From assembly GCA_001774495.1 (NCBI GenBank), contig MFAE01000014.1, forward strand, positions 10,573-74,572: a stretch of DNA of 64,000 nucleotides. The letters are read 5' to 3'. The translations under genes were made by a program, and so were the position numbers. The DNA is from Candidatus Campbellbacteria bacterium RIFOXYC2_FULL_35_25. Lineage in GTDB: Bacteria; Patescibacteriota; Minisyncoccia; Phycocordibacterales; UBA12079. The notes under the pieces were generated by a model. The model was not told the DNA's origin. It worked only from the letters and a program-made list of their open reading frames with translations, and did not search any database. This document shows positions 1-64,000 of this stretch, piece after piece; position 1 is the first letter of the stretch, and each line of letters opens with the position of its first letter.

Positions 1-1
1 A

Positions 2-1966
2 AGAGCATTATTAAGAGAGCAGGGGATACAAGTTCCTGATGAAGTTAGAAAAATAACACAACAAAGTAAAAAATATTTTAAAAATCCTTTAGCTGAATTT
101 ATTTACTACCGTTCTTATTCACGTTGGAGAGAAAAAGACGGCAGAAGAGAGACTTGGATTGAAACTGTGGATAGATATATGGATTTTATGAAGGAAAATG
201 TCGGTAAGAAATTAAATGAAGGAGAATACAAAAAAGTAAGAGAATTTATTTTAACTCAAAAAACAATGCCATCCATGCGTTTAATGTGGAGTGCTGGTAC
301 TGCGGCAAGAAAGACAAATGTTTGTGGCTATAACTGTTCTTTCCTCGCAATTTCTGATCCTCAAGACTTCGGAGAAATCATGTATATCTCAATGTGTGGT
401 GGAGGAGTCGGTTTTAGTGTAGAAAGTCATAATGTTCAAAATCTCCCTCAAATAAAGAAACAAAATGGCGGAAAGATTAAAGCCCATGTCGTTGATGATA
501 GTAAAGAGGGCTGGGCAGATGCTTTTGTTTTAGGTATGAAAGCTTGGTTTGATGGAGGGGATGTTGAGTTTGATTATTCAAAACTTCGTGCTAAAGGAGC
601 AAAATTGAAGACTATGGGGGGGAAGAGTTCTGGACCTGATCCACTAATCGAATTAATGGGTTTTGTGAAGAGAAAGGTTTTAAATAGACAAGGGAAAAGA
701 CTTTCAAACTTGGATGTTCATGACATTGTTTGCAAGATAGGAGAAATCGTCGTGTCTGGTGGAGTAAGAAGAACAGCCTTAATCTCTTTGTCTGATTTAG
801 ATGACAGAGAAATGAGATCTGCGAAATTTGGTCAATTTTATATTACGGAACCTCAAAGAAGTATTGCGAATAATTCCGCTATTTATAATGAAAAGCCAAC
901 CAATCTTGAATTTATGGACGAATGGGTTGCTCTTATGAAGAGTGGTTCTGGAGAAAGAGGAATTTTTAATCGAGGCTCATTAGAAAAACAAATGCCAGAA
1001 AGAAGATGGGCAACTTTTAAGAAAGATTTAGATAGTTCAGGAGTAAATCCTTGCGGTGAAATTGTTTTAAAGTCAAAACAGTTTTGTAATCTATCAGAAA
1101 TAGTCGCGCGAGTAGACGATACCGAAAAAACACTTATTGAAAAAGCTAAAATTGCCGCGATTTTAGGAACATATCAATCAACCCTAACTAACTTTGGTTA
1201 TTTGTCTAAAGATTGGGAAAAGAATTGTAAGGAGGAAAGGTTGTTGGGAGTTTCGATTACTGGGCAATGGGATTGCAAGATTTTAAGAAACAATGATGCT
1301 TTGTTGAGAAAATTAAAAAATCAGATAATAAAAACAAACAGAGAATATGCAAAGAAGTTCGGGGTTAACGCTTCAACCGCCACTACTTGTGTTAAACCTT
1401 CAGGAACAGTTTCTCAACTAGTAGACTCTTCTTCAGGTATGCATCCAAGACACTCAGAATATTATATAAGAAGAGTTCGAATTTCATCTACGGACAGTTT
1501 GTTCGAAATGCTGAAAGACCAAGGAGTTCCTTATTACCCAGAAGTTGGGCAAAGTATGGAAACTGCAAATACCTATGTATTAGAGTTCCCAGTAAAGGCT
1601 CCACTTAAATCAGTTTTTAAAAATGACCTAACAGGTATTCAACAATTGGAACAATGGAAAGAGGTAAAGGTTAATTTTACAGAACACAATCCTTCGGTAA
1701 CGGTTTCTGTTGGGGAAAATGAATGGATAGAAGTAGGGAATTGGGTTTATGAAAATTGGGAAATTGTTGGAGGACTTTCATTTTTGCCTCGCTCCAACCA
1801 TGTTTACAAAATGGCTCCGTATGAAGAGATAGACAAGAAGACTTATGAAGAAATGTTAAAAAGATTCAAGAACATAGATTTCTCCAAGATTGTTACTTAC
1901 GAAAAAGAAGACGAGACCGAGGGAGCAAAAGAGATGGCTTGTGTAGCAGGGCTTTGTGAGGTGTAA
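2..1966 (+). CDS. nrdJ: Class II (adenosylcobalamin-dependent) ribonucleotide reductase, 5'-partial. The frame is open back to the window start, so the tool's start at 167 is internal.
   Basis: Frame is stop-free from nt 2; N-terminal FIYYRSYSRW..ETWIETVDR motif; active-site loop NPCGEI; C-terminal redox cysteines CVAGLC. Confidence 0.7.
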   Translation, partial: RALLREQGIQVPDEVRKITQQSKKYFKNPLAEFIYYRSYSRWREKDGRRETWIETVDRYMDFMKENVGKKLNEGEYKKVREFILTQKTMPSMRLMWSAGTAARKTNVCGYNCSFLAISDPQDFGEIMYISMCGGGVGFSVESHNVQNLPQIKKQNGGKIKAHVVDDSKEGWADAFVLGMKAWFDGGDVEFDYSKLRAKGAKLKTMGGKSSGPDPLIELMGFVKRKVLNRQGKRLSNLDVHDIVCKIGEIVVSGGVRRTALISLSDLDDREMRSAKFGQFYITEPQRSIANNSAIYNEKPTNLEFMDEWVALMKSGSGERGIFNRGSLEKQMPERRWATFKKDLDSSGVNPCGEIVLKSKQFCNLSEIVARVDDTEKTLIEKAKIAAILGTYQSTLTNFGYLSKDWEKNCKEERLLGVSITGQWDCKILRNNDALLRKLKNQIIKTNREYAKKFGVNASTATTCVKPSGTVSQLVDSSSGMHPRHSEYYIRRVRISSTDSLFEMLKDQGVPYYPEVGQSMETANTYVLEFPVKAPLKSVFKNDLTGIQQLEQWKEVKVNFTEHNPSVTVSVGENEWIEVGNWVYENWEIVGGLSFLPRSNHVYKMAPYEEIDKKTYEEMLKRFKNIDFSKIVTYEKEDETEGAKEMACVAGLCEV

Positions 1967-2002
1967 GTAAGATTTAAGATTTAAGATTTAGGAATAAAAA
2001 AC

Positions 2003-2047
2003 AAATGGCTCAAATTGCTTCGCAATTTGAGCCATTTGTTTTCTTTG
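2003..2047 (+). terminator. Rho-independent terminator after nrdJ
   Basis: Hairpin caaatggctcaaattgc/gcaatttgagccatttg followed by a T-run. Confidence 0.6.
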
Positions 2048-2134
2048 TGGAGGCAAGGTATGAAGTAATTTAGAGGTAAAGACTCCATTGAGAAGGTTCG
2101 TATAGGTAAGTTACTTAAATTTTAGCTATTTTGT

Positions 2135-2163
2135 TTGACAAATACTTTTGTTTGTTATATAAT
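2135..2163 (+). promoter_or_regulatory. Near-consensus sigma70-type promoter TTGACA-17-TATAAT
   Basis: TTGACA at 2135-2140 and TATAAT at 2158-2163 with a 17-nt spacer. Confidence 0.5.
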
Positions 2164-2169
2164 TAATAA

Positions 2170-2468
2170 TAGAAATAGAGTTGGCATAAGGCTGACTCTG
2201 AAAAATCACGGGGGTGATAAGATGGCTCGACAGGTTGTTATTATAGAAAAAAACGGAAGCAAGACTACCCAAAGGGTAATTTGGGTAGAAGAAGGCAGAA
2301 GGGCTTCTCAGGTGAGCGCCGAAACCTTCTTTTCAACTTCGGCTGGGAGGGGAAGTAACCCCAAACGACTTCGTCAATCTGCTCGTATTCGCTAGCGCTA
2401 ACATGAGCACAAAAAGCCCTGGGAGGATTCACATCTCCCGGGGCTTTCATTTTTATTTGATTTTTTTT
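2170..2468 (+). ncRNA. Candidate ~300-nt non-coding transcript, family unassigned. It is bounded by the consensus promoter and a 9-bp GC hairpin terminator at 2417-2443 plus a T-tract. An alternative reading is a 57-aa basic ORF at 2222..2395.
   Basis: GC-richer than its surroundings; no convincing long ORF (the 86-aa tool ORF starts inside the promoter); hairpin ccctgggag..ctcccgggg then tttcatttttatttgatttttttt. Confidence 0.3.
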
Positions 2469-2581
2469 AGAAATCGTGTAATATATAGTGATTATATGGA
2501 GCGAGCATATAATTACGTCACTCGGATTATATAAAAACACATTATTATCATAATCGTTTTTACAAATCCTCGCTAGAAATT

Positions 2582-2899
2582 ATGAAATTTGCAGTAATAG
2601 AAACAGGAGGAAAACAATATAAGGTATCAGAAGGTGATATCATTAAGATTGAGAAACTTTCCGATGAAAATAAAGTAGGAGATAAGATAACTTTTGATAA
2701 GGTGCTTCTTATTGATGATGGAAAAACAACAAAGATAGGTTCTCCTTATATAGCAAAAGCTGTTGTTTCCGCAACACTTGAAGAAGAAGGAAAAGACAAA
2801 AAAATTCACATCATAAAATTTAAATCAAAGAGTAACTATTCAAAGAAGATAGGACACCGACAACCTTTTAATAAGGTAAAAGTTGAGAAGATTGCTTAA
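2582..2899 (+). CDS. rplU: 50S ribosomal protein L21
   Basis: MKFAVIETGGKQYKVSEGD matches the L21 N-terminal signature; 105 aa. Confidence 0.9.
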   Translation: MKFAVIETGGKQYKVSEGDIIKIEKLSDENKVGDKITFDKVLLIDDGKTTKIGSPYIAKAVVSATLEEEGKDKKIHIIKFKSKSNYSKKIGHRQPFNKVKVEKIA

Positions 2900-2905
2900 A
2901 TGATA

Positions 2906-2929
2906 AAATCCCCGCAAGGGGATTTTTTA
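2906..2929 (+). terminator. Rho-independent terminator after rplU
   Basis: aaatccccgcaaggggattttttag. Confidence 0.7.
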
Positions 2930-3227
2930 GTAGGTTCTATGGAAAGTAAGTTTATTTCCTCGTCCTTATTATGAGAGGAAGTTTTGAAAAAAGATTTCTT
3001 TTGAGAGACTGCACTCTCCTGAATAATTTGCTAAAGTGAGATTTCTCCTTTAAAAAATTTTTACGTTCTTGGCGGGTGAAAGGAAATACTTTTCTTTTTG
3101 TAGGCATAGAACCTCCTCGTAAGTTGAAAGGACCATTATTTTTCTAAATAAACAATAGCAAAGGTATGTTTAGTTTACAAGTTTTTAGGTAGCAAAAGCG
3201 CTAGAATTTTTATCCTTTTTGTATTAT

Positions 3228-3331
3228 AATTGCGAGCGAGGATAAATAAGAATAAATCTAAATTTATTCTTATTATATCCGAGCGAAGGAATTATATGCT
3301 TCGCATATAATTGCGAGCGAGGATAAATAAG
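3228..3331 (+). repeat. Two direct copies of the 25-nt motif ATAATTGCGAGCGAGGATAAATAAG, separated by small hairpins, just upstream of tRNA-Cys
   Basis: Exact 25-mer at 3228-3252 and 3307-3331; related TATAATTGCGAGC at 20744-20756; the CGAGCGAG/CTCGCT motif also occurs near the rplU start. Confidence 0.6.
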
Positions 3332-3347
3332 GGGGAATCGGATAAAA

Positions 3348-3419
3348 GGCGTAGTGGCGAAGTGGTAACGCTGTGGTTTGCAAAACCACCATGCGCCGGT
3401 TCGATTCCGGCCTACGCCT
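3348..3419 (+). tRNA. tRNA-Cys (GCA)
   Basis: Acceptor GGCGTAG/CTACGCC, anticodon loop TTGCAAA, T-arm GCCGGTTCGATTCCGGC, discriminator T. Confidence 0.85.
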
Positions 3420-3436
3420 CAGTTGTTCTTTAAATT

Positions 3437-3518
3437 GCCTAGGTGGCGGAATTGGTATACGCGCACGACTTAAAATCGTGTCTCTCACGGGATGCGGGTT
3501 CGACTCCCGCCCTAGGCA
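3437..3518 (+). tRNA. tRNA-Leu (TAA)
   Basis: Acceptor GCCTAGG/CCTAGGC, anticodon loop CTTAAAA, long variable arm, T-arm GCGGGTTCGACTCCCGC. Confidence 0.85.
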
Positions 3519-3900
3519 CATTAGAAATACTAAATATAATTTATTAAAAATTATATTTAGTATTTCTAATTCGTAAGTTGAGGGAGTCGAACAGAACTTT
3601 TTAAAAGCAAATTTCTTTGCTTTTAAAAAGTCCGAGGCTTCGGAGGAAAAAATTTTGATGTCGTTTCACGACCAAAAATTTTTGGAGGAGAAGGACTCCC
3701 GCCCTAGGCACATTAGAAACATTGAATATATTTTTTGTGGGGTATATTCAATGTTTCTAATCCGTAGGTTGCGGGAGTCGAACAGAACTTTTTAAAAGCA
3801 AATTTTTTTGCTTTTAAAAAGTCCGAGGCTTCGGAGGAAAAAGTTTTCTTTATCGCTTTGCGATTGAAAACTTTTGAGGGAGAAGGACTCCCGCCCTAGG
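3519..3900 (+). repeat. Two tandem ~190-nt structured units (3519-3710 and 3711-3900). Each ends with a direct copy of the tRNA-Leu 3' end (GGACTCCCGCCCTAGG, followed by CA in the first unit).
   Basis: Each unit has a ~50-nt perfect palindrome (cattagaaatactaaatataatttattaaaaattatatttagtatttctaat), then tcgtaag, then gagggagtcgaacagaac (the reverse complement of the Leu T-arm), then small hairpins, then the tRNA 3' copy. Confidence 0.7.
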
Positions 3901-3914
3901 AAAATTAGAAATAT

Positions 3915-3987
3915 CCGTTCGTAGCTCAGTTGGTAGAGCAACCGGCTCTTAACCGGTAGGTCGAAGGTTCGAACCCTTCCGAGCGGA
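3915..3987 (+). tRNA. tRNA-Lys (CTT)
   Basis: Acceptor CCGTTCG/CGAGCGG with one G-U pair, anticodon loop CTCTTAA, T-arm GAAGGTTCGAACCCTTC. Confidence 0.85.
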
Positions 3988-4181
3988 CAAGTGAGCCCTT
4001 TTTGGGCGAGCGCGGAAGTTCGGAGAAAAGCAAACAATTTTGCTTTTCGTAAGGGTTCGAACGACGGAACATGTCGAGCAGAGCGAGACAGTGAGTCGCG
4101 TCCAGTAGTACTTAAATTTTTACGAGCGAAGCGAAGTAAAAAGTTTAGTAACTATGGGACGAACCCTTCCGAGCGGACAAG
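3988..4181 (+). repeat. ~190-nt tRNA-linked element ending with a direct copy of the tRNA-Lys 3' end (GGGACGAACCCTTCCGAGCGGACAAG at 4156-4181)
   Basis: Contains ttcgtaagGGTTCGAACgacggaacatg (reverse complement of the Lys T-arm) and a core related to the Trp- and Ala-linked elements. Confidence 0.65.
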
Positions 4182-4566
4182 CGAGTCTTTATTAGATGAG
4201 CATAAAAAAAGTACAAAAACATTTATAAATTAAAAAATAATAAGTATGTCACAAGATCAATTGATAAAACTAGCATGCCAGGATTGTAAAAGGATTAATT
4301 ACTGGAGCAGGAAAAACAAAAAACTTGTCACCAAAAAGATAGAACTTAAAAAGTTTTGTAAGTGGTGTAAGAAGCAGACTAATCACAAAGAAGTTAAGAA
4401 ATAAACTTAAATTTAGCGCAGGGCTTTGTCGGTTTCAGAAAAATTTGTTTCACCGTATTTGTAATACGTTTCAAAAAATTTTTCCTTACCTCCTCGCCCT
4501 GCATCTAAATTAAAATTTATTTAACGATTTTGTAATTTGGTGATTGAAATTTGTTATTTTAAACAC

Positions 4567-4638
4567 TGGGTCTATAGTTTCAATGGTAAAACATCGGTTT
4601 CCAAAACCGCAGTTCGAGGTTCGAGTCCTCGTGGACCC
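4567..4638 (+). tRNA. tRNA-Trp (CCA)
   Basis: Acceptor GGGTCTA/TGGACCC, anticodon loop TTCCAAA, T-arm CGAGGTTCGAGTCCTCG, discriminator G. Confidence 0.8.
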
Positions 4639-4682
4639 GCAAAATAAAAGCCCCCTAAGGGGGCTTTTATTTTGCGGGTCCA
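4630..4682 (+). terminator. Perfect 25-bp inverted repeat with a 3-nt loop that incorporates the tRNA-Trp 3' acceptor strand; probable intrinsic terminator
   Basis: gtggacccgcaaaataaaagccccc taa gggggcttttattttgcgggtccac. Confidence 0.6.
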
Positions 4683-4692
4683 CAGCAAAGTG

Positions 4693-4870
4693 CCTGCGCA
4701 CTTTGCGTGAGGACTCGAACGGCGGAGACATGTTTTGCAAAGCAAAACAGTCGAGCCGCGTCCAGCGATACTTTGTAAATTTTGAGGTACGAAAAAATTT
4801 ACTTAGTAATCGCGGGACGAGTCCTCGTGAAAGTGCCTGCGCACTTTGCGTGAGGGCTCGAACGGCGGAG
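4693..4870 (+). repeat. tRNA-Trp-linked element. It ends with a direct copy of the T-loop/T-stem (GGGACGAGTCCTCGTG, 4814-4829) and is followed by a second partial copy of its 5' part (4830-4870).
   Basis: aaagtgcctgcgcacttt hairpin, then gcgtgaGGACTCGAACggcggagacatgttttgcaaagcaaaacagtcgagccgcgtccag; the hairpin plus gagggctcgaacggcggag is repeated at 4830-4870. Confidence 0.65.
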
Positions 4871-4940
4871 CAGTTTTGTGAATATAAAAAAGAGGTGTGC
4901 CCATCACGAGCACACCTCCTTGTTCTTAAACCCAGAGCCA

Positions 4941-5504
4941 TTAGTTTGGCCATGCTTCAATCAAAGCTTCGAGAATTCTTGCCATTTCCATACTGCCACC
5001 ACATTGCCCAGTGACGATTGCTTCGTCGACAAACCCATGTTTTTTGAGGTTCTGTAGACTCGGAAATTTATCCTTAAGGCCACAATCGCAAGTTAGCGTC
5101 GCGATGTAAGCATCCGGGAAGTCATCCCTTAAGGACTCGGTAAAATGAGTGGCTTCAGAAAAGCCAGACAGCCCGAGGTAAATCATGAAAAATAGGTTCT
5201 CGTGCAGGACAACTTCTGGATGTTCCCCGAGCAAACATTGTTCTACGTTTTGCTGGCAAATACTGGCCCTCATCTCCATTTGTGAAGGAGATGACCATTC
5301 CGAAACTCGTTCTCTGTGTCCATTTTCCGTTTCGCTCGCCGAGTAAACACTCAAACCTTGTTTCCCCGTGTCCACTTGGCCCCTATAACCCTGAATGCTG
5401 TTATAGGAGGTGAAGACGGCCGATAATTGACTTTTGCCTTTAATAATTTCTGGTATCTTCGCAATAAAATCTTCGGGTTTGATTAGCATCTCGGATTCCT
5501 CCAC
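4941..5504 (-). CDS. Hypothetical protein with visibly higher GC than its neighbours
   Basis: 187-aa ORF containing CDCG and GQCGGS motifs; a hairpin terminator at 4893-4920 lies downstream on the minus strand; no family recognised. Confidence 0.45.
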   Translation of the reverse strand: MEESEMLIKPEDFIAKIPEIIKGKSQLSAVFTSYNSIQGYRGQVDTGKQGLSVYSASETENGHRERVSEWSSPSQMEMRASICQQNVEQCLLGEHPEVVLHENLFFMIYLGLSGFSEATHFTESLRDDFPDAYIATLTCDCGLKDKFPSLQNLKKHGFVDEAIVTGQCGGSMEMARILEALIEAWPN

Positions 5505-5606
5505 AGAGAAGATTAATATAAAAGACTACCTACTCGAAATCTACGGTAAAAGGTACCAGGAAAAAATATTTTTGTCAACAAAAAACCCCTTACGGGGTTC
5601 CTCAAA

Positions 5607-5936
5607 CTAAGACCGGCTTTCCTTAGATATTTCATCAATCCTTTGCCTATTTTTTTCTCCTTTATCTATTTCAAAATCAAAAAAGGGAACTGATTTCATC
5701 TTTAATTTACTCTTTGCAAAACTCTTGAAGTCTTTCCTTTTTCTCTTTACGAAATTTAGCGCCGATTCTTCTCCAGCAGTTGGATAAACTGTTATAAAAA
5801 TTGTAGCACGTTTTAAGTCTTTTGAAACATCCGCGCTTGTAACCGTAATCAAAGAAGTATAGTTAGATTCGTTCTGCAAAAACTGTGCCGCCAAGCTCTT
5901 TAATAATTCTGTTACTTTTTCTTGTCTTTGGGTCAT
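5607..5936 (-). CDS. rbfA: Ribosome-binding factor A
   Basis: 109 aa starting MTQRQEKVTELLKSLAAQFL, a typical RbfA N-terminus; sits upstream of infB in the usual operon order. Confidence 0.8.
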   Translation of the reverse strand: MTQRQEKVTELLKSLAAQFLQNESNYTSLITVTSADVSKDLKRATIFITVYPTAGEESALNFVKRKRKDFKSFAKSKLKMKSVPFFDFEIDKGEKNRQRIDEISKESRS

Positions 5937-6026
5937 AAATTAGTTTTTAGTCTATAGTTTTTAGTTTTTAGATTTGGGAATTAAATTAAATATTAATAAT
6001 TTGTATTCTTATTAGAAATTTATTTT

Positions 6027-7562
6027 CTATTCTTCAACTACGATAAATGCTTCTAGTATATCTCCTGGGGCAATTTCTTTTTTTGATTCAACTACCGAGC
6101 CAAATTCTTCTCCTTCTCTAACTTCTTTGGTTTCGATTTTTTGAGACTGTAAACCAAGAACCTTTCCTTCTCCTATTTCATGCTCTCTTCTTGATATTTT
6201 AACTTTTGCACCGACAGAGATGGTTCCTTCTAATATTTTTCCTCCAATCACTTGCTTGTCTTTTGTTTGGCTAAAAATTCTTATTATTTTCGCCTTACCT
6301 ATAACTTTATTTGTCTTTACCTTGGGAGTTTTTTCTTTTATTTTTTCTTCTAACCACTCAGTCAATTTATATATTATATTGAAAGTATTTGTTTGAATTT
6401 TCATTTTCTCTGAAGAATCCTTGGCCTCTCTGTCTATTTTTACATTGAATCCAACTACGATAGTATTTGGGTCTCCTCCCGCTGTTTGGATATCATTTTC
6501 TGTTACATTTCCGACTCCCGCTTTAATTATTTTTACTGTAACTCGTTCATTTTTGATTTTCTCTATTTCGTGTTGAATTGCCTCTAGGGTTCCGAGAACA
6601 TCCACTTTTATGATTATTGGGATTATGGCTTTTTCTCCAGTAAAATCTGTTTCAGTGGCTCCCTGTTCTTTTGTCCCTTTGTTTTCTTTTATTTCTTTAC
6701 TTGCTATATATTCAAGTGCTTTTTTTTCAGCATCTTTTTTGGAACTGAAAGAATAAAAAGGGGAACCCACGGTGGGGATCTCCTTAAACCCTGTGACTTT
6801 TATTGGGCTCGAGAAAGAAGCTTCTTTTATTGGTTCGCCCAAGAAATTATTCATTGTCCTGACTGGTGCATATTTATCTTCGCAAACAATGAAAGAACCT
6901 GTTTTTAATGTTCCATCTTTAACCACCAAAGTAACACAAACTCCTTTTTTGGAATCGTGGTTGGCTTCAAGAACAATCCCTTCAGCTAATTTACTCTCAT
7001 CACTCCTTAATTCTTCCATTTCTGCCATTAAAAGGACGTTATCAAGCAATTCAGACACTCCTTCTCCTGTCTTGGCTGATATCGGGTTGTAGGGGATATC
7101 CCCACCATAACCTTCCAAATATATTTCATTTTCAATTAAGTTCTGTTTTACTTTCTCAACATTGGCTCCGGGTCTGTCTATTTTATTAATAGCCACAATA
7201 AAAGGAATCCCGGCTTCTTTTATGGACTTCAGAGCCTCTAGTGTTTGTGGCTTTGGTCCTTCTTCGGCTGATATGATAAGAATAGCAATATCAGCTATAT
7301 TTGCCCCTCTTAGACGCATAGCAGTAAAGGCCGCGTGTCCTGGGGTGTCGAGAAAAGTTATTTTTTTATTTTTTCCATCCTTGGTTTTATGGACAACTTC
7401 ATAGGCTGAAATATGCTGGGTAATTCCTCCCGCTTCTCCCTCAACAATATTTGATTTTCTTATGTAGTCTAGGAGGGCAGATTTTCCATGGTCAATATGC
7501 CCCATAATAGCAATTACAGGCGGTCTCTCAACAGTATTGTTTTTTTCTGCATTTTTATCCAT
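6027..7562 (-). CDS. infB: Translation initiation factor IF-2, short form (511 aa)
   Basis: G-domain motifs GHIDHGKS, DTPGH and NKID. Confidence 0.9.
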   Translation of the reverse strand: MDKNAEKNNTVERPPVIAIMGHIDHGKSALLDYIRKSNIVEGEAGGITQHISAYEVVHKTKDGKNKKITFLDTPGHAAFTAMRLRGANIADIAILIISAEEGPKPQTLEALKSIKEAGIPFIVAINKIDRPGANVEKVKQNLIENEIYLEGYGGDIPYNPISAKTGEGVSELLDNVLLMAEMEELRSDESKLAEGIVLEANHDSKKGVCVTLVVKDGTLKTGSFIVCEDKYAPVRTMNNFLGEPIKEASFSSPIKVTGFKEIPTVGSPFYSFSSKKDAEKKALEYIASKEIKENKGTKEQGATETDFTGEKAIIPIIIKVDVLGTLEAIQHEIEKIKNERVTVKIIKAGVGNVTENDIQTAGGDPNTIVVGFNVKIDREAKDSSEKMKIQTNTFNIIYKLTEWLEEKIKEKTPKVKTNKVIGKAKIIRIFSQTKDKQVIGGKILEGTISVGAKVKISRREHEIGEGKVLGLQSQKIETKEVREGEEFGSVVESKKEIAPGDILEAFIVVEE

Positions 7563-7601
7563 ATTATTTTTTTTGAAATGTGAAGCCTCTTCATAAAAGT
7601 A

Positions 7602-8069
7602 TTACTTACCTTTATTCAATTTCACCTTTTGCAAAACCTCTTTTTCTTCTCCTGACAACTCATGTTCACAAAGCCAATTCTTTATTGGTTTCGCAAAAAC
7701 ACTGACCTTTTCTCTAGAATAAAGACTTGATATAACAACTCCGTTTCCATTGTTGTCGATCATGGCTGTAGCAAAGCTTTGATTTCCGCCGATGCCATCT
7801 CCTTTGAAAGGATTAAATCTTACTGTTTCAATTCCTTGAATAGATTTGTCTATTTCTACATCTATACTTTGAATTTTATTATTTGTGGCATTCTTAAATT
7901 CATTTAGAATATTTGTATTTTTTTGAAGAGCTCCAATTTGGTCATTCAAATTCTGATTATTTTTTACAGAAGGAATGTTCTTAATTTTTACTTCAAGTCG
8001 AATAATCCACAAAATCAGTAAAAAACTGATAGCAATTAGGGAATAAATCATTATTTCTTCTGTTGACAT
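7602..8069 (-). CDS. Hypothetical membrane-anchored protein, possibly DUF4446-like
   Basis: N-terminal TM helix, coiled-coil, RFNPF..GNQSF..GNGVVISSLY segment. Confidence 0.45.
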   Translation of the reverse strand: MSTEEIMIYSLIAISFLLILWIIRLEVKIKNIPSVKNNQNLNDQIGALQKNTNILNEFKNATNNKIQSIDVEIDKSIQGIETVRFNPFKGDGIGGNQSFATAMIDNNGNGVVISSLYSREKVSVFAKPIKNWLCEHELSGEEKEVLQKVKLNKGK

Positions 8070-8145
8070 AACTATAAAAATTAACTTATATACTTAAAGA
8101 TTATACATTTTTAATGCTTTTTTGCAATTTTATGTAATTTATAAT

Positions 8146-8910
8146 TTATATTACTTCGATTGTGTAATTATAATTTGCGAAATGTTTTTCAACCATTTTT
8201 CTGAAATTCGGAGAATCTTGGGAAATTATAAATTTTAGTTCACCATCTCCAACATTATTATTAAACTTTGAGAGAGCGGTTTCGGCTACAACAGAAGCTG
8301 GGTCAAAGATTTCAACTTTTCTCCCAATTTTTTTAAAAGATTGCTCAAATTTATCTAGGAAGAAAGGATAGTGAGTACAACATAAAATAACCTTATCAAA
8401 ATTATCTTGGGAGACCCCTGTTGTTGCCTCATCGATTATTCTTTCAATTTCATTTTCATCTGCTCCAAATTCAATTGCTCCAGCTAACTCGGCAATCGGA
8501 AATGTTTTTATTTCTACGTTATGTTTTCTAAAATTTTCTTGGTATGCCCCTGACTCTATTGTGGCTGGTGTAGCAAAGATCAAGATTTCCCCAGAATGAT
8601 TTTTAAATTCTGATACGGTTGGGTTTATCATCTCAACTATTCCAAACGGAACATCCGACAAGAGTCCAATTTCTTCAAGAACCATAAAAGCGGAAACACT
8701 ATTGCAAGCGCTTAAAATATTTGTTGCCCCATTTTCAAGAAGTTTTTTTACTCCAAGAGCGGTTAATATTTTTAAATCGTCTTGCGTTTTTATTCCATAA
8801 GGAGCATTTTTTATATCACCAAAATAAACCACATCTGTTTGCGGAGATTTTTCTTTGAGAGCTTTTAAAACAGTAAGCCCTCCGATTCCTGAATCAAAAA
8901 TACCAATCAT
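8146..8910 (-). CDS. murI: Glutamate racemase
   Basis: IGIFDSGIGGLTV N-terminus and CTHYP motif. Confidence 0.85.
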   Translation of the reverse strand: MIGIFDSGIGGLTVLKALKEKSPQTDVVYFGDIKNAPYGIKTQDDLKILTALGVKKLLENGATNILSACNSVSAFMVLEEIGLLSDVPFGIVEMINPTVSEFKNHSGEILIFATPATIESGAYQENFRKHNVEIKTFPIAELAGAIEFGADENEIERIIDEATTGVSQDNFDKVILCCTHYPFFLDKFEQSFKKIGRKVEIFDPASVVAETALSKFNNNVGDGELKFIISQDSPNFRKMVEKHFANYNYTIEVI

Positions 8911-8982
8911 GAGGATAATTATACTCTGAGAGTCAAAAAGTTAAAAGTTTAAGAGCTCTTTTTATGAAAAGAGAGGTTGAGG

Positions 8983-9537
8983 TTATTCTTGCGCTAAAAT
9001 AAGAATAATGTCATCAGAATTATATAAATTAAGACCTATTCCATCTGGACCGTATGATCCAAGAGCAACGGCGTTTTCTCCTGCTACAGTATAGTCCGTG
9101 TCGAGAAAATAAGGATGTCCCCATGGGTCAATTATATTTGCATTGATATAAGGTCCCCGCCATCCTGAGTAAGGAGTGATAGGGTCGTTAGCTGTTAGAC
9201 CAGCCGATGCAACTGTAATATCTTCTACCTCATTACTTCCACAGGCACCACAAACACTGTAGGGAGTCTGGTGCCCTGGCCATTCTCCAGTATCCATTTC
9301 CATTACTTCCATTGCTGTGCGTATATTACCAAGTTCAGCTATTGCTTTGGCAGTACGGGCTTTTGCTCGGGCACCATTTAAGGAAGCCATGACCACAGAG
9401 GATAAAATACCAATAATTGCGATAACCACTAGGAGTTCGATTAAAGTGAAACCAAAGTTATTTGATAGTTGATAGTTTTTAGTTTTTAGTAATAAAAATT
9501 TGCTACGTAAATTTTTATCTTTTTTATTCTTTAACAT
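8983..9537 (-). CDS. Type IV pilin / pseudopilin with a prepilin-type N-terminal cleavage-methylation domain
   Basis: G-FTLIELLVVIAIIGIL with G-1, F+1 and E+5; a long basic leader partly encoded by an AT-rich micro-repeat. Confidence 0.75.
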   Translation of the reverse strand: MLKNKKDKNLRSKFLLLKTKNYQLSNNFGFTLIELLVVIAIIGILSSVVMASLNGARAKARTAKAIAELGNIRTAMEVMEMDTGEWPGHQTPYSVCGACGSNEVEDITVASAGLTANDPITPYSGWRGPYINANIIDPWGHPYFLDTDYTVAGENAVALGSYGPDGIGLNLYNSDDIILILAQE

Positions 9538-9687
9538 TTTTTTATTATATCAATTTTTTTGTTTTTTGTTTTCAACAGAATAGAGGATTGTTCCTAATTC
9601 TTTATTTTTTGATTCGCGTATAGTTTTATGCGATAATGAATCTAATTATAACTCATTATGTTTAAAATAAGAAAAACAAGAATATTT

Positions 9688-10839
9688 ATGGACTATGCTA
9701 CATCTACTCCTATCAGAAAGGAGGTTTTGAAAGCGATGCAACCTTACTGGATCGAAAAATACGGTAATCCCGGAACCATTCATCAATTTGGGGTAGAAGC
9801 AAAAAAGGCACTGGATGATTCTCGAAAAAAAATATCTCAGATTTTGAAATGCCATTCTGATGAAATAATTTTTACTGCGAGCGGAACAGAATCAAATAGC
9901 ATGGCTATTTTCGGTGTAATAGAAAAATTAGCAGAAAAAGGGGCTGATTTAAATAAATTACACATGATAACAACTGTTATGGAGCACCCATCTATTTTGG
10001 AGTGGTTTGCTCGATATGAAAAAAAAGGAGTGAGAGTGAATTACATTGGAATAGACGAAGAGGGAATCATTGATTTAAAAGAATTGCGGAAAGTTCTTTG
10101 TCCAGAAACATTTTTTGTGTCTGTTATGTATGTAAATAATGAAATCGGAACAATTCAGCCTATTACAAAAATAGCCCATATAATAAAAGACCATAATAAA
10201 AAATTTACAGGCGTGAAGCGGTTACCAACTATTTTTCATACTGATGCGAGCCAAGCCCCTTTGTATCTACCTTTGGATATTCACAGCTTGGGGGTGGATA
10301 TGCTTACTATTGATGGACAAAAAATTTATGGGCCAAAAGGAGTGGGAGTTTTATTTAAGAAAAGGGAAGTAGAAATAAGTCCGTTGGTTGTAGGAGGGAG
10401 CCAAGAAGGAGGTTTGAGAGCGGGAACAGAAAATATTCCTCTTATTGTTGGGTTGGCAAAAGCATTAGAATTAGCTAATGAAGACAGGGAGAAAGAATCT
10501 GCCCGTCTTACAAAAATAAGAAATGGTTTTATAGATAGGGTTCTGAAAGAGATTTCTGGCTCCGTGTTAAACGGTAGTAGAGAAAAAAGATTACCCAACA
10601 GTGTTAACGTTTCAATCCCCAATATTGATACAGAATTTACCATTATAAAATTAGACAGTAAAGGAATCGCTTGTTCCTCAAAAAGTGCCTGTATGGGAAA
10701 ATCAAAAAAAGATTCTTACGTTGTAGAGGCTTTGGGAAATAATATGGGTAATTCTTTAAGATTTACTCTCGGGAGAAGCACCTCCAAAAAAGATGTAGAT
10801 TATGTGGTTGATATGATAAAGCGAAGTATTGGCAAATGA
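9688..10839 (+). CDS. Cysteine desulfurase (class V aminotransferase, IscS/NifS-like)
   Basis: MDYATSTP start, HTDASQA, TIDGQKIYGPKG PLP-lysine region; tool start at 9658 is probably upstream of the true start. Confidence 0.8.
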   Translation: MDYATSTPIRKEVLKAMQPYWIEKYGNPGTIHQFGVEAKKALDDSRKKISQILKCHSDEIIFTASGTESNSMAIFGVIEKLAEKGADLNKLHMITTVMEHPSILEWFARYEKKGVRVNYIGIDEEGIIDLKELRKVLCPETFFVSVMYVNNEIGTIQPITKIAHIIKDHNKKFTGVKRLPTIFHTDASQAPLYLPLDIHSLGVDMLTIDGQKIYGPKGVGVLFKKREVEISPLVVGGSQEGGLRAGTENIPLIVGLAKALELANEDREKESARLTKIRNGFIDRVLKEISGSVLNGSREKRLPNSVNVSIPNIDTEFTIIKLDSKGIACSSKSACMGKSKKDSYVVEALGNNMGNSLRFTLGRSTSKKDVDYVVDMIKRSIGK

Positions 10840-10846
10840 ATTTCAC

Positions 10847-11920
10847 ATGAAAAATTATCTTATAAACAAAAAAGAGAGATTGAAGGGACACTTCTCTACT
10901 TCAAAAAATTGGGTGGAAAAAAATGACAAATATTTATCACCCGCTTTTTTTATTGCTGGTTTTATCTTAGATAATTTGACTCTGACAAGGATTGATATGT
11001 TTTTTGATAATGCTATTCTTTTTGGTTATTTATCCTTAGTTGCTTTCAGCATAATTATGATGAGAGCAGTTAAGCGAGAGGGAATCGTTAAATATTTACC
11101 ATTTGTTTTGCAGTTTGCTTTTGGAGGTTTGTTCAGCGGTTATGTGATTTTTTATACAAAAAGCGCTTCTTTGGCATCAAGTTGGATTTTTCTCTTTCTT
11201 TTGTATGGGTTATTTTTAGGGAACGAAAGACTTAGGCATTATTATAAAAAATCAGATTTTCAGATAATAATTTTCTTTGTCGCAATTTTCTCTTTTATGA
11301 TTTTCTTTATTCCAGTTTTATTGAAGGAAATGGGCTGGCAAATCTTTATTCTTAGTGGACTCGTAAGTTTATTAGTTATTTATCTGTTCATTTTTTTCAC
11401 TTTAAAATTTTCTGAGGTTAGAGGAAAAAGAGACTTTAGAAATATATTGGTTGTTTACATTATTTTTAATATTCTTTATTTTACAAATATCATTCCTCCG
11501 GTACCATTATCTTTAAAAAACCTAGAACTTTATCATTCTGTTGAGAAAAGTTTTTCTGGAAATTATATCGTGCAAAAGGAAGTAGGGGCTTGGAGTTTGT
11601 TTAATAAATTCACAAAAACACAAAATAGTTCTATTTATGTTTATAGCTCTGTTTTTGCTCCCACTGATTTAAACATCGATGTTGTTAATGTTTGGCGAAA
11701 ATATGATGAGAAAAAAGGCGAGTGGGTGACGAGAGAAAGAATAACGTATTCAATAAAAGGGGGGAGGTCCGAAGGATACCGAGGTTACTCTTTCATTTCA
11801 AATGTTGAGACCGGAAAATGGAAGGTTAGTATCGAGACAGAAAGGGGGCAAACTTTGGGAGTAATAAAATTTAAAGTAATAGAAGGAAAACCAGAACTGG
11901 AAACAGAGGAAATAAGATAA
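10847..11920 (+). CDS. Hypothetical polytopic membrane protein
   Basis: Multiple hydrophobic segments; start ambiguous (TTG at 10829 or ATG at 10847). Confidence 0.45.
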   Translation: MKNYLINKKERLKGHFSTSKNWVEKNDKYLSPAFFIAGFILDNLTLTRIDMFFDNAILFGYLSLVAFSIIMMRAVKREGIVKYLPFVLQFAFGGLFSGYVIFYTKSASLASSWIFLFLLYGLFLGNERLRHYYKKSDFQIIIFFVAIFSFMIFFIPVLLKEMGWQIFILSGLVSLLVIYLFIFFTLKFSEVRGKRDFRNILVVYIIFNILYFTNIIPPVPLSLKNLELYHSVEKSFSGNYIVQKEVGAWSLFNKFTKTQNSSIYVYSSVFAPTDLNIDVVNVWRKYDEKKGEWVTRERITYSIKGGRSEGYRGYSFISNVETGKWKVSIETERGQTLGVIKFKVIEGKPELETEEIR

Positions 11921-12028
11921 AGAATAAAGAGTTAACTTAGGTGGTGTGGTTGACATCTGGCATAGTTTTGTTATCCTATCCTAGGAAATGTTACCATTTT
12001 TTTTAAATTTTAGAGTTGGAGGAGCAGA

Positions 12029-12448
12029 ATGATGAAGAGAGTGTGGAGTATTTGTTTGCTTATTGGGTTGATGTTGTGGTGTTCTACATCCACGGCTTCA
12101 ACCCTGACCCCCGCAGTTTCAGGTCTTTCATTTCACCAGGGTGAAACAGGAGACTTTGAATGGGAAATTTTAAAAAAAGGAGGGAAGGAACACAAGAGCG
12201 AATCAGTTCGCTTTGAGGACAAAAAAAATGAACGGGAGGGGTCTTTTTGGATGACGGGGGGGCATTATGGCGTCGACGATTTTAAAAAAGAAAAAATTCG
12301 TTTTGATAAAAAAGGAAAAGGTCATCACTACGGACGGGGAAAGAATCCCCCTCGTTGTGAAGTCCCTGCACCCTCGAGTATTCTTTTGCTCACCGCCGGC
12401 TTGGTTGGTCTAGCCAGTTTTGGGGCAATCTTAAAAAAGAAGGCGTAA
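12029..12448 (+). CDS. Small secreted protein with a PEP-CTERM-like C-terminal sorting signal (VPAPSS variant), in a GC-rich patch
   Basis: N-terminal signal peptide; C-terminus VPAPSSILLLTAGLVGLASFGAILKKKA. Confidence 0.5.
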   Translation: MMKRVWSICLLIGLMLWCSTSTASTLTPAVSGLSFHQGETGDFEWEILKKGGKEHKSESVRFEDKKNEREGSFWMTGGHYGVDDFKKEKIRFDKKGKGHHYGRGKNPPRCEVPAPSSILLLTAGLVGLASFGAILKKKA

Positions 12449-12633
12449 TTTTTTATGCACGCCTTCGCGCAATAACCTTGTCGTCTCTTTGTGAGATGAC
12501 GAGGTTATTTTTTTATTTGAAATCTATTGACAGACAGGCAATAAGAGTGTAAGTTTATAGAGAAATTTTGCAGTTCTTCGAAGTTTAGAGGGGGGCGTTT
12601 TGCCTAAAATTAAGAACACAAGGAGAGAACAGA

Positions 12634-13307
12634 TGCAACAAACGAAGAGGGTAAGTATGGCCGATTTTCTTGCCGGGATGGTTGGTAACGACGAATCGTT
12701 CATTTTTGGGGTACCCCGTGAGACGATGGCAAGGGAAAGCCCTAAAGATCGTCTTCTGCGAAAAGCAGTGACCGACGGAGAGGCTGCCAAACCGATTGAC
12801 CTCCTTTCTGTCCATGCGGAAACCGTTTCGGCCCTTGCCGCGGCCGACTATTTCCAGGAGCTCTTGGATCTGTCACTCGCGACGAGTGAAGATCTTCGAA
12901 ACAAACTCGAGGTGATGACTCATATCAAGAATGTTCAGGAGAAAAGGGCGAACTCTTTATTCAAAAGGCTGAAGGGGCTCTCTGAGGAAGAGCCTCTCAA
13001 GCAGGCGGTAGTCACGCGGATGAAGAGCCGGATAGCATCTCTGGAGGAGATCACAAACGCCCTTGCCGAGGAAAACGAGCTTCTTATGGAAGCTCTCGAC
13101 ACAATCTCTGCACTCATTGCCTCTCCTCCCAAGTGTTCCCCTCCGGCGAAGAAGGATCGGGTACCTTTAATCAAGCGGATTAAGGAAATCTCGGATGCCT
13201 TTGGTAGTTCCTTCATTCCGTTGGATCAGGCTCCTAAGCCAGGCTGGGTGGAACCGGAAAAAGATTGGCCTCGGTTGCCCATCGACAAACCGAAGTCCGA
13301 GTGTTAG
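12634..13307 (+). CDS. Hypothetical protein, GC-rich with atypical codon usage
   Basis: SD aaggagag 6 nt before the ATG at 12634; GC-rich stem-loop terminator at 13340-13385. Confidence 0.45.
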
Positions 13308-13513
13308 GGGAAATCCGGCTATAGCCGTTTTCCCAAGAGTTTCACGCCGCGCGCCCTTCACAGGGTTGCGCGGTGTTTTTTATTTAAAATCATCTTTTAT
13401 AAACTCACCCTTTTATTTTATCTGTTGATTTATAAAATTATTTATAATACAATAGTTCTTGCCTATATTTTGGGTTAGTTTCATTTTGAAATTAGTTGAT
13501 TTGTTTACGTTTT

Positions 13514-13587
13514 GGGCCAGTAGCTCAGTTGGCTAGAGCGCCTCATTTGCACTGAGGAGGTCGGGGGTTCGATTCCTCTCTGGTCCA
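13514..13587 (+). tRNA. tRNA-Ala (TGC)
   Basis: Acceptor GGGCCAG/CTGGTCC with the G3:U70 identity pair, anticodon loop TTTGCAC, T-loop TTCGATT. Confidence 0.85.
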
Positions 13588-13593
13588 CACAAC

Positions 13594-13632
13594 CAAAATA
13601 AAACACCATTTTTTTAGATGGTGTTTTATTTT
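13594..13632 (+). terminator. Palindromic rho-independent terminator after tRNA-Ala
   Basis: aaaataaaacaccat ttttttag atggtgttttatttt. Confidence 0.7.
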
Positions 13633-13639
13633 GTGTTGC

Positions 13640-13850
13640 TGTGCCAGAAGAAAGCAAACTGCTTTGCTTTCGTGAGGAATCGAAAGGCGGAATCATGTTT
13701 TGCGAAGCAAAACAGACGAGCCGGGGTCGCGAGCACTTAATAGATTTCGAGCCGAAGACGAAGAAATATATTTAGTGACTCGTGACCGATTCCTCTCTGG
13801 TCCATATTTTTACTTAGAACTGGGGACCGATTCCTCTCTGGTCCACCAAA
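13640..13850 (+). repeat. tRNA-Ala-linked element with two direct copies of the tRNA-Ala 3' end (GACCGATTCCTCTCTGGTCCA at 13784-13804 and 13825-13845)
   Basis: ctttcgtgaGGAATCGAAaggcggaatcatgttttgcgaagcaaaacagacgagccggggtcgcgagcactt; the core is homologous to the Trp-linked element. Confidence 0.65.
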
Positions 13851-14399
13851 ATCTAGACCCAAAAGCGACAGCTTTCGGGCCTAGATTTTGGTGGAATATT
13901 CTAGACTTTGCGCGAAATTATTTTGAGAACGAATGAAGCTTACGCTCCGATTTCTTCTAAACTTTAAACCGCCTGCTACGCCCCACTAAAGCGGAAGTTT
14001 CGGCGAAACGACTTGTCGCCTCCGTAAACTCTGGCGACAACCAACACCAAAAAAATTCTTTTCCTTTTCTCTCTAGGGTCTGTTCAAGATTTCACCGCAA
14101 ACATATATTATTTACTACTCTAAAGAGTAGAGTTTGCTTGTCGGCTAAAACTTCATAATTTTGGCTACAAATTTTTAAAATTTCGTCAGTATATCTTGAT
14201 ATACTTCTTCAATTTTTAAAATTTTCGCACAAAATTCTGAAGTTTTATCTCGACATGAAATCTTGAACAAACTCTTGAAATTTGGGGGGGGCGAAAAAAG
14301 AAAGGAAAAAACGCAAAGAAATTTTTTTGGGTTGGTTTCGAACTTATAGGCAGTATCTTAATACTTTAAGATGCTGCCCGCTTCTAGCCATTTTTTGTT

Positions 14400-14427
14400 C
14401 CAACGGCTCAACGACTTGAGCCGTTGG
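14400..14427. repeat. Copy 1 of the palindromic motif CAACGGCTCAACGA(C/G)TTGAGCCGTTG; further copies at 18387-18410 and 20755-20780
   Basis: Three near-identical 11-12 bp stem palindromes in intergenic positions: copy 1 ahead of the first island gene, copy 2 inside the island, copy 3 after the last. Confidence 0.7.
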
Positions 14428-14496
14428 TTTATCGACATACCGTTATATTATAATATAACATTGTGGTATACTATAACAAGCGATATACTGTTGATA

Positions 14497-14703
14497 ATGA
14501 ATGGTGAATCTGAAAAACTTGGTAAAAATTTAAATAAAATTAGAACAAGTAAAAAAATATCGCAAGGTGATATTGCTCGCTCGTTAGGAGTTAGCCGTGG
14601 TTTTATTAGTAACATAGAAAATGGTAAAACTAACCCTACACTTGCAACGATTAGTAAAATAGCAAAAGCTGTTGGTGTTTCTACTGACGAATTATTAAAA
14701 TAA
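14497..14703 (+). CDS. XRE-family HTH regulator, resembling a restriction-modification controller (C) protein
   Basis: ~68 aa; LGKNLNKIRTSKKISQGDIARSLGVSRGFISNIENGKTNPTLATISKIAKAVGVS. Confidence 0.65.
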   Translation: MNGESEKLGKNLNKIRTSKKISQGDIARSLGVSRGFISNIENGKTNPTLATISKIAKAVGVSTDELLK

Positions 14704-14705
14704 TT

Positions 14706-15776
14706 ATGAGTAAAGAAAAAACAAGTTCAAATAGTAACCTACATAAAGCTAATAGGGCAAAAAAAGACGAGTTTTATACTCAGCTTATTGATATTGAAAA
14801 GGAGTTAAAACACTACAAAGAACAATTTCGTGACAAGGTAGTATATTGTAACTGCGATGACCCCTTTGAAAGTAATTTTTTCAAATATTTTGCCTCAAAC
14901 TTTAATGTTCTGGGCTTAAAAAAACTCATTGCCACCAGTTACAAACCATCCCCAATTGCTAATACTCAATTAGGATTATTTGGTGATGACAAAAAACTCT
15001 CAAAATCAAAAGGTCGCCCAAAAACAACAGCTAATAAATTTATCATCAACGAAGCTAGTGATTTTGATGGTGATGGTGCATTTGACCTTCATGATATAGC
15101 AGAACAACTAAAGGCTAATAAAAATAATGAGTGGGCTCCTCTTAAAGGTGATGGGGATTTTAAAAGCCCAGAAAGTATAGAACTTTTAAAACAAGCAGAT
15201 ATTGTCGTAACTAATCCACCTTTTTCATTATTTAGGGAATATGTTGCTCAATTAGTTGAGTATGATAAAAAATTTTTAATATTAGGTCAGCAGGGAGCGG
15301 TGATCTATAAAGAATTTATTCCTCTAATCAAAGAAAATAAAGTTTGGCTCGGACATGATAATGGTGGAACAAAATGGTTTCAAGTTCCTATGGATTATGA
15401 CATCCCAACAGAATCAAGAAAAAAAAATGTTGACGGTGTAAAATATTTCAGCATGGGAAGTGTTAATTGGTATACAAATCTCGAAGTTGCTCGTCGCCAC
15501 AATGATCTTGTATTATATAAAAAATATAATCCTAAGGAATATTTTAAATATGATAATTATGATGGAATTAACGTAAATAGATATATCGATATCCCAATGG
15601 ATTATGAAGGAGTAATGGGTGTACCAATTACTTTTCTTAACTACCATAACCCTGATCAGTTTGAGATTATAGGATTAGATAGGTACACGGGAAAGAATGG
15701 AGATAAAGATTTTACTATTAACGGGAAAATGTTGTTTCGTCGTATATTAATTAAAAATAAAAGACCACAAAAATAA
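14706..15776 (+). CDS. N6-adenine (amino-class) DNA methyltransferase
   Basis: DEFYTQ (motif X-like), VYCNCDDPFESNFF (motif I-like), IVVTNPPFS (motif IV, NPPF). Confidence 0.65.
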   Translation: MSKEKTSSNSNLHKANRAKKDEFYTQLIDIEKELKHYKEQFRDKVVYCNCDDPFESNFFKYFASNFNVLGLKKLIATSYKPSPIANTQLGLFGDDKKLSKSKGRPKTTANKFIINEASDFDGDGAFDLHDIAEQLKANKNNEWAPLKGDGDFKSPESIELLKQADIVVTNPPFSLFREYVAQLVEYDKKFLILGQQGAVIYKEFIPLIKENKVWLGHDNGGTKWFQVPMDYDIPTESRKKNVDGVKYFSMGSVNWYTNLEVARRHNDLVLYKKYNPKEYFKYDNYDGINVNRYIDIPMDYEGVMGVPITFLNYHNPDQFEIIGLDRYTGKNGDKDFTINGKMLFRRILIKNKRPQK

Positions 15777-15780
15777 TGAT

Positions 15781-16884
15781 ATGATAATAAATTTACATAA
15801 GATTAAAATCTCTGAGATTGTAAAGGATTATAAGGACAGCGATGAAGAAGGGGTGTCTGCTTTTGGTGGTAAATTAGATATTCGTCCTAAGTATCAAAGA
15901 GAGTTTGTATATAGTGGTAAACAAAGAGATGAAGTGATCAGAACTGTCAAAAATGGTTTTCCTTTAAATGTTATGTATTGGGTGAAAAAAGAAGACAAAA
16001 ATTTTGAAGTACTTGATGGACAACAAAGGACAATTAGTATCGCCCAATTTGTAAATGGAGATTTTTCAATTGAATTTAACGGAAGAATCGCAATGTTTCA
16101 TAATCTAACTAAAGAAGAACAAGAGCAGATTATGAATTATGATCTTATGATTTATCACTGTGAAGGAACCGATAAGGAAAAGCTCGACTGGTTTAAGATT
16201 ATTAATATTGCTGGTGAGAAATTGTTTCCTCAAGAGCTACGAAATGCTGTGTATACTGGCCCATGGCTTTCAGATGCAAAGCTGAAGTTTAGTAAATCAA
16301 ATTGTGCGTCTTATTTGTTAGCAAATGACGGTGGTCAATTAATAACAGGTTCTCCTATAAGACAAGAGTATCTAGAAACTGCATTATCATGGATAAACAA
16401 TGATGAAATAGAACAATATATGGCACAACATCAACATGACAAAGATGCAGATGAGTTGTGGCAGTATTTTCAAAATGTAATCCATTGGGTACGGAAAACT
16501 TTTCCTCATTATAGAAAAGAGATGTCAGGCGTAAATTGGGGCGAACTCTATAACGCATTTAAAAACAAAAAACTTAATCCAGAAAAATTAGAGAAAGAAA
16601 TTAAAAGATTGATGCAAGATGAAGACGTCACAAAAAAATCTGGGATCTATTCATATATATTAACTCTCAAGGAGCGATACCTTTCTATACGGGCATTCAC
16701 ACCAAATATGAAACGTGAAGCATATGAAAGACAAAATGGTGTTTGCCCTGAATGTAATAAAGATTTTTCACTTTCAGAAATGGAAACGGATCATATTGAT
16801 CCGTGGCATGAAGGTGGAAGAACAATAGCAGAAAATTGCCAGATGTTATGCAAAGAATGTAATAGACGAAAATCTGGAAAATAA
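15781..16884 (+). CDS. DUF262 (ParB-like, DGQQR) plus C-terminal HNH nuclease fusion; GmrSD-like restriction-type nuclease
   Basis: LDGQQRT motif; C-terminus CPECN..HIDPWHEGGRT..NCQMLCKECNRRK. Confidence 0.65.
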   Translation: MIINLHKIKISEIVKDYKDSDEEGVSAFGGKLDIRPKYQREFVYSGKQRDEVIRTVKNGFPLNVMYWVKKEDKNFEVLDGQQRTISIAQFVNGDFSIEFNGRIAMFHNLTKEEQEQIMNYDLMIYHCEGTDKEKLDWFKIINIAGEKLFPQELRNAVYTGPWLSDAKLKFSKSNCASYLLANDGGQLITGSPIRQEYLETALSWINNDEIEQYMAQHQHDKDADELWQYFQNVIHWVRKTFPHYRKEMSGVNWGELYNAFKNKKLNPEKLEKEIKRLMQDEDVTKKSGIYSYILTLKERYLSIRAFTPNMKREAYERQNGVCPECNKDFSLSEMETDHIDPWHEGGRTIAENCQMLCKECNRRKSGK

Positions 16885-16888
16885 AATT

Positions 16889-17998
16889 ATGAAAAAAATC
16901 GAAGTAAAAATCACAGAAAAAGATAAGGGTACAAAAGACCTGTCCTTGCTTAACCTACGCGATGAAGTTGTTAATTTTCTATATAAAGATACCGTTGCTA
17001 ATTCAACAAAAACAGACATGCAATTCTTCGTTTTGCTTTTCTTTGCGTCTATTCAAGTTGAACAAAAGACCTTTTTGGAAAAAATTTTAGAAGACGGTGT
17101 GCCGAAATTCAAAAAGCTAAATGCAGTATTTTCAAACAGAAAAGGATATTTACATGCAGGAGAGTATAAAAAGATGGTTGACGAACATGGGCTTACTGAG
17201 TTGTTTAAAAACGATATTTTCTTTGTAATTATTGAAGCCGTTTTAAATATTGACGAAATAAAAAGTCGTTTCTCTGAGCTTTTTGAAAAACATAAAAAAT
17301 TAGGAGATTCCATAATTTCAATCGGAGAAAAATATTCAAGAGATTTAGAAGAAAGTTTCAAAGATTTCCAGACCTCAAGAATTCAGGACGATAGATACGA
17401 TGAGCACGGAAATTATCATGATTTAAGCAAAAGCGTATATAGGACTGTTAGGATGCGAAATTCTAGGAACCTTGATTTAAATCTTCAGCGATATACCTCA
17501 ATAAAGAAGATTACCAGTGAATCGCCAGTTGATTTAACCTTTCTTCAACATATTGATCCACAAATCATTTTTGATTTGTGGGATAAGTATCAAGTTGCTG
17601 AATACATGAAGTCAATGTGGAGTACAGCAAATAATAGCCCGATAATCGCTAATACAGTTGGGGGTATTTTTGGTGGATTGGTTGTGCTGTATGCTCAATG
17701 GAAACTTATCGACGGAAGAAAAAATAGAACAGAAAAAAAGAAAGCGAAGCAAAAATTCGAAAAATCAAAAACAGAGAACGGACATATTCTTGATGATCTT
17801 ACACTTAGGCTTGTTGATTCTGTGTTAAAGGCAAACGAAAGATTAGAAAAAGAGGTTGAGGTAAATAGAACAAAAGTTCGAGAACTTTCGAGTGAAAATC
17901 TCCTGATTCAAGATAAAGATAAAATAAAAAAGCTTGAAGAGCGAATTGCTCAACTTGAAAACTTATCTGTACAAGCAAAAGTTATTGACTATAAGTAG
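16889..17998 (+). CDS. Hypothetical protein with a C-terminal coiled coil
   Basis: 369-aa ORF tightly packed after the nuclease gene. Confidence 0.4.
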   Translation: MKKIEVKITEKDKGTKDLSLLNLRDEVVNFLYKDTVANSTKTDMQFFVLLFFASIQVEQKTFLEKILEDGVPKFKKLNAVFSNRKGYLHAGEYKKMVDEHGLTELFKNDIFFVIIEAVLNIDEIKSRFSELFEKHKKLGDSIISIGEKYSRDLEESFKDFQTSRIQDDRYDEHGNYHDLSKSVYRTVRMRNSRNLDLNLQRYTSIKKITSESPVDLTFLQHIDPQIIFDLWDKYQVAEYMKSMWSTANNSPIIANTVGGIFGGLVVLYAQWKLIDGRKNRTEKKKAKQKFEKSKTENGHILDDLTLRLVDSVLKANERLEKEVEVNRTKVRELSSENLLIQDKDKIKKLEERIAQLENLSVQAKVIDYK

Positions 17999-18081
17999 AT
18001 GATAGGGAGCCACGCTTGCGCGCTTATGAGCAGGTGAGGCAATCACAATATGATTTGTTTATGGTGTGTTAAAATAAACTT

Positions 18082-18372
18082 ATGAATTTTATACTTTTAA
18101 TAATAGTTGCAATAGCAGGAATAATTATCGGAAGTTATTTTGGTGTGAAAAAAGATGGTTTGATTTTTGGGCAAACGAAGAAAAAGAAAGAAAACAAGGA
18201 AAGAATATTGAAATTTTTGGAAACTAATGAAAAAGTGACAAATAATGATATTGAGAAATTATTAGGAGTATCTGATGCAACTGCAACAAGGTATCTAAAT
18301 GAATTAGAAAAAGAGCAAAAAATCAAACAAATCGGCACGGTCGGTCATGCCGTATATTATCGCTTAATGTAG
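18082..18372 (+). CDS. Small membrane-anchored protein with a C-terminal winged-HTH tail
   Basis: N-terminal TM helix; C-terminus ATATRYLNELEKEQKIKQIGTVGHAVYYRL. Confidence 0.45.
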   Translation: MNFILLIIVAIAGIIIGSYFGVKKDGLIFGQTKKKKENKERILKFLETNEKVTNNDIEKLLGVSDATATRYLNELEKEQKIKQIGTVGHAVYYRLM

Positions 18373-18408
18373 CCACGAAGTGGCTGAACGGCTCAACGAG
18401 TTGAGCCG

Positions 18409-20061
18409 TTGAAAAGATTTATGAAAGACAAAGAATATTATTCAAATTTTGAAAACCAGCGTGATGAACACACTCAGAATATTTTAGGTTCGGAAAGCAA
18501 AAATAAAATTATTCTTGCTGGACCAGGAACTGGAAAAAGTTATTTATTTCAACAAATATGTAAAAACAATATTGAAAATGATCTTAACAACAATTTGACT
18601 CTATCTTTTATCAACGAATTAGTTAATGATTTATCAAAAGATTTACACGGACTTTCTGATGTAAAAACATTACACAGTTTTGCCTTAAAAAACATCTCTA
18701 AAAATACTAATTTTTTTATGAATTTAGGTGATGTAATTCAAGAAGATTATAAAATTATAAAAAATAAAGAAGTTAGTTTTAAAGATATATTTTATAACCT
18801 TGAGGAAGAAAAAGAAGACGAATTAAATTTTTATTCAGAAAGGAGAAAATTTTATAATTTCTTTGGTCCAAACTGTTCTATATATACATTAATAAAAATA
18901 TTTGAAAATAATGAAGAAAAAATTCCAAAATATTCTCAAATTTTAATAGATGAATTTCAAGACTTTAATAAATTAGAAAGCCGCCTGATAGACTTATTGG
19001 CAGAAAAAAACTCAATGGTCATTGCTGGGGACGATGACCAATCATTATATTCTTTCAAAAATGCAAATCCTCAAGAAATAAGAGACAAACACAAATCAGA
19101 AGAATATACATCTTTTGAGTTACCTTTTTGTTCAAGATGTCCTGAAGTTATAATAAATTCTTTTCATAATATAGTCGACAAAGCTAAGGCAGAAGGTTTT
19201 TTGAAAGATAGAATTTCAAAAGAATACAAGTATTTTCCTTCAGTAGAAAAAGACCTACTATCATCGCAAAACCCTAAACTCATAATAAATAAAGGGGTAT
19301 ATCAAAACCAAATTGCTTTTAACATTGAAAAAGAAATAAAAAGCATATCTGATTCAGGAAAAAAAGATTTTTCTGTTTTAGTAATATGTTCTTTAAAATC
19401 ACAAATAAAAAGCTTAGAGAAAGCTTTGCGTAAAAAAGGCTTTAATAATATTGAATCACCTCAAGAAAAGAAAGGAGGTGATTTAATTGACGGGCTAAAA
19501 TTGTTACAAAAAGATAAAGAATGTAATTTAGGGTGGAGAATTGTCTCAAAAATAATTTTAGAAAATAATAATAAAGATATTAAAGATATTATTAAAAAAA
19601 GCCACTCTAATTTAAATAAAAAATTTTATGAATTATTAGATAAAAATGATGTTAAATATATAAAACAAGTACTCGCAATATTTAAAAAAGTTAATGAAAA
19701 TAAATCATTAAAAAAAGAAGAGTATCAAAAAATTTTAGATTGTTTCGGTTATAATCAAGAAAATATTGTGTTAGAAAAATTAAAAGAAGATTTTCAAGAT
19801 AACAATAATCAAAAAACAAATTACAAGAATATACCTATAAAAATAACAACCATTCTCGGCTCAAAAGGGCTGACCAATGATTATGTCTTTCTTGTCAATT
19901 TTGATGATGGATATCTTTTTGGAAAAGAGAAAAAAATAACTGATGAAAATATTTGTAAATTTTTAGTTGCGTTAACAAGAGCAAAGAAAAAAATCTATCT
20001 TTATGCAAACAACAACAAGTTACCTACTTTTGTAAATTGGATTGATAAAAATAATTATTAA
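18409..20061 (+). CDS. Superfamily 1 (UvrD/PcrA-like) helicase, short form
   Basis: Walker A AGPGTGKS, motif II ILIDEFQDF, C-terminal ILGSKGL...VALTRAKKKIYLY. Confidence 0.6.
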   Translation: MKRFMKDKEYYSNFENQRDEHTQNILGSESKNKIILAGPGTGKSYLFQQICKNNIENDLNNNLTLSFINELVNDLSKDLHGLSDVKTLHSFALKNISKNTNFFMNLGDVIQEDYKIIKNKEVSFKDIFYNLEEEKEDELNFYSERRKFYNFFGPNCSIYTLIKIFENNEEKIPKYSQILIDEFQDFNKLESRLIDLLAEKNSMVIAGDDDQSLYSFKNANPQEIRDKHKSEEYTSFELPFCSRCPEVIINSFHNIVDKAKAEGFLKDRISKEYKYFPSVEKDLLSSQNPKLIINKGVYQNQIAFNIEKEIKSISDSGKKDFSVLVICSLKSQIKSLEKALRKKGFNNIESPQEKKGGDLIDGLKLLQKDKECNLGWRIVSKIILENNNKDIKDIIKKSHSNLNKKFYELLDKNDVKYIKQVLAIFKKVNENKSLKKEEYQKILDCFGYNQENIVLEKLKEDFQDNNNQKTNYKNIPIKITTILGSKGLTNDYVFLVNFDDGYLFGKEKKITDENICKFLVALTRAKKKIYLYANNNKLPTFVNWIDKNNY

Positions 20062-20063
20062 AA

Positions 20064-20735
20064 ATGCCACCAGAAGAAAATCAAAAAAATACAGTTGAAG
20101 AAATTCCTGTTTCGGCTCCGCCGAAACAGGAAGTCGTTGAAAATGTTCCCGTTGTTGAAGAAACCCCTGCTCCAATTGAAACTCTTGTGGAAGAACAAAC
20201 TGAAAATATTGAAAATATTGAAAATGTTGAAACTGAAGTCGTTGAGCCAATAATAATTGAGTCTGTAACAGAAACGCCGATTATTGAAACGACTGAACCG
20301 ATAGAACAAATAGAAAACGAAGAAACTGGATTGCTTCACTTTGTTCGCAAAGACGAAGCTGTTGAAGAAATTCCACAAGTTGAAGAAGTGAAACAGTCTC
20401 AATCTGTTCAACAAGAACAACCTCAACCGCAGTCAGAACCTCAACCACAACAAACTCAAACTGTTGAAAAAATTATTTATCAAACTCCGCCTAATTTGAT
20501 TCAAAATCTCTTAACCAAAGCGAGAGCAAAAATTCAAGAAAGGAAAAATAAGAAGTTGAATAAAATAATGTCACTTTTTGAATCAAATTCAAATATTTCT
20601 AACTCGGATGTTCAAAAATTGCTACGAACTACTAAAAGAAGTGCAACAAGATATTTAAATATTCTTGAAAAAGAGCAAAAGATAATTCAAGTTGGAAATG
20701 CTGGCAGAGGTGTAAAATACATCAAAAAACCTTAA
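20064..20735 (+). CDS. Acidic low-complexity protein (ENIENIENVETEVVEP, QPQPQSEPQPQQ) carrying the same winged-HTH tail as the 18082 gene
   Basis: C-terminus SATRYLNILEKEQKIIQVGNAGRGVKYI. Confidence 0.45.
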   Translation: MPPEENQKNTVEEIPVSAPPKQEVVENVPVVEETPAPIETLVEEQTENIENIENVETEVVEPIIIESVTETPIIETTEPIEQIENEETGLLHFVRKDEAVEEIPQVEEVKQSQSVQQEQPQPQSEPQPQQTQTVEKIIYQTPPNLIQNLLTKARAKIQERKNKKLNKIMSLFESNSNISNSDVQKLLRTTKRSATRYLNILEKEQKIIQVGNAGRGVKYIKKP

Positions 20736-21036
20736 GATAGAATATAATTGCGAGCAACGGCTCAACGAGTTGAGCCGTTGATTTAAATCAATTTTATATT
20801 TTTTAACATCATATAGATTAAATTTGCACAATCTGTTTTCTTAATATAAAATCTACCTTAGATTTGTTCTCGAAATTTGAATAGTTGTAAAAACTAAAAC
20901 CGAAAGCAATAACCGTTTTTACGGTTTTTTAATTTTACTGAAAAAAGGAGGTGATTAAATTGGTGTAATTAACGAAGTACCTGACAAGAAATAGGAAGTT
21001 CAGCATGACAAACAAAAAAGACCTAAGGAGGTCAAG

Positions 21037-22245
21037 ATGAAAAGACTGATTTTTCTTTCTCTAATTTTGTTGGGAATAACATTTTCCCAGCATGTGTTCG
21101 CTTCAACTGTAAACTACCAGCCGACACCATATCCTCTTTTGGATAAAAACGGGGATTCAATGTCTCAAGATTTGGACAAGGTTCACCTCTGGGACGGATG
21201 GCTTCCAAGTTACTACTATAACCAAGAGTTTACTCGCGACGATAAACTGCAACTCGGTGGTTGGGGTGACCAGTATCGTATTTATGTCAAATTTGATATT
21301 GAAGGACTTCCTTACGATCCCGATGACGTAATTATGTTTATGAAATCGTTTGACCGTGGAGATTCTTCAACGGCTACACCTTTTGCTTTTTGCCAGGCGA
21401 GTAGTTCGTGGGATTTGTCGTTAACGTGGAATACTCAACCCTCGTTTTCTGGATGTTGGGGTTGGTATAGCGCACCTACACCAGGCGATTGGTGGGGGCG
21501 GTATATAACACCAATGTACTCTGATTGGAAAGATGGGACATCGACAAATTATGGAGTAATGATGTATCCTCAAAACACAAATAATAACTTTAACGTGTTT
21601 AGGAGCTCTCGGTATTCAACCGCAAGTTATCGCCCTGTTTTGCAATTTGTTTTTACTCCAACGATTGAACTCAAAATGCCACTTCCTGGAAATCACACAT
21701 GGTTGGTAACAACCGAAACTGGTGGTTGGGATTGTATGGGTGATTACGACCAATATCATGACGGCACGAATTATTTCTCTCTAGATTTTTCTTGGAGAAA
21801 CCAAGCTGATGCTGGAGCGGCAGTGTATGACGAATCAACTGATGATATTCCTATTCTCGCCGCTGGTGGAGGAAAGGTCTACCAAGCAACGTACTCATCA
21901 GCAAATGGCTATTACGTTGTGATTGATCATGACGGAGACGGTAATATTAACACAGGAGTGTCTACCAGATATCTTCATCTTAAATATTCCCCCTCCGTAA
22001 CAGCTGGTAATACCGTTCAGCAAGGAGCTCTCATCGGTTATATGGGAGATACCGGCTTAAGTAATGGTGTTCATCTTCATTTTGGGGTTCGCTATCAAGA
22101 TAGTGGTTCATCGAGTGTTAACCAGCTTAGTAAAGTAACCGTGGATGGTCAAATTCTGAAAGGATACCAGACAAAATGCTCGGAGAGCAACGGCATCCCA
22201 ACAGATTGGATTCGTTATTATCGTTCTTACAACACAGCTTATTAG
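21037..22245 (+). CDS. Secreted M23-family (LytM-like) metallopeptidase
   Basis: Signal peptide; YVVIDHDGD and GVHLHFGVRY zinc-ligand motifs; SD cctaaggaggt. Confidence 0.75.
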   Translation: MKRLIFLSLILLGITFSQHVFASTVNYQPTPYPLLDKNGDSMSQDLDKVHLWDGWLPSYYYNQEFTRDDKLQLGGWGDQYRIYVKFDIEGLPYDPDDVIMFMKSFDRGDSSTATPFAFCQASSSWDLSLTWNTQPSFSGCWGWYSAPTPGDWWGRYITPMYSDWKDGTSTNYGVMMYPQNTNNNFNVFRSSRYSTASYRPVLQFVFTPTIELKMPLPGNHTWLVTTETGGWDCMGDYDQYHDGTNYFSLDFSWRNQADAGAAVYDESTDDIPILAAGGGKVYQATYSSANGYYVVIDHDGDGNINTGVSTRYLHLKYSPSVTAGNTVQQGALIGYMGDTGLSNGVHLHFGVRYQDSGSSSVNQLSKVTVDGQILKGYQTKCSESNGIPTDWIRYYRSYNTAY

Positions 22246-22334
22246 ATTTAATCTCGTAAGTTTTACACAGCGGGGCTTTTTGCCTCGCTGTTTTTGTATT
22301 GGAATTATTTAAATTTAATATATAATAATAGATT

Positions 22335-22874
22335 ATGAAAAACAAAAAAATTCTTTTAATTCTTATTATTATCTTAATAATCTTAGGTTTCTTTTATTTT
22401 ACAAAATACGATAAAAATAATAGCGAAGTAATTATTTTGAATGACAACCAAGATGGAACAAAACATCTTGAAACTTATTCAAACGAGAAATATGGTTTTA
22501 TTTTTTCTTACCCTCAAGATTGGAATGCTAAAGCAGAAAATTCTGAATTGATACAACTTTATAATTATTCAAAAATAGGAGACCAAACACTTTCTGAAAA
22601 TGTTTTAAATAAAGTTGAAGTTGTTATTATTGAAGAAATAAATTATGAAGAATCCAGCGATTATCCAGAAGAAAATAAATCTATATCTGATACAGTCATC
22701 GGAGGACAAAATGCGAAGAAAGTTGAGGTAGAACTTATTGGGGGAGAAAAAATTAACTCTTATTATGTTCAAATTCCTTCAATAAACAAATATATTTCTT
22801 TGAGTATTTACGGAGATTCAAAGAATTTCTATGTTCTCGATAATATAGCCAATAGTTTGAGATGGACAAAATAA
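22335..22874 (+). CDS. Hypothetical membrane-anchored protein
   Basis: N-terminal TM helix (ILLILIIILIILGFFYF). Confidence 0.4.
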   Translation: MKNKKILLILIIILIILGFFYFTKYDKNNSEVIILNDNQDGTKHLETYSNEKYGFIFSYPQDWNAKAENSELIQLYNYSKIGDQTLSENVLNKVEVVIIEEINYEESSDYPEENKSISDTVIGGQNAKKVEVELIGGEKINSYYVQIPSINKYISLSIYGDSKNFYVLDNIANSLRWTK

Positions 22875-23040
22875 TTTAATAAATCTACAAAGCCAAAAGG
22901 GACAAATACACCATTTGTCCCTTTTATCATACAAAACCACACGAAGTGTGGTTTTGGTTGTTTAGGGAGCTTTTTTGTGTGCGCTGGGAGGGTTGGGGCA
23001 AACACAAGATAGAAAGCGTTTTAGTTTTGTTTTGTTTTTC

Positions 23041-23157
23041 TTTGGAGCATATTATAAGGCAATAAAAGAAGAAAGATTGTTAACAAAACATTTTTCTAAT
23101 GAATATTCTGAATATAAAAAACAAGTAAGGGCTTTAATTCCTTTTATTTTCTAGCTC
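23041..23157 (+). pseudogene. 3' remnant of an isoprenylcysteine-carboxyl/phospholipid methyltransferase-family gene
   Basis: Translates FGAYYKAIKEERLLTKHFSNEYSEYKKQVRALIPFIF*, the typical C-terminus of ICMT/PEMT-family enzymes; no upstream body. Confidence 0.45.
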
Positions 23158-23401
23158 AAAAGAAGAAATAATTTACAGCAACTTTAACTTATTGGTTATT
23201 TGGTTTAGGCCTATTCTAGTTATCCACAATTCATCTAAAAAAGCTTGCTTTTTTTTCTGAGTTTAGTATACTAATTAAAGTACTTATTATTTAGCTTGCT
23301 ACTTAATAGGTACTATGAAAGAAATCGCTTCGGCGGTTTTTTTCATATCTACTGAAGCCATTTTGAGTAGAGGTGAAAAAAACTGACGGTGGTTTAAAAA
23401 C

Positions 23402-23637
23402 AAAAATCCACAGTAGCCAGGCTACTGTGGATTTTTGTTTAGTAACTAAAAACTATCGACTATAAACTATAAACTAAAAACTATTCTTTCTCCTCTTTCA
23501 ACTGTACAAAGAATGTTGAACCTTTTCCTTCTCCTTCCGATTCTGCCCCTATCTTAACATCCTTTTCGGATGTTCGGGCGAACATTTTACCACTAAAACA
23601 ATTTATAAAATTGTTTTAGTGGTAAAATGTTTTAGCC
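23402..23637. repeat. Copy A of a repeat family derived from the 3' end and terminator of the histidine-kinase gene at 36506..38092; copy A also carries a ~115-nt hairpin insertion
   Basis: Hairpin aaaatccacagtagccaggctactgtggattttt; micro-repeat ctatcgactataaactataaactaaaaacta; antisense of ...AESEGEGKGSTFFVQLKEEKE*. Confidence 0.75.
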
Positions 23638-23713
23638 AAATTGTTCCAGGTTCAGTGTTGAATTCAAGATTTATGTTTATAGAAACTTGTTTTTGGGGTA
23701 TAATGATAAAATT

Positions 23714-25003
23714 ATGAAAAAACATATTATTATTGCCACCTATGATGGAATCGGTACTTATTATTCAGGAGTGGGGACCATTGCAAAAAATATCGTTGAT
23801 TCACTTACCATTCTTTCAGATAAAATAGACATAAAAGTCAGTATTGCTTATGTGAGTATGGATAAACAATCAGATGTTTTTAATAAAGGATGTTTTGATA
23901 CAGCAAATAATCTAACCATAAAAACTGGAGGTAAAATGATTCCTTTGTGTAACACCACAAAAGGTCAGAGTGAATGGGATATGTGGAGGAGTTTTGATGA
24001 ATGGAGATTTACTTGTGTGTCACTTGTAACTGCTTTAAACCTTATATTAGATGAGAAAGATGACAATATCATTATTCTTAATGACACGCCATTTTTATTT
24101 TTTTCTAAGTATAAAGACTTGGTTTTAGACAAAAATTTAAAATGTTTCTATTTCCCTTTGAGTACCGGGAAAAATCATGCTTTTGGCGATGAAGATTGGA
24201 GAAATCATAGAATTAAAGCCGAAGAAAGGTGTTTCGAAATAGTTCAAAAGGATCCAAATTCAAAAGTAATATCTTTGGGTGAAAAATTTGCTGAGAGAAT
24301 GAATCAAGATTATGGGTTGAAGTTTGGAGAAGTTGACTATTTGCAAAATGGCTTATGTTTTGATAAATATAAAGATTTTCTTGATACTAAGTTTTCTAAT
24401 AAAGATTTACAAAAATATGGGATTAAAATAGAAGAAGACAAAAAAATAATTTTTGCTTGGGGTAGATGTTCTATCGCAAAAGGATTTAAGGAACTTGCAT
24501 TGGCTTGGGTTAAAGCACATAATTTTTTACCAAATCATTATTTACTTTTACAAATACCAAATAATTCAGGCGAGACTGATTACTTCGATGAGATTAAAGG
24601 AATTCTGAAGAATATTCCTAGGGTTATTATTTTAGACAATTTTAATCCAAATATTTGGAAAACAGTTTTAAGGTCAGTAAATACTGAAATTGTTTGCATC
24701 CCCTCATTAATGGACCCTTTTCCTCACACTTCTATAGAAGCAAAACTTTTCTCAAAAGGAATGAATTATATCACTTTAATTAGCGATATCGACGGAGCCG
24801 TAGACGCTTTCCACGAAGATGAGTGTATATATGTTGATCCTAGGGATACAAAAACTTTTACTGATAAAATTATCGAAGTAGCTAATTTAGATAATTCACA
24901 AAAGAGAGAAATGATTGATAAAAACATTCAGACAATTCAAAATTTCAATTTTCCTAAAATCCTTGAAAAATTTATAAATTCGAATTTATTTAAAAGCAAA
25001 TAG
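23714..25003 (+). CDS. GT-B fold glycosyltransferase (GT4-like)
   Basis: DGIGTYYSGVGT N-terminal motif; C-terminal E..K....G......D.DG motif; preceded by the extended -10 tggggTATAAT. Confidence 0.6.
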   Translation: MKKHIIIATYDGIGTYYSGVGTIAKNIVDSLTILSDKIDIKVSIAYVSMDKQSDVFNKGCFDTANNLTIKTGGKMIPLCNTTKGQSEWDMWRSFDEWRFTCVSLVTALNLILDEKDDNIIILNDTPFLFFSKYKDLVLDKNLKCFYFPLSTGKNHAFGDEDWRNHRIKAEERCFEIVQKDPNSKVISLGEKFAERMNQDYGLKFGEVDYLQNGLCFDKYKDFLDTKFSNKDLQKYGIKIEEDKKIIFAWGRCSIAKGFKELALAWVKAHNFLPNHYLLLQIPNNSGETDYFDEIKGILKNIPRVIILDNFNPNIWKTVLRSVNTEIVCIPSLMDPFPHTSIEAKLFSKGMNYITLISDIDGAVDAFHEDECIYVDPRDTKTFTDKIIEVANLDNSQKREMIDKNIQTIQNFNFPKILEKFINSNLFKSK

Positions 25004-25024
25004 ATATTATTTTAAATTATAAGT

Positions 25025-25777
25025 ATGATATTTAGATGGACAATATGGGGGGAATATAAATTAAAAAATATTGAATTATTAAAATATAGTATTCTTTCAT
25101 TTAAAAAACAATTTGGTGAGAGTCATAATTATGTAGTTTATACAGATGATGAAAAAACTCTTAAAGAGAATCTTAGAGGAATTGCTGAAATTTTTAATAT
25201 TAACTCTTGTGTTGAAAATAAATACAACATTAAATCCAAGGCTACTTGGATGAAATGGTGCCCTTTGGTTAAATTAGATATTGATAAAACTGAGATTTAT
25301 GTTGATTCTGATGTTTTTTTGTTAAAATATCCCATTGAAATTGAAAATTTCATTACTAATCCTAAATTAAAATTTGCAATTATGGATGAGTTTTACGGTC
25401 AGCCATGGCAACATGGAGCTATGCAAAAAAGGGCAACAAAAGTTACTCCTTTTGTTAATGCTGGCCTTTTTATTCAAAAAGCTGGATATAGTATTTCCGG
25501 TGAACTTTCGGAAGAATTTGATTGGTGGGTACAAAATATTTCAAAAGATGAACAGACTCATCATGATGAACAGGGAGCACTGGCAGTAGCCTTAACTAAT
25601 TATTTAGAAAAACAAGAGTTATATATTTTACCTAAAGATAAATATATGTTAATTGGTCCAAACGAGAACAAAGGTATAAAAGATCTAGAGCAAGTTATAT
25701 TATTTCATGCGGTTTATCCTGATCACCCAGCTTTTTATAAATTTAAAGATTATCTCGATAAAATACTTAATTTATAA
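25025..25777 (+). CDS. Hypothetical protein, possibly a GT-A-like glycosyltransferase with a DxD motif
   Basis: YVDSDVFLL motif. Confidence 0.35.
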   Translation: MIFRWTIWGEYKLKNIELLKYSILSFKKQFGESHNYVVYTDDEKTLKENLRGIAEIFNINSCVENKYNIKSKATWMKWCPLVKLDIDKTEIYVDSDVFLLKYPIEIENFITNPKLKFAIMDEFYGQPWQHGAMQKRATKVTPFVNAGLFIQKAGYSISGELSEEFDWWVQNISKDEQTHHDEQGALAVALTNYLEKQELYILPKDKYMLIGPNENKGIKDLEQVILFHAVYPDHPAFYKFKDYLDKILNL

Positions 25778-25806
25778 GTAAAGGTTGTAAATGATATAAT
25801 GTAAAT

Positions 25807-27507
25807 ATGAAAAATAAGTCTAAAGTTGCAATTTTAATGTCTGTAAGAAATGAAGAGATTTTGGTTGATTTTAATATTGCATACCATTTAGATTTAGGTT
25901 TCGACTATATTTTTGTTGCAAACCATTGCTCCACTGATCAAACTAATGAGATTTTAAATTCTTACAAGGATAATCCTCGGGTTGTTGTTATTAATGAAGT
26001 TAACCATGTTTTTGATCATGCTAAAATAATCAATAAACTTTTGAATTTTGCAAATAAAAACTTTAAGATTGATTGGCTCGCTTTTTTGGATGTGGATGAA
26101 TTTCTTTCTATTAAAGAGAAAAACATTCATGAATTTGTTGCAAGGTTAGATTCAAAAAGAATTCCTTATGCGACAATAGGATGGGCAAATGCACTATTCG
26201 ATTATACTCATTCAGATTACACATGTTCTCCTGTGAATAAAATAGATACATTAAAATTTTATTATCCTTGGCCAGAAAAAAACTGGCAAGAATATGGACA
26301 TTTCAGAAAGACGATTGTTAAAAACCATAAAAATATTGAAGTAGTTGCTGGAGGTCACTACGTAAAAACTGAAAATAATCTGAGTTTTTTTGGTGAATTT
26401 GATTGGAATCCTTTCGCTATTCCTTTTGAAGAAGCAAAATTATTACATTTTGAATTTAGAGATACCGCGGAAGCTTTATATGAAAAGTGGCAAAAACTCG
26501 CAGAATTTGAAAATGACACTACCTCAAGTAATAGTGCCCCTTGGTTAGAAAGAATTCAGACAATAAGAAAGTATGTAAAATATTATAAAGATGACATTGA
26601 GAGTATAAATAAAAAATGGTTTTATAATCACAGTACTTTTTGGGGGACTACTATCCCAGAAAATAAAATAATTTATGATAATACTTTAGCTTTATGGTAT
26701 GGTAAATATTTAAGAAATAAAATAAAAAAAGGAAAAATAAAATCTTTGTGTTTATTGCGAAGTGGTAATCTGGGGGATGTTATAATGACTGAACCAATTG
26801 CCAGATTTTTATTAAAATATGTTGACGAAATAGTGCTGGCAACTGATGTAGTAAATTTTAATTTAATCAATAAGACTTATAAAAAAATCATTCCGTTTAA
26901 AAGTGCCTTTATAAATAATAGCTTTGACGCAACAATAAGGCTTGCTTATGAATTCAGTGATAATCAAAAAACATATATTCAAGGATTTATGGAGTCTATA
27001 GGTTTCGGAGATATTGTGATTAATGATATCCCTAGTTTGAATAATAATTTTGAGAATATTGTTAATGAAAAATATGTATTAATTGCTCCTCATATTAGTA
27101 GTTGGGAGGATAAGAAGCGAAATTGGGGTTACTTAAAATTTATTGAGTTAGCTGATCTTATCGAAAAAAATTTAAACATTAAAACCATTATTTTAGAAAA
27201 CACCCATACTTTTAAGGAAATGTTATCTTTGATCTATCATTGTGAATACTTTATAGGAAACGATTCTGGCCCAGGAATAATTTCTCAAAGTTTTAATAAA
27301 AAATCTTTTTTAATTTTTGGAGCAACTCACCCTAAATATTTGCATTTATTAAAATCTACTGTATATATATATGATAAGAATAGACACGCTTTATGCCAAC
27401 ATAAAACACGTCAAGAAGAAATTGATTGCTGCGAATCGTTTTGTATGGATAAATTAAGGGTTAATAGAGTATTTGAAATAATAAAAAACAATTATGAACA
27501 AAAATAA
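25807..27507 (+). CDS. Bifunctional glycosyltransferase: N-terminal GT2 domain and C-terminal heptosyltransferase-like (GT9) domain
   Basis: AILMSVRNEE...DQTNEIL (GT2); LLRSGNLGDVIMTEPIARFL and the C-terminal GT9-like region. Confidence 0.6.
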   Translation: MKNKSKVAILMSVRNEEILVDFNIAYHLDLGFDYIFVANHCSTDQTNEILNSYKDNPRVVVINEVNHVFDHAKIINKLLNFANKNFKIDWLAFLDVDEFLSIKEKNIHEFVARLDSKRIPYATIGWANALFDYTHSDYTCSPVNKIDTLKFYYPWPEKNWQEYGHFRKTIVKNHKNIEVVAGGHYVKTENNLSFFGEFDWNPFAIPFEEAKLLHFEFRDTAEALYEKWQKLAEFENDTTSSNSAPWLERIQTIRKYVKYYKDDIESINKKWFYNHSTFWGTTIPENKIIYDNTLALWYGKYLRNKIKKGKIKSLCLLRSGNLGDVIMTEPIARFLLKYVDEIVLATDVVNFNLINKTYKKIIPFKSAFINNSFDATIRLAYEFSDNQKTYIQGFMESIGFGDIVINDIPSLNNNFENIVNEKYVLIAPHISSWEDKKRNWGYLKFIELADLIEKNLNIKTIILENTHTFKEMLSLIYHCEYFIGNDSGPGIISQSFNKKSFLIFGATHPKYLHLLKSTVYIYDKNRHALCQHKTRQEEIDCCESFCMDKLRVNRVFEIIKNNYEQK

Positions 27508-28519
27508 TTTTAAAATAAAACTTTCTTTTGTTAAAGGTTTAAACAAAATTGTTGTAAAAGAAGTCAAAGAAAAAACATCTTATAAAATACTTGAACAAGG
27601 TGTTGATTTTGTTTATTTAAATTTTGATAAAAACTTTGGAAAATTATTTGTTTTAAAAAGTATAGGGTCAGTGAGTATCGTATTAAATGATTTATTGTAT
27701 AATCCTGCGTATTTGTCAAAGCACAAATCTATTTTGAAAGAAGTAATTGATGAAATAATAAATAAAAAGATAGATAAATTTTCTACTTTTAAAGTTTCTT
27801 GCGCTGGTTTAGATTCTCCAGAGGTAAAAAGTATTTCAAAATATATTGGAGATGAGTTTAAATTAAAGGAAAATGTAGAAGCAGATTTAAAAATTAATAT
27901 CGCTAAGGTTAACGATTTATGGGAAGTATCTGTTCAAGCCACAAGAAGGCCACTTTCTTTTAGAAGCTATAAAATTGTTAATATGAGTGGAGCCATGGAT
28001 CCTACAATCGCCTATGCTCTGAATGAGTATTGTAATGTAAAGAAAAAGAAAACATATCTGAATGCTTTTTCTGGAAGTGCGACTTTGTTGATTGAAGCTG
28101 GGTTAAGTAGCCAAGATTTAGAAACTTTAGTTGGTTTCGATAATGATAAATCACATTTGACATTGGCTTATCAAAATATAAAACAAGCAGGTTTAATTAG
28201 AAGGATAAAACTTCTTGAGCATGATATATATGAACAGCCAAAAATAGGGAAATTTGATGTTATCGTAGCAGATTTACCCTTTGGTATGGTTATTTCAAAA
28301 AATGAAGACTTGGAAAAAATGTATACCGCTTTTGTAAATTTTGCCGAAAATTCTTTAGAGGAGAAGGGTGTCTTAGGGGTTTATACTAATGAGTATAGGT
28401 TGTTTAAAGAGGTGTTAGATTTATCTAAATGGAAAATTATCGAAGAAGTTGACTTAAAGCTACCAACAAATGTTAATTCATATTTATATCCAAAAATATT
28501 CGTATGCAAGAAAATATAA
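27494..28519 (+). CDS. Class I SAM-dependent methyltransferase (UPF0020/RlmL-like, DLPFG motif)
   Basis: AFSGSATLLIEAG and VIVADLPFGMV. Confidence 0.5.
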   Translation: MNKNNFKIKLSFVKGLNKIVVKEVKEKTSYKILEQGVDFVYLNFDKNFGKLFVLKSIGSVSIVLNDLLYNPAYLSKHKSILKEVIDEIINKKIDKFSTFKVSCAGLDSPEVKSISKYIGDEFKLKENVEADLKINIAKVNDLWEVSVQATRRPLSFRSYKIVNMSGAMDPTIAYALNEYCNVKKKKTYLNAFSGSATLLIEAGLSSQDLETLVGFDNDKSHLTLAYQNIKQAGLIRRIKLLEHDIYEQPKIGKFDVIVADLPFGMVISKNEDLEKMYTAFVNFAENSLEEKGVLGVYTNEYRLFKEVLDLSKWKIIEEVDLKLPTNVNSYLYPKIFVCKKI

Positions 28520-29844
28520 TCGAATTAGATTTAAAAAAATACTTATTGCAATTTTCAGATAGCAAGGTTGATTTTTATCGTTTCCCTGGAAATTATGGAG
28601 ATTCTTTGATTTATCACGGAACAAAAACTTTATTAGATGAGTTAAATATAGGCATTGATCTTGTTGAAATAGATTCTGATGTTATTAATGATATTTTATT
28701 TATCGATGGTGGAGGGAATTTTGTGGATGAGTATGACGATGTTTATAATTTTCTAGTTAAAAAACACAGAATGTATAAAAAAATCGTATTATTACCTCAT
28801 ACAATTAGAGGAGAAAAAGAAGCTAGACTTATTCAGTCTTTGGATTCGAATGCAACTATTTTTTGTAGGGAAAAAATCACCTATGAATTTGTTAAAAAGA
28901 ATGCAAAAAAAGCAGAGTATTATCTTTGGAGTGATTGTGCTTTTTACAACGATTTAATAAATTACTTAGAAGTTGGTGAGGGAATTTTAAATTCTTTTAG
29001 AGTAGATGTTGAATCAAGCAAAAAAGAATTACCTGCTGATAATGAAGATATCTCATATGACGGATGGTGTATGAAGCCTTTGAAAGACTTTCTTGGAAAA
29101 ATACAAAAATATGAAGAGATTAGAACTGATAGATTACATGTTGCTATAGCTAGTGCTATGCTCGGTAAGAGAGTATTGTTTTATTCTAACTCGTATTATA
29201 AAAATAAGGCAGTTTACGAGTATTCGCTAAAAAAATACCCACAAGTCATATTTGTATATGAAAATGATTATAATCTAATTTCCTATAATCAAATCCGTTC
29301 TGTATTTTTGGAACATCTTAATAGTGAGACTGTTAAAACAAAAGATAATGTTTTGGATTTATTTAGTGAATTAATTTCTATAAACCATAAATTATGGCAC
29401 TTTGAGGACCTAGCAAGAAATTTAGAATCAACTGATAAATTAGTGAGAGAAATTAAAAAAAATATTGATAAATCAAATCAATCAAGAAATGATCTTATCA
29501 GAAAAATTGATTTTAATTTAATTGATCTACTAAACAACAAAGAGAGTAAGGATATAGAAAAGTTTATCTCTGAAAGTCCTGCTGTATTTATAGATAGGCT
29601 TTCAATTATGTTTATAAGAAAGTTTGAGATAGAAAGGCTTGTGTTTTGTATAAATGATAATCAAAATTTGAATGATATTTATATTCAAAAATTAGATGTA
29701 ATTAATAGTCAGATTAATTTTAATGGCAAGTTTTTAGAATCTCTTTTTAATAAGATAAGATTAGGAACAATATTTTTCAAAATATTTAATCCTGTAAAAA
29801 TATATAATGATCATAGAATCCAAAAATATATAGCTAAAACATAA
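28504..29844 (+). CDS. Polysaccharide pyruvyl transferase family protein
   Basis: FPGNYGDSLIYHG motif. Confidence 0.55.
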   Translation: MQENIIELDLKKYLLQFSDSKVDFYRFPGNYGDSLIYHGTKTLLDELNIGIDLVEIDSDVINDILFIDGGGNFVDEYDDVYNFLVKKHRMYKKIVLLPHTIRGEKEARLIQSLDSNATIFCREKITYEFVKKNAKKAEYYLWSDCAFYNDLINYLEVGEGILNSFRVDVESSKKELPADNEDISYDGWCMKPLKDFLGKIQKYEEIRTDRLHVAIASAMLGKRVLFYSNSYYKNKAVYEYSLKKYPQVIFVYENDYNLISYNQIRSVFLEHLNSETVKTKDNVLDLFSELISINHKLWHFEDLARNLESTDKLVREIKKNIDKSNQSRNDLIRKIDFNLIDLLNNKESKDIEKFISESPAVFIDRLSIMFIRKFEIERLVFCINDNQNLNDIYIQKLDVINSQINFNGKFLESLFNKIRLGTIFFKIFNPVKIYNDHRIQKYIAKT

Positions 29845-30130
29845 AAAGAGGGTAGACCTAAGGCACAAAGCATTTTTTACAGATAAAATAAGAGTTGATG
29901 AAAACAAACCTCAATTATATGGGGCACAAGTTAGAAAAAAAGAAAACGGAGAAATAGAATTAATTGAAATAGAAGACAGAGAAAATGTAAATAAAAGGAG
30001 AAAGGAACTTGGGATGGAATCGCTAGAGAAGTATTTGGAACAATTTGGTGTTAAGTAAAAAATTAATAGAAATTCTATTTTTAATTAGATTTATTTAAAA
30101 GTAACTTAAAATTTTAATAATCTCCTACAC

Positions 30131-30385
30131 CTGTGGATTTTTATTTAGTAACTATCGACTATAAACTATAAACTAAAAACTATTCTTTCTCCTCTTTCAA
30201 CTGCACAAAGAAAGTAGAACCTTTTCCTTCTCCTTCCGATTCTGCCCAAACTTTTCCTCCGTGAGCTTTTACGATTTCTTTTATATTTTAACATAATTTT
30301 AAAAATTTTTAGTTTTTTATTGACATTTTTATTGACAGTTACAAGACTTTTGCTTGACAAAATAGTTTAGGTTGTTATTATTTAA
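30131..30385. repeat. Copy B of the HK-3'-end-derived repeat, fused to a module carrying three TTGACA boxes
   Basis: ~100 nt near-identical to the antisense of the HK C-terminal codons, then ttttatattttaacataattttaaaaatttttagttttttattgacatttttattgacag...cttgacaa. Confidence 0.75.
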
Positions 30386-30442
30386 GTAAACACAGTTCTT
30401 TATGGTAAAGTAGTCTTAATTTAAGAAAATAAGGAGAATGCA

Positions 30443-30529
30443 ATGAATACAGAGATGACAATCGAAGAAGTTTTTAAAAAGGAACGTCGCGGGCCAAAGG
30501 GTGGTTGTTCTAACGGAATCGCGGTGTAA
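30443..30529 (+). CDS. 28-aa small peptide MNTEMTIEEVFKKERRGPKGGCSNGIAV; candidate precursor peptide
   Basis: SD aaggagaatgcaATG; own promoter upstream; hairpin terminator gaggtgacgcaagtcacctc downstream; ATP-grasp gene follows. Confidence 0.4.
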   Translation: MNTEMTIEEVFKKERRGPKGGCSNGIAV

Positions 30530-30616
30530 TAACACCAAGCTCTTTTTTAGCAGAGAGGTGACGCAAGTCACCTCTTAACTTTTTTAGAAATCAGATTTTA
30601 ACAAAAGGAGCTTAGA

Positions 30617-31576
30617 ATGTTATTAATATTTTCTAGTACCTTGTCAAAGAAAAGTTTTCAACTCCAATTATTTGTAGAGGAAATGAAAAGAAGAGGTCTT
30701 CCTTGTGTTGTTGTTGATGTTCATGACATCGCTACTAATACAAAATTCTCAATTCAGCATAGTAATGATGGTGCATTTTTGTTTGAAGATGGTCAAAAAA
30801 TAATATCACCCCAAAAAGTTTATGTCATGAATGTTTGGAGAACTGATTCAATTATACGTTTACCCCCAGATTTTGATAAACCTCAATTGATTAGAAACAG
30901 AGTCTCTCAATTCGTAAATGATATTCGTTTTATTTTTGAAGATTGCATGTGGGTTCCTGGGAGAATTGAGGATATTGAGCGGGCTGATTCAAAAATGAGG
31001 CTATTCAAAGAAGCAGTTAGTTGTGGCCTCAATGTTCCTCGTTTTACAATCGATTCGCCTCATTACGATGGTAAGTTTGGAATTCCCGTCTATAAAAAAA
31101 GTCTTGGGTACCCATTTTCTATTTCTTACTCTAAGCAAAAGAAAAAAGAGGTTGCAGTTATTACGACAAATCTTCTTGTTGACAAGGAAAGTGATTCTGT
31201 GGGAGATGGTTTATTGTGGCAGTGGCAAGCTCCAATTTTGTCGAGCAAACAGATTCGGTGTCATGTTGTTGGAAACAAAATTTGGTCGGTAATGTGGGAT
31301 CGTGGTGTTTGTGGCGTTGAAGATTACAGGCATACATCCAACATAAAAAATGAAGTCATCAATTGGAAGCCCCACTCTCTTCCGGCGGAGATTTCTTCTC
31401 AAATTTTAAAATTAATGAAAAACCTTTCTGTGTGTATGGCAAGCCCAGAGTTTCTCGTTGATAAAAACGGGGATTACATATTAATTGACCTTAATCCTTG
31501 TGGTGATTGGTATGGGTTCTTCTCTAAAATTCAACGCAAAGAAATTTTGGACTCGATTATCCAGTTGTGTTGTTAG
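30617..31576 (+). CDS. ATP-grasp ligase (RimK/MdnC-like)
   Basis: FGIPVYKKSLGYPFS, RCHVVGNKIW, and C-terminal EFLVDKNGDYILIDLNPCGDW resembling the ATP-grasp DxNxxP region. Confidence 0.55.
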   Translation: MLLIFSSTLSKKSFQLQLFVEEMKRRGLPCVVVDVHDIATNTKFSIQHSNDGAFLFEDGQKIISPQKVYVMNVWRTDSIIRLPPDFDKPQLIRNRVSQFVNDIRFIFEDCMWVPGRIEDIERADSKMRLFKEAVSCGLNVPRFTIDSPHYDGKFGIPVYKKSLGYPFSISYSKQKKKEVAVITTNLLVDKESDSVGDGLLWQWQAPILSSKQIRCHVVGNKIWSVMWDRGVCGVEDYRHTSNIKNEVINWKPHSLPAEISSQILKLMKNLSVCMASPEFLVDKNGDYILIDLNPCGDWYGFFSKIQRKEILDSIIQLCC

Positions 31577-31631
31577 GGAAAAATTTTTGTTCGAAACTTG
31601 TTGTAACCAGATAAAGGTTGCAACAAGTTTT

Positions 31632-32195
31632 TTAAAAATATTTTTTAACTTTTTCCGTATAATTTGGGTCTGATATATTGTGGTTAACATCGGGAATTAT
31701 AAAAATCTCTTTTTTAGGAGCAATGATTTTTTTGTAAGAAATTTTTGAACGACGAATTGTTAGTGGCCATTCATTACTACCAACTAAAAAAGTTGTTTTT
31801 GCAGATATTTGTTTTGGAAGTCTTGTAGATTTAAATTCCAACATTCTTCTTTTGCCAAGTATTTTAAAAGCCAAATCTGGTAATTTATTAATATCATCTT
31901 CAAAATAAGGGGATAAAGAGCAAGATATAATTTTGTCTATTTTCGTCTTTTCACTTGCTAATAATGCAATGAAAGCACCAAAAGAAAAACCTATCACTGT
32001 TGTATTTTGATGACTAGAACCAACTTTTTTTGAAAAATCACTCACCCAATCAGACATTTTTTTGTATTTCCATTCGGGTTCCCAAAAAACAACATCGTAC
32101 CCCTTTTCTTTTCCAGATTTTATTAGTTGTTTGTATCCTAGATTTTTTGGGGATTCATGATACCCAGGAATTATATATAATTTTTCTTTTTGCAT
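31632..32195 (-). CDS. Small alpha/beta hydrolase (Ser_hydrolase/YdeN-like); paralog 1 of 4
   Basis: LYIIPGYHES N-terminus and GFSFGA nucleophile elbow. Confidence 0.5.
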   Translation of the reverse strand: MQKEKLYIIPGYHESPKNLGYKQLIKSGKEKGYDVVFWEPEWKYKKMSDWVSDFSKKVGSSHQNTTVIGFSFGAFIALLASEKTKIDKIISCSLSPYFEDDINKLPDLAFKILGKRRMLEFKSTRLPKQISAKTTFLVGSNEWPLTIRRSKISYKKIIAPKKEIFIIPDVNHNISDPNYTEKVKKYF

Positions 32196-32242
32196 AATAA
32201 TTACTACTTACTACTTAATACCCAATACTTGATACTTGATAC

Positions 32243-32560
32243 TATTCTTTCTCCTCCTTCAACTGTACAAAGAATGTTGAACCTTTTCCTTCTCCTTCCG
32301 ATTCTGACCCTATCTTAACATCCTTTTCGGATGTTCGGGCGAACATTTTACAACTAAAACAATTTATAAAATTGTTTTAGTGGTAAAATGTTTTAGCCAA
32401 ACCTTTCCTCCAGGGGCTTTTACTATTTCCTTTATATTTTAACATAATTTTAAAAATTTTTAGTTTTTTATTGACAGTATGCTTAAACGAGAGTAGCATT
32501 CAAGCGTAAGAGTTTGTATAGGATAAACTCTGTTCTTTGAGTATTTTTCAGATGGAAACT
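32243..32560. repeat. Copy C of the HK-derived repeat, with the same ~115-nt hairpin insertion as copy A plus the TTGACA promoter module and a palindromic leader
   Basis: ttattgacagtatgcttaaacgagagtagcat then caagcgtaagagtttgtataggataaactct. Confidence 0.75.
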
Positions 32561-32580
32561 TGTTTTAAGGAGGTTTCGTT

Positions 32581-32796
32581 ATGTCAAAGTGGACAGACAA
32601 GGATACGTCGGATTATTCGGGGGATTCCCCGAGTAAGGTTTCATCAGCAGAACATCAGGCTCGCGACGATGCCGAAAGGGCTGGATTATTTGAACGTGGT
32701 AATTCTGAGAAAAACAGGGAGCGTTTCAGCCACACAGATGAATCTGGTAAGGAGGCGACAAGTTTTTGGGAATCCATTTTCGGATCCAAAAAATAA
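32581..32796 (+). CDS. 71-aa hydrophilic small protein, GC-richer than its surroundings
   Basis: SD aaggaggtttcgttATG; terminator ggcgggcaaatggaaaaaatgcccgcc downstream. Confidence 0.45.
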   Translation: MSKWTDKDTSDYSGDSPSKVSSAEHQARDDAERAGLFERGNSEKNRERFSHTDESGKEATSFWESIFGSKK

Positions 32797-32974
32797 GAAG
32801 TGTGGTGTTGATTTACGGCGGGCAAATGGAAAAAATGCCCGCCACTTTTAATTTATCTTGTTTTTGTTGTATTATATTAAGATAAATCATGAACCATAAA
32901 ATGGTTTCTTATAATTAATTTAATGGCGAATAAGTTAAAATTACAAATCATTTTTATAATTTAAAGCAATTAAT

Positions 32975-33511
32975 ATGAATAGAATTTATAATATAAAATA
33001 TACAGATGCCTATTATATTGATTTATCTTACGGGCATAACAAAAAATTACATAAGACAAAATTATCAGAGCATGAGGCTTATGGGTATGCAGAAAAATAT
33101 GGTAATAATATCGTAATTGCTTTTATAAAAGAAGAAAAAGACGATAGAAAAATCTCAGATAAAATAAAAAGAAAGGAGCATCTCATTAAAGGGATTATTG
33201 TTCCGGATACATCCATTCTATCTAAATTAACAAGTTTTAAAAGAAATATTTTCAAAAATATTCCTTTGGGATCAGAGGTGGTTGTTAATTGGAGAGATAT
33301 AGTTATTGTTGCAAATCAATCAAGATATGACTGTTCCACTATGTATACAGAGGGAGTATTTTTTAGAAACGAAGAAGATCATATTGTTTTAAAAAATCCA
33401 GAAACTATTCGTACCTATCCGACACCAGTTACAAATCATCCGATGGAAAAACCTCTTTTTTATGTTATTCCGAAGTCGTTTATCGTTGATATTTCTCCTG
33501 TAAATAATTAG
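32975..33511 (+). CDS. Hypothetical protein
   Basis: 178-aa ORF with local codon usage; no recognisable motifs. Confidence 0.35.
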   Translation: MNRIYNIKYTDAYYIDLSYGHNKKLHKTKLSEHEAYGYAEKYGNNIVIAFIKEEKDDRKISDKIKRKEHLIKGIIVPDTSILSKLTSFKRNIFKNIPLGSEVVVNWRDIVIVANQSRYDCSTMYTEGVFFRNEEDHIVLKNPETIRTYPTPVTNHPMEKPLFYVIPKSFIVDISPVNN

Positions 33512-33512
33512 A

Positions 33513-33758
33513 ATGGAAAAAAATAATTTAAAAAAAGAGAGAGAAGAAAACCAAATTGTAGAAATTATTCTGCACGATGATTCAAATACAATAAAAAAGT
33601 ATAAATGTGTTGGTGTTCTGATGAAAGAAAATGAAAAAACGTTAAGAATTGGATTTAACGCTGTTGAAAATGTTGTTAAAGATTATTTAGATATTAAGAA
33701 AAAAAATATAGTGGATATAAAAACAATTAATCCGAAAGAAATTTCTTCTTTATTTTGA
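33513..33758 (+). CDS. Hypothetical small protein
   Basis: 81-aa ORF immediately following the previous one. Confidence 0.3.
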   Translation: MEKNNLKKEREENQIVEIILHDDSNTIKKYKCVGVLMKENEKTLRIGFNAVENVVKDYLDIKKKNIVDIKTINPKEISSLF

Positions 33759-33785
33759 GGTTAAATTTATTTCTATCAATGCCTA

Positions 33786-34080
33786 AAAAATCCACAGTAG
33801 CCAGGCTACTGTGGATTTTTGTTTAGTAACTAAAAACTATCGACTATAAACTATAAACTAAAAACTATTCTTTCTCTTCCTTCAACTGCACAAAGAAAGT
33901 AGAACCTTTTCCTTCTCCTTCCGATTCTGCCCAAACTTTTCCTCCATGAGCTTTTACGATTTCTTTTATATTTTAACATAATTTTAAAAATTTTTAGTTT
34001 TTTTATTGACAGTATACTTAAATGAGGGTAATATTTAAGTGTAAAAGTTTGTATAGTACAAACTTTGTTCTTTGAGTAGC
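33786..34080. repeat. Copy D of the HK-derived repeat with promoter TTGACA-17-TAATAT and a palindromic leader
   Basis: Full hairpin, micro-repeat, ~100-nt HK 3' antisense, tttttattgacagtatacttaaatgagggtaatat, agtttgtatagtacaaact. Confidence 0.75.
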
Positions 34081-34123
34081 TTTTACTCTAAATTTTTTTG
34101 TGCCAAAAAAGGAGGTGGGAGAA

Positions 34124-34237
34124 TTGGGCAAAGATATTATTGAGAAGATTATTCGTGATTCCTGTTATTTGGATAATTATTGTGACACACCGGGATATAA
34201 TGATCATTCCGGAAGTGATGAACATAACAAAAATTGA
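34124..34237 (+). CDS. 37-aa small peptide (TTG start) MGKDIIEKIIRDSCYLDNYCDTPGYNDHSGSDEHNKN; candidate precursor peptide
   Basis: SD aaggaggtg 5 nt upstream of TTG; hairpin terminator ggagggtgtggtaaaaacaccctcc; radical-SAM gene 74 nt downstream. Confidence 0.4.
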   Translation: MGKDIIEKIIRDSCYLDNYCDTPGYNDHSGSDEHNKN

Positions 34238-34310
34238 TGGAGGAAAAGTTGAAGGAGGGTGTGGTAAAAACACCCTCCTTCTTTAATAAAAAAGGTAATG
34301 AGGTGTTACC

Positions 34311-35399
34311 ATGTTTTATCCGACGCTTAAAGTTGTTTCTAGTAATTGTAATTTAAGATGCGTTTATTGTTATTACAAAGGAATTCACAGAAAAAAACCA
34401 ATAAGGATGAATGATATAACTTTAAAGAGCATAATTCAAAAATTATTAGCACTTAGCGGCGAAGAGAAAGAAGTTCATTTTTACTGGCACGGAGGAGAGC
34501 CTCTTTTAGCCGGAATAGATTTTTATCAAAAGATTATTTTACTGGAAAATGAATTAAATGTGTATGGTAAGAAAATCTGTAACCATATTCAAACAAATGC
34601 CACTTTGTTAACCGATAATTGGGTAGATTTTTTAGTGGGCAATGATTTTAATGTTGGAATTAGTCTTGATGGTCCAAAAGAAATTCAAGACGTCAATCGG
34701 CCAACTATTTCTGGGGGAGGGAGTTTTGATTCTGTGATGAAAGGTTTGAAACTTTTTCAAGAAAGAGAAAAATTTCCTAGTATCATTTCGGTTGTAACCA
34801 ACGAATCCCTCGGTAATGCTAACAAAATCTTTGATTTTTTTGTTGAAAACAAAATTAAAAGATTTTTACCAAAGGATTGCTGTGAAAGAGATGAAACTGG
34901 TAAATTTCTTCCTTTTTCAACAACTCCCGATGAGTATGTTGATTTTTTGATTGAATTATTTGAGTGTTGGATGAGTAAAAACGATCCAACTATCGAAATT
35001 AGAAATCTCTACCAAATAATCAGGGGTGTTGTTGGAGGGAAGACAACCCTTTGTGAGTATAGTGGGAGGTGCCATTTGTTCTTGACGATTGAGTATGATG
35101 GAACAATTGGCGGTTGTGACAGTTTCCCTGTAAAAAATTATCCAATGGGGAACATAAATGATTCCGCTGTTAGCAGTATTTTCGGGAGTCATGGTTATAA
35201 ATCTTTTTTAAGGGATATGGAATCAACAAGATTAGACTGTCACCATTGTGAGTGGTTTGGCAATGTTTGTGGTGGTGGGTGTTTGGGTCATTCCTATTCC
35301 GAACAAAATTCTGCTTGGGGGAAAAATATTTTTTGTACTCCCAAAAAGAGACTCTTTGAATATATAAAAAGAAGAGTCTCCGAAATACAAAATAATTGA
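34311..35399 (+). CDS. Radical SAM enzyme with C-terminal SPASM domain (anSME-like peptide/protein maturase)
   Basis: CNLRCVYC radical-SAM cluster, WHGGEPLL, auxiliary clusters CEYSGRCH and CHHCEWFGNVCGGGC. Confidence 0.8.
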   Translation: MFYPTLKVVSSNCNLRCVYCYYKGIHRKKPIRMNDITLKSIIQKLLALSGEEKEVHFYWHGGEPLLAGIDFYQKIILLENELNVYGKKICNHIQTNATLLTDNWVDFLVGNDFNVGISLDGPKEIQDVNRPTISGGGSFDSVMKGLKLFQEREKFPSIISVVTNESLGNANKIFDFFVENKIKRFLPKDCCERDETGKFLPFSTTPDEYVDFLIELFECWMSKNDPTIEIRNLYQIIRGVVGGKTTLCEYSGRCHLFLTIEYDGTIGGCDSFPVKNYPMGNINDSAVSSIFGSHGYKSFLRDMESTRLDCHHCEWFGNVCGGGCLGHSYSEQNSAWGKNIFCTPKKRLFEYIKRRVSEIQNN

Positions 35400-35453
35400 G
35401 TGAAACGGCAGGTAAACACATTGTTGCCTGTCGTTTTTTAATAAGATTTTAAA

Positions 35454-36434
35454 TTACCTTATTATTTTAATAATTTCACTTATAAAGTGTTTATCTATTT
35501 TTTTATTATCGTTTAAATATTCTTTGATCAGAGGATGTAGGTTTATCGCTATAAAAAAGTACACACCTATTTCATCATTTCTAGTTATGTTGCTTTTGTT
35601 ATTTTTAACAGATATAAAAGTATTTTTGTATTTTTTGAGATTTGAAGACGTTGTTTCTTTCGGGTGTTTGTAAAAATATTTATTTGACAAAAATCCGTGG
35701 TAAGAAAACAAAGAATGAACGACAATTTCTTCCATGGTATTTCTCAGGTCACGATAGGGTATTATTTTACTCTTCCCATTCTCTTCATAGAAATGACTGC
35801 TAATTATTCTAATTTTTTTTCCAAATAGCATGTGTAAAAATTCATGGTAAACAACAGATATTGCGTTGTTCAAAATCTCTTTTCCTGTCTCTGAAAGGTC
35901 GTTGCATTCAATTGTTATCCCTTTGTTTTTTAAGTTAGCTCCACCAGATACAATCTTATTTTTGTAAGGGTGTTGCAGTAGATAAATATCAAATTTTCTT
36001 CTTCTAATTTTACCGAATAAAGTTTCTAAAGCATTTATTATTTTTGGTAAAGTCTTATTAATTTCTTTTGTTAATATTTTAATATTTTTTTCTAAAATCT
36101 GGGAATTCCAGATTTCTTTGAATTTATCTTCAAAAATATCAAAAATTTCTTTTAATTCTCCTAGCTCTGTTTTTGTGACAATCTTTGAAAGATTTTTCCA
36201 AACCTTTTTTTCTTTACTTGTGATAAAAAATAATCCTAAATAATTTGCAAAATTATATTTTTGTAAAATTTTTTTAAATTGTTCTAGTGAATTTTTTTCT
36301 TTTTTTGATAAATCGCCGATTTTATTCAGCCAAACTTCATTATAATTTTTTCTGCAAGAAAAATGCCATTCTGTTAAATTTGAAACAAAGAAAAATTTAT
36401 TACCCATTCTGCTATATTTAATATTAAATTGCAT
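35454..36434 (-). CDS. Hypothetical protein
   Basis: 326-aa ORF, AT-rich and lysine-rich, no motifs recognised. Confidence 0.4.
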   Translation of the reverse strand: MQFNIKYSRMGNKFFFVSNLTEWHFSCRKNYNEVWLNKIGDLSKKEKNSLEQFKKILQKYNFANYLGLFFITSKEKKVWKNLSKIVTKTELGELKEIFDIFEDKFKEIWNSQILEKNIKILTKEINKTLPKIINALETLFGKIRRRKFDIYLLQHPYKNKIVSGGANLKNKGITIECNDLSETGKEILNNAISVVYHEFLHMLFGKKIRIISSHFYEENGKSKIIPYRDLRNTMEEIVVHSLFSYHGFLSNKYFYKHPKETTSSNLKKYKNTFISVKNNKSNITRNDEIGVYFFIAINLHPLIKEYLNDNKKIDKHFISEIIKIIR

Positions 36435-36505
36435 ATCTATACCTGTGGATTTTTATTTAGTAACTACAAACTAAAAACTATCGACTATAAACTATAAACT
36501 AAAAA

Positions 36506-38092
36506 CTATTCTTTCTCCTCTTTCAACTGCACAAAGAAAGTTGAACCTTTTCCTTCTCCTTCCGATTCTGCCCAAACTTTTCCTCCGTGTGCTTTTACGA
36601 TTTCTTTTACTAAATAGAGACCCAAGCCCGTTCCCATCACACTAACGCTGTTGGCATTTTCGAGTCTGATAAATTTCTTGAAGATTTTGTGAGCTTCCTT
36701 CTTTGGTAATCCGATACCAGTATCTTGTATTTTTAATAGTATTTTATGAGCTTTTTTTGATAGGCTAATATGAATAGAACCCTTCGGAGTATATTTGATT
36801 GAATTATCAATCAAATTGGTGACAATTTGTCTTATTTTTTCTGGGTCAATTTGTGAAAAGAATATTCCTTCTTGTAATTCAAATTTCATTTTTAGGCCTT
36901 TTTCTTCAATAACATGTTTCATGTCATTAACGACTTCTTGAACTATGGGTTTAATATCGGCTTTAACAAAATTAAATTCAATTTTACCTCTCTCTATCCT
37001 TGAAAGGTTAAGGAAGTCGTCTACGATAAAAGCTAGATTGCTACTTGATTGAAAAATTCTTTTAATTATTTCAGAAATTTTTTCAGATGTCGGTCCGTAT
37101 GATCCTTCCATCACCATTGAAGAGTAGCCCTTTATGGAAGCAATAGGGGCTCTTAATTGGTGAGAGGCAACGGAAACAAAATCAGATTTTTGTTGGTCAA
37201 GTTTTTTAAGTCTAATATTCGCTTTTTCAAGTTCCTCTGCAAGTAATTCGATTTTTCTTTTCGCTTGTATTTCTTTGAAAATACTTCTGTTCAGGAGAAC
37301 CACAAAAATGACCATCATGACAAATAAGGCAAAATTTATCATCCATTCATCTACCGAATTCGTTGGCTTCAAAAAATTAAACAAGAAGATTAAGGCCATT
37401 GCTCCAGAAAAAAGTTGAGCAGAGATTATTTTTGTATTTAAAAATTTGTATTTAAGGATAGCGTAACTTACAAAAAATACATATAAGATTATAAAATAAT
37501 TTCCAAAAGGATAAATATTGAAAAGTTGAGGAAAAAAGTTTGTAATTCCCCCACTGAAACCAATAAATCCAGCAATTATTTGGTTTCTTATCTGCCCACG
37601 GTAAAGATAATCTTTTTTATTTTTTAAGTATGTTTTTATTAGATACAGTAAAGAGATTATTATTATAATTATAAAAAAGGTCGGAAATAAAAAATAATAT
37701 TTTCCGGGATCTACCCAATAAAAATCAAAAGTTTTTACCACTCCTAGTTTGAACAATGGAGAAAAACTAAAAATTGCTAATAATCCAGTGAGAAAAAGGA
37801 CAGCTTTTTTAAAATTAGTTTTTTTTATTTCTAAAAAATTAAAAATAAAATTAAGATATAGAATAGGAATAAAAATTGCTGTAAAGTCTAAGCAATATAA
37901 CCATAATAAAGCTGAATTTTCTGTTTGGGAGTAAGCCCCTTTGTAAAGAAAAATGCTCCAAAAAGCAATAAATATAGATAAAATTAACCAAGATTTATTT
38001 AGTTTTGATCTTCTGTTGCTAGAGTATACAATTAAACCAAAACCGATACTGGTAAAAAAAGTTATAATACTTGTTATTCCAAATAATGTCAT
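36506..38092 (-). CDS. Sensor histidine kinase (polytopic N-terminal membrane domain, HisKA and HATPase_c)
   Basis: SHQLRAPIASIKGY H-box; GTGLGLYLVKEIVKAHGGKVWAESEGEGKGSTFF G-box region; its 3' end is the source of the repeat family. Confidence 0.8.
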   Translation of the reverse strand: MTLFGITSIITFFTSIGFGLIVYSSNRRSKLNKSWLILSIFIAFWSIFLYKGAYSQTENSALLWLYCLDFTAIFIPILYLNFIFNFLEIKKTNFKKAVLFLTGLLAIFSFSPLFKLGVVKTFDFYWVDPGKYYFLFPTFFIIIIIISLLYLIKTYLKNKKDYLYRGQIRNQIIAGFIGFSGGITNFFPQLFNIYPFGNYFIILYVFFVSYAILKYKFLNTKIISAQLFSGAMALIFLFNFLKPTNSVDEWMINFALFVMMVIFVVLLNRSIFKEIQAKRKIELLAEELEKANIRLKKLDQQKSDFVSVASHQLRAPIASIKGYSSMVMEGSYGPTSEKISEIIKRIFQSSSNLAFIVDDFLNLSRIERGKIEFNFVKADIKPIVQEVVNDMKHVIEEKGLKMKFELQEGIFFSQIDPEKIRQIVTNLIDNSIKYTPKGSIHISLSKKAHKILLKIQDTGIGLPKKEAHKIFKKFIRLENANSVSVMGTGLGLYLVKEIVKAHGGKVWAESEGEGKGSTFFVQLKEEKE

Positions 38093-38769
38093 TTTATTTT
38101 TTTAAATTCTAATATTTGCCAACCTCTTTTTTTTGCTTCTTTTTTTAATTTTGTGCTCGGGTTAACAATAAAAGGATATTTAACTAATTCTAGCACAAAA
38201 ATATCTGAAAAATGATCACCGTATCCCCAACTTTCTTGGTCTTCTAAAGAGATACCTTTTTCCTGTAAGAAATCTAGCATTTTTTTTACTTTATTTTTGC
38301 CATATGTGACATTTCCACTTATTTTTCCTGTAAAAAAACCATCTTTTGTTTCTAGTTTTGTGCAAATATAATCATTAATAGTTAGATGGTTGGCCACTTC
38401 TTTGATTATAATCTCAATAGCGTTGGAGAGTAAAATTATTCTTCTTCCTTTTTCTTTATGTTCTTTTAGTAAGTTCAAAGCCTCTTCGTAGAAATATTTA
38501 GATAGATTATTATCAAAAAAATCTTTGGAAATTTTTTCTATATCGCTCACATTTTTATCTTTAAATAACTCGAAAGAGTATTCGGCAATTTTTTGAGGAT
38601 CACTAACAAAACCTAGTTTATAAAAAATAAACCAAATCATTATTTTAAAATATTTAAGATAAGATAAAAGACCTTTTTTGAGAAGGTATTTTATAAATAA
38701 TTGCTGACTCTGAGTTTTAATCAAAGTATCATCAACATCTAAGATAACTATGCCGTTATTGATTCCCAT
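38089..38769 (-). CDS. HAD-superfamily hydrolase (HAD-IB/SerB-like)
   Basis: ILDVDDTL motif I. Confidence 0.55.
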   Translation of the reverse strand: MGINNGIVILDVDDTLIKTQSQQLFIKYLLKKGLLSYLKYFKIMIWFIFYKLGFVSDPQKIAEYSFELFKDKNVSDIEKISKDFFDNNLSKYFYEEALNLLKEHKEKGRRIILLSNAIEIIIKEVANHLTINDYICTKLETKDGFFTGKISGNVTYGKNKVKKMLDFLQEKGISLEDQESWGYGDHFSDIFVLELVKYPFIVNPSTKLKKEAKKRGWQILEFKKIK

Positions 38770-39491
38770 TTTTCTCTGTGTGGATAAGGTTTATCTGATA
38801 ATTTTTCTATTCTGAGCATTATTTTTGTGGTCAATGTTCTTAATGCTTTTTTATTTAATTTTGCTTTCTCAGTATATGATGAAAGGTGAAGAGGTTCTCC
38901 AATATGTATTTCAATAATTTTTTTAAACTTTGGTTTCTTGTCATATCTAGTCATAACTTTTTCCGCATGCTTAATCCCCACAGGAACAACAGGAATATTG
39001 TTGAGTGTCGCATATTTTGCCACCCCAGTAAAAGCTTTTATCATTTGTGTTTCATCTGGGTTCCTTGTTCCCTCTGGGAAAATGCCGATCATAAATCCTC
39101 TGCTCAGGTGTTCGCTTACTAGGTTGTGAACCTCTCTTTTATCTTTACTTGTTCTCTTCACTTCGATTTGTCCCGTTATTCGCATTAGAGGAAGCCAAAA
39201 TCTATTTGTGAAAAATTTTTCGGCAGATAAGTAATGAATATTTCTAGGAGAGATAGCAATAAAACAGATAAAATCAAAATAGCTTTGATGGTTAAAGGCA
39301 ATAAGAACCGCTCCTTTTTTTGGTATATTTTCTAACCCGGTTATTTTTTTAACCCAAATTAATCTAACAATAGGGCCAAATATTTTTCTGATAAGGAAGT
39401 AAGAAAATTTAACAAAAGTAGTGTCACTTTTACAATTTATATGGGTATTTTTTTTCTGTTTATCGTTCTCGTCCGCTATATTTTCTTTCAT
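38748..39491 (-). CDS. plsC: 1-acyl-sn-glycerol-3-phosphate acyltransferase
   Basis: NHQSYFD (HX4D) and FPEGTR motifs. Confidence 0.7.
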   Translation of the reverse strand: MKENIADENDKQKKNTHINCKSDTTFVKFSYFLIRKIFGPIVRLIWVKKITGLENIPKKGAVLIAFNHQSYFDFICFIAISPRNIHYLSAEKFFTNRFWLPLMRITGQIEVKRTSKDKREVHNLVSEHLSRGFMIGIFPEGTRNPDETQMIKAFTGVAKYATLNNIPVVPVGIKHAEKVMTRYDKKPKFKKIIEIHIGEPLHLSSYTEKAKLNKKALRTLTTKIMLRIEKLSDKPYPHREKWESITA

Positions 39492-39552
39492 ATTTAAAAT
39501 TATACCCCAAAATTTGATATTAAAAAGTATTATAAAAAATTAGAAACAATTA

Positions 39553-40725
39553 TTATATTATTTCAAAACCTTCTATTGTATTATTCTCAATTTTTGATAT
39601 AGACTTATCTTTTTTAGGATATATATGAAGTCCGTTAGGTATTGATCTACCAGGTGCCACAATACATCCTGACCCGAGATAAACTCCGTTACCCAAACAA
39701 CTTCCTAAAAATATGTTTCCCGTATCAATTAAATGATTATCTTTTTTTGTTAAAACATTCTTATTATCAAGCCGAAGGTCGGTTAATATAACGCCAGCCC
39801 CAATAAAGACATCTTTCCCGATGATACTTGCTGATATCATTTGGTTTGCAATTTGTGCGTTTGAATAAATAGTTGAATAAAGAATATGTCCATCAACTAT
39901 TGTGCAGTTATTTCCTATAACTGAATATTCGATGGTTATTCCATTTCCAATAAATGAATCATTCCCGATTACAGATTCCCTTATTATCGTTCCGGCTCCT
40001 ATTGTTACATTATCACCTATGACGCTACATTCAACGATGGCTGTTGGGTGTATATCACATTTTTTTCCTATTTTGTTTAATGAACCTGCTATTTTCCATC
40101 TATTGAAAGAAAAATTTTTAATTGCAAGTAGCAATAAAAGTATTTTATTAGTTTTATTTGCTTGCTCAATTATTGTTATAACAAAAGCAAGATTTGCCGC
40201 CCATAGGTTACTCCAATGATCTATTTGTATGATCGATTTGGTCGTTAATGGTATAAAATATTTACCACTTTTTGATAAATGTTTAGGTAATGGCAAATAC
40301 TCAAATTTTTGGTTTAAATCAAAAATAATTTTTTTTGTTTCGCCCCTTAATTCTTTTGGTGGAAAATAAAATAAATTATAATTAAAATAATCTTTTTTAT
40401 TTTCAACATTTTGCAAATTAATGAAAGTTCTTTCTGTAAAAATTCCTTTTTTCATAGAACATACAGTATTAGATTTAATTTTTTTGGAATTCTGAATAAA
40501 CTCTTTCAAAAGTTCATATTCAAAATATATGTTGTCGTTTATTACCAGATGTTCCTCCTCATCTCTGATTTCAGATAAATTATCAACAATAACGGGGTTT
40601 AGATTAAGTTTCAAGAAATTATCATTCTGTATCTCGTTCAATTTTCTGTTTCCAATTTTTAAATCTTTAGACAACTTTTGAAAAGGTTCTATTAATTCCT
40701 GTTTTTTTATTACATAAATTTTCAT
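39553..40725 (-). CDS. Left-handed beta-helix (hexapeptide-repeat) transferase family protein
   Basis: Run of [LIV]GxxxxI hexapeptide repeats in the C-terminal half. Confidence 0.5.
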   Translation of the reverse strand: MKIYVIKKQELIEPFQKLSKDLKIGNRKLNEIQNDNFLKLNLNPVIVDNLSEIRDEEEHLVINDNIYFEYELLKEFIQNSKKIKSNTVCSMKKGIFTERTFINLQNVENKKDYFNYNLFYFPPKELRGETKKIIFDLNQKFEYLPLPKHLSKSGKYFIPLTTKSIIQIDHWSNLWAANLAFVITIIEQANKTNKILLLLLAIKNFSFNRWKIAGSLNKIGKKCDIHPTAIVECSVIGDNVTIGAGTIIRESVIGNDSFIGNGITIEYSVIGNNCTIVDGHILYSTIYSNAQIANQMISASIIGKDVFIGAGVILTDLRLDNKNVLTKKDNHLIDTGNIFLGSCLGNGVYLGSGCIVAPGRSIPNGLHIYPKKDKSISKIENNTIEGFEII

Positions 40726-40847
40726 ACTAAAATTATACCTTAAAACCTTTTATCGTAGAATGTTAAAGAGGGGATATTTATTAATTTTTTATCTGTTTTC
40801 GAAACAAAACCCCAAAAACCTTTGTTGAATTAAATTTTCTTTTATTT

Positions 40848-40977
40848 AAAAAAATGTTTAGCTGGAGCGGGGGATTAAAGAGAAAACCGTTGACATACAG
40901 GTCTGTTCTGTTACCATTAAGTCGATAGTTCTTAGGTAGTTTGCCTGTAATCTTTGGAAAAAAAGGAGGTGGTAAAA
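40848..40977 (+). promoter_or_regulatory. Promoter/leader cassette P1: G-rich box, TTGACA-16-TACCAT, conserved ~45-nt leader, SD AGGAGGTGGTAA
   Basis: tgtttagctggagcgggggattaaagagaaaaccgTTGACAtacaggtctgttctgtTACCATtaagtcgatagttcttaggtagtttgcctgtaatctttgg..aaggaggtggtaa. Confidence 0.6.
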
Positions 40978-41139
40978 GTGAAAGAGTTGTTGGGTAACAA
41001 CGGAGAAAGAGGAACCCCTTTCCTGTTAGGGTTTCTTGAGAAGATTGAGGTTCCACCAACTGGCTCAGCAAATTGCGCCACATATGTTGGAGCCACCCCA
41101 ACTCCAAGCGGAGACGCTTACGATTACGATCAAGATTAA
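40978..41139 (+). CDS. 53-aa small protein (GTG start) KELLGNNGERGTPFLLGFLEKIEVPPTGSANCATYVGATPTPSGDAYDYDQD
   Basis: Driven by cassette P1; SD 6 nt upstream; bidirectional terminator at ~41165-41215. Confidence 0.4.
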   Translation: MKELLGNNGERGTPFLLGFLEKIEVPPTGSANCATYVGATPTPSGDAYDYDQD

Positions 41140-41196
41140 TCGTCTTTCTAACCCGCGCAAAGGAAAAGATGCTGGTACACCGCCGGCATCTCTTTA

Positions 41197-41844
41197 TTAT
41201 TTATTTTTCAAGATTTTACGCATCGATTTGCTTTCCAAGCTATCCCCTAGAATGAGTTTTAATGTTTGATTTTTATATACTTCTGCTTTTCCATTTTCAC
41301 CAATTTTTTTATAGAAATTTGATAAACCCTGTTTTGCTAAAATTAATTCGTCTTTATTTTTTTTATCAGAAATTTTTTCTGTGTTTTTATACCACCAGAG
41401 TGCTTTATTGTTTTGGTTAAGTCTATCGTATATGTCAGCTAATCTATTTGAAGTTACTGGGTTTTTTTTAATTTTGTAATTTTCCTTTCCTAATTTTATG
41501 GCTTTTTTACTGTTGTTCAAAATAGCATATATTTGTGCTAGGTAAATTCGAGAGTTGAAGGTGATCGAATTTTTTATTTGGGGATCTTTTTTAATTATTT
41601 TTTCTAAAATTTTAATTGATTCGTTAAAATAATCTTTGATATTTCCGGTTTCCTTTTTGCTTTTCTTGTTTTGATATAATCGTTGGGTGGCATCATGATA
41701 CAGAAAAAAAGCTAATTGAAGCATAAGAGTATCTGCCGGAGGGTTTTTTTCTAGATATTTTCTTATAAGAAGAATAGCTCCTGACCGGTCACCCGACATA
41801 TTTAATTTTTTAAGTTTTTTCTCTAATTGGTTTGTTTTTTTCAT
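41197..41844 (-). CDS. TPR-like repeat protein
   Basis: Helical repeat composition (AQIYAILNN.KKAIKL, ALWWYKN). Confidence 0.4.
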   Translation of the reverse strand: MKKTNQLEKKLKKLNMSGDRSGAILLIRKYLEKNPPADTLMLQLAFFLYHDATQRLYQNKKSKKETGNIKDYFNESIKILEKIIKKDPQIKNSITFNSRIYLAQIYAILNNSKKAIKLGKENYKIKKNPVTSNRLADIYDRLNQNNKALWWYKNTEKISDKKNKDELILAKQGLSNFYKKIGENGKAEVYKNQTLKLILGDSLESKSMRKILKNK

Positions 41845-41847
41845 ATG

Positions 41848-42279
41848 CTAATTTATTAAATTTAAGCCGTTTTTTATTGATTCTTTTTCTTGTTCAAAAG
41901 CCAAATATGAATCAACTAAATCAAAAGAAACCCATTCTGCTTTTTCTATTGTAAAACCACCTTCGTTTTTAGAGTCTACTTTAATTTCATCATTTTTTGT
42001 ATTTTCAACAAGAAAAACTCGTACTTTATGTAATATTTCTCCAGCTTGGTACGAATATTTCTCTAATTCATCCATCAAAAGTAAATTTTCCAAACCTGTT
42101 TCCTCTTTTATTTCTCGTATAATAGTTTCCTCAGGTATCTCTCCTGTTTCTATTCCACCTTTTACCAAACGGTAATCAGTTCTGTCTCGCTCTTCGTCAT
42201 ATCTTTTCAATAGTAAAAATTCTACACGTCCTGTGTTTTTTTTAAAAATGACAGCTTGGGCATCTTTACTTATTTCCAT
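41848..42279 (-). CDS. NUDIX hydrolase
   Basis: Nudix box GGIETGEIPEETIIREIKEETGL. Confidence 0.75.
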   Translation of the reverse strand: MEISKDAQAVIFKKNTGRVEFLLLKRYDEERDRTDYRLVKGGIETGEIPEETIIREIKEETGLENLLLMDELEKYSYQAGEILHKVRVFLVENTKNDEIKVDSKNEGGFTIEKAEWVSFDLVDSYLAFEQEKESIKNGLNLIN

Positions 42280-42334
42280 AATATTTTTAATTTAAATATA
42301 ACTTTCTAAATAATAACACATAGGATGCCGTTCT

Positions 42335-43651
42335 TTGATTTTAAAACAAAATGTTAGTATTATTATAACAATGAGTATTTTAAATACATTTAATGTAGTT
42401 CGCTTTGAGAAAAAGCTTAGAAATGGCATTAAGGTTGTTTTATTTTACCGTCCCGGATCTCCCATTACAACACATGCTGTGCTTAATTCTGGCTCAAGAT
42501 TTGACCCTGTAGGTATGTTTGGGGTTGCTCATTTTTTGGAACATCTTGTGGTTGGAGGGTCAGCAGAATTTCCTACTAAAGATTTACTTGCTGAACACAT
42601 CGAATCAATCGGGGGGAGTTTTGGAGCAAGGACAGGTCAGGACTCTTTAATTATTGCAACAGAGGTTCCAGACAAATCTGATTATGGCAGGGTAGTCGAC
42701 ATCTTTAAAGCAACTCTTTGTGAGCCATTGATAGATAAAAAATTTTTTGAAAATGAAAAAAAGGTTGTTGTAAAAGAAGTTAATAGAAGTAATTCAAATC
42801 CTGCTCAGGTTTTAATTAAGACCTGCCGAGATTTATTTTTTAAGGGAACTTCTTTTTCACACGAGGTTCTCGGTGATGCGGAGAGTATTCAGGAACTTGA
42901 TTATGAAAAAGTTGTTGCTATCCATAAAAGAATGTTTGATAAAACAAGGATTACTTTTATCGTATCAGGAGATATTTCTATTGAAGAGCTTGTTTTAAAT
43001 TTAGAAAAACTTAATTTTTTAGAAGGGAATGATTTTTTTGAAAAAAGTTATGAACCTAAGGTTATTTATGAAAAGAGGATTTCATCTTCCCCCCTTGATA
43101 TTCCTCAAACATATATCTGTTTTGGGATTCCGGCACCTAAGCTGTTTAGCAAAGAGTTAGTCCATTTGAATCTAGCGGGAGACATACTAGCCGGTGGTCG
43201 CTCTTCTCGGTTAACAAAGCGTCTTCGTTATGATAAAGGGCTTGTTTACGGTGTAAGATACGGCAGAGTTGGTGGTTTAGAGCTTGGTTTTTGGGGATTT
43301 TTTACTGACACAGCAAGCGAGAATGTTAATGATTTGATGAGTGAAATTTCTGAGGAAATAAAAAATATTAGAACTAATGGAATTAAAGCCTCTGAATTAG
43401 AGTTTGTAAAAAACAAAAATATAAAGTCTCTTAAACGGACGATGCAAACATCAAATAGTTGGGTAGATTTTCATAATCTTTCAGAAGCGTTTTCATCAGA
43501 ACCTTATGATATAGATAATTTCGCAAAATATATTGAGGAAGCAACAGTAGAAGATATTGAAAATATTATTAATAAATACTTTCAAACAAACAATTGGAGA
43601 TTAGCTACTTGTGGGAAAACAGAAGAAGAATCCGTGATTTATAAAATATAG
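42335..43651 (+). CDS. M16-family (pitrilysin-like) zinc peptidase
   Basis: Inverted zinc motif HFLEH (HxxEH). Confidence 0.65.
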   Translation: MILKQNVSIIITMSILNTFNVVRFEKKLRNGIKVVLFYRPGSPITTHAVLNSGSRFDPVGMFGVAHFLEHLVVGGSAEFPTKDLLAEHIESIGGSFGARTGQDSLIIATEVPDKSDYGRVVDIFKATLCEPLIDKKFFENEKKVVVKEVNRSNSNPAQVLIKTCRDLFFKGTSFSHEVLGDAESIQELDYEKVVAIHKRMFDKTRITFIVSGDISIEELVLNLEKLNFLEGNDFFEKSYEPKVIYEKRISSSPLDIPQTYICFGIPAPKLFSKELVHLNLAGDILAGGRSSRLTKRLRYDKGLVYGVRYGRVGGLELGFWGFFTDTASENVNDLMSEISEEIKNIRTNGIKASELEFVKNKNIKSLKRTMQTSNSWVDFHNLSEAFSSEPYDIDNFAKYIEEATVEDIENIINKYFQTNNWRLATCGKTEEESVIYKI

Positions 43652-43682
43652 AGAAATAATTTAAGAAAATAAAAACTCAAAA

Positions 43683-43814
43683 ATCTGGTGGGGTCGATTT
43701 TACTTGACGAAACGCTTGAGGGGGGTAAAATATAGATGAAAGTTTACTTTATGTGAACTTAGTCCTTGGGCGATATTGTCCGTAAAATTCACTAACTACT
43801 AAGGAGGTAGAAAA
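43683..43814 (+). promoter_or_regulatory. Promoter region with G-rich box (tggtggggtcgatt) and TTGACG -35
   Basis: Shares the G-rich box with cassettes P1, P3, P4 and P5. Confidence 0.4.
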
Positions 43815-44027
43815 GTGAAGCATAAAAAGAATTTTGCAGTTAATGATGGGGATTTTAAAAAATCATCTTGGTCAAAGAATAACCCCAAAACCTGTGTCAT
43901 GGTTGCTGTTAAACCGGAGGGGGTTGCTGTTCGGGATAGTAAAGATCCGGCTAAACAGACATTATTTTTTGATCATGATGAGTGGACCGCCTTTGTTAAG
44001 GGCGTGGAAGGTGGTGAATTCCGCTGA
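43815..44027 (+). CDS. DUF397-like small protein (GTG start)
   Basis: CVMVAVKPEGVAVRDSKDPAKQTLFFDHDEWTAFVKGVEGGEF matches the DUF397 pattern; SD aaggaggtag. Confidence 0.45.
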   Translation: MKHKKNFAVNDGDFKKSSWSKNNPKTCVMVAVKPEGVAVRDSKDPAKQTLFFDHDEWTAFVKGVEGGEFR

Positions 44028-44102
44028 GTTCTGCATCATCACTGTTGTCGAGACGGATAGGTGTTAAATCTATCCGTCTTTTATTAGATAAAATATAGTA
44101 TT

Positions 44103-44585
44103 ATGGAAAAAACTTTATATATTATTCCAGGGCTTGGAGAAACTTGTCGGCGTAAACCATATCAATTATTAGCAAAAAAAGCCAAAGAGAAGGGTTATGA
44201 AGTAATCTTTAAGAATGTAGATTGGAATCAAAAATTATCTTTACAAACTTTTTCTGTATCCAAAGACGACATAATTTTTGGTTTTTCTTTGGGGGCTGTT
44301 TTGGCATGGTTGGTAGCACAGGATTATAAATGTAGACACATAATTTTAGCTTCAATGACACCTCATTATTCTTGGAAAGATAAAGAAATAAAAAAAGCAC
44401 TAATTGATTTATTAGGCTTAAAATTTGTAAATGATGTTATAAAAAAACTTGATTCAAAACATCAGGCCAAAAGACAAACAATAATGTATGGGGATCTTGA
44501 GAATGAAAAAGGTGATATTATTGTATCTAAAACAGAGCATGAATTAACTGAAAATTATCTTAAGGAAATTGAGCAAATAATTTAA
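44103..44585 (+). CDS. Small alpha/beta hydrolase, paralog 2
   Basis: LYIIPGLGET and GFSLGA. Confidence 0.5.
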   Translation: MEKTLYIIPGLGETCRRKPYQLLAKKAKEKGYEVIFKNVDWNQKLSLQTFSVSKDDIIFGFSLGAVLAWLVAQDYKCRHIILASMTPHYSWKDKEIKKALIDLLGLKFVNDVIKKLDSKHQAKRQTIMYGDLENEKGDIIVSKTEHELTENYLKEIEQII

Positions 44586-44588
44586 GAA

Positions 44589-45404
44589 ATGAAAATTAAA
44601 GACTTAACACAAAATTATATAACAAACATTTTAGAGAAAGATAATTTGGACTTATATAAAAAAAGTATGCCCGAGTTATTTTCTCATTATTTTGAGTATT
44701 GGGCTTTGGAAGATTACTTTCATAAATCGTTAAAAATAAAAGAAGAAGTTGAAGAAAAAACGGATTTGATAAAATCTCGTTTAGATTTTATTGAAGAAAA
44801 ACTTAAAGATTTTGGTTTTGATACTTCTGATGTAGAAATACTTTTGTTTGTTGGGCAAAACTGCACAAACGGACACGCTTTTGAAAAAGATGGAAAGTTT
44901 ATTGTCTGGCTACCGATTGAGGCTTATGAGAGTAAAGAAGATATTGATATTTTTGTAACCCACGAGATAATCCATGCTTTGCATTATTCTGTAAACCCCG
45001 ATTTTTATTTCAAAACAAAAGAAGAAAAAATGAATGTTGGTAGACAAATAATAACCGAGGGCCTTGCAACTTATCTTACATCAAAAGTTTTGAATATAAA
45101 CGAAGGAAAAGCCTTGTGGGCGGATTTTCTTAATAAAGATGAATTGAAAAATTGGTTTGATAGTTGTGAAGATAAACGATATGAGTTATATGATTTTGTT
45201 TTGAAAAATTTTAATTTTTCAAATAAAGATATTCAGATTTTTTGGGCAAATGATCCAAAAGACGTCTATAAGTATAGAGCGGGTTACTTTGTGGGGTCAG
45301 AATTAATAAAAGATTTTATAAAAAACAATAAGATAGAAGATAAGGACTTATTGTCTTTAGATAGGGTAAAATTTGAAAAAAAAATTACTGAGATGTTGAA
45401 ATAA
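44589..45404 (+). CDS. HExxH motif protein (putative zinc-dependent peptidase)
   Basis: VTHEIIHALHYS. Confidence 0.4.
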   Translation: MKIKDLTQNYITNILEKDNLDLYKKSMPELFSHYFEYWALEDYFHKSLKIKEEVEEKTDLIKSRLDFIEEKLKDFGFDTSDVEILLFVGQNCTNGHAFEKDGKFIVWLPIEAYESKEDIDIFVTHEIIHALHYSVNPDFYFKTKEEKMNVGRQIITEGLATYLTSKVLNINEGKALWADFLNKDELKNWFDSCEDKRYELYDFVLKNFNFSNKDIQIFWANDPKDVYKYRAGYFVGSELIKDFIKNNKIEDKDLLSLDRVKFEKKITEMLK

Positions 45405-45502
45405 AACCCCCAAAAACTGTTGTTGGTTTAGAGCTTATTTTATTTTAAAAGGCAAATAAAGAGGGCTGTTCTGCAGTCCTCTTTAAATATATAATAATAA
45501 TT

Positions 45503-46030
45503 ATGGAAAAAATCATTTATATCATTCCAGGATTGGGAGAAAATTGTAATTTGTTAAGATATAAAAAGTTAGCAGAGGCTTTACAATTTAGTGGTTACAA
45601 AGTGAATTGTGTTAACCCTGATTGGTACATGCCTATTTCTGGACAAGTTTTCAAAATCGAAAAAGAAGCTATTTTGCTCGGTTTTTCTTTCGGTGCCATT
45701 CTCGCTTACCTTGTTGCACAAAAATATCCTTGTAAAAAGGTTATTTTTGCTTCTATGTCACCAATACAGAAGTTTTCTTTTAAAGAACTCGAAAAAGATT
45801 TTAGGAGAGATATTGCCCCTAAGTTAGGAAAAAAGCTTGCTAAGGAAAGAGGGACTGAGTTGGCCAGAGATATAAAAAATATAAAAATTTCCTTGAAGGA
45901 ATTACAGACACCTTTTATTACATTAGTAGGAGAAAAAGAAGAGGAAATGATGCCCGCTGATTTTATTGTTCCACAAACAGGACATATTATGACGAATAGG
46001 TATATAAAATGTATTCAAAAATTAGTTTAA
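45503..46030 (+). CDS. Small alpha/beta hydrolase, paralog 3
   Basis: IYIIPGLGEN and GFSFGA. Confidence 0.5.
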   Translation: MEKIIYIIPGLGENCNLLRYKKLAEALQFSGYKVNCVNPDWYMPISGQVFKIEKEAILLGFSFGAILAYLVAQKYPCKKVIFASMSPIQKFSFKELEKDFRRDIAPKLGKKLAKERGTELARDIKNIKISLKELQTPFITLVGEKEEEMMPADFIVPQTGHIMTNRYIKCIQKLV

Positions 46031-46060
46031 ATTTTATCAAATAATTTTAAAATAAACCCA

Positions 46061-46549
46061 ATGACTAAATTTTATATTATCCCTGGACTGGGGGAAAAGA
46101 GAGAAAACTATCGGTGGCTAATATCAGAGGCAAAAAAGAAATATGATGTAGAATTTCTTAATTTACAACTAAAAAATAATTCTTTTTTAAAACTCACTCA
46201 AACAAAAATAGAACCAAATTCAGTAGTGTTTGGTTTTTCTGTGGGTGCACTTATCGCATATAAATTAAAAACTTATATACAGAAAGGAATTTATTGCTCA
46301 ATGTCTGATTTTTTGGGCAGTGATAGCAAGAAAGTGTTTAAAGATTTGGTTGATTTTTTTGGTGAAGAAACTGCTAATGAATTAAAAAAATTGAGGTATG
46401 GAAAACCAAAAGCAAAAGAAGTTTTTTTGTTTTGTGGAGATAGAGAGATGAGTGAAAGGATGAATAAGATCGGTGGTGTTAAAATTATTAAAAACACAGA
46501 ACACAAATTTACAAAGAACTATAAAAAAGCTGTTCTAGATGTTATTTGA
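46061..46549 (+). CDS. Small alpha/beta hydrolase, paralog 4
   Basis: FYIIPGLGEK and GFSVGA. Confidence 0.5.
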   Translation: MTKFYIIPGLGEKRENYRWLISEAKKKYDVEFLNLQLKNNSFLKLTQTKIEPNSVVFGFSVGALIAYKLKTYIQKGIYCSMSDFLGSDSKKVFKDLVDFFGEETANELKKLRYGKPKAKEVFLFCGDREMSERMNKIGGVKIIKNTEHKFTKNYKKAVLDVI

Positions 46550-46781
46550 ATTAAGAAAAAATAAATAAAAATTGTTTTTAAATTATAACATTATAATTTA
46601 AAAAACTAAAAAAAAGCAGGGGATTAGGGGTTATTTGGTTTCTAACTCCCAAAAACTGTTGTTGGTTTAGATTTCCTTTTATTTTAAAAAATTTCGGTTG
46701 GGGTGGGGTTATTGACTTTTCGCTTATAAAAGAGCATTTTCTAATTAGGTTGAACCTTTAATAATAGAGAGGAGGTTGGTG

Positions 46782-47423
46782 ATGTCACTAAAGGGAATAT
46801 TCATTGTAAGACATGCTGAGTCAGATGAAGATATTAATCCTAATTTAAATGGCGAAGTGGTAGACTCGGAGATATCTATCACCACGCTTGGTCAAAAGCA
46901 GGCTTTCGAAATAAAATCTCAACTCCAAAAAATCCTTCCAGTATTCAGAGGGTTGAGGGTTATTGTCTCTACGTCGAATCGAGCAATTGAAACAGCTAGA
47001 ATTTTAACTGAAGGATTTGTTGATGAGGGGAATAAGTATTATTCTTTCGAAAATTCGATACGGAACCTTAATTGGGGAGATGTTAATCAAACTAATGTTA
47101 GACAGATAGAAAAGGAGAGATATGAAGTGGGAGTTTTATTCTATAGTTTCCTTGGTGGGGACCATACTCCTGAGTATGTGAAAAACATCCAGTCTTTTAC
47201 CGACAGATGTCTAAAGGAAGGTTTGCAATCCAATCATCCAGAAGCATTACTGATTGTTGCTCATGGTTTTTCCATGAGAGTCATTGTGAAATGCTTTCTA
47301 GGTATGAGCGATGATGAATTCAAATGGCTAGCAAATCCCCACAACTGTTTTATTGTAAATCTTGCAGTGGATGGTGAACACATTAACCTTAAGACAAAGA
47401 TGCCTATCTATAAAGCAAGATAA
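46782..47423 (+). CDS. Histidine phosphatase superfamily (phosphoglycerate-mutase-like) protein
   Basis: IVRHAES (RHG-type) motif; preceded by the G-rich box ggttggggtggggttaTTGACT and SD gagaggagg. Confidence 0.65.
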   Translation: MSLKGIFIVRHAESDEDINPNLNGEVVDSEISITTLGQKQAFEIKSQLQKILPVFRGLRVIVSTSNRAIETARILTEGFVDEGNKYYSFENSIRNLNWGDVNQTNVRQIEKERYEVGVLFYSFLGGDHTPEYVKNIQSFTDRCLKEGLQSNHPEALLIVAHGFSMRVIVKCFLGMSDDEFKWLANPHNCFIVNLAVDGEHINLKTKMPIYKAR

Positions 47424-47484
47424 ATAATGGCGAAAAGCCTGTCTCTGGTTTCATTTAGAGCAGGCTTTTGTTATAATAATTTGT

Positions 47485-48015
47485 ATGAATAAATTAGATT
47501 TAGTACTTACAGACTTGTTAATATTTCCCACAAAAGAATATCCTAATCCAGAAAAATACGAAGAAAGAGTAACAGTAAAAGCGATTGTTGAGAACGGAGA
47601 AGGTAAAATTGCATTTGTTACAAATCCAGTACATGGATTTTATATTTTGCCTGGGGGTGGTGCCGAGTCAGACAATTTGATTGAAGAGGTTAAAAGAGAA
47701 TGTGATGAAGAAATAAATTGGGAAGTTGCTGAAGTTGCTGAAGTTGCAAGCATAGAAGAGTTTAGAAATAGAAATGCTAAACATTACATGACATATTGTT
47801 ATAGTGCAAAACCTACTAAAGAACTTCCTAGTGACACAAGAACTGATGACGAAAAAGAAAATGGACTTGAGGTTGTTTGGTTAGAAAAAAATGAGGCTAT
47901 TAAAAAATTATTGTCACAGACAGAATCTCTTAAAAGAGGTGAGGTAGAATTTTATAATACAGGATTTAACATACTTAGAGATTGCATGTTTCTACAGAAG
48001 TACTTAGATAATTAA
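47485..48015 (+). CDS. NUDIX hydrolase
   Basis: Nudix box GGGAESDNLIEEVKRECDEEI. Confidence 0.7.
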   Translation: MNKLDLVLTDLLIFPTKEYPNPEKYEERVTVKAIVENGEGKIAFVTNPVHGFYILPGGGAESDNLIEEVKRECDEEINWEVAEVAEVASIEEFRNRNAKHYMTYCYSAKPTKELPSDTRTDDEKENGLEVVWLEKNEAIKKLLSQTESLKRGEVEFYNTGFNILRDCMFLQKYLDN

Positions 48016-48016
48016 T

Positions 48017-49033
48017 TTATTTTTTGATAAAGTCTATAATAGTTTTAGTGACCTCTCTCTCTAAGTCTGGTTTTTCGTAAACTCTTTTCCAAGAGCTGTT
48101 GTTTTGTTTGTAGTGAAAGCTAGATTTTTCTAGAGTATATTGCCCTAGACATAAACATTGGAATTCAAATAAGTAAAACTTGCCATCTCTATAGCCAATA
48201 TCTAAAGACATAAACGGGGTGTTAAATTTCTCATATATTTTCTTTGAATAGTCCAACAAACCTTTTGGTGGAGTTATTTCAAAATTTAATTTACCACTCC
48301 CACTAGCTCTGAAATCATCTTTTCTATTTTCTCTGTACACACAGTAATATTTATCTCCATAGGCTAAAATCCTATAATCACCTTTTAAATCTGGTATAAA
48401 ATTTTGAATAATAAATTTACATCGATTATTAGACATAGGAGTGTATCTTCTACCTGTTTTAATTTTGGAGACCCACAATTTAAAATTTTCAAAAGTAAAA
48501 GACCTCGATATTTTATGGGCATATTTTCTCTTTTTTGATTGAGTATTTAGAAGTTCGATATTAGAACTTCTTGTTCCAGATCCAGGTTTAATTATTGTTA
48601 ATTTATTGGATTTGAATAGGTCACTTTTAGAATATTCTTCAAAGGTACCAAAACCTCGTGATTGTATATTTTTAATTTCATCAATATTCATAGAATCGCG
48701 AAGTATCTCCATAAAAACCTTGTTATGATGTGCTCTAAAATATGGAAAATTTGGAATAAGTTTTGCACCCTGTAATTCTAGAGCTAATACAATATCTTCT
48801 ATGTAACTTTTATATAGTAGATTAGGATCTTCTGACGATTGGTATAGTACCCATTCATTAGTGTAATTCTCTGTTCGGAAGTTTATTTCATGGAAATTTT
48901 TAATAATTAGGTCAAAACCAGCTTTTTTGAAATTAGCTTTAAGTTTATTAATATCTATACAAGCACCACGATATCGAGTTGAGAAATAAAACTGATCTCG
49001 GTAGTCTATTAGTAAGTAAATTTTATTATTCAT
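48017..49033 (-). CDS. ATP-grasp fold ligase-like protein
   Basis: LTIIKPGSGTRSSNIEL, FIIQNFIPDLKGDYRILAYGDKYYCV, FMSLDIGYRDGKFYLFEFQ. Confidence 0.45.
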   Translation of the reverse strand: MNNKIYLLIDYRDQFYFSTRYRGACIDINKLKANFKKAGFDLIIKNFHEINFRTENYTNEWVLYQSSEDPNLLYKSYIEDIVLALELQGAKLIPNFPYFRAHHNKVFMEILRDSMNIDEIKNIQSRGFGTFEEYSKSDLFKSNKLTIIKPGSGTRSSNIELLNTQSKKRKYAHKISRSFTFENFKLWVSKIKTGRRYTPMSNNRCKFIIQNFIPDLKGDYRILAYGDKYYCVYRENRKDDFRASGSGKLNFEITPPKGLLDYSKKIYEKFNTPFMSLDIGYRDGKFYLFEFQCLCLGQYTLEKSSFHYKQNNSSWKRVYEKPDLEREVTKTIIDFIKK

Positions 49034-49069
49034 ATGAATAATAAAACTTTACCCATAATAAAGCTCTTT

Positions 49070-49171
49070 GTCTAGTAAAATCGTTGACAGATTAAGCAAC
49101 TTTGTTACTATTAAGTTGATAGCTCTTAGGTAGTTTGTCTGTAATCTTTTGAAAGAAAGGAGGTGGTAAGA
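49070..49171 (+). promoter_or_regulatory. Promoter/leader cassette P2 (TTGACA, conserved leader, AGGAGGTGGTAA)
   Basis: tcgTTGACAgattaagcaactttgttactattaagttgatagctcttaggtagtttgtctgtaatcttttg..aggaggtggtaag. Confidence 0.55.
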
Positions 49172-49240
49172 ATGTCTGGTAACGGTGGAAACCATCAAGG
49201 TGGTGGAACTGGAGGGGGCGGCGGCGGCCGGAAGCAGTAA
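49172..49240 (+). CDS. 22-aa glycine-rich peptide MSGNGGNHQGGGTGGGGGGRKQ
   Basis: ATG 7 nt after the cassette SD; hairpin and T-run downstream; C39-like peptidase gene follows. Confidence 0.35.
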   Translation: MSGNGGNHQGGGTGGGGGGRKQ

Positions 49241-49298
49241 CCTTCGGTTTTTTCTAAAAGGGGTGGCTGTTGCCACTCCCTTTTTATATAATAAAGAC

Positions 49299-49940
49299 AT
49301 GAAAAAAATACCATTTTATTCTAATTTAAAAGATAATAATCATTGCATCCAAGCTTGTTTGAAGATGGTTATTAAGTATTACTTTCCAGCAAAAAATTAC
49401 TCTTTTAAAGAGTTAGACAAAATGTCAAAACATAAAAAAGGAATGTGGACTTGGCAGGGAGCTTCTTTGCTCGCTCTCGCAGATATGGGTCTTGAAGTTG
49501 TAAATATTGAAAATATAGATTACAAAAAATTTGCTGAGCAGGGGGAAATGTATTTACAAAATATTTGGAGTGAAGAGGTTTTTGCAACACAAGATAAATA
49601 TTCAGATTTAAAGCAAGAAAAGAAAATTGCACAAAAAATGGTTGAGAGTAAAAAAATGAAATTGGCAAATAGGGATGCAAAATTTTCTGATGTTGAGGGT
49701 TATTTTGCCAAGGATTATTTGGTTTTAGTTTCTGTGAATCCTTGTGTTTTTGAAAATAAAAAGTGTTATTGGAGTCACATTGTTTTAATTACCGATATAA
49801 ATGACCGCTGGGTCACATTTCATGATGTCGGTTTACCTCCTGTCGAAAATAGAAAAATCAGTAGAAAAATTTTTGAAAAAGCGATGACTAAACCTTGGAA
49901 AGAGGACACTAATGTCATTGCTTTAAAATATGAAAAATAA
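49299..49940 (+). CDS. Papain-like cysteine peptidase, C39-like (bacteriocin-processing type) domain protein
   Basis: NNHCIQACLKMVIKYY (Cys nucleophile context) and HIVLITDINDRWVTFHDVG (His context); tool start at 49185 lies upstream of the likely ATG at 49299. Confidence 0.45.
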   Translation: MKKIPFYSNLKDNNHCIQACLKMVIKYYFPAKNYSFKELDKMSKHKKGMWTWQGASLLALADMGLEVVNIENIDYKKFAEQGEMYLQNIWSEEVFATQDKYSDLKQEKKIAQKMVESKKMKLANRDAKFSDVEGYFAKDYLVLVSVNPCVFENKKCYWSHIVLITDINDRWVTFHDVGLPPVENRKISRKIFEKAMTKPWKEDTNVIALKYEK

Positions 49941-49982
49941 AAACTGTTGTTGGTTTAGATTTTTTTTATTTTAATTATATTT

Positions 49983-50110
49983 AAAAAATGTTTAGCTAGG
50001 GTGGGTGATTATGCAAAACCGTTGACATACAGGTCTGTTCTGTTACCATTAAGTCGATAGTTCTTGGGCAGTTTTCTTTAATCTCTTGTGAAGAAAAGGA
50101 GGTGGTAATA
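49983..50110 (+). promoter_or_regulatory. Promoter/leader cassette P3 (G-rich box, TTGACA-16-TACCAT, leader, SD)
   Basis: tgtttagctagggtgggtgatt..ccgTTGACAtacaggtctgttctgtTACCATtaagtcgatagttcttgggcag..aaggaggtggtaa. Confidence 0.6.
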
Positions 50111-50302
50111 GTGGGTTGGTTTACTGGAAACAGTGACGATGGATCAAAGGTGAAGGTTACGGATTCTGGGGATACTCACAAGACGGAAAAGATATCTTCC
50201 TCTGACCGTCCTCATTCTCATGACATCGTGAAGATTGATAAGCCCTCAGGATCTGTGAAGGAAATAAGTATTGGGCCTAATGCTTCACGAAGAGGCAAGT
50301 AA
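50111..50302 (+). CDS. 63-aa hydrophilic small protein (GTG start)
   Basis: Driven by cassette P3; hairpin terminator gacacagccctcacggctgtgtt. Confidence 0.35.
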   Translation: MGWFTGNSDDGSKVKVTDSGDTHKTEKISSSDRPHSHDIVKIDKPSGSVKEISIGPNASRRGK

Positions 50303-50410
50303 GCTTTTTATGTGGCAAGACACAGCCCTCACGGCTGTGTTTCATTTTATATTTATTCTATAATATAAAATGTAAGAAATTTAATTTTTTAGTAATATTT
50401 ATATAAATAA

Positions 50411-51637
50411 ATGAAAGCCCCATTCCAAAAAAAAGACAATGACTTATATGTCGTTAATTTCCCTCAAAAAACCAAGGATATTTTTTTTGATATTTATCTG
50501 AGAACTGGTTATTCTGAAGAATCAAATAATGAGTTTGGTATTGGCCATTTGCTAGAACATTATTTGGTAGAATCTCTAACTGATAATATGAAATTTGTTA
50601 ATGGTTCTACTGGACAAGATTTTACCAATTATTATTTACAGTCAGATTCTAAAAGAATAGTAAAAGATGTTAAAATTTTTTTGAATACTATTTTAAATTC
50701 AAATTTTAGCGACGAGAAATTATTTAAAAGAGAAAAAGAAGTAATTGAAAATGAAATTCGCAACAAAAAAAATATTAAAGAAGAATCTCTTAATTTTATT
50801 TTAAAAAAATTTTTTGGTAGTAATTTCCCCTACGCTAGAGAAAAAGTAAATCAAATTTCAAATATTAAAAAATTCAAATTTGGCGATATTAAGAAACACC
50901 ATAATAAGATTTTTTGTAGCGGAAATATTTTTTTTGTTCTTTCTGGTTTTAATATTGATGGGAAAATGGAAAATAATATTTTAAATATTATTAAAGAACA
51001 TAAACTTGCTAAAATTAAAAAAAATAAAAGAATAGAGTATTCTTTTTCGGGGGAAAAGTTTGTTAAAAACTCAAAATATTACTGGAATGACGAATTGATA
51101 GTTAATGTTTCTTTTGATTTTTCGAAGAAAATTAGAAAAAATACAAAAAACATAAAAGCTATAAACATGCTTAGAAAATATTTTGAAGATTTAGATTTTT
51201 ATTGTGCAAAAAATATGAGAGATTTGGGGATCTACTCTAGTTCTTTCGAATGGATGATTTGGGATAACGCGGGAATAGTTATTTTGTCTTCTATGTTAAA
51301 TGGAGGGAAGGCGAATATTATTTTGGGAGAGTTTTTAAAATTTTTAGAAAAAGTTAAAAAAGATGGAATTTCAAATGGCGATTTAGTCAAATTGAGGAGA
51401 AAAGAAAAAGAGGGGCTTACCAAAGCCTTCGGGAATAATGCAAGAAGATTAAGTTGGGTTGTAAATGATTTGCTCTCCTATGGCGATGTGACTTTATTAA
51501 AAGATGATATTAAAGAATTAAAGAGTATTGATTCCAATTATATAAAAAAAATTGCTAAAAAACTTTTTGATTTTGATAAGATGAATATAACTATCTTAGG
51601 AAAGGATGCTGGAAAGACTAAAATTAAACTGGACTAA
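50411..51637 (+). CDS. M16-family zinc peptidase
   Basis: HLLEH (HxxEH). Confidence 0.6.
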   Translation: MKAPFQKKDNDLYVVNFPQKTKDIFFDIYLRTGYSEESNNEFGIGHLLEHYLVESLTDNMKFVNGSTGQDFTNYYLQSDSKRIVKDVKIFLNTILNSNFSDEKLFKREKEVIENEIRNKKNIKEESLNFILKKFFGSNFPYAREKVNQISNIKKFKFGDIKKHHNKIFCSGNIFFVLSGFNIDGKMENNILNIIKEHKLAKIKKNKRIEYSFSGEKFVKNSKYYWNDELIVNVSFDFSKKIRKNTKNIKAINMLRKYFEDLDFYCAKNMRDLGIYSSSFEWMIWDNAGIVILSSMLNGGKANIILGEFLKFLEKVKKDGISNGDLVKLRRKEKEGLTKAFGNNARRLSWVVNDLLSYGDVTLLKDDIKELKSIDSNYIKKIAKKLFDFDKMNITILGKDAGKTKIKLD

Positions 51638-51654
51638 ATAATTTTAATTATATT

Positions 51655-51796
51655 TTTAAAAATGCTTGGTTGGAGTGGGGTATTAAAGAGAAAACCGTTG
51701 ACACAAGTAGTCGTTTTGTTATTATTAATGGGATAGTACTTTGTTTTTCGGTTCTAATTTTACAATTGGATATTTCCAAAAAAGGAGGTGGTGATC
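51655..51796 (+). promoter_or_regulatory. Promoter/leader cassette P4 (G-rich box, TTGACA, longer leader, SD aaggaggtggtga)
   Basis: tgcttggttggagtggggtattaaagagaaaaccgTTGACAcaagtag... Confidence 0.55.
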
Positions 51797-51959
51797 TGTG
51801 AATATCCCCGAAATAATGGTAACGGGTATTAACCCAGGTAAAAAACCCACTGGCTTTTATCTTGATGTTTCGCAAGGTTATAATGAATGTGAAAATGATA
51901 ATTGCGGTGGCGGTTTTGGGGATTGCTCTGATTGTGGAGCTGATCCAGATCCAAACTAA
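51797..51959 (+). pseudogene. Cysteine-rich small peptide gene with an apparent frameshift at the A-run at 51899-51901. The GTG-initiated frame stops at 51929-51931; the Cys-rich end (NCGGGFGDCSDCGADPDPN) is in the adjacent frame.
   Basis: Removing one A from gataaattgc would give the continuous 53-aa product NIPEIMVTGINPGKKPTGFYLDVSQGYNECENDNCGGGFGDCSDCGADPDPN; a sequencing error or a genuine frameshift. Confidence 0.3.
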
Positions 51960-52072
51960 TTATCAAATTGTTTTTAAGCACCTTATCCCTGATACAATTG
52001 GGGATGAGGTGTTTTTTGTGGTAATATACTTAATAATATAATGTCTAAAGTTAATAATTTTTAAATAAAAAT

Positions 52073-52696
52073 ATGAAATTTAATATATATTATTCCATTG
52101 ATTTTGATGTTGATCGGGTCTTAGAAACTATAAATAAATTTGAATGGTTTAAATCCAATAATTATAGTGTAATTTTACCTAAATACCTTGATTTATCTGA
52201 TATAAAAAAAATAACAAAAGAGGATGTCAAAAAAGTAATACTAAAAGAATATAACGAGCAAGATTATTTAAAACAAAAAGAGTATTTAGAAAATAATTTA
52301 GAAAAGTTGATATTAAATGAAAATATTGAAGAAAAAATTAAAAGCACAACCCTTGTTTTATCAAAAGACTATAATATCTATTTTACAAAATATGGTGTTG
52401 GTGGGAGTTACCATTTGCCAAATAAAATAGTAATAAACATAAATCGTTGTTTCGAATTTGGTTTACTTAGGACGATAATTCATGAAATTATTCATCTCTC
52501 AATCCAGCTTTTTGTTGAAAAATATAATATTAATCATTGGACAAAAGAAAGATTGGTTGATTTGTTATTTGATAAATTTGCTCCCAAAATAAATAAAATT
52601 CAAACGATTTCTATTGATACAAATTTAATTGATGAAAGTTTTGAAAAAAATTATCCAAATGTAGAAAAAATAATAAGTGAGATAAGAGAAAAATAG
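52073..52696 (+). CDS. HExxH motif protein (putative metallopeptidase)
   Basis: RTIIHEIIHLSIQ. Confidence 0.4.
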   Translation: MKFNIYYSIDFDVDRVLETINKFEWFKSNNYSVILPKYLDLSDIKKITKEDVKKVILKEYNEQDYLKQKEYLENNLEKLILNENIEEKIKSTTLVLSKDYNIYFTKYGVGGSYHLPNKIVININRCFEFGLLRTIIHEIIHLSIQLFVEKYNINHWTKERLVDLLFDKFAPKINKIQTISIDTNLIDESFEKNYPNVEKIISEIREK

Positions 52697-52861
52697 TATT
52701 GTTCGGTGAAATTTATTTTTTTTAACTCTTTCCTTGACTCTTATTAGTGTTTTTTGATATCCTTTTCTAGGAGGTATGGTGATGTTTATATTTTAGTTCT
52801 TTAAAATAAAACTCATTAATTAAGCAATATACAAAGATTTACAGACAAAAGGAGATAAGCA

Positions 52862-53908
52862 ATGACTGCTATAAGAAAAGTAGATCAAAACAATGAAATT
52901 ATTCCCCGCTCCGCTTGGATAACAGTTAATCGTGCTTGCAATTTTCGTTGTAGCGGATGCTATGCTAAAAATACAGGGTATGGTTTAAAGCAAAGCATGA
53001 GTTTTGAACTTTCAAAAAAGATCGCAAACCTTGTTTCATCGTTAGGGATTTCAAGAATTACAATAATTGGAGGAGAACCTACTTTATGGAATAATTTATC
53101 TAATTTCAATAAATTTTGTATAGATAAAGGTTTGCAAACTAGAATTGTTACAAATGCAATGAGATTTGGAGATGATAATTTTTGGTTAGATTATACAAAA
53201 AGCCCAAATACAAGAGCCGGAGTATCTATAAAAGCTTTTGATAAGAAAAGCTTAAAGGATATTACGGGAATTGATTCATTTGAATTTGTTAAAAAAGGTT
53301 TGCAGAGAGCTATTTCACATTTTAAATGTGGGGTTAGCACTGTTTATTCTACAACTTCGGCTAGTCATATACTTAATATTACTAAATTCGCTATGGATTG
53401 TGGGGCAAAAAGTATAAGTATAAGCCCTTGTACGCCAAGATTTTGTAATGGAAAAGTAGACGGCGCTTATGTTGTAGAGCCAGTAGCAATGACAAAACAT
53501 CTTATTAAAATCTATCCAAAACTTGTTGAGATCACTAATGGTAATATTGTATTTTTAATGAAATTACCTCTGTGTTTGTGGCCGGATGATTTTGTTAAAA
53601 ATCTAATAGAGGAAAATCAAATTAACACTATTTGCCAATTACAACATAGGAGTGGCATTATTTTTGATGTTGATGGAAAACTTATGTTATGTAATAGTCT
53701 TTTCGATTACCCTGTTGGTAAATATGGGGTTGATTTTTTTAACAAAAAATCGTTAATTGCTTTATTAAACAACCGGAAGACTCTTGATGTTTATGATAGG
53801 TTAACATCTTATCCATCAAAAAAATGTATGAATTGTAATCGTTACGATGTTTGTGCCGGTGGATGTCCTTTATTTTGGGCTCTTTTTGACCCAGAAAGTT
53901 TAATTTAA
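52862..53908 (+). CDS. Radical SAM enzyme with C-terminal SPASM-like cysteine cluster
   Basis: CNFRCSGCY, IIGGEPTL, C-terminal CMNCNRYDVCAGGCP. Confidence 0.75.
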   Translation: MTAIRKVDQNNEIIPRSAWITVNRACNFRCSGCYAKNTGYGLKQSMSFELSKKIANLVSSLGISRITIIGGEPTLWNNLSNFNKFCIDKGLQTRIVTNAMRFGDDNFWLDYTKSPNTRAGVSIKAFDKKSLKDITGIDSFEFVKKGLQRAISHFKCGVSTVYSTTSASHILNITKFAMDCGAKSISISPCTPRFCNGKVDGAYVVEPVAMTKHLIKIYPKLVEITNGNIVFLMKLPLCLWPDDFVKNLIEENQINTICQLQHRSGIIFDVDGKLMLCNSLFDYPVGKYGVDFFNKKSLIALLNNRKTLDVYDRLTSYPSKKCMNCNRYDVCAGGCPLFWALFDPESLI

Positions 53909-54011
53909 TTTTTTTAACACGAAAAAATTACTGATCAAAAATAAAGAAGGGTGGCTTTTGCTACCCTTCTTATTTTTTATACATTTTTATGTATAATATA
54001 CTCACAAAAAC

Positions 54012-56288
54012 ATGTCAGATAAAAATATTTTTAGAATAGGGAAGGGGCTTGTTGGGCTTTGGATAATCATAACCGTTGTTTTTTCTTTTTTTGTGATGAT
54101 GGGTTTTTTTGTAAGTATTCCCCAAGCTTCGATGGATCCTAAACACGAGATATTTGTCGCTCAGGAAAGAATAGATAAAGAGTTTCCTAATTCCGTCCAT
54201 CCTATACCTTTTGTGATATTAGGGGAAAATGGGGAAGACGTGCTTACAAAAGATGTTTTAGCAGAACTATACGAGAAGAGTCAGTCTTTAAGAGTCTCTG
54301 AATTAGGAAAAGAATATTTAAATGATTTTGCTCTTCCATTTTTGGGGAACACAGGGACTTTGGGATTATTTTCTCTCGCAGATATCACAGAATCTTTTTT
54401 AAACAAACAAGGTTCTTCATTAAAAGAAGCCACAGACGGTGAGGTAAAAAATGCTATTAGCATTTTGTTGGAAGACCCTCAGTACGGGAGTTTTCTTCAA
54501 GCTCAATTATCGAGTGAGGCTGAGTTTAAAAACGGAGAATGGCTTTCTCCCACTCTCGCTTTTTTTGTTAGTGCTAATAATGAGAAATTGGGTGGAGGGG
54601 TTTTTAGACGGACAGTTGGTGGTGACGAGGTCATGTTAGAAAAAGAAGAGTTTAACAGAAAGATAGAAGCTTCTCTCCAAGGAGAAAATTATAAACTTTT
54701 AGGGATCGGGATTGATCTCAATATTGAATCTGAAGAAGAGGGATATTCTCCTTCAATTTTAATTTTAATTTCTACGCTTTTGTTTACCTTGGCTATTTTT
54801 ACAGGCGTTCTATTTTCATCATTTCGTCTATTTTTACTCACTATGTTTGGTTTGCTCAGTGTTTTCATTTGGGTGAGAGGTTTTCCTCTTGCTACCTTTG
54901 GTTTGGTGAAGCCGTCTCTGACTACTGATGTAATTCTTCCAATCGCATTTATGTCGTTTGGTGTTGATTTTTTAATTCATGTCGTTCACCAGTACAAAGA
55001 AAAGTTAAAAACTTCTAGCCAGGGTTTTGAAAAATCTTTTATAGAGTCGTTTAGAAAAGTAAATCTAGCCCTTTTCTTGGCGATGTTTACTACCGCGATA
55101 GCTTTTGCTGCTAATTATGTTTCTAGTGTTGAGGCGGTTAAGGCTTTTGCGATAACGGGTTTCTTTGCTTCATTTGCTTCTTATTTCATTATGGGAATGA
55201 TTATTCCTTTTTTGTTTGCACTTTGGGAAAAAGATAAAACAAGCTCTAAAAGCTATCAACTAAAAACTAAAAACTATTTTAATATGGGAGCTTTAATGAA
55301 CTCTGTAATAAAAAATAAAAGCTTTGTCGTTATTTTATTATTTATAGCAACAGTTTTCTTTGGTTCAAATGTGTTCTTGGTAGAAAAAAGTCTTGATCCT
55401 ATAGATTTCATAAATTCAGAATCTAATTTTGTCGTCAGCTTAGACCAGCGTGATATTCATTATGGTGATACTCGGGGGGAAGAGGCTTCAATTTATATTA
55501 AAGGAAATTTCACTGATGCCAAGGTTCAAAGAGCGTTAGAAGATATTTTGGTTTTATTAAACAATAATTCTTATTTAGCTCATACTAAAGAAGGACAGTT
55601 GGTTTTGCCTTATGGTCTTCCAGAGGTCAACAAAATTGATGAGGAAACCTATTCTGAGAGAATTATTTTTGAAGTTATAGGAACAAGAGAGCAAAAGACA
55701 GTGAAGGAAGCTTTTGCAAGTTTAGAGTCAGACTTAAAAGTCTTTGACGGGATTGCTTCTTACGAGATAGTCGGGTCTCCATTTACAAGAGACGCCAGCT
55801 TAGAGGCTGTTACTGATTCATTGATAAGTACAATTATTACAGCATTGTTAATAATCTTTCTCGTTCTTTTGATTGTATTTCGCTCTTTCTTCTACGCCAT
55901 TATTACTCTTATTCCTATGCTTTTGGTTGTTGTTTGGATTTATGGATTAATGGGAATTTTTAATCTTTCACTCAATTTTATTACAGCCACCGTCGCAGCG
56001 GTTTCTTTGGGAGTGGGGATTGATTATTCAGTTCACCTCGTTCAGAGATTCAGACAAGAATACAAAAAAGAGATTTCTTTTGAAGAGACCCTAATGAGAG
56101 TTGGAAAGACAACAGGGTTTGCTCTTTTTGTTTCCGCTTTATCTAGTACTATTGGCTTTATGTTTCTTGCTCAAGCTCAAATGCCACTTTTTGCAACTTA
56201 TGGATTATTAGCAACTGCGATGATAATTTTTTCTTTCTTTGCTACTTTTTTTGTTCTCCCTCTTCTCCTCGCTTTAAAAAAGAAATAA
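54012..56288 (+). CDS. MMPL/RND-superfamily membrane transporter (two 6-TM bundles, 758 aa)
   Basis: Duplicated polytopic hydrophobic blocks separated by large soluble loops. Confidence 0.55.
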   Translation: MSDKNIFRIGKGLVGLWIIITVVFSFFVMMGFFVSIPQASMDPKHEIFVAQERIDKEFPNSVHPIPFVILGENGEDVLTKDVLAELYEKSQSLRVSELGKEYLNDFALPFLGNTGTLGLFSLADITESFLNKQGSSLKEATDGEVKNAISILLEDPQYGSFLQAQLSSEAEFKNGEWLSPTLAFFVSANNEKLGGGVFRRTVGGDEVMLEKEEFNRKIEASLQGENYKLLGIGIDLNIESEEEGYSPSILILISTLLFTLAIFTGVLFSSFRLFLLTMFGLLSVFIWVRGFPLATFGLVKPSLTTDVILPIAFMSFGVDFLIHVVHQYKEKLKTSSQGFEKSFIESFRKVNLALFLAMFTTAIAFAANYVSSVEAVKAFAITGFFASFASYFIMGMIIPFLFALWEKDKTSSKSYQLKTKNYFNMGALMNSVIKNKSFVVILLFIATVFFGSNVFLVEKSLDPIDFINSESNFVVSLDQRDIHYGDTRGEEASIYIKGNFTDAKVQRALEDILVLLNNNSYLAHTKEGQLVLPYGLPEVNKIDEETYSERIIFEVIGTREQKTVKEAFASLESDLKVFDGIASYEIVGSPFTRDASLEAVTDSLISTIITALLIIFLVLLIVFRSFFYAIITLIPMLLVVVWIYGLMGIFNLSLNFITATVAAVSLGVGIDYSVHLVQRFRQEYKKEISFEETLMRVGKTTGFALFVSALSSTIGFMFLAQAQMPLFATYGLLATAMIIFSFFATFFVLPLLLALKKK

Positions 56289-56401
56289 TTTAAAAATAAA
56301 AACCCAAAAATCTATGGAGTAGTGGATTAAATTAAAAAAGTTCCCCATATGCATACTACATACAATAGAGAACTTTACTCTTGTCTGCTTCTTAGGGGCA
56401 T

Positions 56402-56653
56402 TCAATGCCCAGCAGTACATTTCAGCGGGCAATTATTACTCTTAGGGAAGATGCTCCCACATTTGATGCACTGCAACTTGTTTCCTGGACTTAGCAGATT
56501 CCTCCCGTCGGTTCTTCCTTTTTTGCATACTGGGCAAAAAGCTTGTTCTGCTTTTATTCCAGAAAAAGTTAGACGACAATGAGGACAAAAAATCCTCTCT
56601 AAACTACTAGGCCATTCGCCGATTATTCTTATTGTTGTTCCTGTCACAACCAT
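56402..56653 (-). CDS. Small zinc-ribbon protein (4x CxxC) in a GC-richer patch
   Basis: CPHC..CPVC..CIKC..CPLKC; SD aaggaggtagcaaATG. Confidence 0.45.
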   Translation of the reverse strand: MVVTGTTIRIIGEWPSSLERIFCPHCRLTFSGIKAEQAFCPVCKKGRTDGRNLLSPGNKLQCIKCGSIFPKSNNCPLKCTAGH

Positions 56654-56923
56654 TTGCTACCTCCTTTTTCTAGGGCGCATAGTGATTAATAAGAAGATAA
56701 AGCATCAGCATTTCTTTTTACATATTATGTAAAAAACACCACACTGTCAATTCTTTTTTGATTCTTTTTGAAATTGACTTCTTTTGAACATTATGTGAAA
56801 ATACAAGTATATGAGAAGCAAAATAAATTCATCTTGGTGGTCTATTTTTTAAGGATTGTTAAGTCTGAAGTTTTTTATTTTGTTTTTTGAAATCTCTGAC
56901 TTAACAGGGGTTTTTTAATTATT

Positions 56924-57886
56924 ATGAAGATACCAAATAACATATATCATATAAAAGGAAATAACGGCGGGCCTAATGTTATGGTCTTGGGGGGGACTCA
57001 TGGAGATGAGGTTGTTGGTGTTGAGGTGGTTAGAAAACTTCTTGATTTTTTTGGGGTTAAAGGAGAGTCTGGAAAAACTTACGAAAATGAAATTATTTCT
57101 GGAAATTTGTATCTTGGTTTTGGTAATCCAGAGGCCATCAAGAAGGGGACTCGGGGGGCTGGTGTCGGTCCTGACCTAAATAGGTCTTTTCAAATTGATG
57201 AATTGAATACTCCTGCCTCTGAAGACGATAGGTATGATTTAGTAAGAGCCAGAGAACTTTTCCCACTTCTTGAAAATATGGATTATCTTTTTGATTTGCA
57301 TAGCACTTATACCCCGTCAGAACCTTTTATCTGTATGGGTAATTATAATTCTGAGAATCAAAATTTATATAATGTTGTTCCTTCAAAATATATTTTGGCT
57401 GACCCCGATAATGTTTTACCAAAAGATTTTAATAAAAAAGAATTGGGTACTACTGATTATGTTGTGAATACCAGCGGGGGAAGTGATTGGAGTGTTAAAA
57501 AATATGGAAAAAGAAAAGGGGTTGCTTTTGCATATGAGTCTGGCTCAAAGGAAGATTTGGGTAAAAGCGATAAGGTTTTTGAGACAGTGTTATTATTGCT
57601 GGGAGAAATTTCTTTGTTAAATAATAAAAGAGATTTGGCTGAAAATAATAAGCAGGAAGTGTACAAACTTTCTAAAATAATAAAAGCAAATAATACAGGC
57701 AAGTTTTCTTTTTATGATGAATTTAAAGATGGTTGGGTAGCTGTTAAGAAGGGTGATGCTATAGGTTTTTATTCTGAAAGTAATCAAAAAGAGATAGCCC
57801 CTTGTGAAGGTAGATTATTATTTCAAAAAGAAAAAGATGGCTTTGATAAAGGGGAGTCTCTCTGTTATTTAGCTACTTTGTTGTAA
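56924..57886 (+). CDS. Succinylglutamate desuccinylase/aspartoacylase (AstE/AspA) family zinc hydrolase
   Basis: VLGGTHGDEVVG motif. Confidence 0.65.
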   Translation: MKIPNNIYHIKGNNGGPNVMVLGGTHGDEVVGVEVVRKLLDFFGVKGESGKTYENEIISGNLYLGFGNPEAIKKGTRGAGVGPDLNRSFQIDELNTPASEDDRYDLVRARELFPLLENMDYLFDLHSTYTPSEPFICMGNYNSENQNLYNVVPSKYILADPDNVLPKDFNKKELGTTDYVVNTSGGSDWSVKKYGKRKGVAFAYESGSKEDLGKSDKVFETVLLLLGEISLLNNKRDLAENNKQEVYKLSKIIKANNTGKFSFYDEFKDGWVAVKKGDAIGFYSESNQKEIAPCEGRLLFQKEKDGFDKGESLCYLATLL

Positions 57887-57983
57887 TGTTTTTATCCTCT
57901 TGACTCATTTTTTTTAAAAAAGTACTATTAAGGAAACTGAGTCCTTTTTTAAATTGATGGTAAAAACAAAGGAGGTTCGAATC

Positions 57984-58679
57984 GTGAGAATTCAAAAAGT
58001 TCCATGGCAATGGCCCCAAAGGAGGAAAGGACAAATCAACATCAGTATTTTGGATGACCCACAGAAGCAACTCTCTCTCTACGAAGGTTTTTTTGACCAA
58101 GTGGTAGAGCAGGCAGACGATGTCGTCAGTAGGAGTTTCGGCTCATGCCTGAAGGGGTGCGATAGCACAAGAGAACATTTGTTAAATGTCGACTTGATCG
58201 CTATTGCGTATTCAGACAAAATTTTAGGTTTTGTCTCAGCTAAGATTTTTAAACCTCACAATCTGCTTTATATCCACGGTGTGGTAGTTGACCCTAGTGT
58301 CAAAGGAAAAGGAGTTTGTCGATTTTTGATTGATTCCTTGATTAAGAAAGAAGGTGTTGACTGGTTGTCTTTTACAACACAAAACCCAGTAATGTTTAAG
58401 GTATTAAATTCTTTTTGTGGCGAAGAAGTTTATCCTTCTCCAAACTCTTCTGCCCCATCTTCACTGGAAGGCTTAGCAAAAAACATAATCCAAGGTAGGG
58501 AAGGAACCTTCGATGCTCAAACTTTTGTTGTCAGCAACTTATATCAAGAATGCCTGTACGACAGCATTCCTTCTGTCACGGACCAAGATTTACACCAATG
58601 GTTTAACGATTCTCTTTGTATTGATGAGCTTAGAAAAAGTAATCATGGATTTTTATTTTTTGGAAAAATTTACCATTGA
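57984..58679 (+). CDS. GNAT-family N-acetyltransferase
   Basis: IHGVVVDPSVKGKGVCRFLIDSL acetyl-CoA binding motif; GTG start after SD aaggagg. Confidence 0.55.
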   Translation: MRIQKVPWQWPQRRKGQINISILDDPQKQLSLYEGFFDQVVEQADDVVSRSFGSCLKGCDSTREHLLNVDLIAIAYSDKILGFVSAKIFKPHNLLYIHGVVVDPSVKGKGVCRFLIDSLIKKEGVDWLSFTTQNPVMFKVLNSFCGEEVYPSPNSSAPSSLEGLAKNIIQGREGTFDAQTFVVSNLYQECLYDSIPSVTDQDLHQWFNDSLCIDELRKSNHGFLFFGKIYH

Positions 58680-58800
58680 AATTTCGGAACCCGCACTCTG
58701 CTGTTTTAAAGAGGCGGGTTTTTTAGTATCGCAAGAAATCTTTACAATTAAAGAAACAAACTCTTGCTTGTTACCATTAAGTAGATATAATTAATTTATT

Positions 58801-60219
58801 ATGCAGAGAATTTATATTAAAGATTTAAAAGAACATATAGGGAAAGAAGTTACTATTAAAGGTTGGGTTGATACGGTTAGACACCAAGGGAAGATGGCAT
58901 TTTTTGATTTTCGAGACACAACCGGAAAAATTCAAGGAGTAGTTTTTGGCAAGCCAGAAGTGTTAGAAAAAACAAAAGAAATGAGAGACGAATTTGTTGT
59001 TGAGGTATCAGGAATTGTTAATGAACGACCTGAAAAATCAAGAACAGAAGCTCAAAATGGCAGTATTGAATTGGAGGTTACTAATATAGAAGTTTTAAAT
59101 AAAGCCGAGACCCCTGTTTTTGATACAAAGGAAGATACTCGAAAAATAAGTGAGGAGGTTCGTTTAAAGAACCGTTATTTAGATTTGCGTTCCGAAAGAA
59201 TGCAAAAAAATCTTATTAATAGACATAAAGTAATTAAATTTATTCGCGACTTTTTAGATAAAGAAAATTTTATTGAAGTTGAAACTCCGATGCTTACGAA
59301 ATCAACTCCCGAAGGGGCAAGAGATTATCTTGTGCCTTCCCGATTGTATCCCGGAAGATTTTTTGCTCTTCCACAATCACCACAACAATACAAACAACTG
59401 TTGATGGCATCTGGTGTTGAAAAATATTTTCAAATTGCCCGATGTATGCGAGATGAAGACATGAGAGGGGACAGACAGCCAGAATTTACTCAATTAGATA
59501 TGGAAATGGCTTTTGTTAAAGAAGAAGATGTCTTGCAACTAAACGAAAAACTTTTAATCGAGATTGTTGAAAAATTGTATCCAGAAAAAAGAATTCAGCA
59601 AGTTCCTTTTCCTAGGATCACTTATAAAGAGTCGATGGAAAAACATGGAAATGATAGGCCGGATATAAGGGAAGATAAAGAAGATAAAAATTTATTAGCT
59701 TTTTGTTGGGTAGTAGATTTTCCATTTTTTGAAAAAACAGCAAATTCTGATGACCCCCAAGCAAAAGGGGAATGGACTTTTACCCACAATCCTTTTTCTC
59801 TCGCAAAAACAGAGGATATTGAAAAGTTAAAGAATGGGGAAGAGATTGGTTCTATTACAGCGGCTCAATATGATATTGCTTTGAATGGTTCTGAAATCGG
59901 GGGTGGAAGTATTAGAGCCCATGACCCAGAGATTTTAAAATCTATCTTGGGTATCTTGGGGCATTCTGAAGAAAAGATTGAAGAAAATTTTGGTCATATG
60001 CTGAAAGCTTTGGGTTCCGGGACACCACCACATGGGGGGATCGCTTGGGGCTTGGACAGGCTCTTAACTATTCTACAAGGGGAAGAAAGTATTAGAGAGG
60101 TAATCGCTTTTCCAAAGACTCGAGAAGCTCGGGATCTATTAATGGAAGCACCTGCAGAAGTTTCATCAGAACAACTTAACGAATTAGGGATTACGATAAA
60201 AAAAGATTCTAAAAAATAA
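58801..60219 (+). CDS. aspS: Aspartyl-tRNA synthetase, short form (472 aa) lacking the bacterial insertion domain
   Basis: Class II motifs FRDEDMRGDRQPEFTQLD and GGGSIR; N-terminal OB fold. Confidence 0.85.
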   Translation: MQRIYIKDLKEHIGKEVTIKGWVDTVRHQGKMAFFDFRDTTGKIQGVVFGKPEVLEKTKEMRDEFVVEVSGIVNERPEKSRTEAQNGSIELEVTNIEVLNKAETPVFDTKEDTRKISEEVRLKNRYLDLRSERMQKNLINRHKVIKFIRDFLDKENFIEVETPMLTKSTPEGARDYLVPSRLYPGRFFALPQSPQQYKQLLMASGVEKYFQIARCMRDEDMRGDRQPEFTQLDMEMAFVKEEDVLQLNEKLLIEIVEKLYPEKRIQQVPFPRITYKESMEKHGNDRPDIREDKEDKNLLAFCWVVDFPFFEKTANSDDPQAKGEWTFTHNPFSLAKTEDIEKLKNGEEIGSITAAQYDIALNGSEIGGGSIRAHDPEILKSILGILGHSEEKIEENFGHMLKALGSGTPPHGGIAWGLDRLLTILQGEESIREVIAFPKTREARDLLMEAPAEVSSEQLNELGITIKKDSKK

Positions 60220-60364
60220 TAATTGAAAAAAAACAAACTATACTAAAATTTATGCGGTCGCATAAATTTTAGTATAGTTTCTTTTTTATGTTTCTTTTCT
60301 ATAAAAAAACTCCCCAGTCGACGTGAGTTGACTGAAGAGTTTGTACAGGGGAGGGGGAAAGCTT

Positions 60365-60700
60365 TTAGTATCTCCCGTGAGGTTTGGGGACAAGTCTCCC
60401 TCCTCGGTATGGCCGGTCTTGATGCCTTACATTGCAAGGCCGGTGGTTGTAGTAAACCATGCGTGGCTGGTAGTAAACTACCGGCGGTGCATAGTAGACA
60501 GGGGGCACAGGTCGTTCATAGTAGTCACCGTTGCTGACTACCATCGGGGCTATCATCGGCCGACCGGTGATGATGGTCGTCAATGCATTGATTCCGAAAA
60601 CCCCGAGGATGACGGCTCCTGCATCGGATGCCTGACTCTTGGGAGCACTGGCTCCCAAAATTGCCATAACCATTACTGCAATTACCAGAATCCGTTTCAT
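60365..60700 (-). CDS. Small secreted Tyr/Pro-rich protein in a GC-rich patch
   Basis: Signal peptide MKRILVIAVMVMAILGASA; SD ataaggaggaagctATG. Confidence 0.45.
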   Translation of the reverse strand: MKRILVIAVMVMAILGASAPKSQASDAGAVILGVFGINALTTIITGRPMIAPMVVSNGDYYERPVPPVYYAPPVVYYQPRMVYYNHRPCNVRHQDRPYRGGRLVPKPHGRY

Positions 60701-61020
60701 AGCTTCCTCCTTATTGTGGGTGCTTGACCCACTTTTTTTGTTTTGATGAACTCCTAACTCCTATATAAATATTATACCATTTTATGATATTTGTCAAGAC
60801 TTATAGATTGGTTAATTTTAAAAATATTACACCTTAAGAAAGTAACTGTTTTTATCTTGTCTATCAACTAAAAACTACAAACTATAAACTACAAACCACA
60901 AACCACAAACCCTATTTTGGCTTTGATAAAACAACGCTTTGTTGTTAACTGTAAGCTGTCAGCTGTGAGCTTTTTTAATAACTATTGCTTAATATTCCGT
61001 CTTTTGTTAGTATATTGACT

Positions 61021-61536
61021 ATGTTGAAAATACGATTACAAAGAGTTGGGAGAAAGCACGATCCTTCATTCAGGGTTGTTTTAACTGATTCAAAAAATGG
61101 ACCTAAAAGTGGAAAGTTTTTAGAGGTACTTGGAAATTATGATCCTAAGAAAGATGTCAGAAAAGTGAATGGTGAAAGAGTAAAAGAATTAATGTCTCAG
61201 GGAGCTCAAATATCTGATACCCTTCATAATATTTTGGTAAGTGAAAAAGTAATTATTGGAAAGAAAATAAACGTTCTTCCTAAAAAATCTCCAGTGGTGA
61301 ATGAAAAAGCAGTAGCAGAAGCTAAAGCCAAAGAAGAAGCTGAAGCAAAAGCTAAGGCTGAAGCAAAGATAAGAGAAGAAGGAGAAGCTAAGGAAAAAGC
61401 TGAAGAAGAAAACAAAGAAACTGAAGAACAAAAGAACATAGAAACAAAGACGGAAGAAAAGATTGAAGAAACTCCAGTAGTAGAAGTTGAAGAAATCGCA
61501 AAAACAGAAGAAGCTCCTGTTGAAGAAGTTAAATAA
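61021..61536 (+). CDS. rpsP: 30S ribosomal protein S16 with a Lys/Glu/Ala-rich C-terminal extension
   Basis: MLKIRLQRVGRKHDPSFRVVLTDS; tool start at 60985 lies upstream of the conserved N-terminus. Confidence 0.85.
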   Translation: MLKIRLQRVGRKHDPSFRVVLTDSKNGPKSGKFLEVLGNYDPKKDVRKVNGERVKELMSQGAQISDTLHNILVSEKVIIGKKINVLPKKSPVVNEKAVAEAKAKEEAEAKAKAEAKIREEGEAKEKAEEENKETEEQKNIETKTEEKIEETPVVEVEEIAKTEEAPVEEVK

Positions 61537-61550
61537 TAAAATCAAAATTA

Positions 61551-61590
61551 AAAATCCACAGTAGCCTTGCTACTGTGGATTTTTAATTTC
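61551..61590 (+). terminator. Rho-independent terminator (another copy of the aaaatccacagtagcc..gctactgtggatttt hairpin)
   Basis: aaaatccacagtagccttgctactgtggatttttaatttctttttt. Confidence 0.7.
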
Positions 61591-61998
61591 TTTTTTAAGC
61601 TGTAGGCTGTCAGCTGTAAACTGTAAACTTTTTTTACCACTTACTACTTACTACTTATTACTGAATAACCCAGTTTAACCTTAACCCTTGTTAAGCTGGG
61701 TTATCCACAATTGACAAAACGGCCTGTTGACAAACTATTTTGTTTAGTATAAACTTTCCCTTAATCGTATATAGGAATTTGTTTTTGGCAACAAATTCTT
61801 TTTTCTGTTATATATTAGTTGCTGTTGAATTCTGAATAGATTATTTTTTAATAGTTAAGATGTCATCGAAATGGTCATAAAAAAGATGATATTAAATTTT
61901 TTGTTTGAATACAACAATAAAAAATAATTAAAAATTAAGGAAGACCTACTTTTTTGTGTGGTTTTTTTGTTTTTTAATTTTAATTTATTTAAATCAAT

Positions 61999-64000
61999 AT
62001 GAGTAATATGAATAACACACCTATAGAAAAGAAGTATTTTGGTAAATTCAAAGAACCTTTGGCAGATTTGCCTAACTTAATTGAAGCACAAACAACTTCC
62101 AATAAATGGTTTCTTGAGGAGGGTATAAAAGAAGTTTTAAAAGAATTTGGTCCTATTAGGGATTATTCTGAAAAGAAATTCGAATTAGAGTTTAAAGGCT
62201 TTAGTCTTGCAAAACCTGAGCACGATGAGTTTTATGCAAAAGAAAATAAACTAACTTATGACGCTTCTTTAAAAGTAAAAGTAAAACTAAAGAACATAAC
62301 ATTAAACTCAGAGAAGGAACAGGATATTTTCTTTCTTGATTTGCCTTTGATGACTGACCACGGAACATTTATCATAAATGGAGTTGAAAGAGTTGTTGTC
62401 CCACAGTTAACCCGTTCTTTCGGTGTTTTCTTTACATCCCAAGAAATTAAAGGGAAAAAATATTTTGGTTCAAAAATAATTCCTCAAAGAGGTGCTTGGA
62501 TAGAGTTTGAATCAGACTCAGATGGAGTGATTTATGTAAGAATAGATAGAAAGAGAAAATTCCCAGTAACTTCGTTATTGCGAATCATAACTAATTCAGA
62601 TGATTTGAAATCAGTAATCAGTGATAAAAATATTAAAGCTATTTTAGAACCTTCTTTTGCAAAAGACCCAGCTAAGACATTGAATGAGTCTTATGTTGAA
62701 GTTTACAGAAGATTGAGAGACGGCGGAATGGTAGCTCCTAGTCATGCTAGAGAGTTTGTTGATTCTGTTTTTAGTTCTGAAAAGTATGACTTGTCTGAGG
62801 TAGGAAGATACAATTTCAATAATAGATTTAAAAGATCTTTAGAAAAGAAGGATCTTGCCCTACGATTGATAACCGAAGAAGATATTAAAATTATTATTGA
62901 GAGGATTGTTAAGTTAAACAGTACTCCTAATTCTGTTGAGGATGATATCGACCACTTGGGAATGAGAAGAGTTAGATATTATGGAGAAATGATTCAACAA
63001 AAGTTTCGAGTTGGAATGTTGCAAATGAAAAGAAATATTCAGGACAGAATGTCTATCATTGATGCTGAATCTGTTTTGCCTGTTCAATTTATAAGTGCGA
63101 GACCTCTTCAAGCAAGAATTAAAGAATTCTTTACGACTAACCAGTTGTCTCAGTTCATGCCACAAGATAACATTTTGTATGAGCTAGAAAGTTTGAGAAC
63201 CGTTTCCGCTCTTGGCCCCGGTGGTCTTGTTAGAGAAAGAGCCAGCTTCGAAGTTCGAGACGTTCACACTTCTCACTATGGAAGATTGTGTCCAATCCAG
63301 ACTCCAGAAGGACCAAACATCGGTCTTATTCTAAGATTGGCTAGTTATGCTAGAGTAAATCCTTACGGGATGATTGAAACTCCTTTTGCAAAAGTAAAAA
63401 ATGGTAAAATAACAAATGAAATCGTTTTCCTAAATGCTTTGGAAGAAGAAGAAAAAAATATTGCTCACTCTGCGATTGGCTATGATAAAAATGGTGTGAT
63501 TTTGGATAAATTCGTTGAAGTAAGAAACACCGGGAAACCAGCTTTGGTTGATAAAAATGATGTTGATTACATCGACGTCGCAACTAACCAAGCCTTTTCT
63601 ATCGGAACCACAATGATTCCTTTCGTGAACCACGATGATGCCAACAGAGCTTTGATGGGTTCAAACATGCAGAAACAAGCAGTTCCTTGTCTTATCCCAG
63701 AGGCTCCTTTGGTAGCTACCGGTATAGAAGAAAAGGCTGCAAAAGATGTAGGAAGACTTGTCTTCGCTAAAGAAGGAGGAGTTGTTTCATATGTTGACGC
63801 TAAAAAAATAAAAGTAAAAAATTCTTCAGGTAAAGAAGACGAATATAACCTTGTTAACTTTTCTAGAACTAACAATTTTTCAGCCTTCCACCAAAGACCT
63901 TCTGTTGATTTAGATCAAAAAGTAAAGAAAGGGGATGTGTTAGCTGATGTTACATCTAGTGATAAAGGACAGATCGCCGTTGGGCAAAATATGTTGGTAG
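61999..64000 (+). CDS. rpoB: DNA-directed RNA polymerase subunit beta, 3'-partial (runs off the window end)
   Basis: GTFIINGVERVVV, HTSHYGRLCPIQTPEGPNIGL, NHDDANRALMGSNMQKQAVP; not in the ORF track because there is no stop within the window. Confidence 0.9.
   Translation, partial: MSNMNNTPIEKKYFGKFKEPLADLPNLIEAQTTSNKWFLEEGIKEVLKEFGPIRDYSEKKFELEFKGFSLAKPEHDEFYAKENKLTYDASLKVKVKLKNITLNSEKEQDIFFLDLPLMTDHGTFIINGVERVVVPQLTRSFGVFFTSQEIKGKKYFGSKIIPQRGAWIEFESDSDGVIYVRIDRKRKFPVTSLLRIITNSDDLKSVISDKNIKAILEPSFAKDPAKTLNESYVEVYRRLRDGGMVAPSHAREFVDSVFSSEKYDLSEVGRYNFNNRFKRSLEKKDLALRLITEEDIKIIIERIVKLNSTPNSVEDDIDHLGMRRVRYYGEMIQQKFRVGMLQMKRNIQDRMSIIDAESVLPVQFISARPLQARIKEFFTTNQLSQFMPQDNILYELESLRTVSALGPGGLVRERASFEVRDVHTSHYGRLCPIQTPEGPNIGLILRLASYARVNPYGMIETPFAKVKNGKITNEIVFLNALEEEEKNIAHSAIGYDKNGVILDKFVEVRNTGKPALVDKNDVDYIDVATNQAFSIGTTMIPFVNHDDANRALMGSNMQKQAVPCLIPEAPLVATGIEEKAAKDVGRLVFAKEGGVVSYVDAKKIKVKNSSGKEDEYNLVNFSRTNNFSAFHQRPSVDLDQKVKKGDVLADVTSSDKGQIAVGQNMLV

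Follow-up and report, generated by a model that had tools for sequence, protein, structure and literature searches.

Organization of the tRNA-Leu locus

Two tandem structured units lie directly downstream of the tRNA-Leu(taa) gene in the window, the whole 64,000-nucleotide stretch of DNA that was analysed, and are followed by tRNA-Lys (Table 1). The tandem arrangement, first recognized from the letters alone, is real: a repeat finder gives a repeat period of 191-192 nt and a 105-nt stretch repeated between the two units with 92% identity. As had been claimed, both units end with a copy of the tRNA-Leu 3' end, since GACTCCCGCCCTAGG is present three times, at 3502, 3694 and 3886; the template of these copies is nt 57-76 of tRNA-Leu(taa), GACTCCCGCCCTAGGCA. 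It is also agreed that the units are too small to encode anything. The folding energy of unit 1 is -68 kcal/mol, compared with -34.4 +/- 3.6 for shuffled sequences (z = -9.35).

Several details of the sequence-only reading apply to one unit more closely than to the other. The opening palindrome, described as perfect and about 50 nt long, is found as such in unit 1 (23-nt arms, 100% complementary, 5-nt loop) and is shorter in unit 2 (19-nt arms, 100% complementary, 12-nt loop), and the TCGTAAG motif that was said to follow it is exact in unit 1 and reads CCGTAGG in unit 2. The inverted copy of the T-arm is a 13-nt perfect reverse complement of tRNA nt 53-65 in unit 2 (GCGGGAGTCGAAC) and carries one mismatch in unit 1 (GAGGG...). 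The third hairpin is present and is longer than first noted (AAAAATTTTG...CAAAAATTTTT), with compensatory changes distinguishing unit 1 from unit 2; likewise, three positions differ between the palindrome (hp1) arms of the two units and every one is compensated by the opposite arm. Unit 2 does not abut tRNA-Lys as had been stated; the two are separated by 14 nt (AAAATTAGAAATAT), which are still similar to the start of hp1. Contigs from different ENA/JGI samples (L001, L003, L010 and L012) cover both units with 100% identity, and this agreement of at least four independent assemblies excludes an assembly artefact.

Further units are found in the window behind tRNA-Lys, tRNA-Trp and tRNA-Ala (Table 1), and related units follow both tRNA-Leu(tag) and tRNA-Ser, just upstream of the window. 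The second, truncated tRNA-Trp unit ends where a GC-richer segment starts that holds a minus-strand ORF of 187 aa. A restriction-modification/defence island adjoins the tRNA-Ala unit. A small ORF in the type-A core was considered and rejected, as it is not conserved and the same frame in the tRNA-Lys unit stops early.

Table 1. Coordinates of the tRNA genes, the units and their parts in the window.
Feature	Positions	Strand	Description and evidence
tRNA-Leu(taa)	3437-3519	+	ARAGORN; Rfam tRNA 62.3 bits
Unit 1	3520-3711		
Unit 1 hp1	3520-3570	+	palindrome, 23-bp perfect arms; repeat finder, fold
Unit 1 a'	3580-3592	+	GAGGGAGTCGAAC; inverted tRNA nt 53-65, one mismatch; P1 5' strand
Unit 1 core	3592-3693	+	type B; P2 3592-3634 (CAGA/TCCG + hairpin), P3 3638-3693 (CTTC/GAAG + purine-rich internal loop + hairpin); RNAalifold (20 family members), pair counts, CM (93.3 bits with CM R1)
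Unit 1 a	3694-3711	+	GACTCCCGCCCTAGGCAC; direct copy of tRNA nt 57 to 3' end; P1 3' strand
Unit 2	3712-3900		
Unit 2 hp1	3712-3761	+	palindrome, 19-bp perfect arms; repeat finder
Unit 2 a'	3771-3783	+	GCGGGAGTCGAAC; inverted tRNA nt 53-65, perfect
Unit 2 core	3783-3885	+	type B; P2 3783-3825, P3 3829-3885; CM 103.1 bits
Unit 2 a	3886-3900	+	GACTCCCGCCCTAGG; direct repeat, third copy 71% over 41 nt
tRNA-Lys	3915-3988		ARAGORN, Rfam
Lys unit	3989-4179	+	type A, after tRNA-Lys(ctt); direct and inverted repeats
Lys unit parts	4023-4049, 4051-4062, 4063-4160, 4161-4179	+	hp2, a' (AAGGGTTCGAAC), core, a
Trp unit	4641-4829	+	type A, after tRNA-Trp
Trp unit, 5' part	4641-4673, 4674-4683, 4684-4707	+	terminator-like hp1, inverted acceptor copy, hp2
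Trp unit, 3' part	4708-4720, 4721-4818, 4819-4829	+	a', core, a
Second Trp unit	4830-4875	+	truncated: hp2, a', then GGCGGAGCAG
Ala unit	13589-13804	+	type-A-like, after tRNA-Ala
Ala unit parts	13590-13638, 13647-13672, 13673-13685, 13686-13787, 13788-13804	+	hp1, hp2, a', core, a
Remnant of further unit after Ala unit	13805-13846	+	tail TTAGAACTGGGGACC, then second tRNA-Ala 3'-end copy 13829-13846

A family of units in tRNA 3' flanks

Two core types, A and B, are recognized, and the Leu units belong to type B. In genomes and metagenomes of Patescibacteria, cores of these types are found behind about 20 different tRNAs. The Leu units belong to a family of small non-coding elements that is Patescibacteria-wide and resides in tRNA 3' flanks, a spread over many tRNAs that the sequence-only reading had missed. 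This family of folded elements of about 190 bases is large and apparently without earlier description: a full-text literature search returned no description of tRNA-trailing modules and only two related reports (PMC13011429; PMC12045711). The genome scan yielded about 90 stretches, almost all from Patescibacteria MAGs, and approximately 58 of 83 hits sit 165-215 nt downstream of a tRNA on the same strand, with about 20 anticodons represented and a 3'-end copy of up to 21 nt directly after the core. In metagenomes, the scan for type B recovered about 20 true hits, located behind nine tRNA species.

Among 146 tRNAs at the fetched loci, downstream copies of at least 10 nt were found in direct orientation for 71 and in inverted orientation for 79, compared with two and two in the upstream control. 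The inverted copy precedes the direct copy in 46 of 50 cases, with a median spacing of 119 nt. Several of the fetched contigs break at tRNA clusters. The orientation of a unit is always that of its tRNA, a terminator-like hairpin separates the tRNA from the core in many members, and at least two or three distinct core types are built on one common plan. Some tRNAs are also flanked by analogous modules on the 5' side with copies of tRNA nt 1-19, as expected if conserved tRNA loops are the insertion points.

Copies of the neighbouring tRNA within the unit

Each unit comprises a palindrome, a segment a', a conserved core (two hairpins, about 100 nt) and a segment a. Segment a' is an exact inverted copy of the T-loop and the 3' strand of the T-stem (the complement of tRNA nt 53-65), and a directly repeats the neighbouring tRNA, starting at nt 57 and ending at the 3' terminus. 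Core and copy meet at T-loop position 56/57. Pairing of a' with a produces helix P1, which belongs to a three-way junction, and within this junction the core's 3' end is stacked directly on nt 57. A fit of a' to its own tRNA at eight or more of nine positions was seen in 38 of 70 units, compared with 3.5% for other tRNAs, and both a' and a track the T-loop differences among orthologous tRNA-Leu genes. Cores next to different tRNAs in one genome are 84-96% identical, and this identity ends exactly at GAAC and GGG(A/T)C, with hp1, a' and a differing.

The acceptor part of the copy often decays while P1 is retained, and the direct copy sometimes extends into the palindrome that follows. Inverted tRNA-end copies without a core are present at tRNA-Trp of L114 and at tRNA-Cys of L032; an apparent variant tRNA-Cys 3' end in L013 was set aside, this contig having 2x coverage and being probably chimeric. 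Where the tRNA has a non-Watson-Crick acceptor pair, the downstream 7-mer equals the exact complement of the 3' strand in six of six cases and the tRNA 5' strand in none. A tRNA-like or aminoacylatable mimic that keeps identity pairs such as G3.U70 was rejected on this ground. No CCA follows the tRNA copy, and the inverted copy carries no complement of CCA, which removes the analogy to a primer-binding site.

Fold and covariation

A consensus fold was computed with RNAalifold from 20 family members. The proportion of paired cells is 96.1%, compared with 79.1% in shuffles and 38-54% in slid controls, and double changes occur in 18 pairs of the fold. The stems of type A contain 45 G.U and four A.C combinations, and for 53 of 55 type-A cores and 19 of 21 type-B cores the better fold is that of the tRNA-sense strand. 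The units therefore display a conserved predicted secondary structure with compensatory changes on a single strand, as a structured RNA would. The hairpins of units 1 and 2 survived six double compensatory changes after their duplication, a pattern equally compatible with selection for a host function and with the needs of the element itself.

In Rfam 15, only tRNAs pass in the window and seven further loci; the other hits there fall far below the gathering score and are hairpin look-alikes, with no credible match to ribozymes, group I or II introns, IS605 and HEARO RNAs, tmRNA or YrlA. Bulge-helix-bulge intron, hammerhead and HDV-like topologies were compared by eye and rejected, the junction strands and pairings being unfit.

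Occupancy and turnover in relatives

The number of units at orthologous tRNA-Leu(taa) loci varies between 0, 1 and 2, in agreement with the variability anticipated for this comparison: none is present in L114/L116 and L120, one in L122, L136, L154 and L156, and two in the window. The closest relative of each Leu unit in the window is the other one: units 1 and 2 have AGAAC and the P2 hairpin in common, unlike all orthologues. Tandem duplication via the flanking direct repeats therefore explains unit 2 better than repeated integration does, and it looks like an in-place duplicate of unit 1. Orthologous sites also show truncated and decaying copies and one nested insertion (in P2). Patchy presence, clean empty sites, broken copies and the nested insertion together indicate that the unit is dispensable, and the occurrence of the tRNA-Leu(taa) unit in five related genomes points to largely vertical inheritance. 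Recombination between direct repeats can by itself account for presence, absence and tandem copies, and the high core identity within a genome can reflect gene conversion instead of movement. Mobility of the units is something that we infer and have not seen; no enzyme, autonomous copy, circular form or fresh insertion of a unit was found.

Search for proteins and viruses associated with the units

At about 110 loci, the 2.5 kb around the units contain no recurrent recombinase ORF. No integrase was found near the units at about 130 or more loci, and the 20 window ORFs tested include no integrase, transposase or reverse transcriptase. Neither near the units nor among these window ORFs was an IntI-like ORF found, nor was TnpA or TnpB, and the Rfam match to IS605-orfB is insignificant (E = 0.76). 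The sole rve-like ORF (L156) is located upstream of L21, distant from the units. Clustering of 397 neighbouring ORFs revealed housekeeping synteny only, with no linked protein partner; the top cluster, a YraN-like nuclease, is merely a companion of tRNA-Pro. Three scans of IMG/VR gave chance matches in coding sequence only: the type-A core pattern had none, the type-B pattern one and a shorter type-A motif six. A viral or phage origin was rejected.

Comparison with known systems

The T-loop is the sublocation of one class of tRNA integration sites, and integrase-less remnants of elements in tRNA genes are known as CIMEs. The units resemble tRNA-integrating elements and CIMEs in the direct repeat from the T-loop to the 3' end, the intact tRNA, the tandem arrays and the variable occupancy, and direct repeats of a tRNA 3' segment flank the insert, as in a CIME. 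They differ in that no integrase was found nearby, one core family occurs behind about 20 tRNAs, the target copy is exactly inverted, the core forms an RNA-like three-way junction whose covariation is strand-biased, and the copies share the core and not attP-derived arms. Assignment as a MITE was rejected, since the inverted repeats a'/a are tRNA-specific and the direct repeat is variable in length (12-21 nt or longer).

Integron attC sites and the attP(+) hairpin of CTX phage, the latter used by XerCD, are recombination sites formed by a folded single strand. In the units, too, two inverted segments separated by about 100 nt pair within a single strand, the paired duplex has the sequence of the double-stranded target, the pairing arms conserve structure over sequence, and arrays occur. 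Unlike in these sites, the intervening core is strongly conserved in sequence and the target is a tRNA T-loop, and no IntI or dedicated Xer was identified; on inspection, the attC motifs R''/R' (RYYYAAC/GTTRRRY) are not matched by TTCGAAC and GTTCGAN.

With PATEs, REP-RAYT elements and the omega-RNA of TnpB the units have in common a length of about 100-200 nt, a hairpin near each end and the lack of terminal inverted repeats of their own. Action on one strand recalls IS200/IS605 systems, and the target-derived sequence of 16-20 nt directly after the scaffold recalls the guide of an omega-RNA. Here, however, the target-derived 3' sequence pairs with an internal complement, the observed flanks are not produced by simple insertion, and TnpA and TnpB were not found.

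Group I introns are common in the tRNAs of Patescibacteria, at position 35/36 (PMC13011429), and the units thus share a host clade rich in tRNA introns. Like the internal guide of a group I intron (P10 and P1), a' together with GAAC is complementary to the uninterrupted target on both sides of the insertion point (4 nt on the 5' side and at least 9 nt on the 3' side). In contrast to these introns, the core is far too small and lacks a group I fold (no match to RF00028), the upstream tRNA is intact and needs no splicing, and type A is without a terminal G. TIGR-Tas occurs in CPR bacteria (PMC12045711), and Patescibacteria are accordingly known hosts of RNA-guided systems of this kind. The bridge and seek RNAs of IS110 and the TIGR-Tas RNAs are likewise non-coding two-stem molecules of about 100-180 nt with segments that match both target strands. 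The target-matching segments of the units, however, lie outside the stems and are mutually complementary, the internal loops do not vary, the units have no linked DEDD/Ser recombinase or Nop-domain protein, and TIGR units are 36 nt long.

Discussion

We favour the interpretation that each unit is a non-autonomous element that homes to tRNA T-loops and is not a classical integrase scar, with a probability of roughly 40%. The unit would be a protein-less genetic element whose target is the universally conserved T-loop of tRNA genes, and it would supply or regenerate a replacement tRNA 3' end together with a palindrome or terminator, leaving the tRNA intact. It would be recognized by a trans-acting factor as a folded tRNA-sense single strand, most likely RNA, with a' acting as an internal guide to, or complement of, the target. 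The direct repeats of a resident unit would then permit tandem duplication (unit 2) and precise loss (the empty sites in relatives), and cores could spread among the tRNA loci of one genome by gene conversion or movement. Rewriting of a' for a new tRNA by template-switch correction of the a'/a quasi-palindrome is pure conjecture.

A host RNA function is a serious rival, although on balance we consider it somewhat unlikely. The unit would in this case be an immobile, cis-acting part of the tRNA transcription unit that serves the tRNA or the cell, for example in definition or protection of the 3' end, insulation of the downstream gene or binding of a protein that processes tRNA; the role of the a'/a helix would be to mimic or sequester the 3' strand of the tRNA, changes in copy number would be recombination accidents, and gene conversion would homogenize the cores. 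Such a role is consistent with the deep conservation of the core between Patescibacteria classes, both in sequence and in a covarying fold biased to the tRNA-sense strand, with the invariable orientation, with the vertical inheritance of the Leu(taa) unit in several genomes, with the compensatory changes that preserved the hairpins after the duplication, with the retention of P1 despite acceptor decay and with the lack of a linked mobility gene. Dispensability, as judged from the patchy distribution in close relatives, the empty sites, the broken copies and the nested insertion in P2, argues against it, as do the two or three (at least) core types on one plan and the terminator-like hairpin that precedes the core in many members, and it leaves unexplained both the direct copy that reaches the very 3' end of the tRNA, and sometimes the palindrome, and the 5'-end copies upstream of other tRNAs. 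Insertion of the core as a PATE- or REP-like element, cut and pasted as ssDNA by an HUH (Y1) transposase of the IS200/IS605 type, appears improbable. The core of about 100 nt would have entered 3' of GAAC, the complement of the T-loop GTTC, in pre-existing inverted tRNA-end copies belonging to extended terminator palindromes. Similar short motifs do bound the core (GAAC| ... GGAC|, GGTC| or GAAG|), which folds strand-specifically into two imperfect hairpins and lacks conserved terminal inverted repeats, and the core-less copies in L114 and L032 could represent the postulated sites. To the right of the core, however, one always finds the direct copy a and not the continuation of the inverted tRNA, so that simple insertion fails; GAAC is inseparable from the universal T-loop sequence, and neither TnpA nor TnpB nor a significant Rfam match was found.

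Repeated integration into the tRNA 3' end by a tyrosine or serine recombinase, which the sequence-only reading had put forward and which would leave attL/attR (CIME-like) remnants, is highly improbable. It accounts for the succession of tRNA and 3'-end copy, for direct repeats from the T-loop to the 3' end like those of T-loop-class integrases, and for tandem arrays and a variable number of units, and the defence island next to the tRNA-Ala unit would suit it. Nonetheless, no integrase was detected near the units or among the tested window ORFs, the IMG/VR matches are chance ones, and unit 2 is more likely a tandem duplicate. One core at about 20 tRNAs would require about 20 integrase specificities; within a genome only this core of about 100 nt is shared, and not whole attP arms, G.U-tolerant RNA-type covariation with strand bias is unexpected for double-stranded protein-binding arms, and the exact inverted copy a' has no role. 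A purely local origin, with the tRNA 3' end and its terminator duplicated in tandem and neither a specific element nor a function involved, is hardly credible, and so is an assembly artefact. Tandem duplication of unit 1 is the simplest origin of unit 2, but the sequence recurs in the independent assemblies, and a conserved, covarying core behind about 20 tRNAs in many genomes refutes this as a full explanation.

A more elaborate form of the T-loop-homing interpretation, a homing element of a new kind, is in our judgement rather unlikely as a whole. A three-way-junction RNA or ssDNA of about 100 nt would guide itself by pairing a' across T-loop position 56/57 of any tRNA gene, insert there and supply the 3' end, and would be retargeted by copying the target into both arms; the system would be programmable, free of protein genes and confined to Patescibacteria, and the mirror modules at the D-loop would behave alike.

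If the units are what they seem, about half of the examined tRNA genes in many ultra-small Patescibacteria genomes bear an unannotated, conserved and folded element that is partly written in the sequence of its own tRNA. The units would constitute a widespread new class of bacterial non-coding elements and would account for the frequent assembly breaks at tRNA clusters. Targeting based on base pairing would be readable directly in the genome sequence, and the family could reveal homing to tRNA genes without a linked recombinase or, alternatively, a new level in the handling of tRNA transcripts by organisms whose RNA-processing machinery is minimal.

Tandem units downstream of tRNA-Leu(taa)

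Two tandem folded units, each ending in a copy of the 3′ end of tRNA-Leu(taa), lie between this gene and tRNA-Lys(ctt). A repeat finder returned a period of 191-192 nt in this interval, with 92% identity over 105 repeated nucleotides, which confirms the arrangement proposed in a sequence-only reading; GACTCCCGCCCTAGG occurs at 3502, within tRNA-Leu, and again at 3694 and 3886. Each unit comprises, in order, a palindrome (hp1), a 13-nt inverted copy of tRNA nucleotides 53-65 (arm a′; one mismatch in unit 1, none in unit 2), further hairpins and a direct tRNA copy from G57 to the 3′ end (arm a). The palindromes were described as perfect and ~50 nt long; the arms are indeed perfect in both units (23 bp in unit 1 and 19 bp in unit 2), the second palindrome being shorter than claimed. 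The TCGTAAG motif is exact in unit 1 and not in unit 2, the third hairpin is present and longer than was seen earlier, and unit 2, said to abut tRNA-Lys, is separated from it by 14 nt. The predicted fold of unit 1 is much more stable than those of shuffled sequences (z = −9.35). Both units are spanned at 100% identity by contigs L001, L003, L010 and L012 from different ENA and JGI samples, which refutes an assembly artefact.

Many independent assemblies of the organism (contig ends of L009, L002, L011 and L014-L017) stop inside or beside the tRNA-unit cluster, as expected if short-read assemblers are confused by repeated units. Within the T-stem of tRNA-Cys, the low-coverage contig L013 parts from the window and runs into unrelated sequence with repeats ATCGTATATCG; this may be due to chimeric assembly or to true variation.

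Coordinates of the units and neighbouring features (L numbers denote loci from other genomes or assemblies)
Feature	Sequence	Position	Remark
tRNA-Leu(taa)	window	3437-3519	
Unit 1	window	3520-3711	
Unit 2	window	3712-3900	
tRNA-Lys(ctt)	window	3915-3988	
Unit after tRNA-Lys	window	3989-4179	
Unit after tRNA-Trp	window	4641-4829	second, truncated unit follows
Unit after tRNA-Ala	window	13589-13804	remnant of a further unit follows
Repeat pair upstream of tRNA-Cys	window	3225-3331	
GC-richer segment	window	4876-5504	terminator-like hairpin at 4889-4921
DNA upstream of tRNA-Ala	window	12029-13307	
Low-GC island	window	14371-20735	
5′-side modules	L120	6637-6869	
5′-side modules	L154	3308-3467	
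5′-side modules	L001	4908-5210	minus strand
Insertion in P2 loop	L154	2935-3110	
Coreless palindrome	L114	4680-4745	
Divergent sequence	L013	4085-4854	

A family of modules in tRNA 3′ flanks

The units belong to a family of modules placed in the 3′ flank of Patescibacteria tRNA genes. Other ~190-nt units in the window follow tRNA-Lys, tRNA-Trp and tRNA-Ala, and just upstream of it on the same contig tRNA-Leu(tag) and tRNA-Ser(gga) are also followed by units; tRNA-Cys, 16 nt ahead of tRNA-Leu, is the only one without. Every unit contains the T-loop-to-3′-end segment of its own tRNA as an inverted and a direct copy. The Lys, Trp and Ala units share a type A core (AAC GRCGGAR ... GAGCCGCGTCCAGCAGTACTTA ... 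TTAGTAACTGCGGGAC) and the Leu(taa) units have a type B core (AAC RGAAC ... GTCCGNGGCTTCGGAGGA ... GGAGAAG); neither type is matched by any Rfam 15 family, and no description of the modules was found in the full-text literature searched. A scan of one genome per prokaryotic species gave ~90 stretches with the type A pattern, nearly all in Patescibacteria MAGs. About 58 of 83 matches sit 165-215 nt 3′ of a same-strand tRNA; they represent ~20 anticodons, and the core is immediately followed by as much as 21 nt of the 3′ end of that tRNA. The type B pattern yielded ~20 true members in a JGI metagenome scan, after tRNA-Gly, Pro, Thr, Glu, Arg, Leu, Ser, Trp and Met. Some 'orphan' units follow tRNAs missed by ARAGORN; such tRNAs are probably interrupted by the group I introns reported from Patescibacteria (PMC13011429).

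Copies of at least 10 nt from the last 21 nt of a tRNA were counted within 350 nt downstream of the evaluable tRNAs in the fetched loci. Direct copies follow 71 of 146 tRNAs and inverted copies 79 of 146, fractions biased upwards because the loci were chosen for having at least one unit; the upstream control gave two of each. The inverted copy precedes the direct one in 46 of 50 cases, at a median spacing of 119 nt.

Folding of the core and origin of the closing helix

Both core types form a conserved three-way junction. In type B, for which 20 members were aligned, the two window units among them, a′ and a pair as P1; P2 has an invariant CGGA/TCCG base, a bulged A and a covarying hairpin; and P3 consists of an invariant CTTC/GAAG base and a covarying hairpin, with a purine-rich internal loop between them. 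Standard pairs fill 96.1% of type B cells, compared with 79.1% after shuffling and 38-54% with partners slid, and 18 of 29 pairs have changed on both sides. Type A (55 sequences) follows the same plan, with CGGC/GCCG and tandem G.A-type mismatches in P2 and GTCC-A-GCAGT/ACTGC-G-GGAC in P3, where pairs covary (e.g. U-A to A-U, A-U to G-C). Two further elements separate hp1 from a′ in many type A members: an inverted acceptor 3′-strand copy and hp2, a small conserved hairpin. The sense strand outfolds the antisense strand in 53 of 55 type A and 19 of 21 type B cores and, together with the excess of G.U over A.C in type A stems (45 versus 4), points to a single-stranded form of tRNA sense, for which RNA would be the natural candidate and top-strand DNA the alternative.

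The closing helix is an exact inverted and direct copy of the adjoining tRNA, with the boundary at T-loop position 56/57; in type B no nucleotide separates the P3 3′ strand from tRNA-copy nucleotide 57. In 38 of 70 units, compared with 3.5% for other tRNAs, a′ agrees with the complement of nucleotides 57-65 of its own tRNA at no fewer than 8 of the 9 positions; the 38 are an undercount because the motif finder mis-set some boundaries. The T-loops of orthologous tRNA-Leu(taa) genes differ (GACT in the window, GACC in L136, GATC in L154), and both arms mirror these differences, except that a′ of L154 lags, retaining a G opposite T59 that still pairs as G.U. At tRNAs whose acceptor stem contains a wobble or mismatch, the inverted 7-mer downstream matches the complement of the 3′ strand exactly in six of six cases and in none the tRNA's own 5′ strand, so that the arm is a true inverted copy; a tRNA mimic keeping identity pairs is thereby ruled out. 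CCA is not encoded. Coreless forms occur in L114 and, after tRNA-Cys, in L032; in both, the terminator hairpin extends to a perfect palindrome including at least the last 13 nt of the tRNA; in L032 the inverted copy reaches back to about nucleotide 40, with hp2 inserted at the acceptor/T-stem boundary.

Loss, duplication and variable copy number

The modules are dispensable and variable in copy number. Among orthologous loci, obtained via ribosomal protein L21 homologues, tRNA-Leu(taa) is followed by no unit in L114/L116 (next tRNA 30 nt away) and L120, by one in L122, L136, L154 and L156 (conserved motifs decaying in L156) and by two in the window, indicating that the Leu unit is old in the Campbellbacteria-like clade and has since been lost and duplicated. 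Inserted in the P2 loop of the single L154 unit is a ~200-nt sequence bounded by long terminal inverted repeats (AGAGCCTATCAAAAGTTTCG...CGAAACTTTTGATAGGCTCT), which looks like a separate nested MITE. Complete copies of the Trp unit occur in the window and in L120 and a truncated one in L122; in L114 the unit has shrunk to a palindrome including the tRNA end. Units 1 and 2 share AGAAC and an AT-rich P2 seen in no orthologue and are thus sisters formed in place. Overall identity between them is 82%; 55 of the 67 predicted pairs are unchanged, six altered on both sides, three altered on one side and still pairing, and three broken, and 16 of 59 unpaired columns differ.

Cores at different tRNAs of one genome can be 84-96% identical (Pro/Asn, Asn/Val, Leu/Ala), the identity starting exactly at GAAC and stopping at GGG(A/T)C, with hp1, a′ and a unrelated. 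Mean core identity is 0.64 for different tRNAs within one genome; between genomes it is 0.53, and 0.55 when the tRNA is the same.

Neighbouring genes and 5′-side modules

No recurrent recombinase or transposase was found within 2.5 kb of the units at ~110 loci, and no integrase, transposase or reverse transcriptase among 20 window ORFs tested. The single recurrent ORF encodes a YraN-like (PD-(D/E)XK) nuclease that is merely syntenic with tRNA-Pro; this homologue, conserved beside tRNA-Pro(tgg) in many Patescibacteria (L090, L046, L036, L135, L038, L068, L077, L080 and L134), carries variable low-complexity insertions (NVSCGT/NVIRET repeats). Three viral scans yielded no true member: the type A core pattern had no match, and the type B pattern and a shorter type A motif had one and six, all by chance in coding sequence.

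In relatives, tRNA-Lys and tRNA-Ser have modules on their 5′ side with copies of tRNA nucleotides 1-19, which suggests that both conserved tRNA loops serve as entry points. There are one or two per tRNA, of ~120-140 nt each, opening with the first ~18-19 nt of the tRNA, as far as the D-loop GG, and then forming a small hairpin flanked by A/T; those at tRNA-Lys share GGTGGAAGARTATTCCTTTGAA...TAAGAGTCGGATGC, and they look like the counterpart of the 3′ units. Two copies of the 26-nt TATAATTGCGAGCGAGGATAAATAAG, spaced 81 nt apart and separated by small palindromes, are present upstream of tRNA-Cys; the GAGCGAAG/GCGAGG motif also recurs in unit hairpin loops and 5′ modules. A GC-richer segment truncates the second tRNA-Trp unit; it has a strong terminator-like hairpin and a 187-aa minus-strand ORF that has no Pfam family and is missing from the Campbellbacteria relative L120. 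Apparently foreign DNA lies on both sides of tRNA-Ala and its unit: upstream, two ORFs of ~45% GC without Pfam match; downstream, a low-GC island with an XRE regulator, an EcoRI-type adenine methylase, a GmrSD-HNH nuclease and a UvrD-like helicase, and no integrase.

Discussion

We infer, with a probability of roughly 0.4, that the modules are non-autonomous elements homing to the universal T-loop. Such an element would restore the tRNA with its own copy, together with a palindrome or terminator, and a trans-acting factor would handle it in folded single-stranded form. Over 4 nt 5′ of the insertion point and at least 9 nt 3′ of it, a′ is the complement of the uninterrupted target; the arm would act as an internal guide, the junction setting the 3′ end of the core against nucleotide 57. 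Unequal exchange through the direct repeats would explain unit 2, and deletion through them the clean empty sites; as a conjecture, template-switch correction of the a′/a quasi-palindrome would match a′ to a new tRNA.

The main rival, a host cis-acting RNA of the tRNA operon, would account for the deep conservation, vertical inheritance and compensatory evolution following duplication, but it does not predict two conserved tRNA loops as entry points, and the copies are patchy, decaying and interrupted; we consider it rather unlikely. The repeated site-specific integration into the tRNA 3′ end proposed at first sight is partly supported: it agrees with the variable unit number and the tRNA 3′-end copies, but no recurrent recombinase was found within 2.5 kb of the units at ~110 loci and no integrase among 20 window ORFs tested. 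Classical integrase scars and an IS200/IS605-like PATE each explain part of the anatomy. The scars fail specific tests, and for the PATE the flank to the right of the core is at odds with simple insertion; we consider the PATE improbable and the scars slightly more so. Overall, the modules are best classed among tRNA-targeting non-autonomous elements, as a novel variant, and there is a genuine possibility that they are something more unusual.

Follow-up and report, generated by a model that had tools for sequence, protein, structure and literature searches.

Folded non-coding units at the 3' ends of tRNA and tmRNA genes of Patescibacteria: candidate non-autonomous integrative mini-elements

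The window, a stretch of 64,000 nucleotides from Candidatus Campbellbacteria bacterium RIFOXYC2_FULL_35_25 (contig MFAE01000014.1), contains five tRNA genes, all on the + strand, and four of them (Leu, Lys, Trp and Ala) are followed by non-coding insertions of about 150-220 bases in which forward and reverse copies of the tRNA's own 3' end flank a conserved folded core. The analysis demonstrates a family of such units, a strand-specific fold, co-variation of the arms with the tRNA, a boundary at tRNA nt 56, occupied and empty sites, and array dynamics. The explanation that we favour, with a probability of about 0.5, is that the units are non-autonomous integrative mini-elements which recombine in the universal T-loop box by means of an att site folded from one strand, with the enzyme provided in trans. 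A MITE-like integrative element was the first of three possibilities in the original prediction, and the nt-56 boundary, empty sites, strain differences and mixed arrays favour it.

Units at the tRNA genes of the window

Type A units are found at the Lys, Trp and Ala tRNAs and show the order X (tRNA nt 56 to the 3' end), hairpin H, X'a, hairpin P0, X'b, P2 and P3, where X'a is the complement of the acceptor and X'b that of the T-arm (T-loop and T-stem). Type B is represented by two units at tRNA-Leu. An extra copy of X lies 3' of each unit, and this direct copy begins at C56 of the T-loop in Lys, Trp and Ala and at G57 in Leu. The features are:

3348-3420, +, tRNA-Cys
3437-3519, +, tRNA-Leu(TAA); its 3' segment X, 3502-3518 (G57 to the end), is the boundary of the repeated unit
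3502-3693, +, type B unit 1 at Leu: X 3502-3518, H (perfect 23-bp hairpin) 3520-3570, contiguous X' 3571-3592, hairpin 3596-3631, small hairpin 3632-3643, long hairpin about 3645-3690
3694-3885, +, type B unit 2 at Leu, 84-92% identical to unit 1; H differs and is again perfect
3886-3914, +, distal Leu X copy and native-type spacer (..ATTAGAAATAT) abutting tRNA-Lys; compare the empty site in L103
3915-3988, +, tRNA-Lys(CTT)
3970-4159, +, type A unit at Lys: X 3970-3988, H 3989-4011, imperfect X'a 4012-4024, P0 4025-4048, X'b 4049-4062, P2 4063-4097, P3 4099-4159
4160-4201, +, distal Lys X copy and decayed trailer copy (repeat 83% identical); empty in L100, L101 and L102
4568-4640, +, tRNA-Trp(CCA)
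4622-4817, +, type A unit at Trp: X 4622-4640, perfect 26-bp terminator-like hairpin 4631-4683 containing X'a 4675-4683, P0 4685-4706, X'b 4709-4720, P2 4721-4757, P3 4759-4817
4818-4829, +, distal Trp X copy, truncated past CGTG (repeat analysis)
4830-4873, +, second Trp type A copy, ending within P2; strain variants L024 and L087 differ precisely within 4818-4873
13514-13588, +, tRNA-Ala(TGC), the functional copy, without encoded CCA
13570-13786, +, type A unit at Ala: X 13570-13587, terminator-like hairpin H 13588-13643, X'a 13644-13648, P0 13650-13671, X'b 13674-13685, P2 13686-13722, P3 13725-13787
13787-13804, +, second Ala X copy
13805-13827, +, Ala stub of 23 nt, the P3 end of an older element
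13828-13848, +, third Ala X copy, with CCA and its own terminator hairpin (13842-13895)

The third Ala X and its terminator are probably the displaced ancestral 3' end of tRNA-Ala. A defence islet is located downstream of this tRNA. The original prediction had described the layout at Leu, Lys, Trp and Ala correctly and had guessed a CPR/Patescibacteria origin, which is right. Its span of 3519-13850 takes in about 8.5 kb of unrelated genes (5000-13500); its inventory has the main units and lacks the truncated second Trp copy, the Ala stub and the third Ala X with its hairpin; and its reverse-complement arm corresponds to the T-loop/T-stem part, X'b, the second arm, X'a, 5' of P0, having been missed. 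The core said to be common to Lys, Trp and Ala is exact (CATGTTTTGCRAAGCAAAACAG) only in Trp and Ala (two matches at no more than 3 mismatches, 0 expected), and that of Lys is diverged yet homologous. The covariance model of type A, R1, matches the Lys unit at 4015-4173 (129 bits, E 1e-34), the Trp unit at 4675-4831 (139 bits) and the Ala unit at 13640-13800 (160 bits, E 2e-43); the latter has a fold z-score of -8.9 and shows 91% identity to the Campbellbacteria locus L013. The Leu units, placed in the same family by the original prediction, are a separate one: R1 does not match them, and they have a homologue at the tRNA-Leu of L104.

Among the 50 window ORFs of at least 120 aa, a Pfam scan leaves 13 without any match and shows no recombinase, transposase or reverse transcriptase domain. 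No protein family is common to the loci compared, which like the Pfam result fits non-autonomy; the elements have no match in Rfam or in the phage, plasmid and viral collections, and no phage- or plasmid-borne copy or circular or excised form was found in the collections searched.

The type A family, its arms and its fold

R1, searched over genome and metagenome loci as the original prediction had proposed, gives 128 matches (21 + 108, E down to 1e-43) in 86 CPR genome or metagenome loci, and zero matches in seven non-CPR chance loci. The genome scan yielded 12 CPR loci, with the core near a tRNA 3' end or 3' fragment in all 12, and the metagenome scan yielded 73 loci. Of the 128 matches, 79 have a same-strand tRNA on their 5' side at a distance of less than 120 nt, and a further 14 are second tandem copies; the adjoining tRNAs belong to at least 16 amino-acid types, and several "orphan" matches adjoin tmRNA genes or intron-containing tRNAs. 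No description of the type A family was found. The use of many tRNAs by one element family, initially regarded as a problem, is no real obstacle, because crossover is placed in the T-loop box GTTCGA, common to nearly all tRNAs and tmRNA. Copies at different tRNAs within one locus show only about 65% identity in conserved columns, and there is thus no sign of a recent burst. Duplicates aside, the closest relatives adjoin tRNAs of different kinds: in L031 (Pro) and L034 (Ser) a P2-P3 block of 125 nt is 100% identical and X'a, P0, H and X differ, and L080 (Ala) and L045 (Gly) have in common P0 and about 88% of the core, while their arms differ at tRNA-specific T-stem positions.

The arms co-vary with the adjacent tRNA, as originally claimed. 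X'b (7 nt) pairs with nt 59-65 of its own tRNA at 7/7 positions in 20 of 52 elements, and at six or more in 42 of 52, against a 7/7 rate of 1.6% for other tRNAs; for X'a, 7/7 pairing is found in 34 of 52, against 5.9%. X'b ends in TCGAAC or TCGAAA, facing the T-loop GTTCGA, and X-H-X'a hairpins are frequently perfect across 22-29 bp. The proposal that the arms close a T-arm-mimicking stem with the downstream copy in particular is not supported: the better match of X'b is to the upstream tRNA (proximal X) in 18 cases and to the downstream copy (distal X) in five, with 31 ties.

In the type A structure, 95.4% of cells pair (31-43% in slid controls), 26 of 37 pairs show two-sided changes, and the covariation score is 0.588 against 0.20 for shuffles. 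The internal-loop bases GGA/GA and CAUG/CAG are invariant. Pairs of G-U type exceed those of A-C type (87 against 33 overall, 52 against 14 outside P1), although G-U makes up only about 2% of pairs; GCGAAGC occurs 35 times and its reverse complement three times, and the GA-clamped mini-hairpin motif shows a 23-fold enrichment on one strand only. The excess of G-U over A-C and the one-strand enrichment of the GA-clamped motif identify the tRNA-sense strand as the folding strand. GC skew of the + strand is positive throughout the window, and the strand that folds serves there as lagging-strand template. In the minimum-energy fold, tRNA nt 54-70 pair with X'.

Insertion boundary, empty sites and rival explanations

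In 34 of 42 cases nt 56 is the first position of the repeat, whose other end mostly falls between -3 and +4 nt relative to the end of the tRNA; in the Leu and Lys units of the window, the Leu unit of L104 and L094 the repeat overruns the tRNA end by 10-20 nt into the locus-specific trailer. Relatives whose L33 protein is 85-92% identical have empty orthologous sites at Leu (L103), Lys (L100-L102) and Trp (L104). Variation among strains, for which the original prediction had suggested a check, is also found: strains that are 98-100% identical vary in array content, L087 by a stub and L024 by the sequence after the second copy. In L024 a copy is followed by cargo (a HepT-like ORF) and not by X. 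The Campbellbacteria array shows an intact copy beside the tRNA and differing, decayed subtypes downstream. A terminator commonly comes after distal X; in L100 it resembles the native terminator present at the empty Trp site in L104, and the terminator after proximal X does not. Distal and proximal X show clustered differences in L003, L012 and L053, which in the distal X of L003 and L012 are clustered acceptor changes, and in L078 X'b matches distal X.

Several points count against an integrative element, among them the negative searches for a recombinase candidate, a circular or excised form and a phage- or plasmid-borne copy, and the lack of signs of a recent burst. The empty sites could reflect precise loss by X-X recombination and not unoccupied targets, the structure-preserving divergence could be in-place selection for a host function, and the signals on which X copy is native are mixed (L078 against L003 and L012). 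Classical tyrosine integrases use a duplex attP substrate, for which an inverted core copy is unnecessary. Near-identical cores at different tRNAs need either re-templating of the arms or gene conversion of the core, both of them proposals only.

One alternative, which we hold to be unlikely, is guide-programmed insertion, in which X' would be a nucleic-acid guide (DNA or RNA) pairing with the tRNA-sense strand of the target, the flanking X a target-site duplication or a target copy made at each insertion, and H-X'a-P0-X'b-P2-P3 the element proper, with arms re-written on a change of tRNA; guide-target pairing in IS200/IS605, bridge RNAs of IS110 and staggered integration of casposase/Cas1 type offer parallels. 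The pairs L031/L034 and L080/L045, the repeats running past the tRNA end, the perfect X-H-X'a hairpins and the lagging-strand position of the folding strand fit it, but gene conversion among resident elements accounts equally well for the common cores and the repeat length is variable. The clustered X differences of L003, L012 and L053 are not expected of fill-in duplication; the non-native terminator after the proximal X of L100 also counts against such insertion; mutual pairing of X and X' would mask the guide, and no TnpA, TnpB, IS110 or Cas1-like gene was seen in the loci or the window ORFs.

A host-serving structured RNA, either a resident RNA gene or a cis-acting trailer RNA accompanying each tRNA, also seems improbable. 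Its arms would imitate or cover the acceptor/T-arm helix, for instance in the control of read-through, 3' processing or precursor decay, or would form a tRNA-like minihelix offered to RNase P, RNase Z or the CCA-adding enzyme. X-X recombination would give rise to the duplications and stubs as by-products. Compensatory covariation with invariant internal-loop bases is typical of functional RNAs, and the G-U excess, the terminators after distal X, and old, diverged within-genome copies that still fold agree with it, as does the X'a-P0-X'b...X topology, which by eye resembles an acceptor stem and T-stem with a reduced body; further, tRNA-Ala and its element are 91% identical between genomes where a neighbouring protein is 54% identical. 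Against this, a strong terminator H separates tRNA and core in many loci without a conserved core promoter, none having been found ahead of the core; on read-through X' would sequester the tRNA 3' half; 2% G-U is low for an RNA family, and Rfam has no match. Moreover, the element is absent at the same tRNA in close relatives, distal X copies decay, and distant genomes share a non-functional stub along with the element, a sign of transfer and not of selection. The strand-specific, strongly covarying fold leaves some probability to the processed trailer RNA of the original prediction; the data favour the integrative element.

Very improbable are inert scars, the left and right att-flanking remnants of internally deleted tRNA islands or prophages with a roleless core: the stubs and truncated copies, the cargo in place of X in L024 and the islet at tRNA-Ala agree with them, but they explain the stubs and not the conserved core, one compact architecture in 128 copies across many CPR classes with structure-preserving covariation is not expected of random deletion remnants, and no integrase-bearing parent was seen in the 86 loci or the viral, phage and plasmid collections.

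Known systems and the proposed mechanism

The integrative mini-elements favoured here resemble tRNA/tmRNA-integrating islands and prophages (tyrosine integrases, T-loop sublocation), and the non-autonomous CIME-type elements and satellites derived from them, in their position within the 3' portion of genes for tRNA and tmRNA, in a direct repeat from the T-loop to the gene 3' end that restores the gene, in tandem accretion with older copies downstream and in strain-level presence or absence. Those islands measure kilobases and either encode an integrase or have one at their flank, whereas the present elements are gene-less, of about 150-220 bp, carry an inverted att-core copy and a conserved strand-specific fold, and span at least 16 tRNA types and tmRNA in one family. 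Like integron attC, they show a non-coding recombination site set by a single-strand fold, a bipartite stem broken by a spacer, here P0, that is unpaired or extra-helical, a terminal structure that varies, arrays with the newest unit beside the primary site, and AAC/GTT-type ends (TCGAAC/TCGAAA of X'b against GTTCGA); they differ in lacking intI, an attI platform and a cassette ORF, in targeting the tRNA T-loop, in a stem that copies the target over 17-20 nt, and in P2 and P3 that are invariant in sequence, attC being conserved chiefly in shape. The folded attP(+) of CTX-phi-type Xer-exploiting elements (IMEX) likewise has two inverted target-like copies on one strand, whose duplex imitates the chromosomal target, and a host-encoded recombinase would work in trans in both; there the target is dif, the enzyme XerCD and the element a whole phage genome, and here a tRNA gene, a putative enzyme and about 0.2 kb.

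IS200/IS605 and their ORF-less PATE derivatives (guide-target pairing, TnpB omega-RNA) have in common with them strand-specific subterminal hairpins, an internal stretch that is the complement of the adjoining target, miniature copies that are non-autonomous and lagging-strand template preference, but have guides of 4-5 nt (17-20 here), no direct repeat, and the TnpA and TnpB not seen here; the Rfam IS605-orfB models give only a chance-level match (E 0.59). IS110/IS1111 bridge RNAs are also structured non-coding parts of a mobile element with loops co-varying with the target; they lie beside a DEDD/serine recombinase gene, absent from our elements, and have separate target and donor loops with short guides that do not pair mutually, unlike the complementary arms described here. 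Casposons (Cas1-type integrase) insert at tRNA gene 3' ends and duplicate a tRNA segment, but their kilobase scale, terminal inverted repeats, fixed 14-15-bp duplication and encoded casposase have no counterpart seen here.

In the mechanism that we propose, the 3' portion of patescibacterial tRNA and tmRNA genes would be the insertion target of miniature non-coding, non-autonomous elements of about 150-220 bp. X would replace the gene's 3' end from T-loop nt 56 onward, and it usually brings a terminator-like hairpin, H, of its own; X' is an inverted copy of this segment, split by P0 into X'a (acceptor) and X'b (T-arm); and P2 and P3 form the conserved two-hairpin core. The tRNA-sense strand may fold into a branched rod in which X:X' pairing recreates a duplex copy of the target site, and a site-specific recombinase encoded elsewhere would recognise the T-loop box GTTCGA and the folded core, with strand exchange at, or just 3' of, nt 55/56. 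The kind of enzyme, excision as a circle or a single strand, action of the folded strand as DNA or RNA and re-matching of the arms to a new tRNA are steps that we infer. Repeated events and X-X recombination would make the arrays grow and be trimmed. At each insertion the incoming X and H would become the working tRNA end and the old end would be displaced downstream; the unit would supply the replacement 3' end, and therefore the tRNA would stay intact.

Units behind the tRNA genes and their anatomy

The window shows five tRNA genes, all in the + strand and detected by both ARAGORN and Rfam, with scores of 59-72 bits.

tRNA genes of the window
3348-3420, + strand, tRNA-Cys (ARAGORN, Rfam)
3437-3519, + strand, tRNA-Leu (ARAGORN, Rfam)
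3915-3988, + strand, tRNA-Lys (ARAGORN, Rfam)
4568-4640, + strand, tRNA-Trp (ARAGORN, Rfam)
13514-13588, + strand, tRNA-Ala (ARAGORN, Rfam)

Units of the layout described in the original prediction follow the tRNA-Leu, -Lys, -Trp and -Ala genes, four of the five, and sequence reading and a repeat finder agree on them. tRNA-Leu shows two tandem units with a 192-nt period, tRNA-Lys a single unit, and tRNA-Trp one unit and a second copy, truncated within the P2 hairpin at 4873. tRNA-Ala is followed by one unit, a 23-nt stub and a third copy of the tRNA end (13828-13895), which includes CCA and has a terminator hairpin of its own. The tRNA 3' segment, X, is restored and directly repeated, with X copies at both sides of every unit, and the units have neither coding capacity nor an adjacent ORF. 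The core string predicted for the Lys, Trp and Ala units is exact in Trp and Ala only: the Lys core is a diverged homologue, and the Leu units are of a different type. The units at tRNA-Lys, -Trp and -Ala are named type A and the two at tRNA-Leu type B.

Comparison with relatives gives the order of the type-A unit as X, H, X'a, P0, X'b, AAA, P2 and P3, followed by the next X. X extends from C56 of the T-loop through the tRNA 3' end, and H is a hairpin, which in many cases has the form of a textbook U-tract terminator and in some that of a GA-clamped mini-hairpin. The X'a arm is the complement of the acceptor 3' strand and often of the trailer too; it is complementary to the genomic trailer, and CCA is complemented only where the gene encodes CCA. 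The X'b arm is the complement of the T-stem 3' strand and the T-loop, with a terminal TCGAA(A/C). P0, a conserved hairpin whose tip is often AAACTGCTTT, interrupts X' exactly at the acceptor/T-stem boundary. From the anatomy of its arms, X' is therefore an inverted copy of X in its entirety, divided into two parts, and X and X' pair with each other. P2 contains a 3-bp GRC/GYC stem with perfect covariation, a GGA/GA internal loop, a covarying GNC/GN'C stem, a CAUG/CAG loop and a variable tip, and P3 is a long hairpin with GGTC/GACC-type closing pairs and a conserved ACTTA...TTAGT motif.

Other features lie beside the units in the window. A perfect 26-nt direct repeat, TATAATTGCGAGCGAGGATAAATAAG, is located upstream of tRNA-Cys (3225-3250 and 3306-3331) and brackets a short segment with CCGAGCGAAGGA, perhaps a further small element. 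Between rpmG and tRNA-Trp lies a long imperfect hairpin (GCAGGGC...GCCCTGC, 4414-4505), and between the truncated second Trp copy and rbfA a 187-aa ORF without Pfam match (4941-5504, - strand); this ORF is missing from the related locus L100, where rbfA is directly after the Trp element. Two ORFs of 139 and 235 aa without Pfam matches (12029-13307) are found between a DUF2914 gene and tRNA-Ala, and in the Campbellbacteria locus L013 a DUF2914 homologue is directly upstream of tRNA-Ala. About 0.8 kb downstream of the tRNA-Ala array, a defence-type islet (14706-20061) contains genes for an EcoRI-type adenine methylase, a GmrSD/HNH endonuclease and a UvrD-like helicase, and an unknown 369-aa ORF.

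Fold, strand and distribution of the family

The fold test and R1, the covariance model of type A, were built on one 15-sequence alignment. In this alignment 95.4% of the structure cells are paired (31-43% in slid controls), 26 of the 37 pairs show two-sided changes, and the covariation score is 0.588 versus 0.20 in shuffles. The predicted co-variation of arms and tRNA is borne out: X'b matches its own tRNA 7/7 in 20 of 52 elements (1.6% for other tRNAs), and X'a does so in 34 of 52 (5.9% for other tRNAs). G-U outnumbers A-C by 87 to 33 overall and by 52 to 14 outside P1, with G-U making up only ~2% of pairs. A mini-hairpin motif, GA[GA]C-N2-3-G[CT]GA, is recurrent at the tips of H, P2 and P3, with 2.9 per kb in the tRNA-sense strand, 0.13 per kb in the background and 0.16 per kb in the reverse complement; GCGAAGC, classically a stable DNA mini-hairpin, occurs 35 times versus three for GCTTCGC. 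Because of the excess of G-U over A-C, the one-strand hairpin motif and the GCGAAGC bias, the tRNA-sense strand is taken as the selected single strand. Selection acts on this one strand for a branched fold with X-X' pairing, and the folded strand may act as RNA or as single-stranded DNA. GC skew of the + strand is positive throughout the window, so that here the folding strand is the lagging-strand template.

A degenerate P2-core pattern, scanned against one genome per species, gives 19 places: 12 belong to Patescibacteria (Saccharibacteria, Nomura-, Vogel-, Pace- and Campbellbacteria), and the other seven were rejected as chance, being non-CPR, coding, GC-rich, without tRNAs and without any R1 match. 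The covariance-model search suggested for CPR relatives, run with R1, recovers all training loci and finds new copies. A metagenome scan gives 73 further loci with 108 R1 matches, for a total of 128 matches in 86 loci; 79 of the 128 lie <120 nt downstream of a same-strand tRNA, and 14 more are second tandem copies. The targeted tRNAs are Ala, Arg, Asp, Cys, Glu, Gly, His, Ile, Leu, Lys, Met, Phe, Pro, Ser, Trp and Tyr. Apparent orphans are located at contig ends, at tmRNA genes (L033, L034, L041 and L097) or at tRNAs split by group I introns (L047 and L050). These introns (L047 3159-3361, L050 14408-14686) lie inside tRNA genes bearing a 3' type-A element.

The type-B Leu units show no R1 match, and searches by nhmmer and blastn give no match to the type-B unit in the loci collected before L104. 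A homologue, recognised by eye, is present at the tRNA-Leu of L104 (1331-2015), with arms adapted to that tRNA and a nested insert of ~300 nt in the first hairpin. The skeleton common to L104 and the window is X'-TCGAAC-RGA-ACTTTT...AAAAGT-CCGNGGCTNNGG-AGGA-hairpin-X, and type B is a second family with the same logic as type A. The tRNA-Lys of L104 shows a third core type, whose P3 end, TTTAGAACTGGGAG, accounts for the Ala stub of the window. Related loci also contain a mirror-image mini-element, in which a second copy of the first 15 nt of the tRNA (to the D-loop, ..GTAGCTCAG) lies ahead of tRNA-Lys or tRNA-Asp. The two 5' segments are separated by a non-coding insert of ~90-190 nt, and at least some inserts of L100, L101 and L104 contain GAGCGAAGCGA-type hairpins; no such element is found in the window.

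Mirror-image mini-elements
L100 2054-2335, mirror-image mini-element
L101 2151-2335, mirror-image mini-element
L104 ~1900-2000, mirror-image mini-element
L003 5300-5395, - strand, mirror-image mini-element

Insertion sites, empty sites and turnover

The elements are located in the 3' ends of tRNA and tmRNA genes, with a direct repeat of at least 18 nt that begins at T-loop nt 56. Identity with the tRNA starts at nt 56 in 34 of 42 cases, at nt 57 in six and at nt 55 in two, and the repeat mostly ends -3 to +4 nt from the tRNA end. The cluster Cys-Leu-Lys-rpmG-Trp is conserved in relatives with L33 85-92% identical. Among them, L103 has an empty Leu site, where 26 nt separate the tRNA from tRNA-Lys; L100, L101 and L102 have an empty Lys site; and L104 has an empty Trp site, with the native terminator directly after the tRNA and no X'a. 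The Trp site is filled by R1-type units in L100, L101 and L103, and the Leu, Lys and Trp sites are all occupied in the window. In L100 the distal X, the copy downstream of the unit, is followed by a terminator resembling the native one of L104, so that the proximal X and H are element-borne; the distal Ala copy with CCA in the window points the same way. The elements are gained, lost and stacked, the gene is restored, and they bring their own terminator. The segment from tRNA-Cys to tRNA-Trp, with rpmG, is inverted between L100 and L101 relative to the RNR/L21 and RbfA/IF-2 flanks; both loci encode identical L33, and the NTP_transf_6 gene is missing in L101.

Copy content varies between strains: L087, 98-99% identical to the window, contains an extra 54-nt stub and X, and L024 is 100% identical up to 4873 and different beyond. 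In L024 (658-1338, a variant of the window from 4874 onward), the second Trp copy runs on into an enlarged P2 and a P3, and after P3 an ORF for a HepT/DUF86-like toxin (RNAIVHRY motif) replaces the window sequence and the contig ends; this locus may represent a relative with cargo or a hotspot of rearrangement. In the Campbellbacteria genome CP011215 (L013/L080), tRNA-Ala is followed by a mixed array in which every member has an X copy behind it: first comes an intact type-A unit, next a stub, then another subtype that lacks P0 and has an uninterrupted X', and last a stub consisting of P3 alone. This locus is 91% identical to the window over the tRNA, element and stub, and the neighbouring protein is 54% identical; the sequence comparison suggests that the segment was transferred rather than inherited vertically. 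X'b is closer to the proximal tRNA, upstream of the unit, in 18 cases and to the distal X in five, with 31 ties, and indels accumulate in distal X copies. Simple replication slippage was rejected because of the mixed subtypes per array, the displaced ends with different terminators or CCA, and the empty sites.

Identity over conserved columns is ~65% between copies at different tRNAs within one locus, versus ~61% for the same tRNA in different loci and ~59% for unrelated pairs, which argues against a recent burst. With exact duplicates set aside, the closest pairs are mostly at different tRNAs. L031 (Pro) and L034 (Ser) show a 125-nt P2-P3 block that is 100% identical; their X'a, H and X differ, and P0 differs with compensatory changes. 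L080 (Ala) and L045 (Gly) have P0 in common and share ~88% of P2-P3, with X'b arms that differ at tRNA-specific T-stem positions and unrelated H hairpins. Either the arms are re-matched on change of tRNA, or the cores are converted between resident elements.

Known systems and possible mechanism

The cognate recombinase sought for these units does not appear in the window, where none of the 50 scanned ORFs of at least 120 aa shows a Phage_integrase, recombinase, transposase or RT domain (Pfam). Neighbouring proteins show no family common to the loci, in 12 and then in 86 loci, and none of the 86 loci shows an autonomous parent, meaning a longer element that shares the ends and carries a mobility gene. 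Large serine recombinase genes are present in just two or three loci, >0.7 kb from the element, and have no consistent link to type A across loci. Such genes lie within a few kb of the type-A copies of L079 (1724-3397, in a GC-rich patch) and L085 (836-2161). With Rfam 15 (cmscan, E up to 10; window 3300-5000 and 13400-14100), only tRNAs and chance-level hairpin matches are found, the latter to miRNA-type models and to IS605-orfB-I at E 0.59. Viral contigs give no match to two patterns (the P2 core, and P0 with the core), nor do phage and plasmid collections with blastn in 'distant' mode. The literature searched contains no description of the elements; the sole related paper is on group I introns in CPR tRNAs.

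The likeness to tRNA-integrating islands lies in the insertion place and the duplicated segment. As in tyrosine-integrase tRNA elements, there are a direct repeat of the tRNA 3' end, a restored gene, and occupied and empty sites, but the integrase that those contain within or beside the element is missing here. A MITE would share its ends with an autonomous parent, and the 86 loci show none for these units. Integron attC also has a structure conserved on one strand and a bipartite stem with a spacer, the place taken here by P0 between X'a and X'b; however, attC needs intI and attI, and there is no intI here. Its core sites are R'' RYYYAAC and R' GTTRRRY, whereas TCGAA(A/C) and GTTCGA show CGA instead of RRR. 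CTX attP is similar in its reliance on a folded strand, but CTX-phi uses the Xer/dif system and the element is without Xer/dif. IS200/IS605 PATEs insert 3' of a 4-5-nt motif without target duplication, in contrast to the direct repeat of these units, and with TnpA (Y1 HUH) in the genome; neither TnpA nor TnpB is present in the window ORFs and collected loci. The IS110 bridge RNA lies beside a DEDD/Tnp recombinase gene and has separate target and donor loops, whereas here no ORF is adjacent and the X and X' arms pair with each other. Other identities were discarded: a retroviral-type primer-binding site (no CCA complement, no RT domain), a retron (no reverse transcriptase), self-cleaving ribozymes (no Rfam match to hammerhead, HDV-like, twister, pistol, hatchet or hairpin), and a T-loop intron or permuted tRNA (the tRNA is complete in its first copy). 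By eye, the junction strands (AAA, 1-3 nt and 0-1 nt) are unlike the hammerhead core, and junction and bulge sizes do not fit hammerhead, k-turn or HDV-like folds.

The units are best explained as a non-autonomous integrative mini-element. Its recombinase would be supplied in trans and would recognise the universal GTTCGA box and the folded scaffold, with strand exchange probably at or just 3' of nt 55/56. The att site may be a folded single strand, by analogy with integron attC and CTX-phi attP(+), and X-X recombination would then amplify or delete units. Three segments matched exactly to each tRNA, together with near-identical cores at different tRNAs, raise the question of how specificity is re-written, and the answer could reveal recombination by a new mechanism, site-specific or guide-dependent. 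The main rivals of the mini-element, each less likely and given similar weight, are a mechanism of the guide or target-duplicating type, with X' reading the target, and a resident structured RNA in the service of the tRNA. Slightly more doubtful is a programmable nucleic-acid-guided insertion device. Its arms X'a and X'b would recognise the tRNA-sense strand at the 3' end of any tRNA or tmRNA; with every move, new arms and flanking repeats would be copied from the new target, and the conserved P0/P2/P3 scaffold would recruit an enzyme or be catalytic. If true, the device would be the tRNA-specific equivalent of bridge-RNA or IS200/IS605 guides, of 0.2 kb and in minimal-genome hosts. That the units are pure scars is unlikely.

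As non-autonomous mini-elements, they belong with the tRNA-targeting integrative elements as a variant, and there is a real chance that their mechanism is new. If integrative, they fall short of the typical kilobase islands that target tRNAs by well over an order of magnitude in size, and a folded 150-nt scaffold and a target copy may suffice in cis. R1 gives a direct route to enzyme co-occurrence searches and to transcript and junction mapping. The elements are common in Patescibacteria, with tmRNA also targeted and most tRNAs of the window (4/5) carrying one. Their presence alters tRNA 3' ends, terminators and the encoding of CCA, which makes them relevant to tRNA annotation and to the plasticity of reduced genomes.

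What the first reader, a model, noticed from the sequence alone, without database searches (positions are those of the whole stretch)
3988..4181. tRNA-Lys followed by a ~190-nt element terminating in a 26-nt copy of the tRNA-Lys T-loop-to-trailer segment
GGGACGAACCCTTCCGAGCGGACAAG at 4156-4181 duplicates tRNA-Lys from the T-loop through the discriminator and 4 nt of trailer. The T-loop start GGTTC is replaced by GGGAC. The element begins ...cttttcgtaaGGGTTCGAACgacggaacatg (reverse complement of the Lys T-arm). Its core (CATG..CGAGC..GCGTCCAG..TACTT) is homologous to the Trp- and Ala-linked elements.
Basis: seen in the sequence. Interest (0 to 1): 0.65.

Follow-up and report, generated by a model that had tools for sequence, protein, structure and literature searches.

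The report
tRNA-anchored structured mini-elements in CPR bacteria
Behind tRNA-Lys (and three other tRNAs here) sits a roughly 190-base non-coding element with a conserved folded core, an antisense copy and a sense copy of that tRNA's 3' end, which belongs to an apparently undescribed family found at many tRNA genes across Patescibacteria and in some Elusimicrobia genomes.

Summary
Positions 4160-4181 repeat tRNA-Lys exactly from C56 to four bases past the discriminator, and GGTT is replaced by GGGA just upstream. The Lys, Trp and Ala elements are homologous (covariance model, 83-97 bits). They share one architecture: tRNA, a hairpin, X' (the reverse complement of the tRNA 3' part), a three-way-junction core, then X (the tRNA 3' copy). 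The Leu elements have the same layout around a different core.

A pattern scan found more than 120 loci, nearly all Patescibacteria plus Elusimicrobiales. The model found 136 copies. Of these, 79 lie about 55 nt behind a same-strand tRNA, covering 18 amino-acid types. Covariation is strong (93% of cells paired against 71% in shuffles), and G.U asymmetry says the tRNA-sense strand folds.

The element is present or absent at orthologous tRNAs in close relatives. It forms tandem and truncated copies and sometimes carries cargo. Near-identical cores sit at different tRNAs in different genomes. I found no recombinase, reverse transcriptase, Rfam family, phage or plasmid match, or paper.

Best reading: a new kind of non-autonomous, tRNA T-loop-anchored selfish element with a functional folded core. 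The mechanism is unresolved.

The parts
3915..3987 (+). tRNA-Lys (CTT), intact. Its 3' part from C56 (3970) is copy X(A).
   Evidence: ARAGORN; Rfam tRNA model, 71.9 bits
3970..3991 (+). X(A): tRNA-Lys from C56 to four bases past the discriminator. First copy of the 22-nt exact direct repeat.
   Evidence: the repeat finder D6
3992..4024 (+). Trailer hairpin (GCCC-TTTTT-GGGC) followed by a degenerate antisense stretch (GCGCGGAAGTTCGGAG).
   Evidence: Sequence; fold. It is homologous to the trailer after X(B) and to the trailer of the empty Lys site in L140.
4025..4048 (+). h0 hairpin, GAAAAGCAAA-CAAT-TTTGCTTTTC. A conserved module also seen in the Ala element, inside the Leu elements and in many other genomes.
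   Evidence: the repeat finder D5; contexts
4048..4062 (+). X' (CGTAAGGGTTCGAAC): reverse complement of the tRNA-Lys T-loop and 3' T-stem. It forms the 5' strand of helix P1.
   Evidence: I14; folds; model alignment
4063..4159 (+). Conserved three-way-junction core, subtype B. P2/P3 runs from GACGGAA to GAGTC, the joiner is GC, and P4/P5 runs from GTCCAGTAGTACTT to AGTAACTATGGGA.
   Evidence: R1 hit 4048-4171, 87.4 bits; covariation; RNA fold z-score -5.2
4160..4181 (+). X(B): second copy of tRNA-Lys from C56 to +4. It is the 3' strand of P1 and directly abuts P4. The trailer homology continues to about 4204.
3520..3903 (+). Two tandem Leu-type elements with a 191-192 nt period. Each has a hairpin, X' (GGGAGTCGAAC), a four-helix core and X (GACTCCCGCCCTAGG).
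   Evidence: the repeat finder D1-D3 and I16; folds
4641..4829 (+). Trp element, subtype B: terminator-like hairpin, anti-acceptor 4675-4683, h0 4684-4708, anti-T 4709-4720, core, then X(B) 4818-4829.
   Evidence: 83.5 bits
4830..4873 (+). Truncated second Trp element: h0, X' with a G.U-compatible change, and the start of P2. It is complete in a strain variant, L005.
   Evidence: D4
13588..13804 (+). Ala element, subtype A: hairpin, h0, X', core, and X(B) at 13787-13804.
   Evidence: R1 hit 13671-13798, 96.6 bits
13810..13845 (+). Remnant consisting of the last ~18 nt of a core followed by a third copy of the tRNA-Ala 3' end (13828-13845).

Best explanation
The Lys element is one copy of a family of small, protein-less, selfish insertion elements that live at the T-loop and 3' end of tRNA genes. 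The unit is X (the tRNA from C56 to its 3' end), a variable hairpin, X' (antisense to X, ending in the invariant TCGAA), and a conserved ~100-nt three-way-junction core. The core's last helix abuts the displaced original tRNA 3' end. The net effect is an insertion between T55 and C56 that rebuilds an intact tRNA and leaves a second 3' end downstream.

Shown here: the tRNA-sense strand folds into the core, most likely as RNA. The elements come and go at orthologous tRNAs. They duplicate in tandem, decay, and sit at recombination breakpoints.

Inferred: they spread between genomes by recombination. The conserved tRNA body serves as the left homology arm and X(B) as the right one. They move to new tRNA species by exchange at the universal T-loop bases that bound both arms (TCGAA and CGA). 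A trans-acting enzyme that recognises the folded core may catalyse this, with X' selecting the target. That enzyme was not found.
For: Architecture and exact repeat.

Family: more than 120 pattern loci, nearly all Patescibacteria plus Elusimicrobiales. The model finds 136 copies in 100 loci.

tRNA linkage: 79 copies lie a median of 55 nt behind a same-strand tRNA of 18 amino-acid types, and 77 of 145 tRNAs in those loci are occupied. Occupied tRNAs have the T-loop GTTCGA 74 times and GTTCAA 3 times; unoccupied ones 51 and 15 times.

Structure: 19 of 26 pairs are compensatory in the seed. In the full set 93.2% of cells are paired against 70.8% in shuffles, with 788 double changes, and slid controls give 29-43%. 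In the core helices G.T/T.G outnumber A.C/C.A 59 to 10. The plus-strand RNA fold has z -5.2 and reproduces the consensus.

Mobility-type dynamics:
- Lys is occupied in the window and in L151 but empty in L140-143 and L153, and has no core in L139.
- Leu has 2, 1 or 0 copies in the window, L151 and L139 or L140.
- A second tandem Lys copy occurs in a same-population contig.
- Identical tandem copies occur in L049 and L026.
- Truncated copies occur.
- Cargo genes lie between the tRNA and the core in some loci.
- An inversion breakpoint sits at an element.

Horizontal spread and retargeting: cores are 88-91% identical between different genomes and different tRNAs, while neighbours in one locus are no more alike than random pairs (0.635 against 0.613).

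Recombination within the tRNA: between the window and L151, identity falls from 99.4% upstream of tRNA-Trp to 94.6% inside it and 59.6% after it.

Constraint on X(B): 0 of 22 mismatches against 7-8 in the next 20-25 trailer bases.

X' follows the upstream tRNA even where X(B) has decayed (mean perfect run 9.2 against 6.1 nt).
Against: No transposase, integrase, HUH enzyme or reverse transcriptase was found. This covers 8-kb flanks of about 110 loci and 40 ORFs of the window. No autonomous copy, free circle or precise-excision allele was seen. Movement is therefore inferred from comparative patterns only.

The strong conservation of the core and of X(B) would fit a host-beneficial RNA equally well.

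The insertion can also be described as [X'-core-X] placed after the tRNA's own hairpin. The data do not decide which of the two copies is the incoming one.

Retargeting by template switching and spread by homologous recombination are proposals, not observations.
Confidence: 0.5

Rival explanations
1. It is a host-beneficial cis-acting RNA module attached to tRNA genes. X' can pair either with the tRNA's own 3' part or with the decoy X(B). The conserved junction would then act as a sensor or protein-binding domain that controls folding, processing or read-through of the tRNA transcript. For Lys this could also affect the downstream rpmG gene.
For: Strong purifying selection on the core and covariation in the tRNA-sense strand. 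X(B) is kept identical to the tRNA while the adjacent trailer diverged. X' is kept complementary to the tRNA. The Lys element sits between tRNA-Lys and rpmG with no terminator called there. Four of the five tRNAs in the window carry one.
Against: Close relatives lack it at the same tRNAs. Tandem, truncated and chimeric copies occur. Core subfamilies do not follow tRNA type or genome. Many copies are separated from their tRNA by a strong bidirectional terminator-like hairpin, so co-transcription is doubtful. In many copies X(B) is decayed while the core is intact.
Confidence: 0.2
2. It is a guide-RNA gene for an unidentified RNA-guided nuclease, recombinase or transposase, working like a TnpB omega-RNA, a Cas12k homing crRNA or an IS110 bridge RNA. 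The core is the scaffold. X(B), about 20 nt at the scaffold's 3' end, and/or X' are the guides for the tRNA gene. GGTT in the T-loop would play the role of the adjacent motif, which is missing from the element's own copy (GGGA or GTGAC).
For: The scaffold-then-guide order, with a conserved 22-nt block. The arms change with the tRNA while the core stays the same. Targets with G57 are preferred. The start of the element lies at a fairly fixed distance behind the tRNA.
Against: No effector gene is nearby. The rebuilt tRNA upstream carries the same motif and target, so a cutting enzyme would attack it. No similarity was found to Rfam omega-RNA or HEARO models; IS605-orfB-I scores E 0.59 and is not significant. 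The pairing of X' with X has no counterpart in those guides.
Confidence: 0.12
3. It is a small ribozyme or intron-like RNA. X' acts as an internal guide that binds the tRNA 3' part to form P1. Cleavage or ligation happens at the nick-like junction where P4 ends (GAC) and P1 begins (C56).
For: No protein partner was found. Junction nucleotides are invariant, there is a tandem G.A loop in P2, a conserved G.U in P4, and a conserved bulged A 8 nt before the junction. There is no linker between P4 and P1. [quoted passage not shown]
Against: No match to any Rfam ribozyme or intron model. The tRNA upstream is already intact, so no splicing is needed. RNA-level chemistry cannot by itself produce the DNA copies, and group II introns were not detected in the phylum (PMC13011429).
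Confidence: 0.1
4. These are ordinary scars of integrase-mediated islands or prophages that integrated in the T-loop of tRNA genes. On this reading the structure is attL, then fused attP arms, then attR, after the interior was deleted.
For: A direct repeat running from the T-loop to the tRNA 3' end with a restored tRNA is the classic signature of such integration (established knowledge; repeat shown). Some copies have cargo genes.
Against: More than 70 independent copies have the same compact size and spacing. Compensatory changes in four helices and G.U strand asymmetry show selection on a folded single strand, not on protein-binding duplex arms. attR lacks the symmetric T-stem half-site. No integrase was seen. 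No match in phage, plasmid or IMG/VR collections.
Confidence: 0.07

Closest known systems
Tyrosine-integrase genomic islands and prophages that integrate in the T-loop sublocation of tRNA genes
   Same: The insertion point is in the T-loop. The element supplies a replacement tRNA 3' end. The displaced original 3' end remains as a direct repeat. Repeated integration gives tandem arrays.
   Different: The element is 130-190 nt with no integrase anywhere nearby. It has a conserved folded single-strand core and an antisense copy of the target. attR lacks the symmetric half-site.
Integron attC sites with ORF-less cassettes, and the folded single-stranded attP of CTX phage
   Same: A recombination unit defined by a folded single strand in which two inverted segments pair. 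Units are non-coding. Units form tandem arrays next to a fixed site.
   Different: No IntI or Xer link was found. The R''/R' consensus and the G|TT crossover do not fit. The paired arms are copied from the target tRNA. The core is a three-way junction.
IS200/IS605 miniature derivatives (PATEs) and the TnpB omega-RNA at the transposon right end
   Same: Small non-autonomous elements with subterminal hairpins. An internal guide pairs with flanking target DNA. A structured right-end RNA runs into the flank, which serves as the guide.
   Different: No TnpA or TnpB was found. The guide is 10-22 nt rather than 4-5 nt. A long target duplication is present. The left hairpin is hypervariable. There is no Rfam similarity.
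IS110/IS1111 bridge (seek) RNA
   Same: A structured non-coding RNA of about 150 nt with programmable segments that match the target.
   Different: It is not attached to a recombinase gene. It has a single contiguous antisense arm plus a sense arm, rather than two internal loops with split guides.
Bacterial MITEs and REP/BIME-type repeats
   Same: Short, non-coding, structured, multi-copy, and a cause of assembly breaks and rearrangements.
   Different: The terminal inverted segments are not constant. They are re-derived from each target tRNA, and the target is always the same position of a tRNA gene.
Retron msr-msd non-coding RNA
   Same: The same topology: an outer stem (a1/a2 in retrons, X'/X here) enclosing two stem-loops.
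   Different: There is no adjacent reverse transcriptase, and the outer stem is tRNA-derived.
Group I introns in Patescibacteria tRNA genes (PMC13011429)
   Same: The same phylum and the same class of host gene. Both are protein-less structured RNA insertions.
   Different: Those introns sit in the anticodon loop (for example position 35/36), interrupt the tRNA, match the Rfam group I model and duplicate nothing. The elements here leave the tRNA intact and match no intron model.

Membership tests
Any Rfam 15 family, including ribozymes, group I/II introns, omega-RNA/HEARO and tmRNA | Score at or above the family's gathering threshold | tested here: not met
   Only the five tRNAs pass in the window. 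Permissive scans of 3300-5000 and of an A-type copy in L040 give only insignificant hairpin-like hits.
Integrase-mediated tRNA-integrating element | Direct repeat of the tRNA 3' part flanking the insert, with an intact tRNA at one end | tested here: met
   22-nt exact repeat at 3970-3991 and 4160-4181, with intact tRNA-Lys.
Integrase-mediated tRNA-integrating element | A tyrosine or serine recombinase gene within the element or beside it | tested here: not met
   The element has no ORF. No recurrent recombinase in 8-kb flanks of about 110 loci. None among 40 window ORFs. A genome-wide trans-acting enzyme is not excluded.
Integron gene cassette / attC | R'' RYYYAAC and R' GTTRRRY boxes with crossover at G|TT, and an intI-attI platform | tested here: not met
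   X' of subtype B ends in TCGAAC, which is only a near match. The right junction reads GGGA|CGA or GTGAC|CGA and has no GTT. No intI was found.
IS200/IS605 family (PATE) / TnpB omega-RNA | TnpA (Y1 HUH) and/or TnpB gene, conserved left and right hairpins, and no target duplication | tested here: not met
   No such genes in the flanks or the window. The left hairpin is hypervariable even between 98%-related strains. A duplication of 22 nt or more is present. Presence elsewhere in the genome was not testable.
Retron | A reverse transcriptase gene next to the ncRNA | tested here: not met
   None in the flanks. A survey found no group II introns in the phylum (PMC13011429).
Hammerhead and other small self-cleaving ribozymes | Conserved catalytic core (for example CUGANGA...GAAA...UH at a three-way junction) and demonstrated cleavage | tested here: not met
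   The joiners are GAAA or GAAC, then GG or GC, then none. No Rfam hit. Cleavage itself cannot be tested with these tools.
MITE | Constant terminal inverted repeats, a short target-site duplication, and a related autonomous transposon | tested here: inconclusive
   Inverted arms (X' and X) exist, but they are target-derived and differ at every tRNA. No autonomous relative was found.
Structured RNA (general criterion) | Helices supported by compensatory substitutions beyond controls | tested here: met
   93.2% of cells paired against 70.8% in shuffles. 24 of 26 pairs have double changes. Slid controls give 29-43%. Caveat: the alignment was fitted to the model, but the independent MAFFT seed shows 19 of 26 compensatory pairs.

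The most novel reading that the evidence does not exclude
This would be a programmable nucleic-acid system without a protein gene of its own. A ~100-nt three-way-junction RNA (or folded single-stranded DNA) would use a 10-22-nt antisense arm to recognise the T-arm of any tRNA gene and direct its own insertion exactly at T55|C56. It would act either as a ribozyme-like catalyst or as the guide of an unknown recombinase or nuclease encoded elsewhere in the genome. That would be a new class of guided mobile element, one that has colonised a large share of tRNA genes in Patescibacteria.
Probability: 0.2. Interest if true: 0.95.

Novelty: categorically new. Interest (0 to 1): 0.8.

Why it matters
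If this holds, Patescibacteria, which have minimal genomes, carry at roughly half of the tRNA genes sampled a conserved structured element that nobody appears to have catalogued. I found no Rfam family, no paper containing the motif, and no phage or plasmid match.

It has several practical consequences. It would explain assembly breaks and rearrangements at tRNA loci. It affects tRNA annotation in CPR genomes, because pseudo 3' ends are present. It also offers a natural example of an element whose target-matching arms are swapped while a constant core is kept. That is the design principle behind guide-RNA tools.

Finding the partner enzyme, or showing that none is needed, would be of direct interest for mobile-element biology and genome engineering. 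Even under the mundane reading, it is a new, large family of structured RNA with more than a hundred members and good covariation support.

Tried and rejected
- **Known RNA family:** rejected by Rfam searches at gathering and permissive thresholds.
- **Decayed tRNA 5' half as the origin of X':** rejected. X' is a perfect Watson-Crick complement of the 3' strand, including the discriminator. In Trp it has C where the real 5' strand has a wobble U.
- **Minus-strand tRNA-like gene:** rejected by reading the reverse strand; no T-stem can form.
- **Phage or plasmid origin:** no hits in IMG/VR beyond one chance hit in unrelated high-GC sequence, and none in INPHARED phages or PLSDB plasmids.
- **Partner gene in cis:** clustering ORFs from about 110 loci gave only housekeeping neighbours such as HU, RNase Y, LepA and RuvA.
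- **Autonomous version:** I followed the strain variant L005, where the second Trp element is complete. The DNA beyond it is an unrelated MITE-like repeat and a HepT toxin gene.
- **CCA test for a retro-origin of X(B):** inconclusive. CCA after the discriminator appears sometimes only in X(B) and sometimes only in the gene.
- **Which copy is ancestral:** an early inference that the hairpin after X(A) is ancestral and that the insertion lies downstream of it was withdrawn. L151 showed that both trailers are homologous to each other.
- **Promoter scan:** only weak, near-chance sites.
- **BstBI-like TT|CGAA cutting as the origin of the junction:** rejected, because many targets have TTCGAG, TTCGAT or TTCGAC.

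Full report
**1. The observation**

tRNA-Lys(CTT) lies at 3915-3987. The string GGGACGAACCCTTCCGAGCGGACAAG is at 4156-4181. Bases 4160-4181 are identical to 3970-3991, that is tRNA-Lys from C56 of the T-loop through the discriminator (A3987) plus the four trailer bases CAAG. In the copy, T54 and T55 of the tRNA are replaced by GA.

The repeat finder reports the pair as 42 nt at 83% identity (D6). The first 22 nt are exact, and weaker similarity continues into the trailer. TCGTAAGGGTTCGAAC (4047-4062) is 94% complementary to the tRNA T-loop and 3' T-stem (I14).

The same layout follows three other tRNAs:
- tRNA-Trp, element 4641-4829, plus a truncated second copy to 4873.
- tRNA-Ala, element 13588-13804, plus a remnant with a third 3'-end copy at 13828-13845.
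- tRNA-Leu, two tandem units in 3520-3903.

Only tRNA-Cys is free. The antisense segment changes with the tRNA: GAGGACTCGAAC for Trp, GAGGAATCGAA for Ala, GGGAGTCGAAC for Leu. So it is not a palindrome artefact of the Lys T-arm.

**2. Anatomy**

I use these labels: X(A) is the 3' part of the real tRNA, X' is its reverse complement, and X(B) is the downstream copy.

Each unit reads: tRNA including X(A), a hairpin (often terminator-like), an optional conserved hairpin h0, X', the core, then X(B).

All copies fold the same way:
- P1 is formed by X' and X(B).
- P2/P3 has the pattern GRC-GGA-G...C-GA-GYC, with an invariant GGA/GA internal loop.
- A two-base joiner follows.
- P4/P5 ends in GAC. Its last pair uses C56, and it abuts P1 with no linker.

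In the Trp element X' is a perfect 21-nt complement of C56 to the discriminator. It is split by h0 exactly at the boundary between T-stem and acceptor stem.

Two core subtypes covary:
- Subtype A: TCGAAAG...CGGGGTCG...CGTGACC|GA (the Ala element).
- Subtype B: TCGAAC...CGCGTCCAG...GCGGGAC|GA (the Lys and Trp elements).

The Leu units keep the same logic (X', helices, GTCC...GGAC, X) around a different core.

**3. A large family**

About ten are chance hits in high-GC genomes. The rest are Patescibacteria (Paceibacteria orders, records labelled Saccharibacteria, Minisyncoccia and others) plus six loci from Elusimicrobiales.

A covariance model built from 39 copies finds only the Ala, Lys and Trp copies in the window, at 96.6, 87.4 and 83.5 bits. 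It finds 136 copies in 100 loci.

Of the 125 copies that can be judged:
- 79 start a median of 55 nt after a same-strand tRNA.
- 18 lie 151-450 nt behind one, as tandem or cargo-bearing copies.
- 28 have no tRNA called upstream. Some of these carry the 3' end of tRNA-Asn, a tRNA known to hide behind group I introns in this phylum (PMC13011429).

Eighteen amino-acid types are hosts, and 77 of 145 tRNAs in these loci are occupied. That sample is biased, because the loci were chosen by pattern hits. Occupied tRNAs almost always have G57: GTTCGA 74 against GTTCAA 3, compared with 51 against 15 for unoccupied ones. This matches the invariant TCGAA at the end of X'.

**4. The fold is under selection**

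RNAalifold on the independent MAFFT seed gives 26 pairs, 19 of them with compensatory changes. One example is a pair with AU 24, GC 15 and none broken.

On 134 distinct copies:
- 93.2% of cells are paired, against 70.8% in shuffles.
- 24 of 26 pairs show double changes, 788 cells in all.
- Sliding the partner strand by 1-3 columns drops pairing to 29-43%.

In the core helices G.T/T.G outnumber A.C/C.A 59 to 10. So the strand that folds is the tRNA-sense strand.

With RNA parameters the Lys core folds at -43.7 kcal/mol (z -5.2) into the consensus. The opposite strand and DNA parameters do worse, and the DNA fold loses P2/P3.

The heptamer GCGAAGC occurs 37 times against 1.7 expected, and its complement never occurs. 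From memory, d(GCGAAGC) is a very stable DNA mini-hairpin. I treat that only as a lead and do not rule out folded single-stranded DNA.

**5. Evolutionary behaviour**

The window belongs to a Paceibacteria-like organism; its L33 protein is 87-92% identical to those of Campbellbacteria, Nomurabacteria and related Patescibacteria. The orthologous Cys-Leu-Lys-rpmG-Trp loci show turnover:

| Locus | Relation (L33 identity) | Lys | Leu | Trp |
|---|---|---|---|---|
| Window | - | occupied | 2 units | subtype B core |
| L151 | 98% | occupied | 1 unit, a chimera of the window's two | not seen past the hairpin; the contig ends there |
| L139 | 92% | no core | 0 | subtype A core |
| L140-143 | 90% | empty | 0 | occupied |
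| L153 | 87% | empty | no tRNA-Leu called | a core-like sequence follows; not model-scanned |
| L144-147 | 87% | no tRNA-Lys in the locus | no tRNA-Leu in the locus | empty |

Further observations:
- A same-population contig carries a second tandem Lys unit.
- L141 and L142 have the whole Cys-to-Trp segment inverted, with the breakpoint at a partial element.
- Between the window and L151, identity is 99.4% in the spacer before tRNA-Trp, 94.6% within the tRNA (differences from the D-loop to the anticodon stem) and 59.6% after it. The Lys element between the same two genomes is 98.2% identical. So a tRNA-plus-element block has been replaced by recombination, with a breakpoint inside the tRNA.
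- Cores are up to 88-91% identical between different genomes and different tRNA types. Neighbours in one locus are no more alike than random pairs (0.635 against 0.613).
- Some copies have one or two cargo genes between the tRNA and the core, for example a NYN-domain gene and hypothetical genes.

**6. What is constrained**

In the Lys duplication the 22 tRNA-derived bases have no mismatch. The next 20-25 trailer bases have 7-8 mismatches in the window and 6 in L151. So X(B) is either conserved or converted.

Across loci, X' stays complementary to the upstream tRNA even where X(B) has decayed or comes from another tRNA, as in L044. Cores remain intact in those copies.

**7. What is missing**

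There is no ORF in the element. No recurrent recombinase, transposase or reverse transcriptase appears within 8 kb of about 110 loci. None appears among 40 ORFs of the window. There are no hits in IMG/VR, INPHARED phages or PLSDB plasmids. Following the one longer variant led to an unrelated repeat.

Literature searches, including searches for the invariant motifs themselves, found nothing on this element. The nearest paper describes group I introns in the anticodon loop of Patescibacteria tRNAs and reports no group II introns in the phylum.

**8. Interpretation**

The best-supported reading is a non-autonomous selfish element anchored at T55|C56 of tRNA genes, with a functional folded core, probably RNA.

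The steps that are shown: the architecture, the family, the fold, the strand, the tRNA linkage, gain, loss and exchange, and the constraint on X' and X(B).

The steps that are inferred:
- Spread by recombination, with the tRNA and X(B) as portable homology arms. This would explain why identity stops near the tRNA end in most loci, and why the two Lys trailers are only about 70% alike.
- Retargeting by exchange at the universal T-loop bases that bound both arms.
- Possibly an unknown enzyme that reads the core, with X' as the target selector.

The rivals are listed with their tests: a host-beneficial switch-like RNA, a guide RNA for an unseen effector, a ribozyme, and integrase scars. The integrase-scar reading is the only one the data speak clearly against.

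Whether the incoming block is [X-hairpin-X'-core] inserted at the T-loop or [X'-core-X] inserted behind the tRNA hairpin cannot be decided from these data.

**9. Verdict**

The finding is real, reproducible and far from any catalogued system. The mechanism is open.

Noticed in passing
L140 2553-2836, L141 2650-2836, L153 2720-2886: A mirror-image family sits at the 5' side of tRNA-Lys. One to three copies of the tRNA 5' end (from -4 to G19, ...CCGYYCGTAGCTCAGYTGG) are each followed by a ~120-160-nt non-coding element, and then comes the intact tRNA. The element contains an h0-like hairpin, GCGAAGC and GAGTCGG motifs. The junction at G19 is the tertiary partner of C56.
   Followed up: partly
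window 14371-20735: Just downstream of the tRNA-Ala elements lies a defence-like gene block: an HTH protein, an EcoRI-type adenine methylase, a GmrSD_N plus HNH nuclease, a winged-HTH protein, a UvrD-like helicase and two unknown ORFs. There is no integrase and no further tRNA-Ala 3' copy in the window.
   Followed up: partly
L141/L142 versus L140 (whole loci): The Cys-Leu-Lys-rpmG-Trp segment is inverted between strains that share the same L33 protein. One breakpoint lies right after the Trp X(B) copy, where a partial h0 plus X' sits.
   Followed up: partly
L139 2866-2975: In L139, tRNA-Lys is followed by a diverged tRNA-Lys 3' half with an intact T-arm (GGTAGGTTCGATTCCTACTGAGCGAGACA). Its acceptor strand resembles the window's allele rather than L139's own tRNA. 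This suggests replacement of the tRNA gene.
   Followed up: no
L013 4080-4854: In this contig variant, tRNA-Cys is cut off in its 3' acceptor strand and joined to different DNA: tandem CGTATATCG-like repeats and what reads like a glutamine-amidotransferase-type gene, a guess from the sequence that I did not test. It may be an insertion or an assembly chimera.
   Followed up: no
L005 740-870; L154 (minus strand) about 1660-1545 and 810-700: Another small repeat with terminal inverted repeats (CCCYGTGTAATACC...CCTATTACACGGGGT, about 110 nt) abuts a complete core in place of a tRNA copy. It lies next to a HepT/DUF86-like toxin gene.
   Followed up: partly
window 3226-3250 and 3307-3331: A direct repeat, ATAATTGCGAGCGAGGATAAATAAG, occurs twice upstream of tRNA-Cys. 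The two copies flank an AT-rich palindrome and a CCGAGCGAAGG motif.
   Followed up: no
L052, L117, L106, L086, L065, L062, L043 (right junctions): Several copies carry an extra small hairpin (for example AAGTGTACTCACGG) inserted right after GACCGAA, inside the tRNA-derived arm. In L040, X(B) is split by a 45-nt insertion between its T-stem and acceptor parts.
   Followed up: no
window 4641-4674 versus L151 985-1026, L140, L153, L139: The hairpin between tRNA-Trp and X' is a perfect palindrome in every genome. Its tip sequence is completely different even between strains with 98% identical L33, while the outer stem is similar.
   Followed up: partly
window 4941-5504 (minus strand): A 187-aa ORF with no Pfam match lies between the truncated second Trp element and rbfA. 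It is absent at that position in L140.
   Followed up: partly
contigs L002-L017: Many metagenome contigs of this population end inside or beside the Leu, Lys and Trp elements. The elements therefore act as assembly-breaking repeats.
   Followed up: partly
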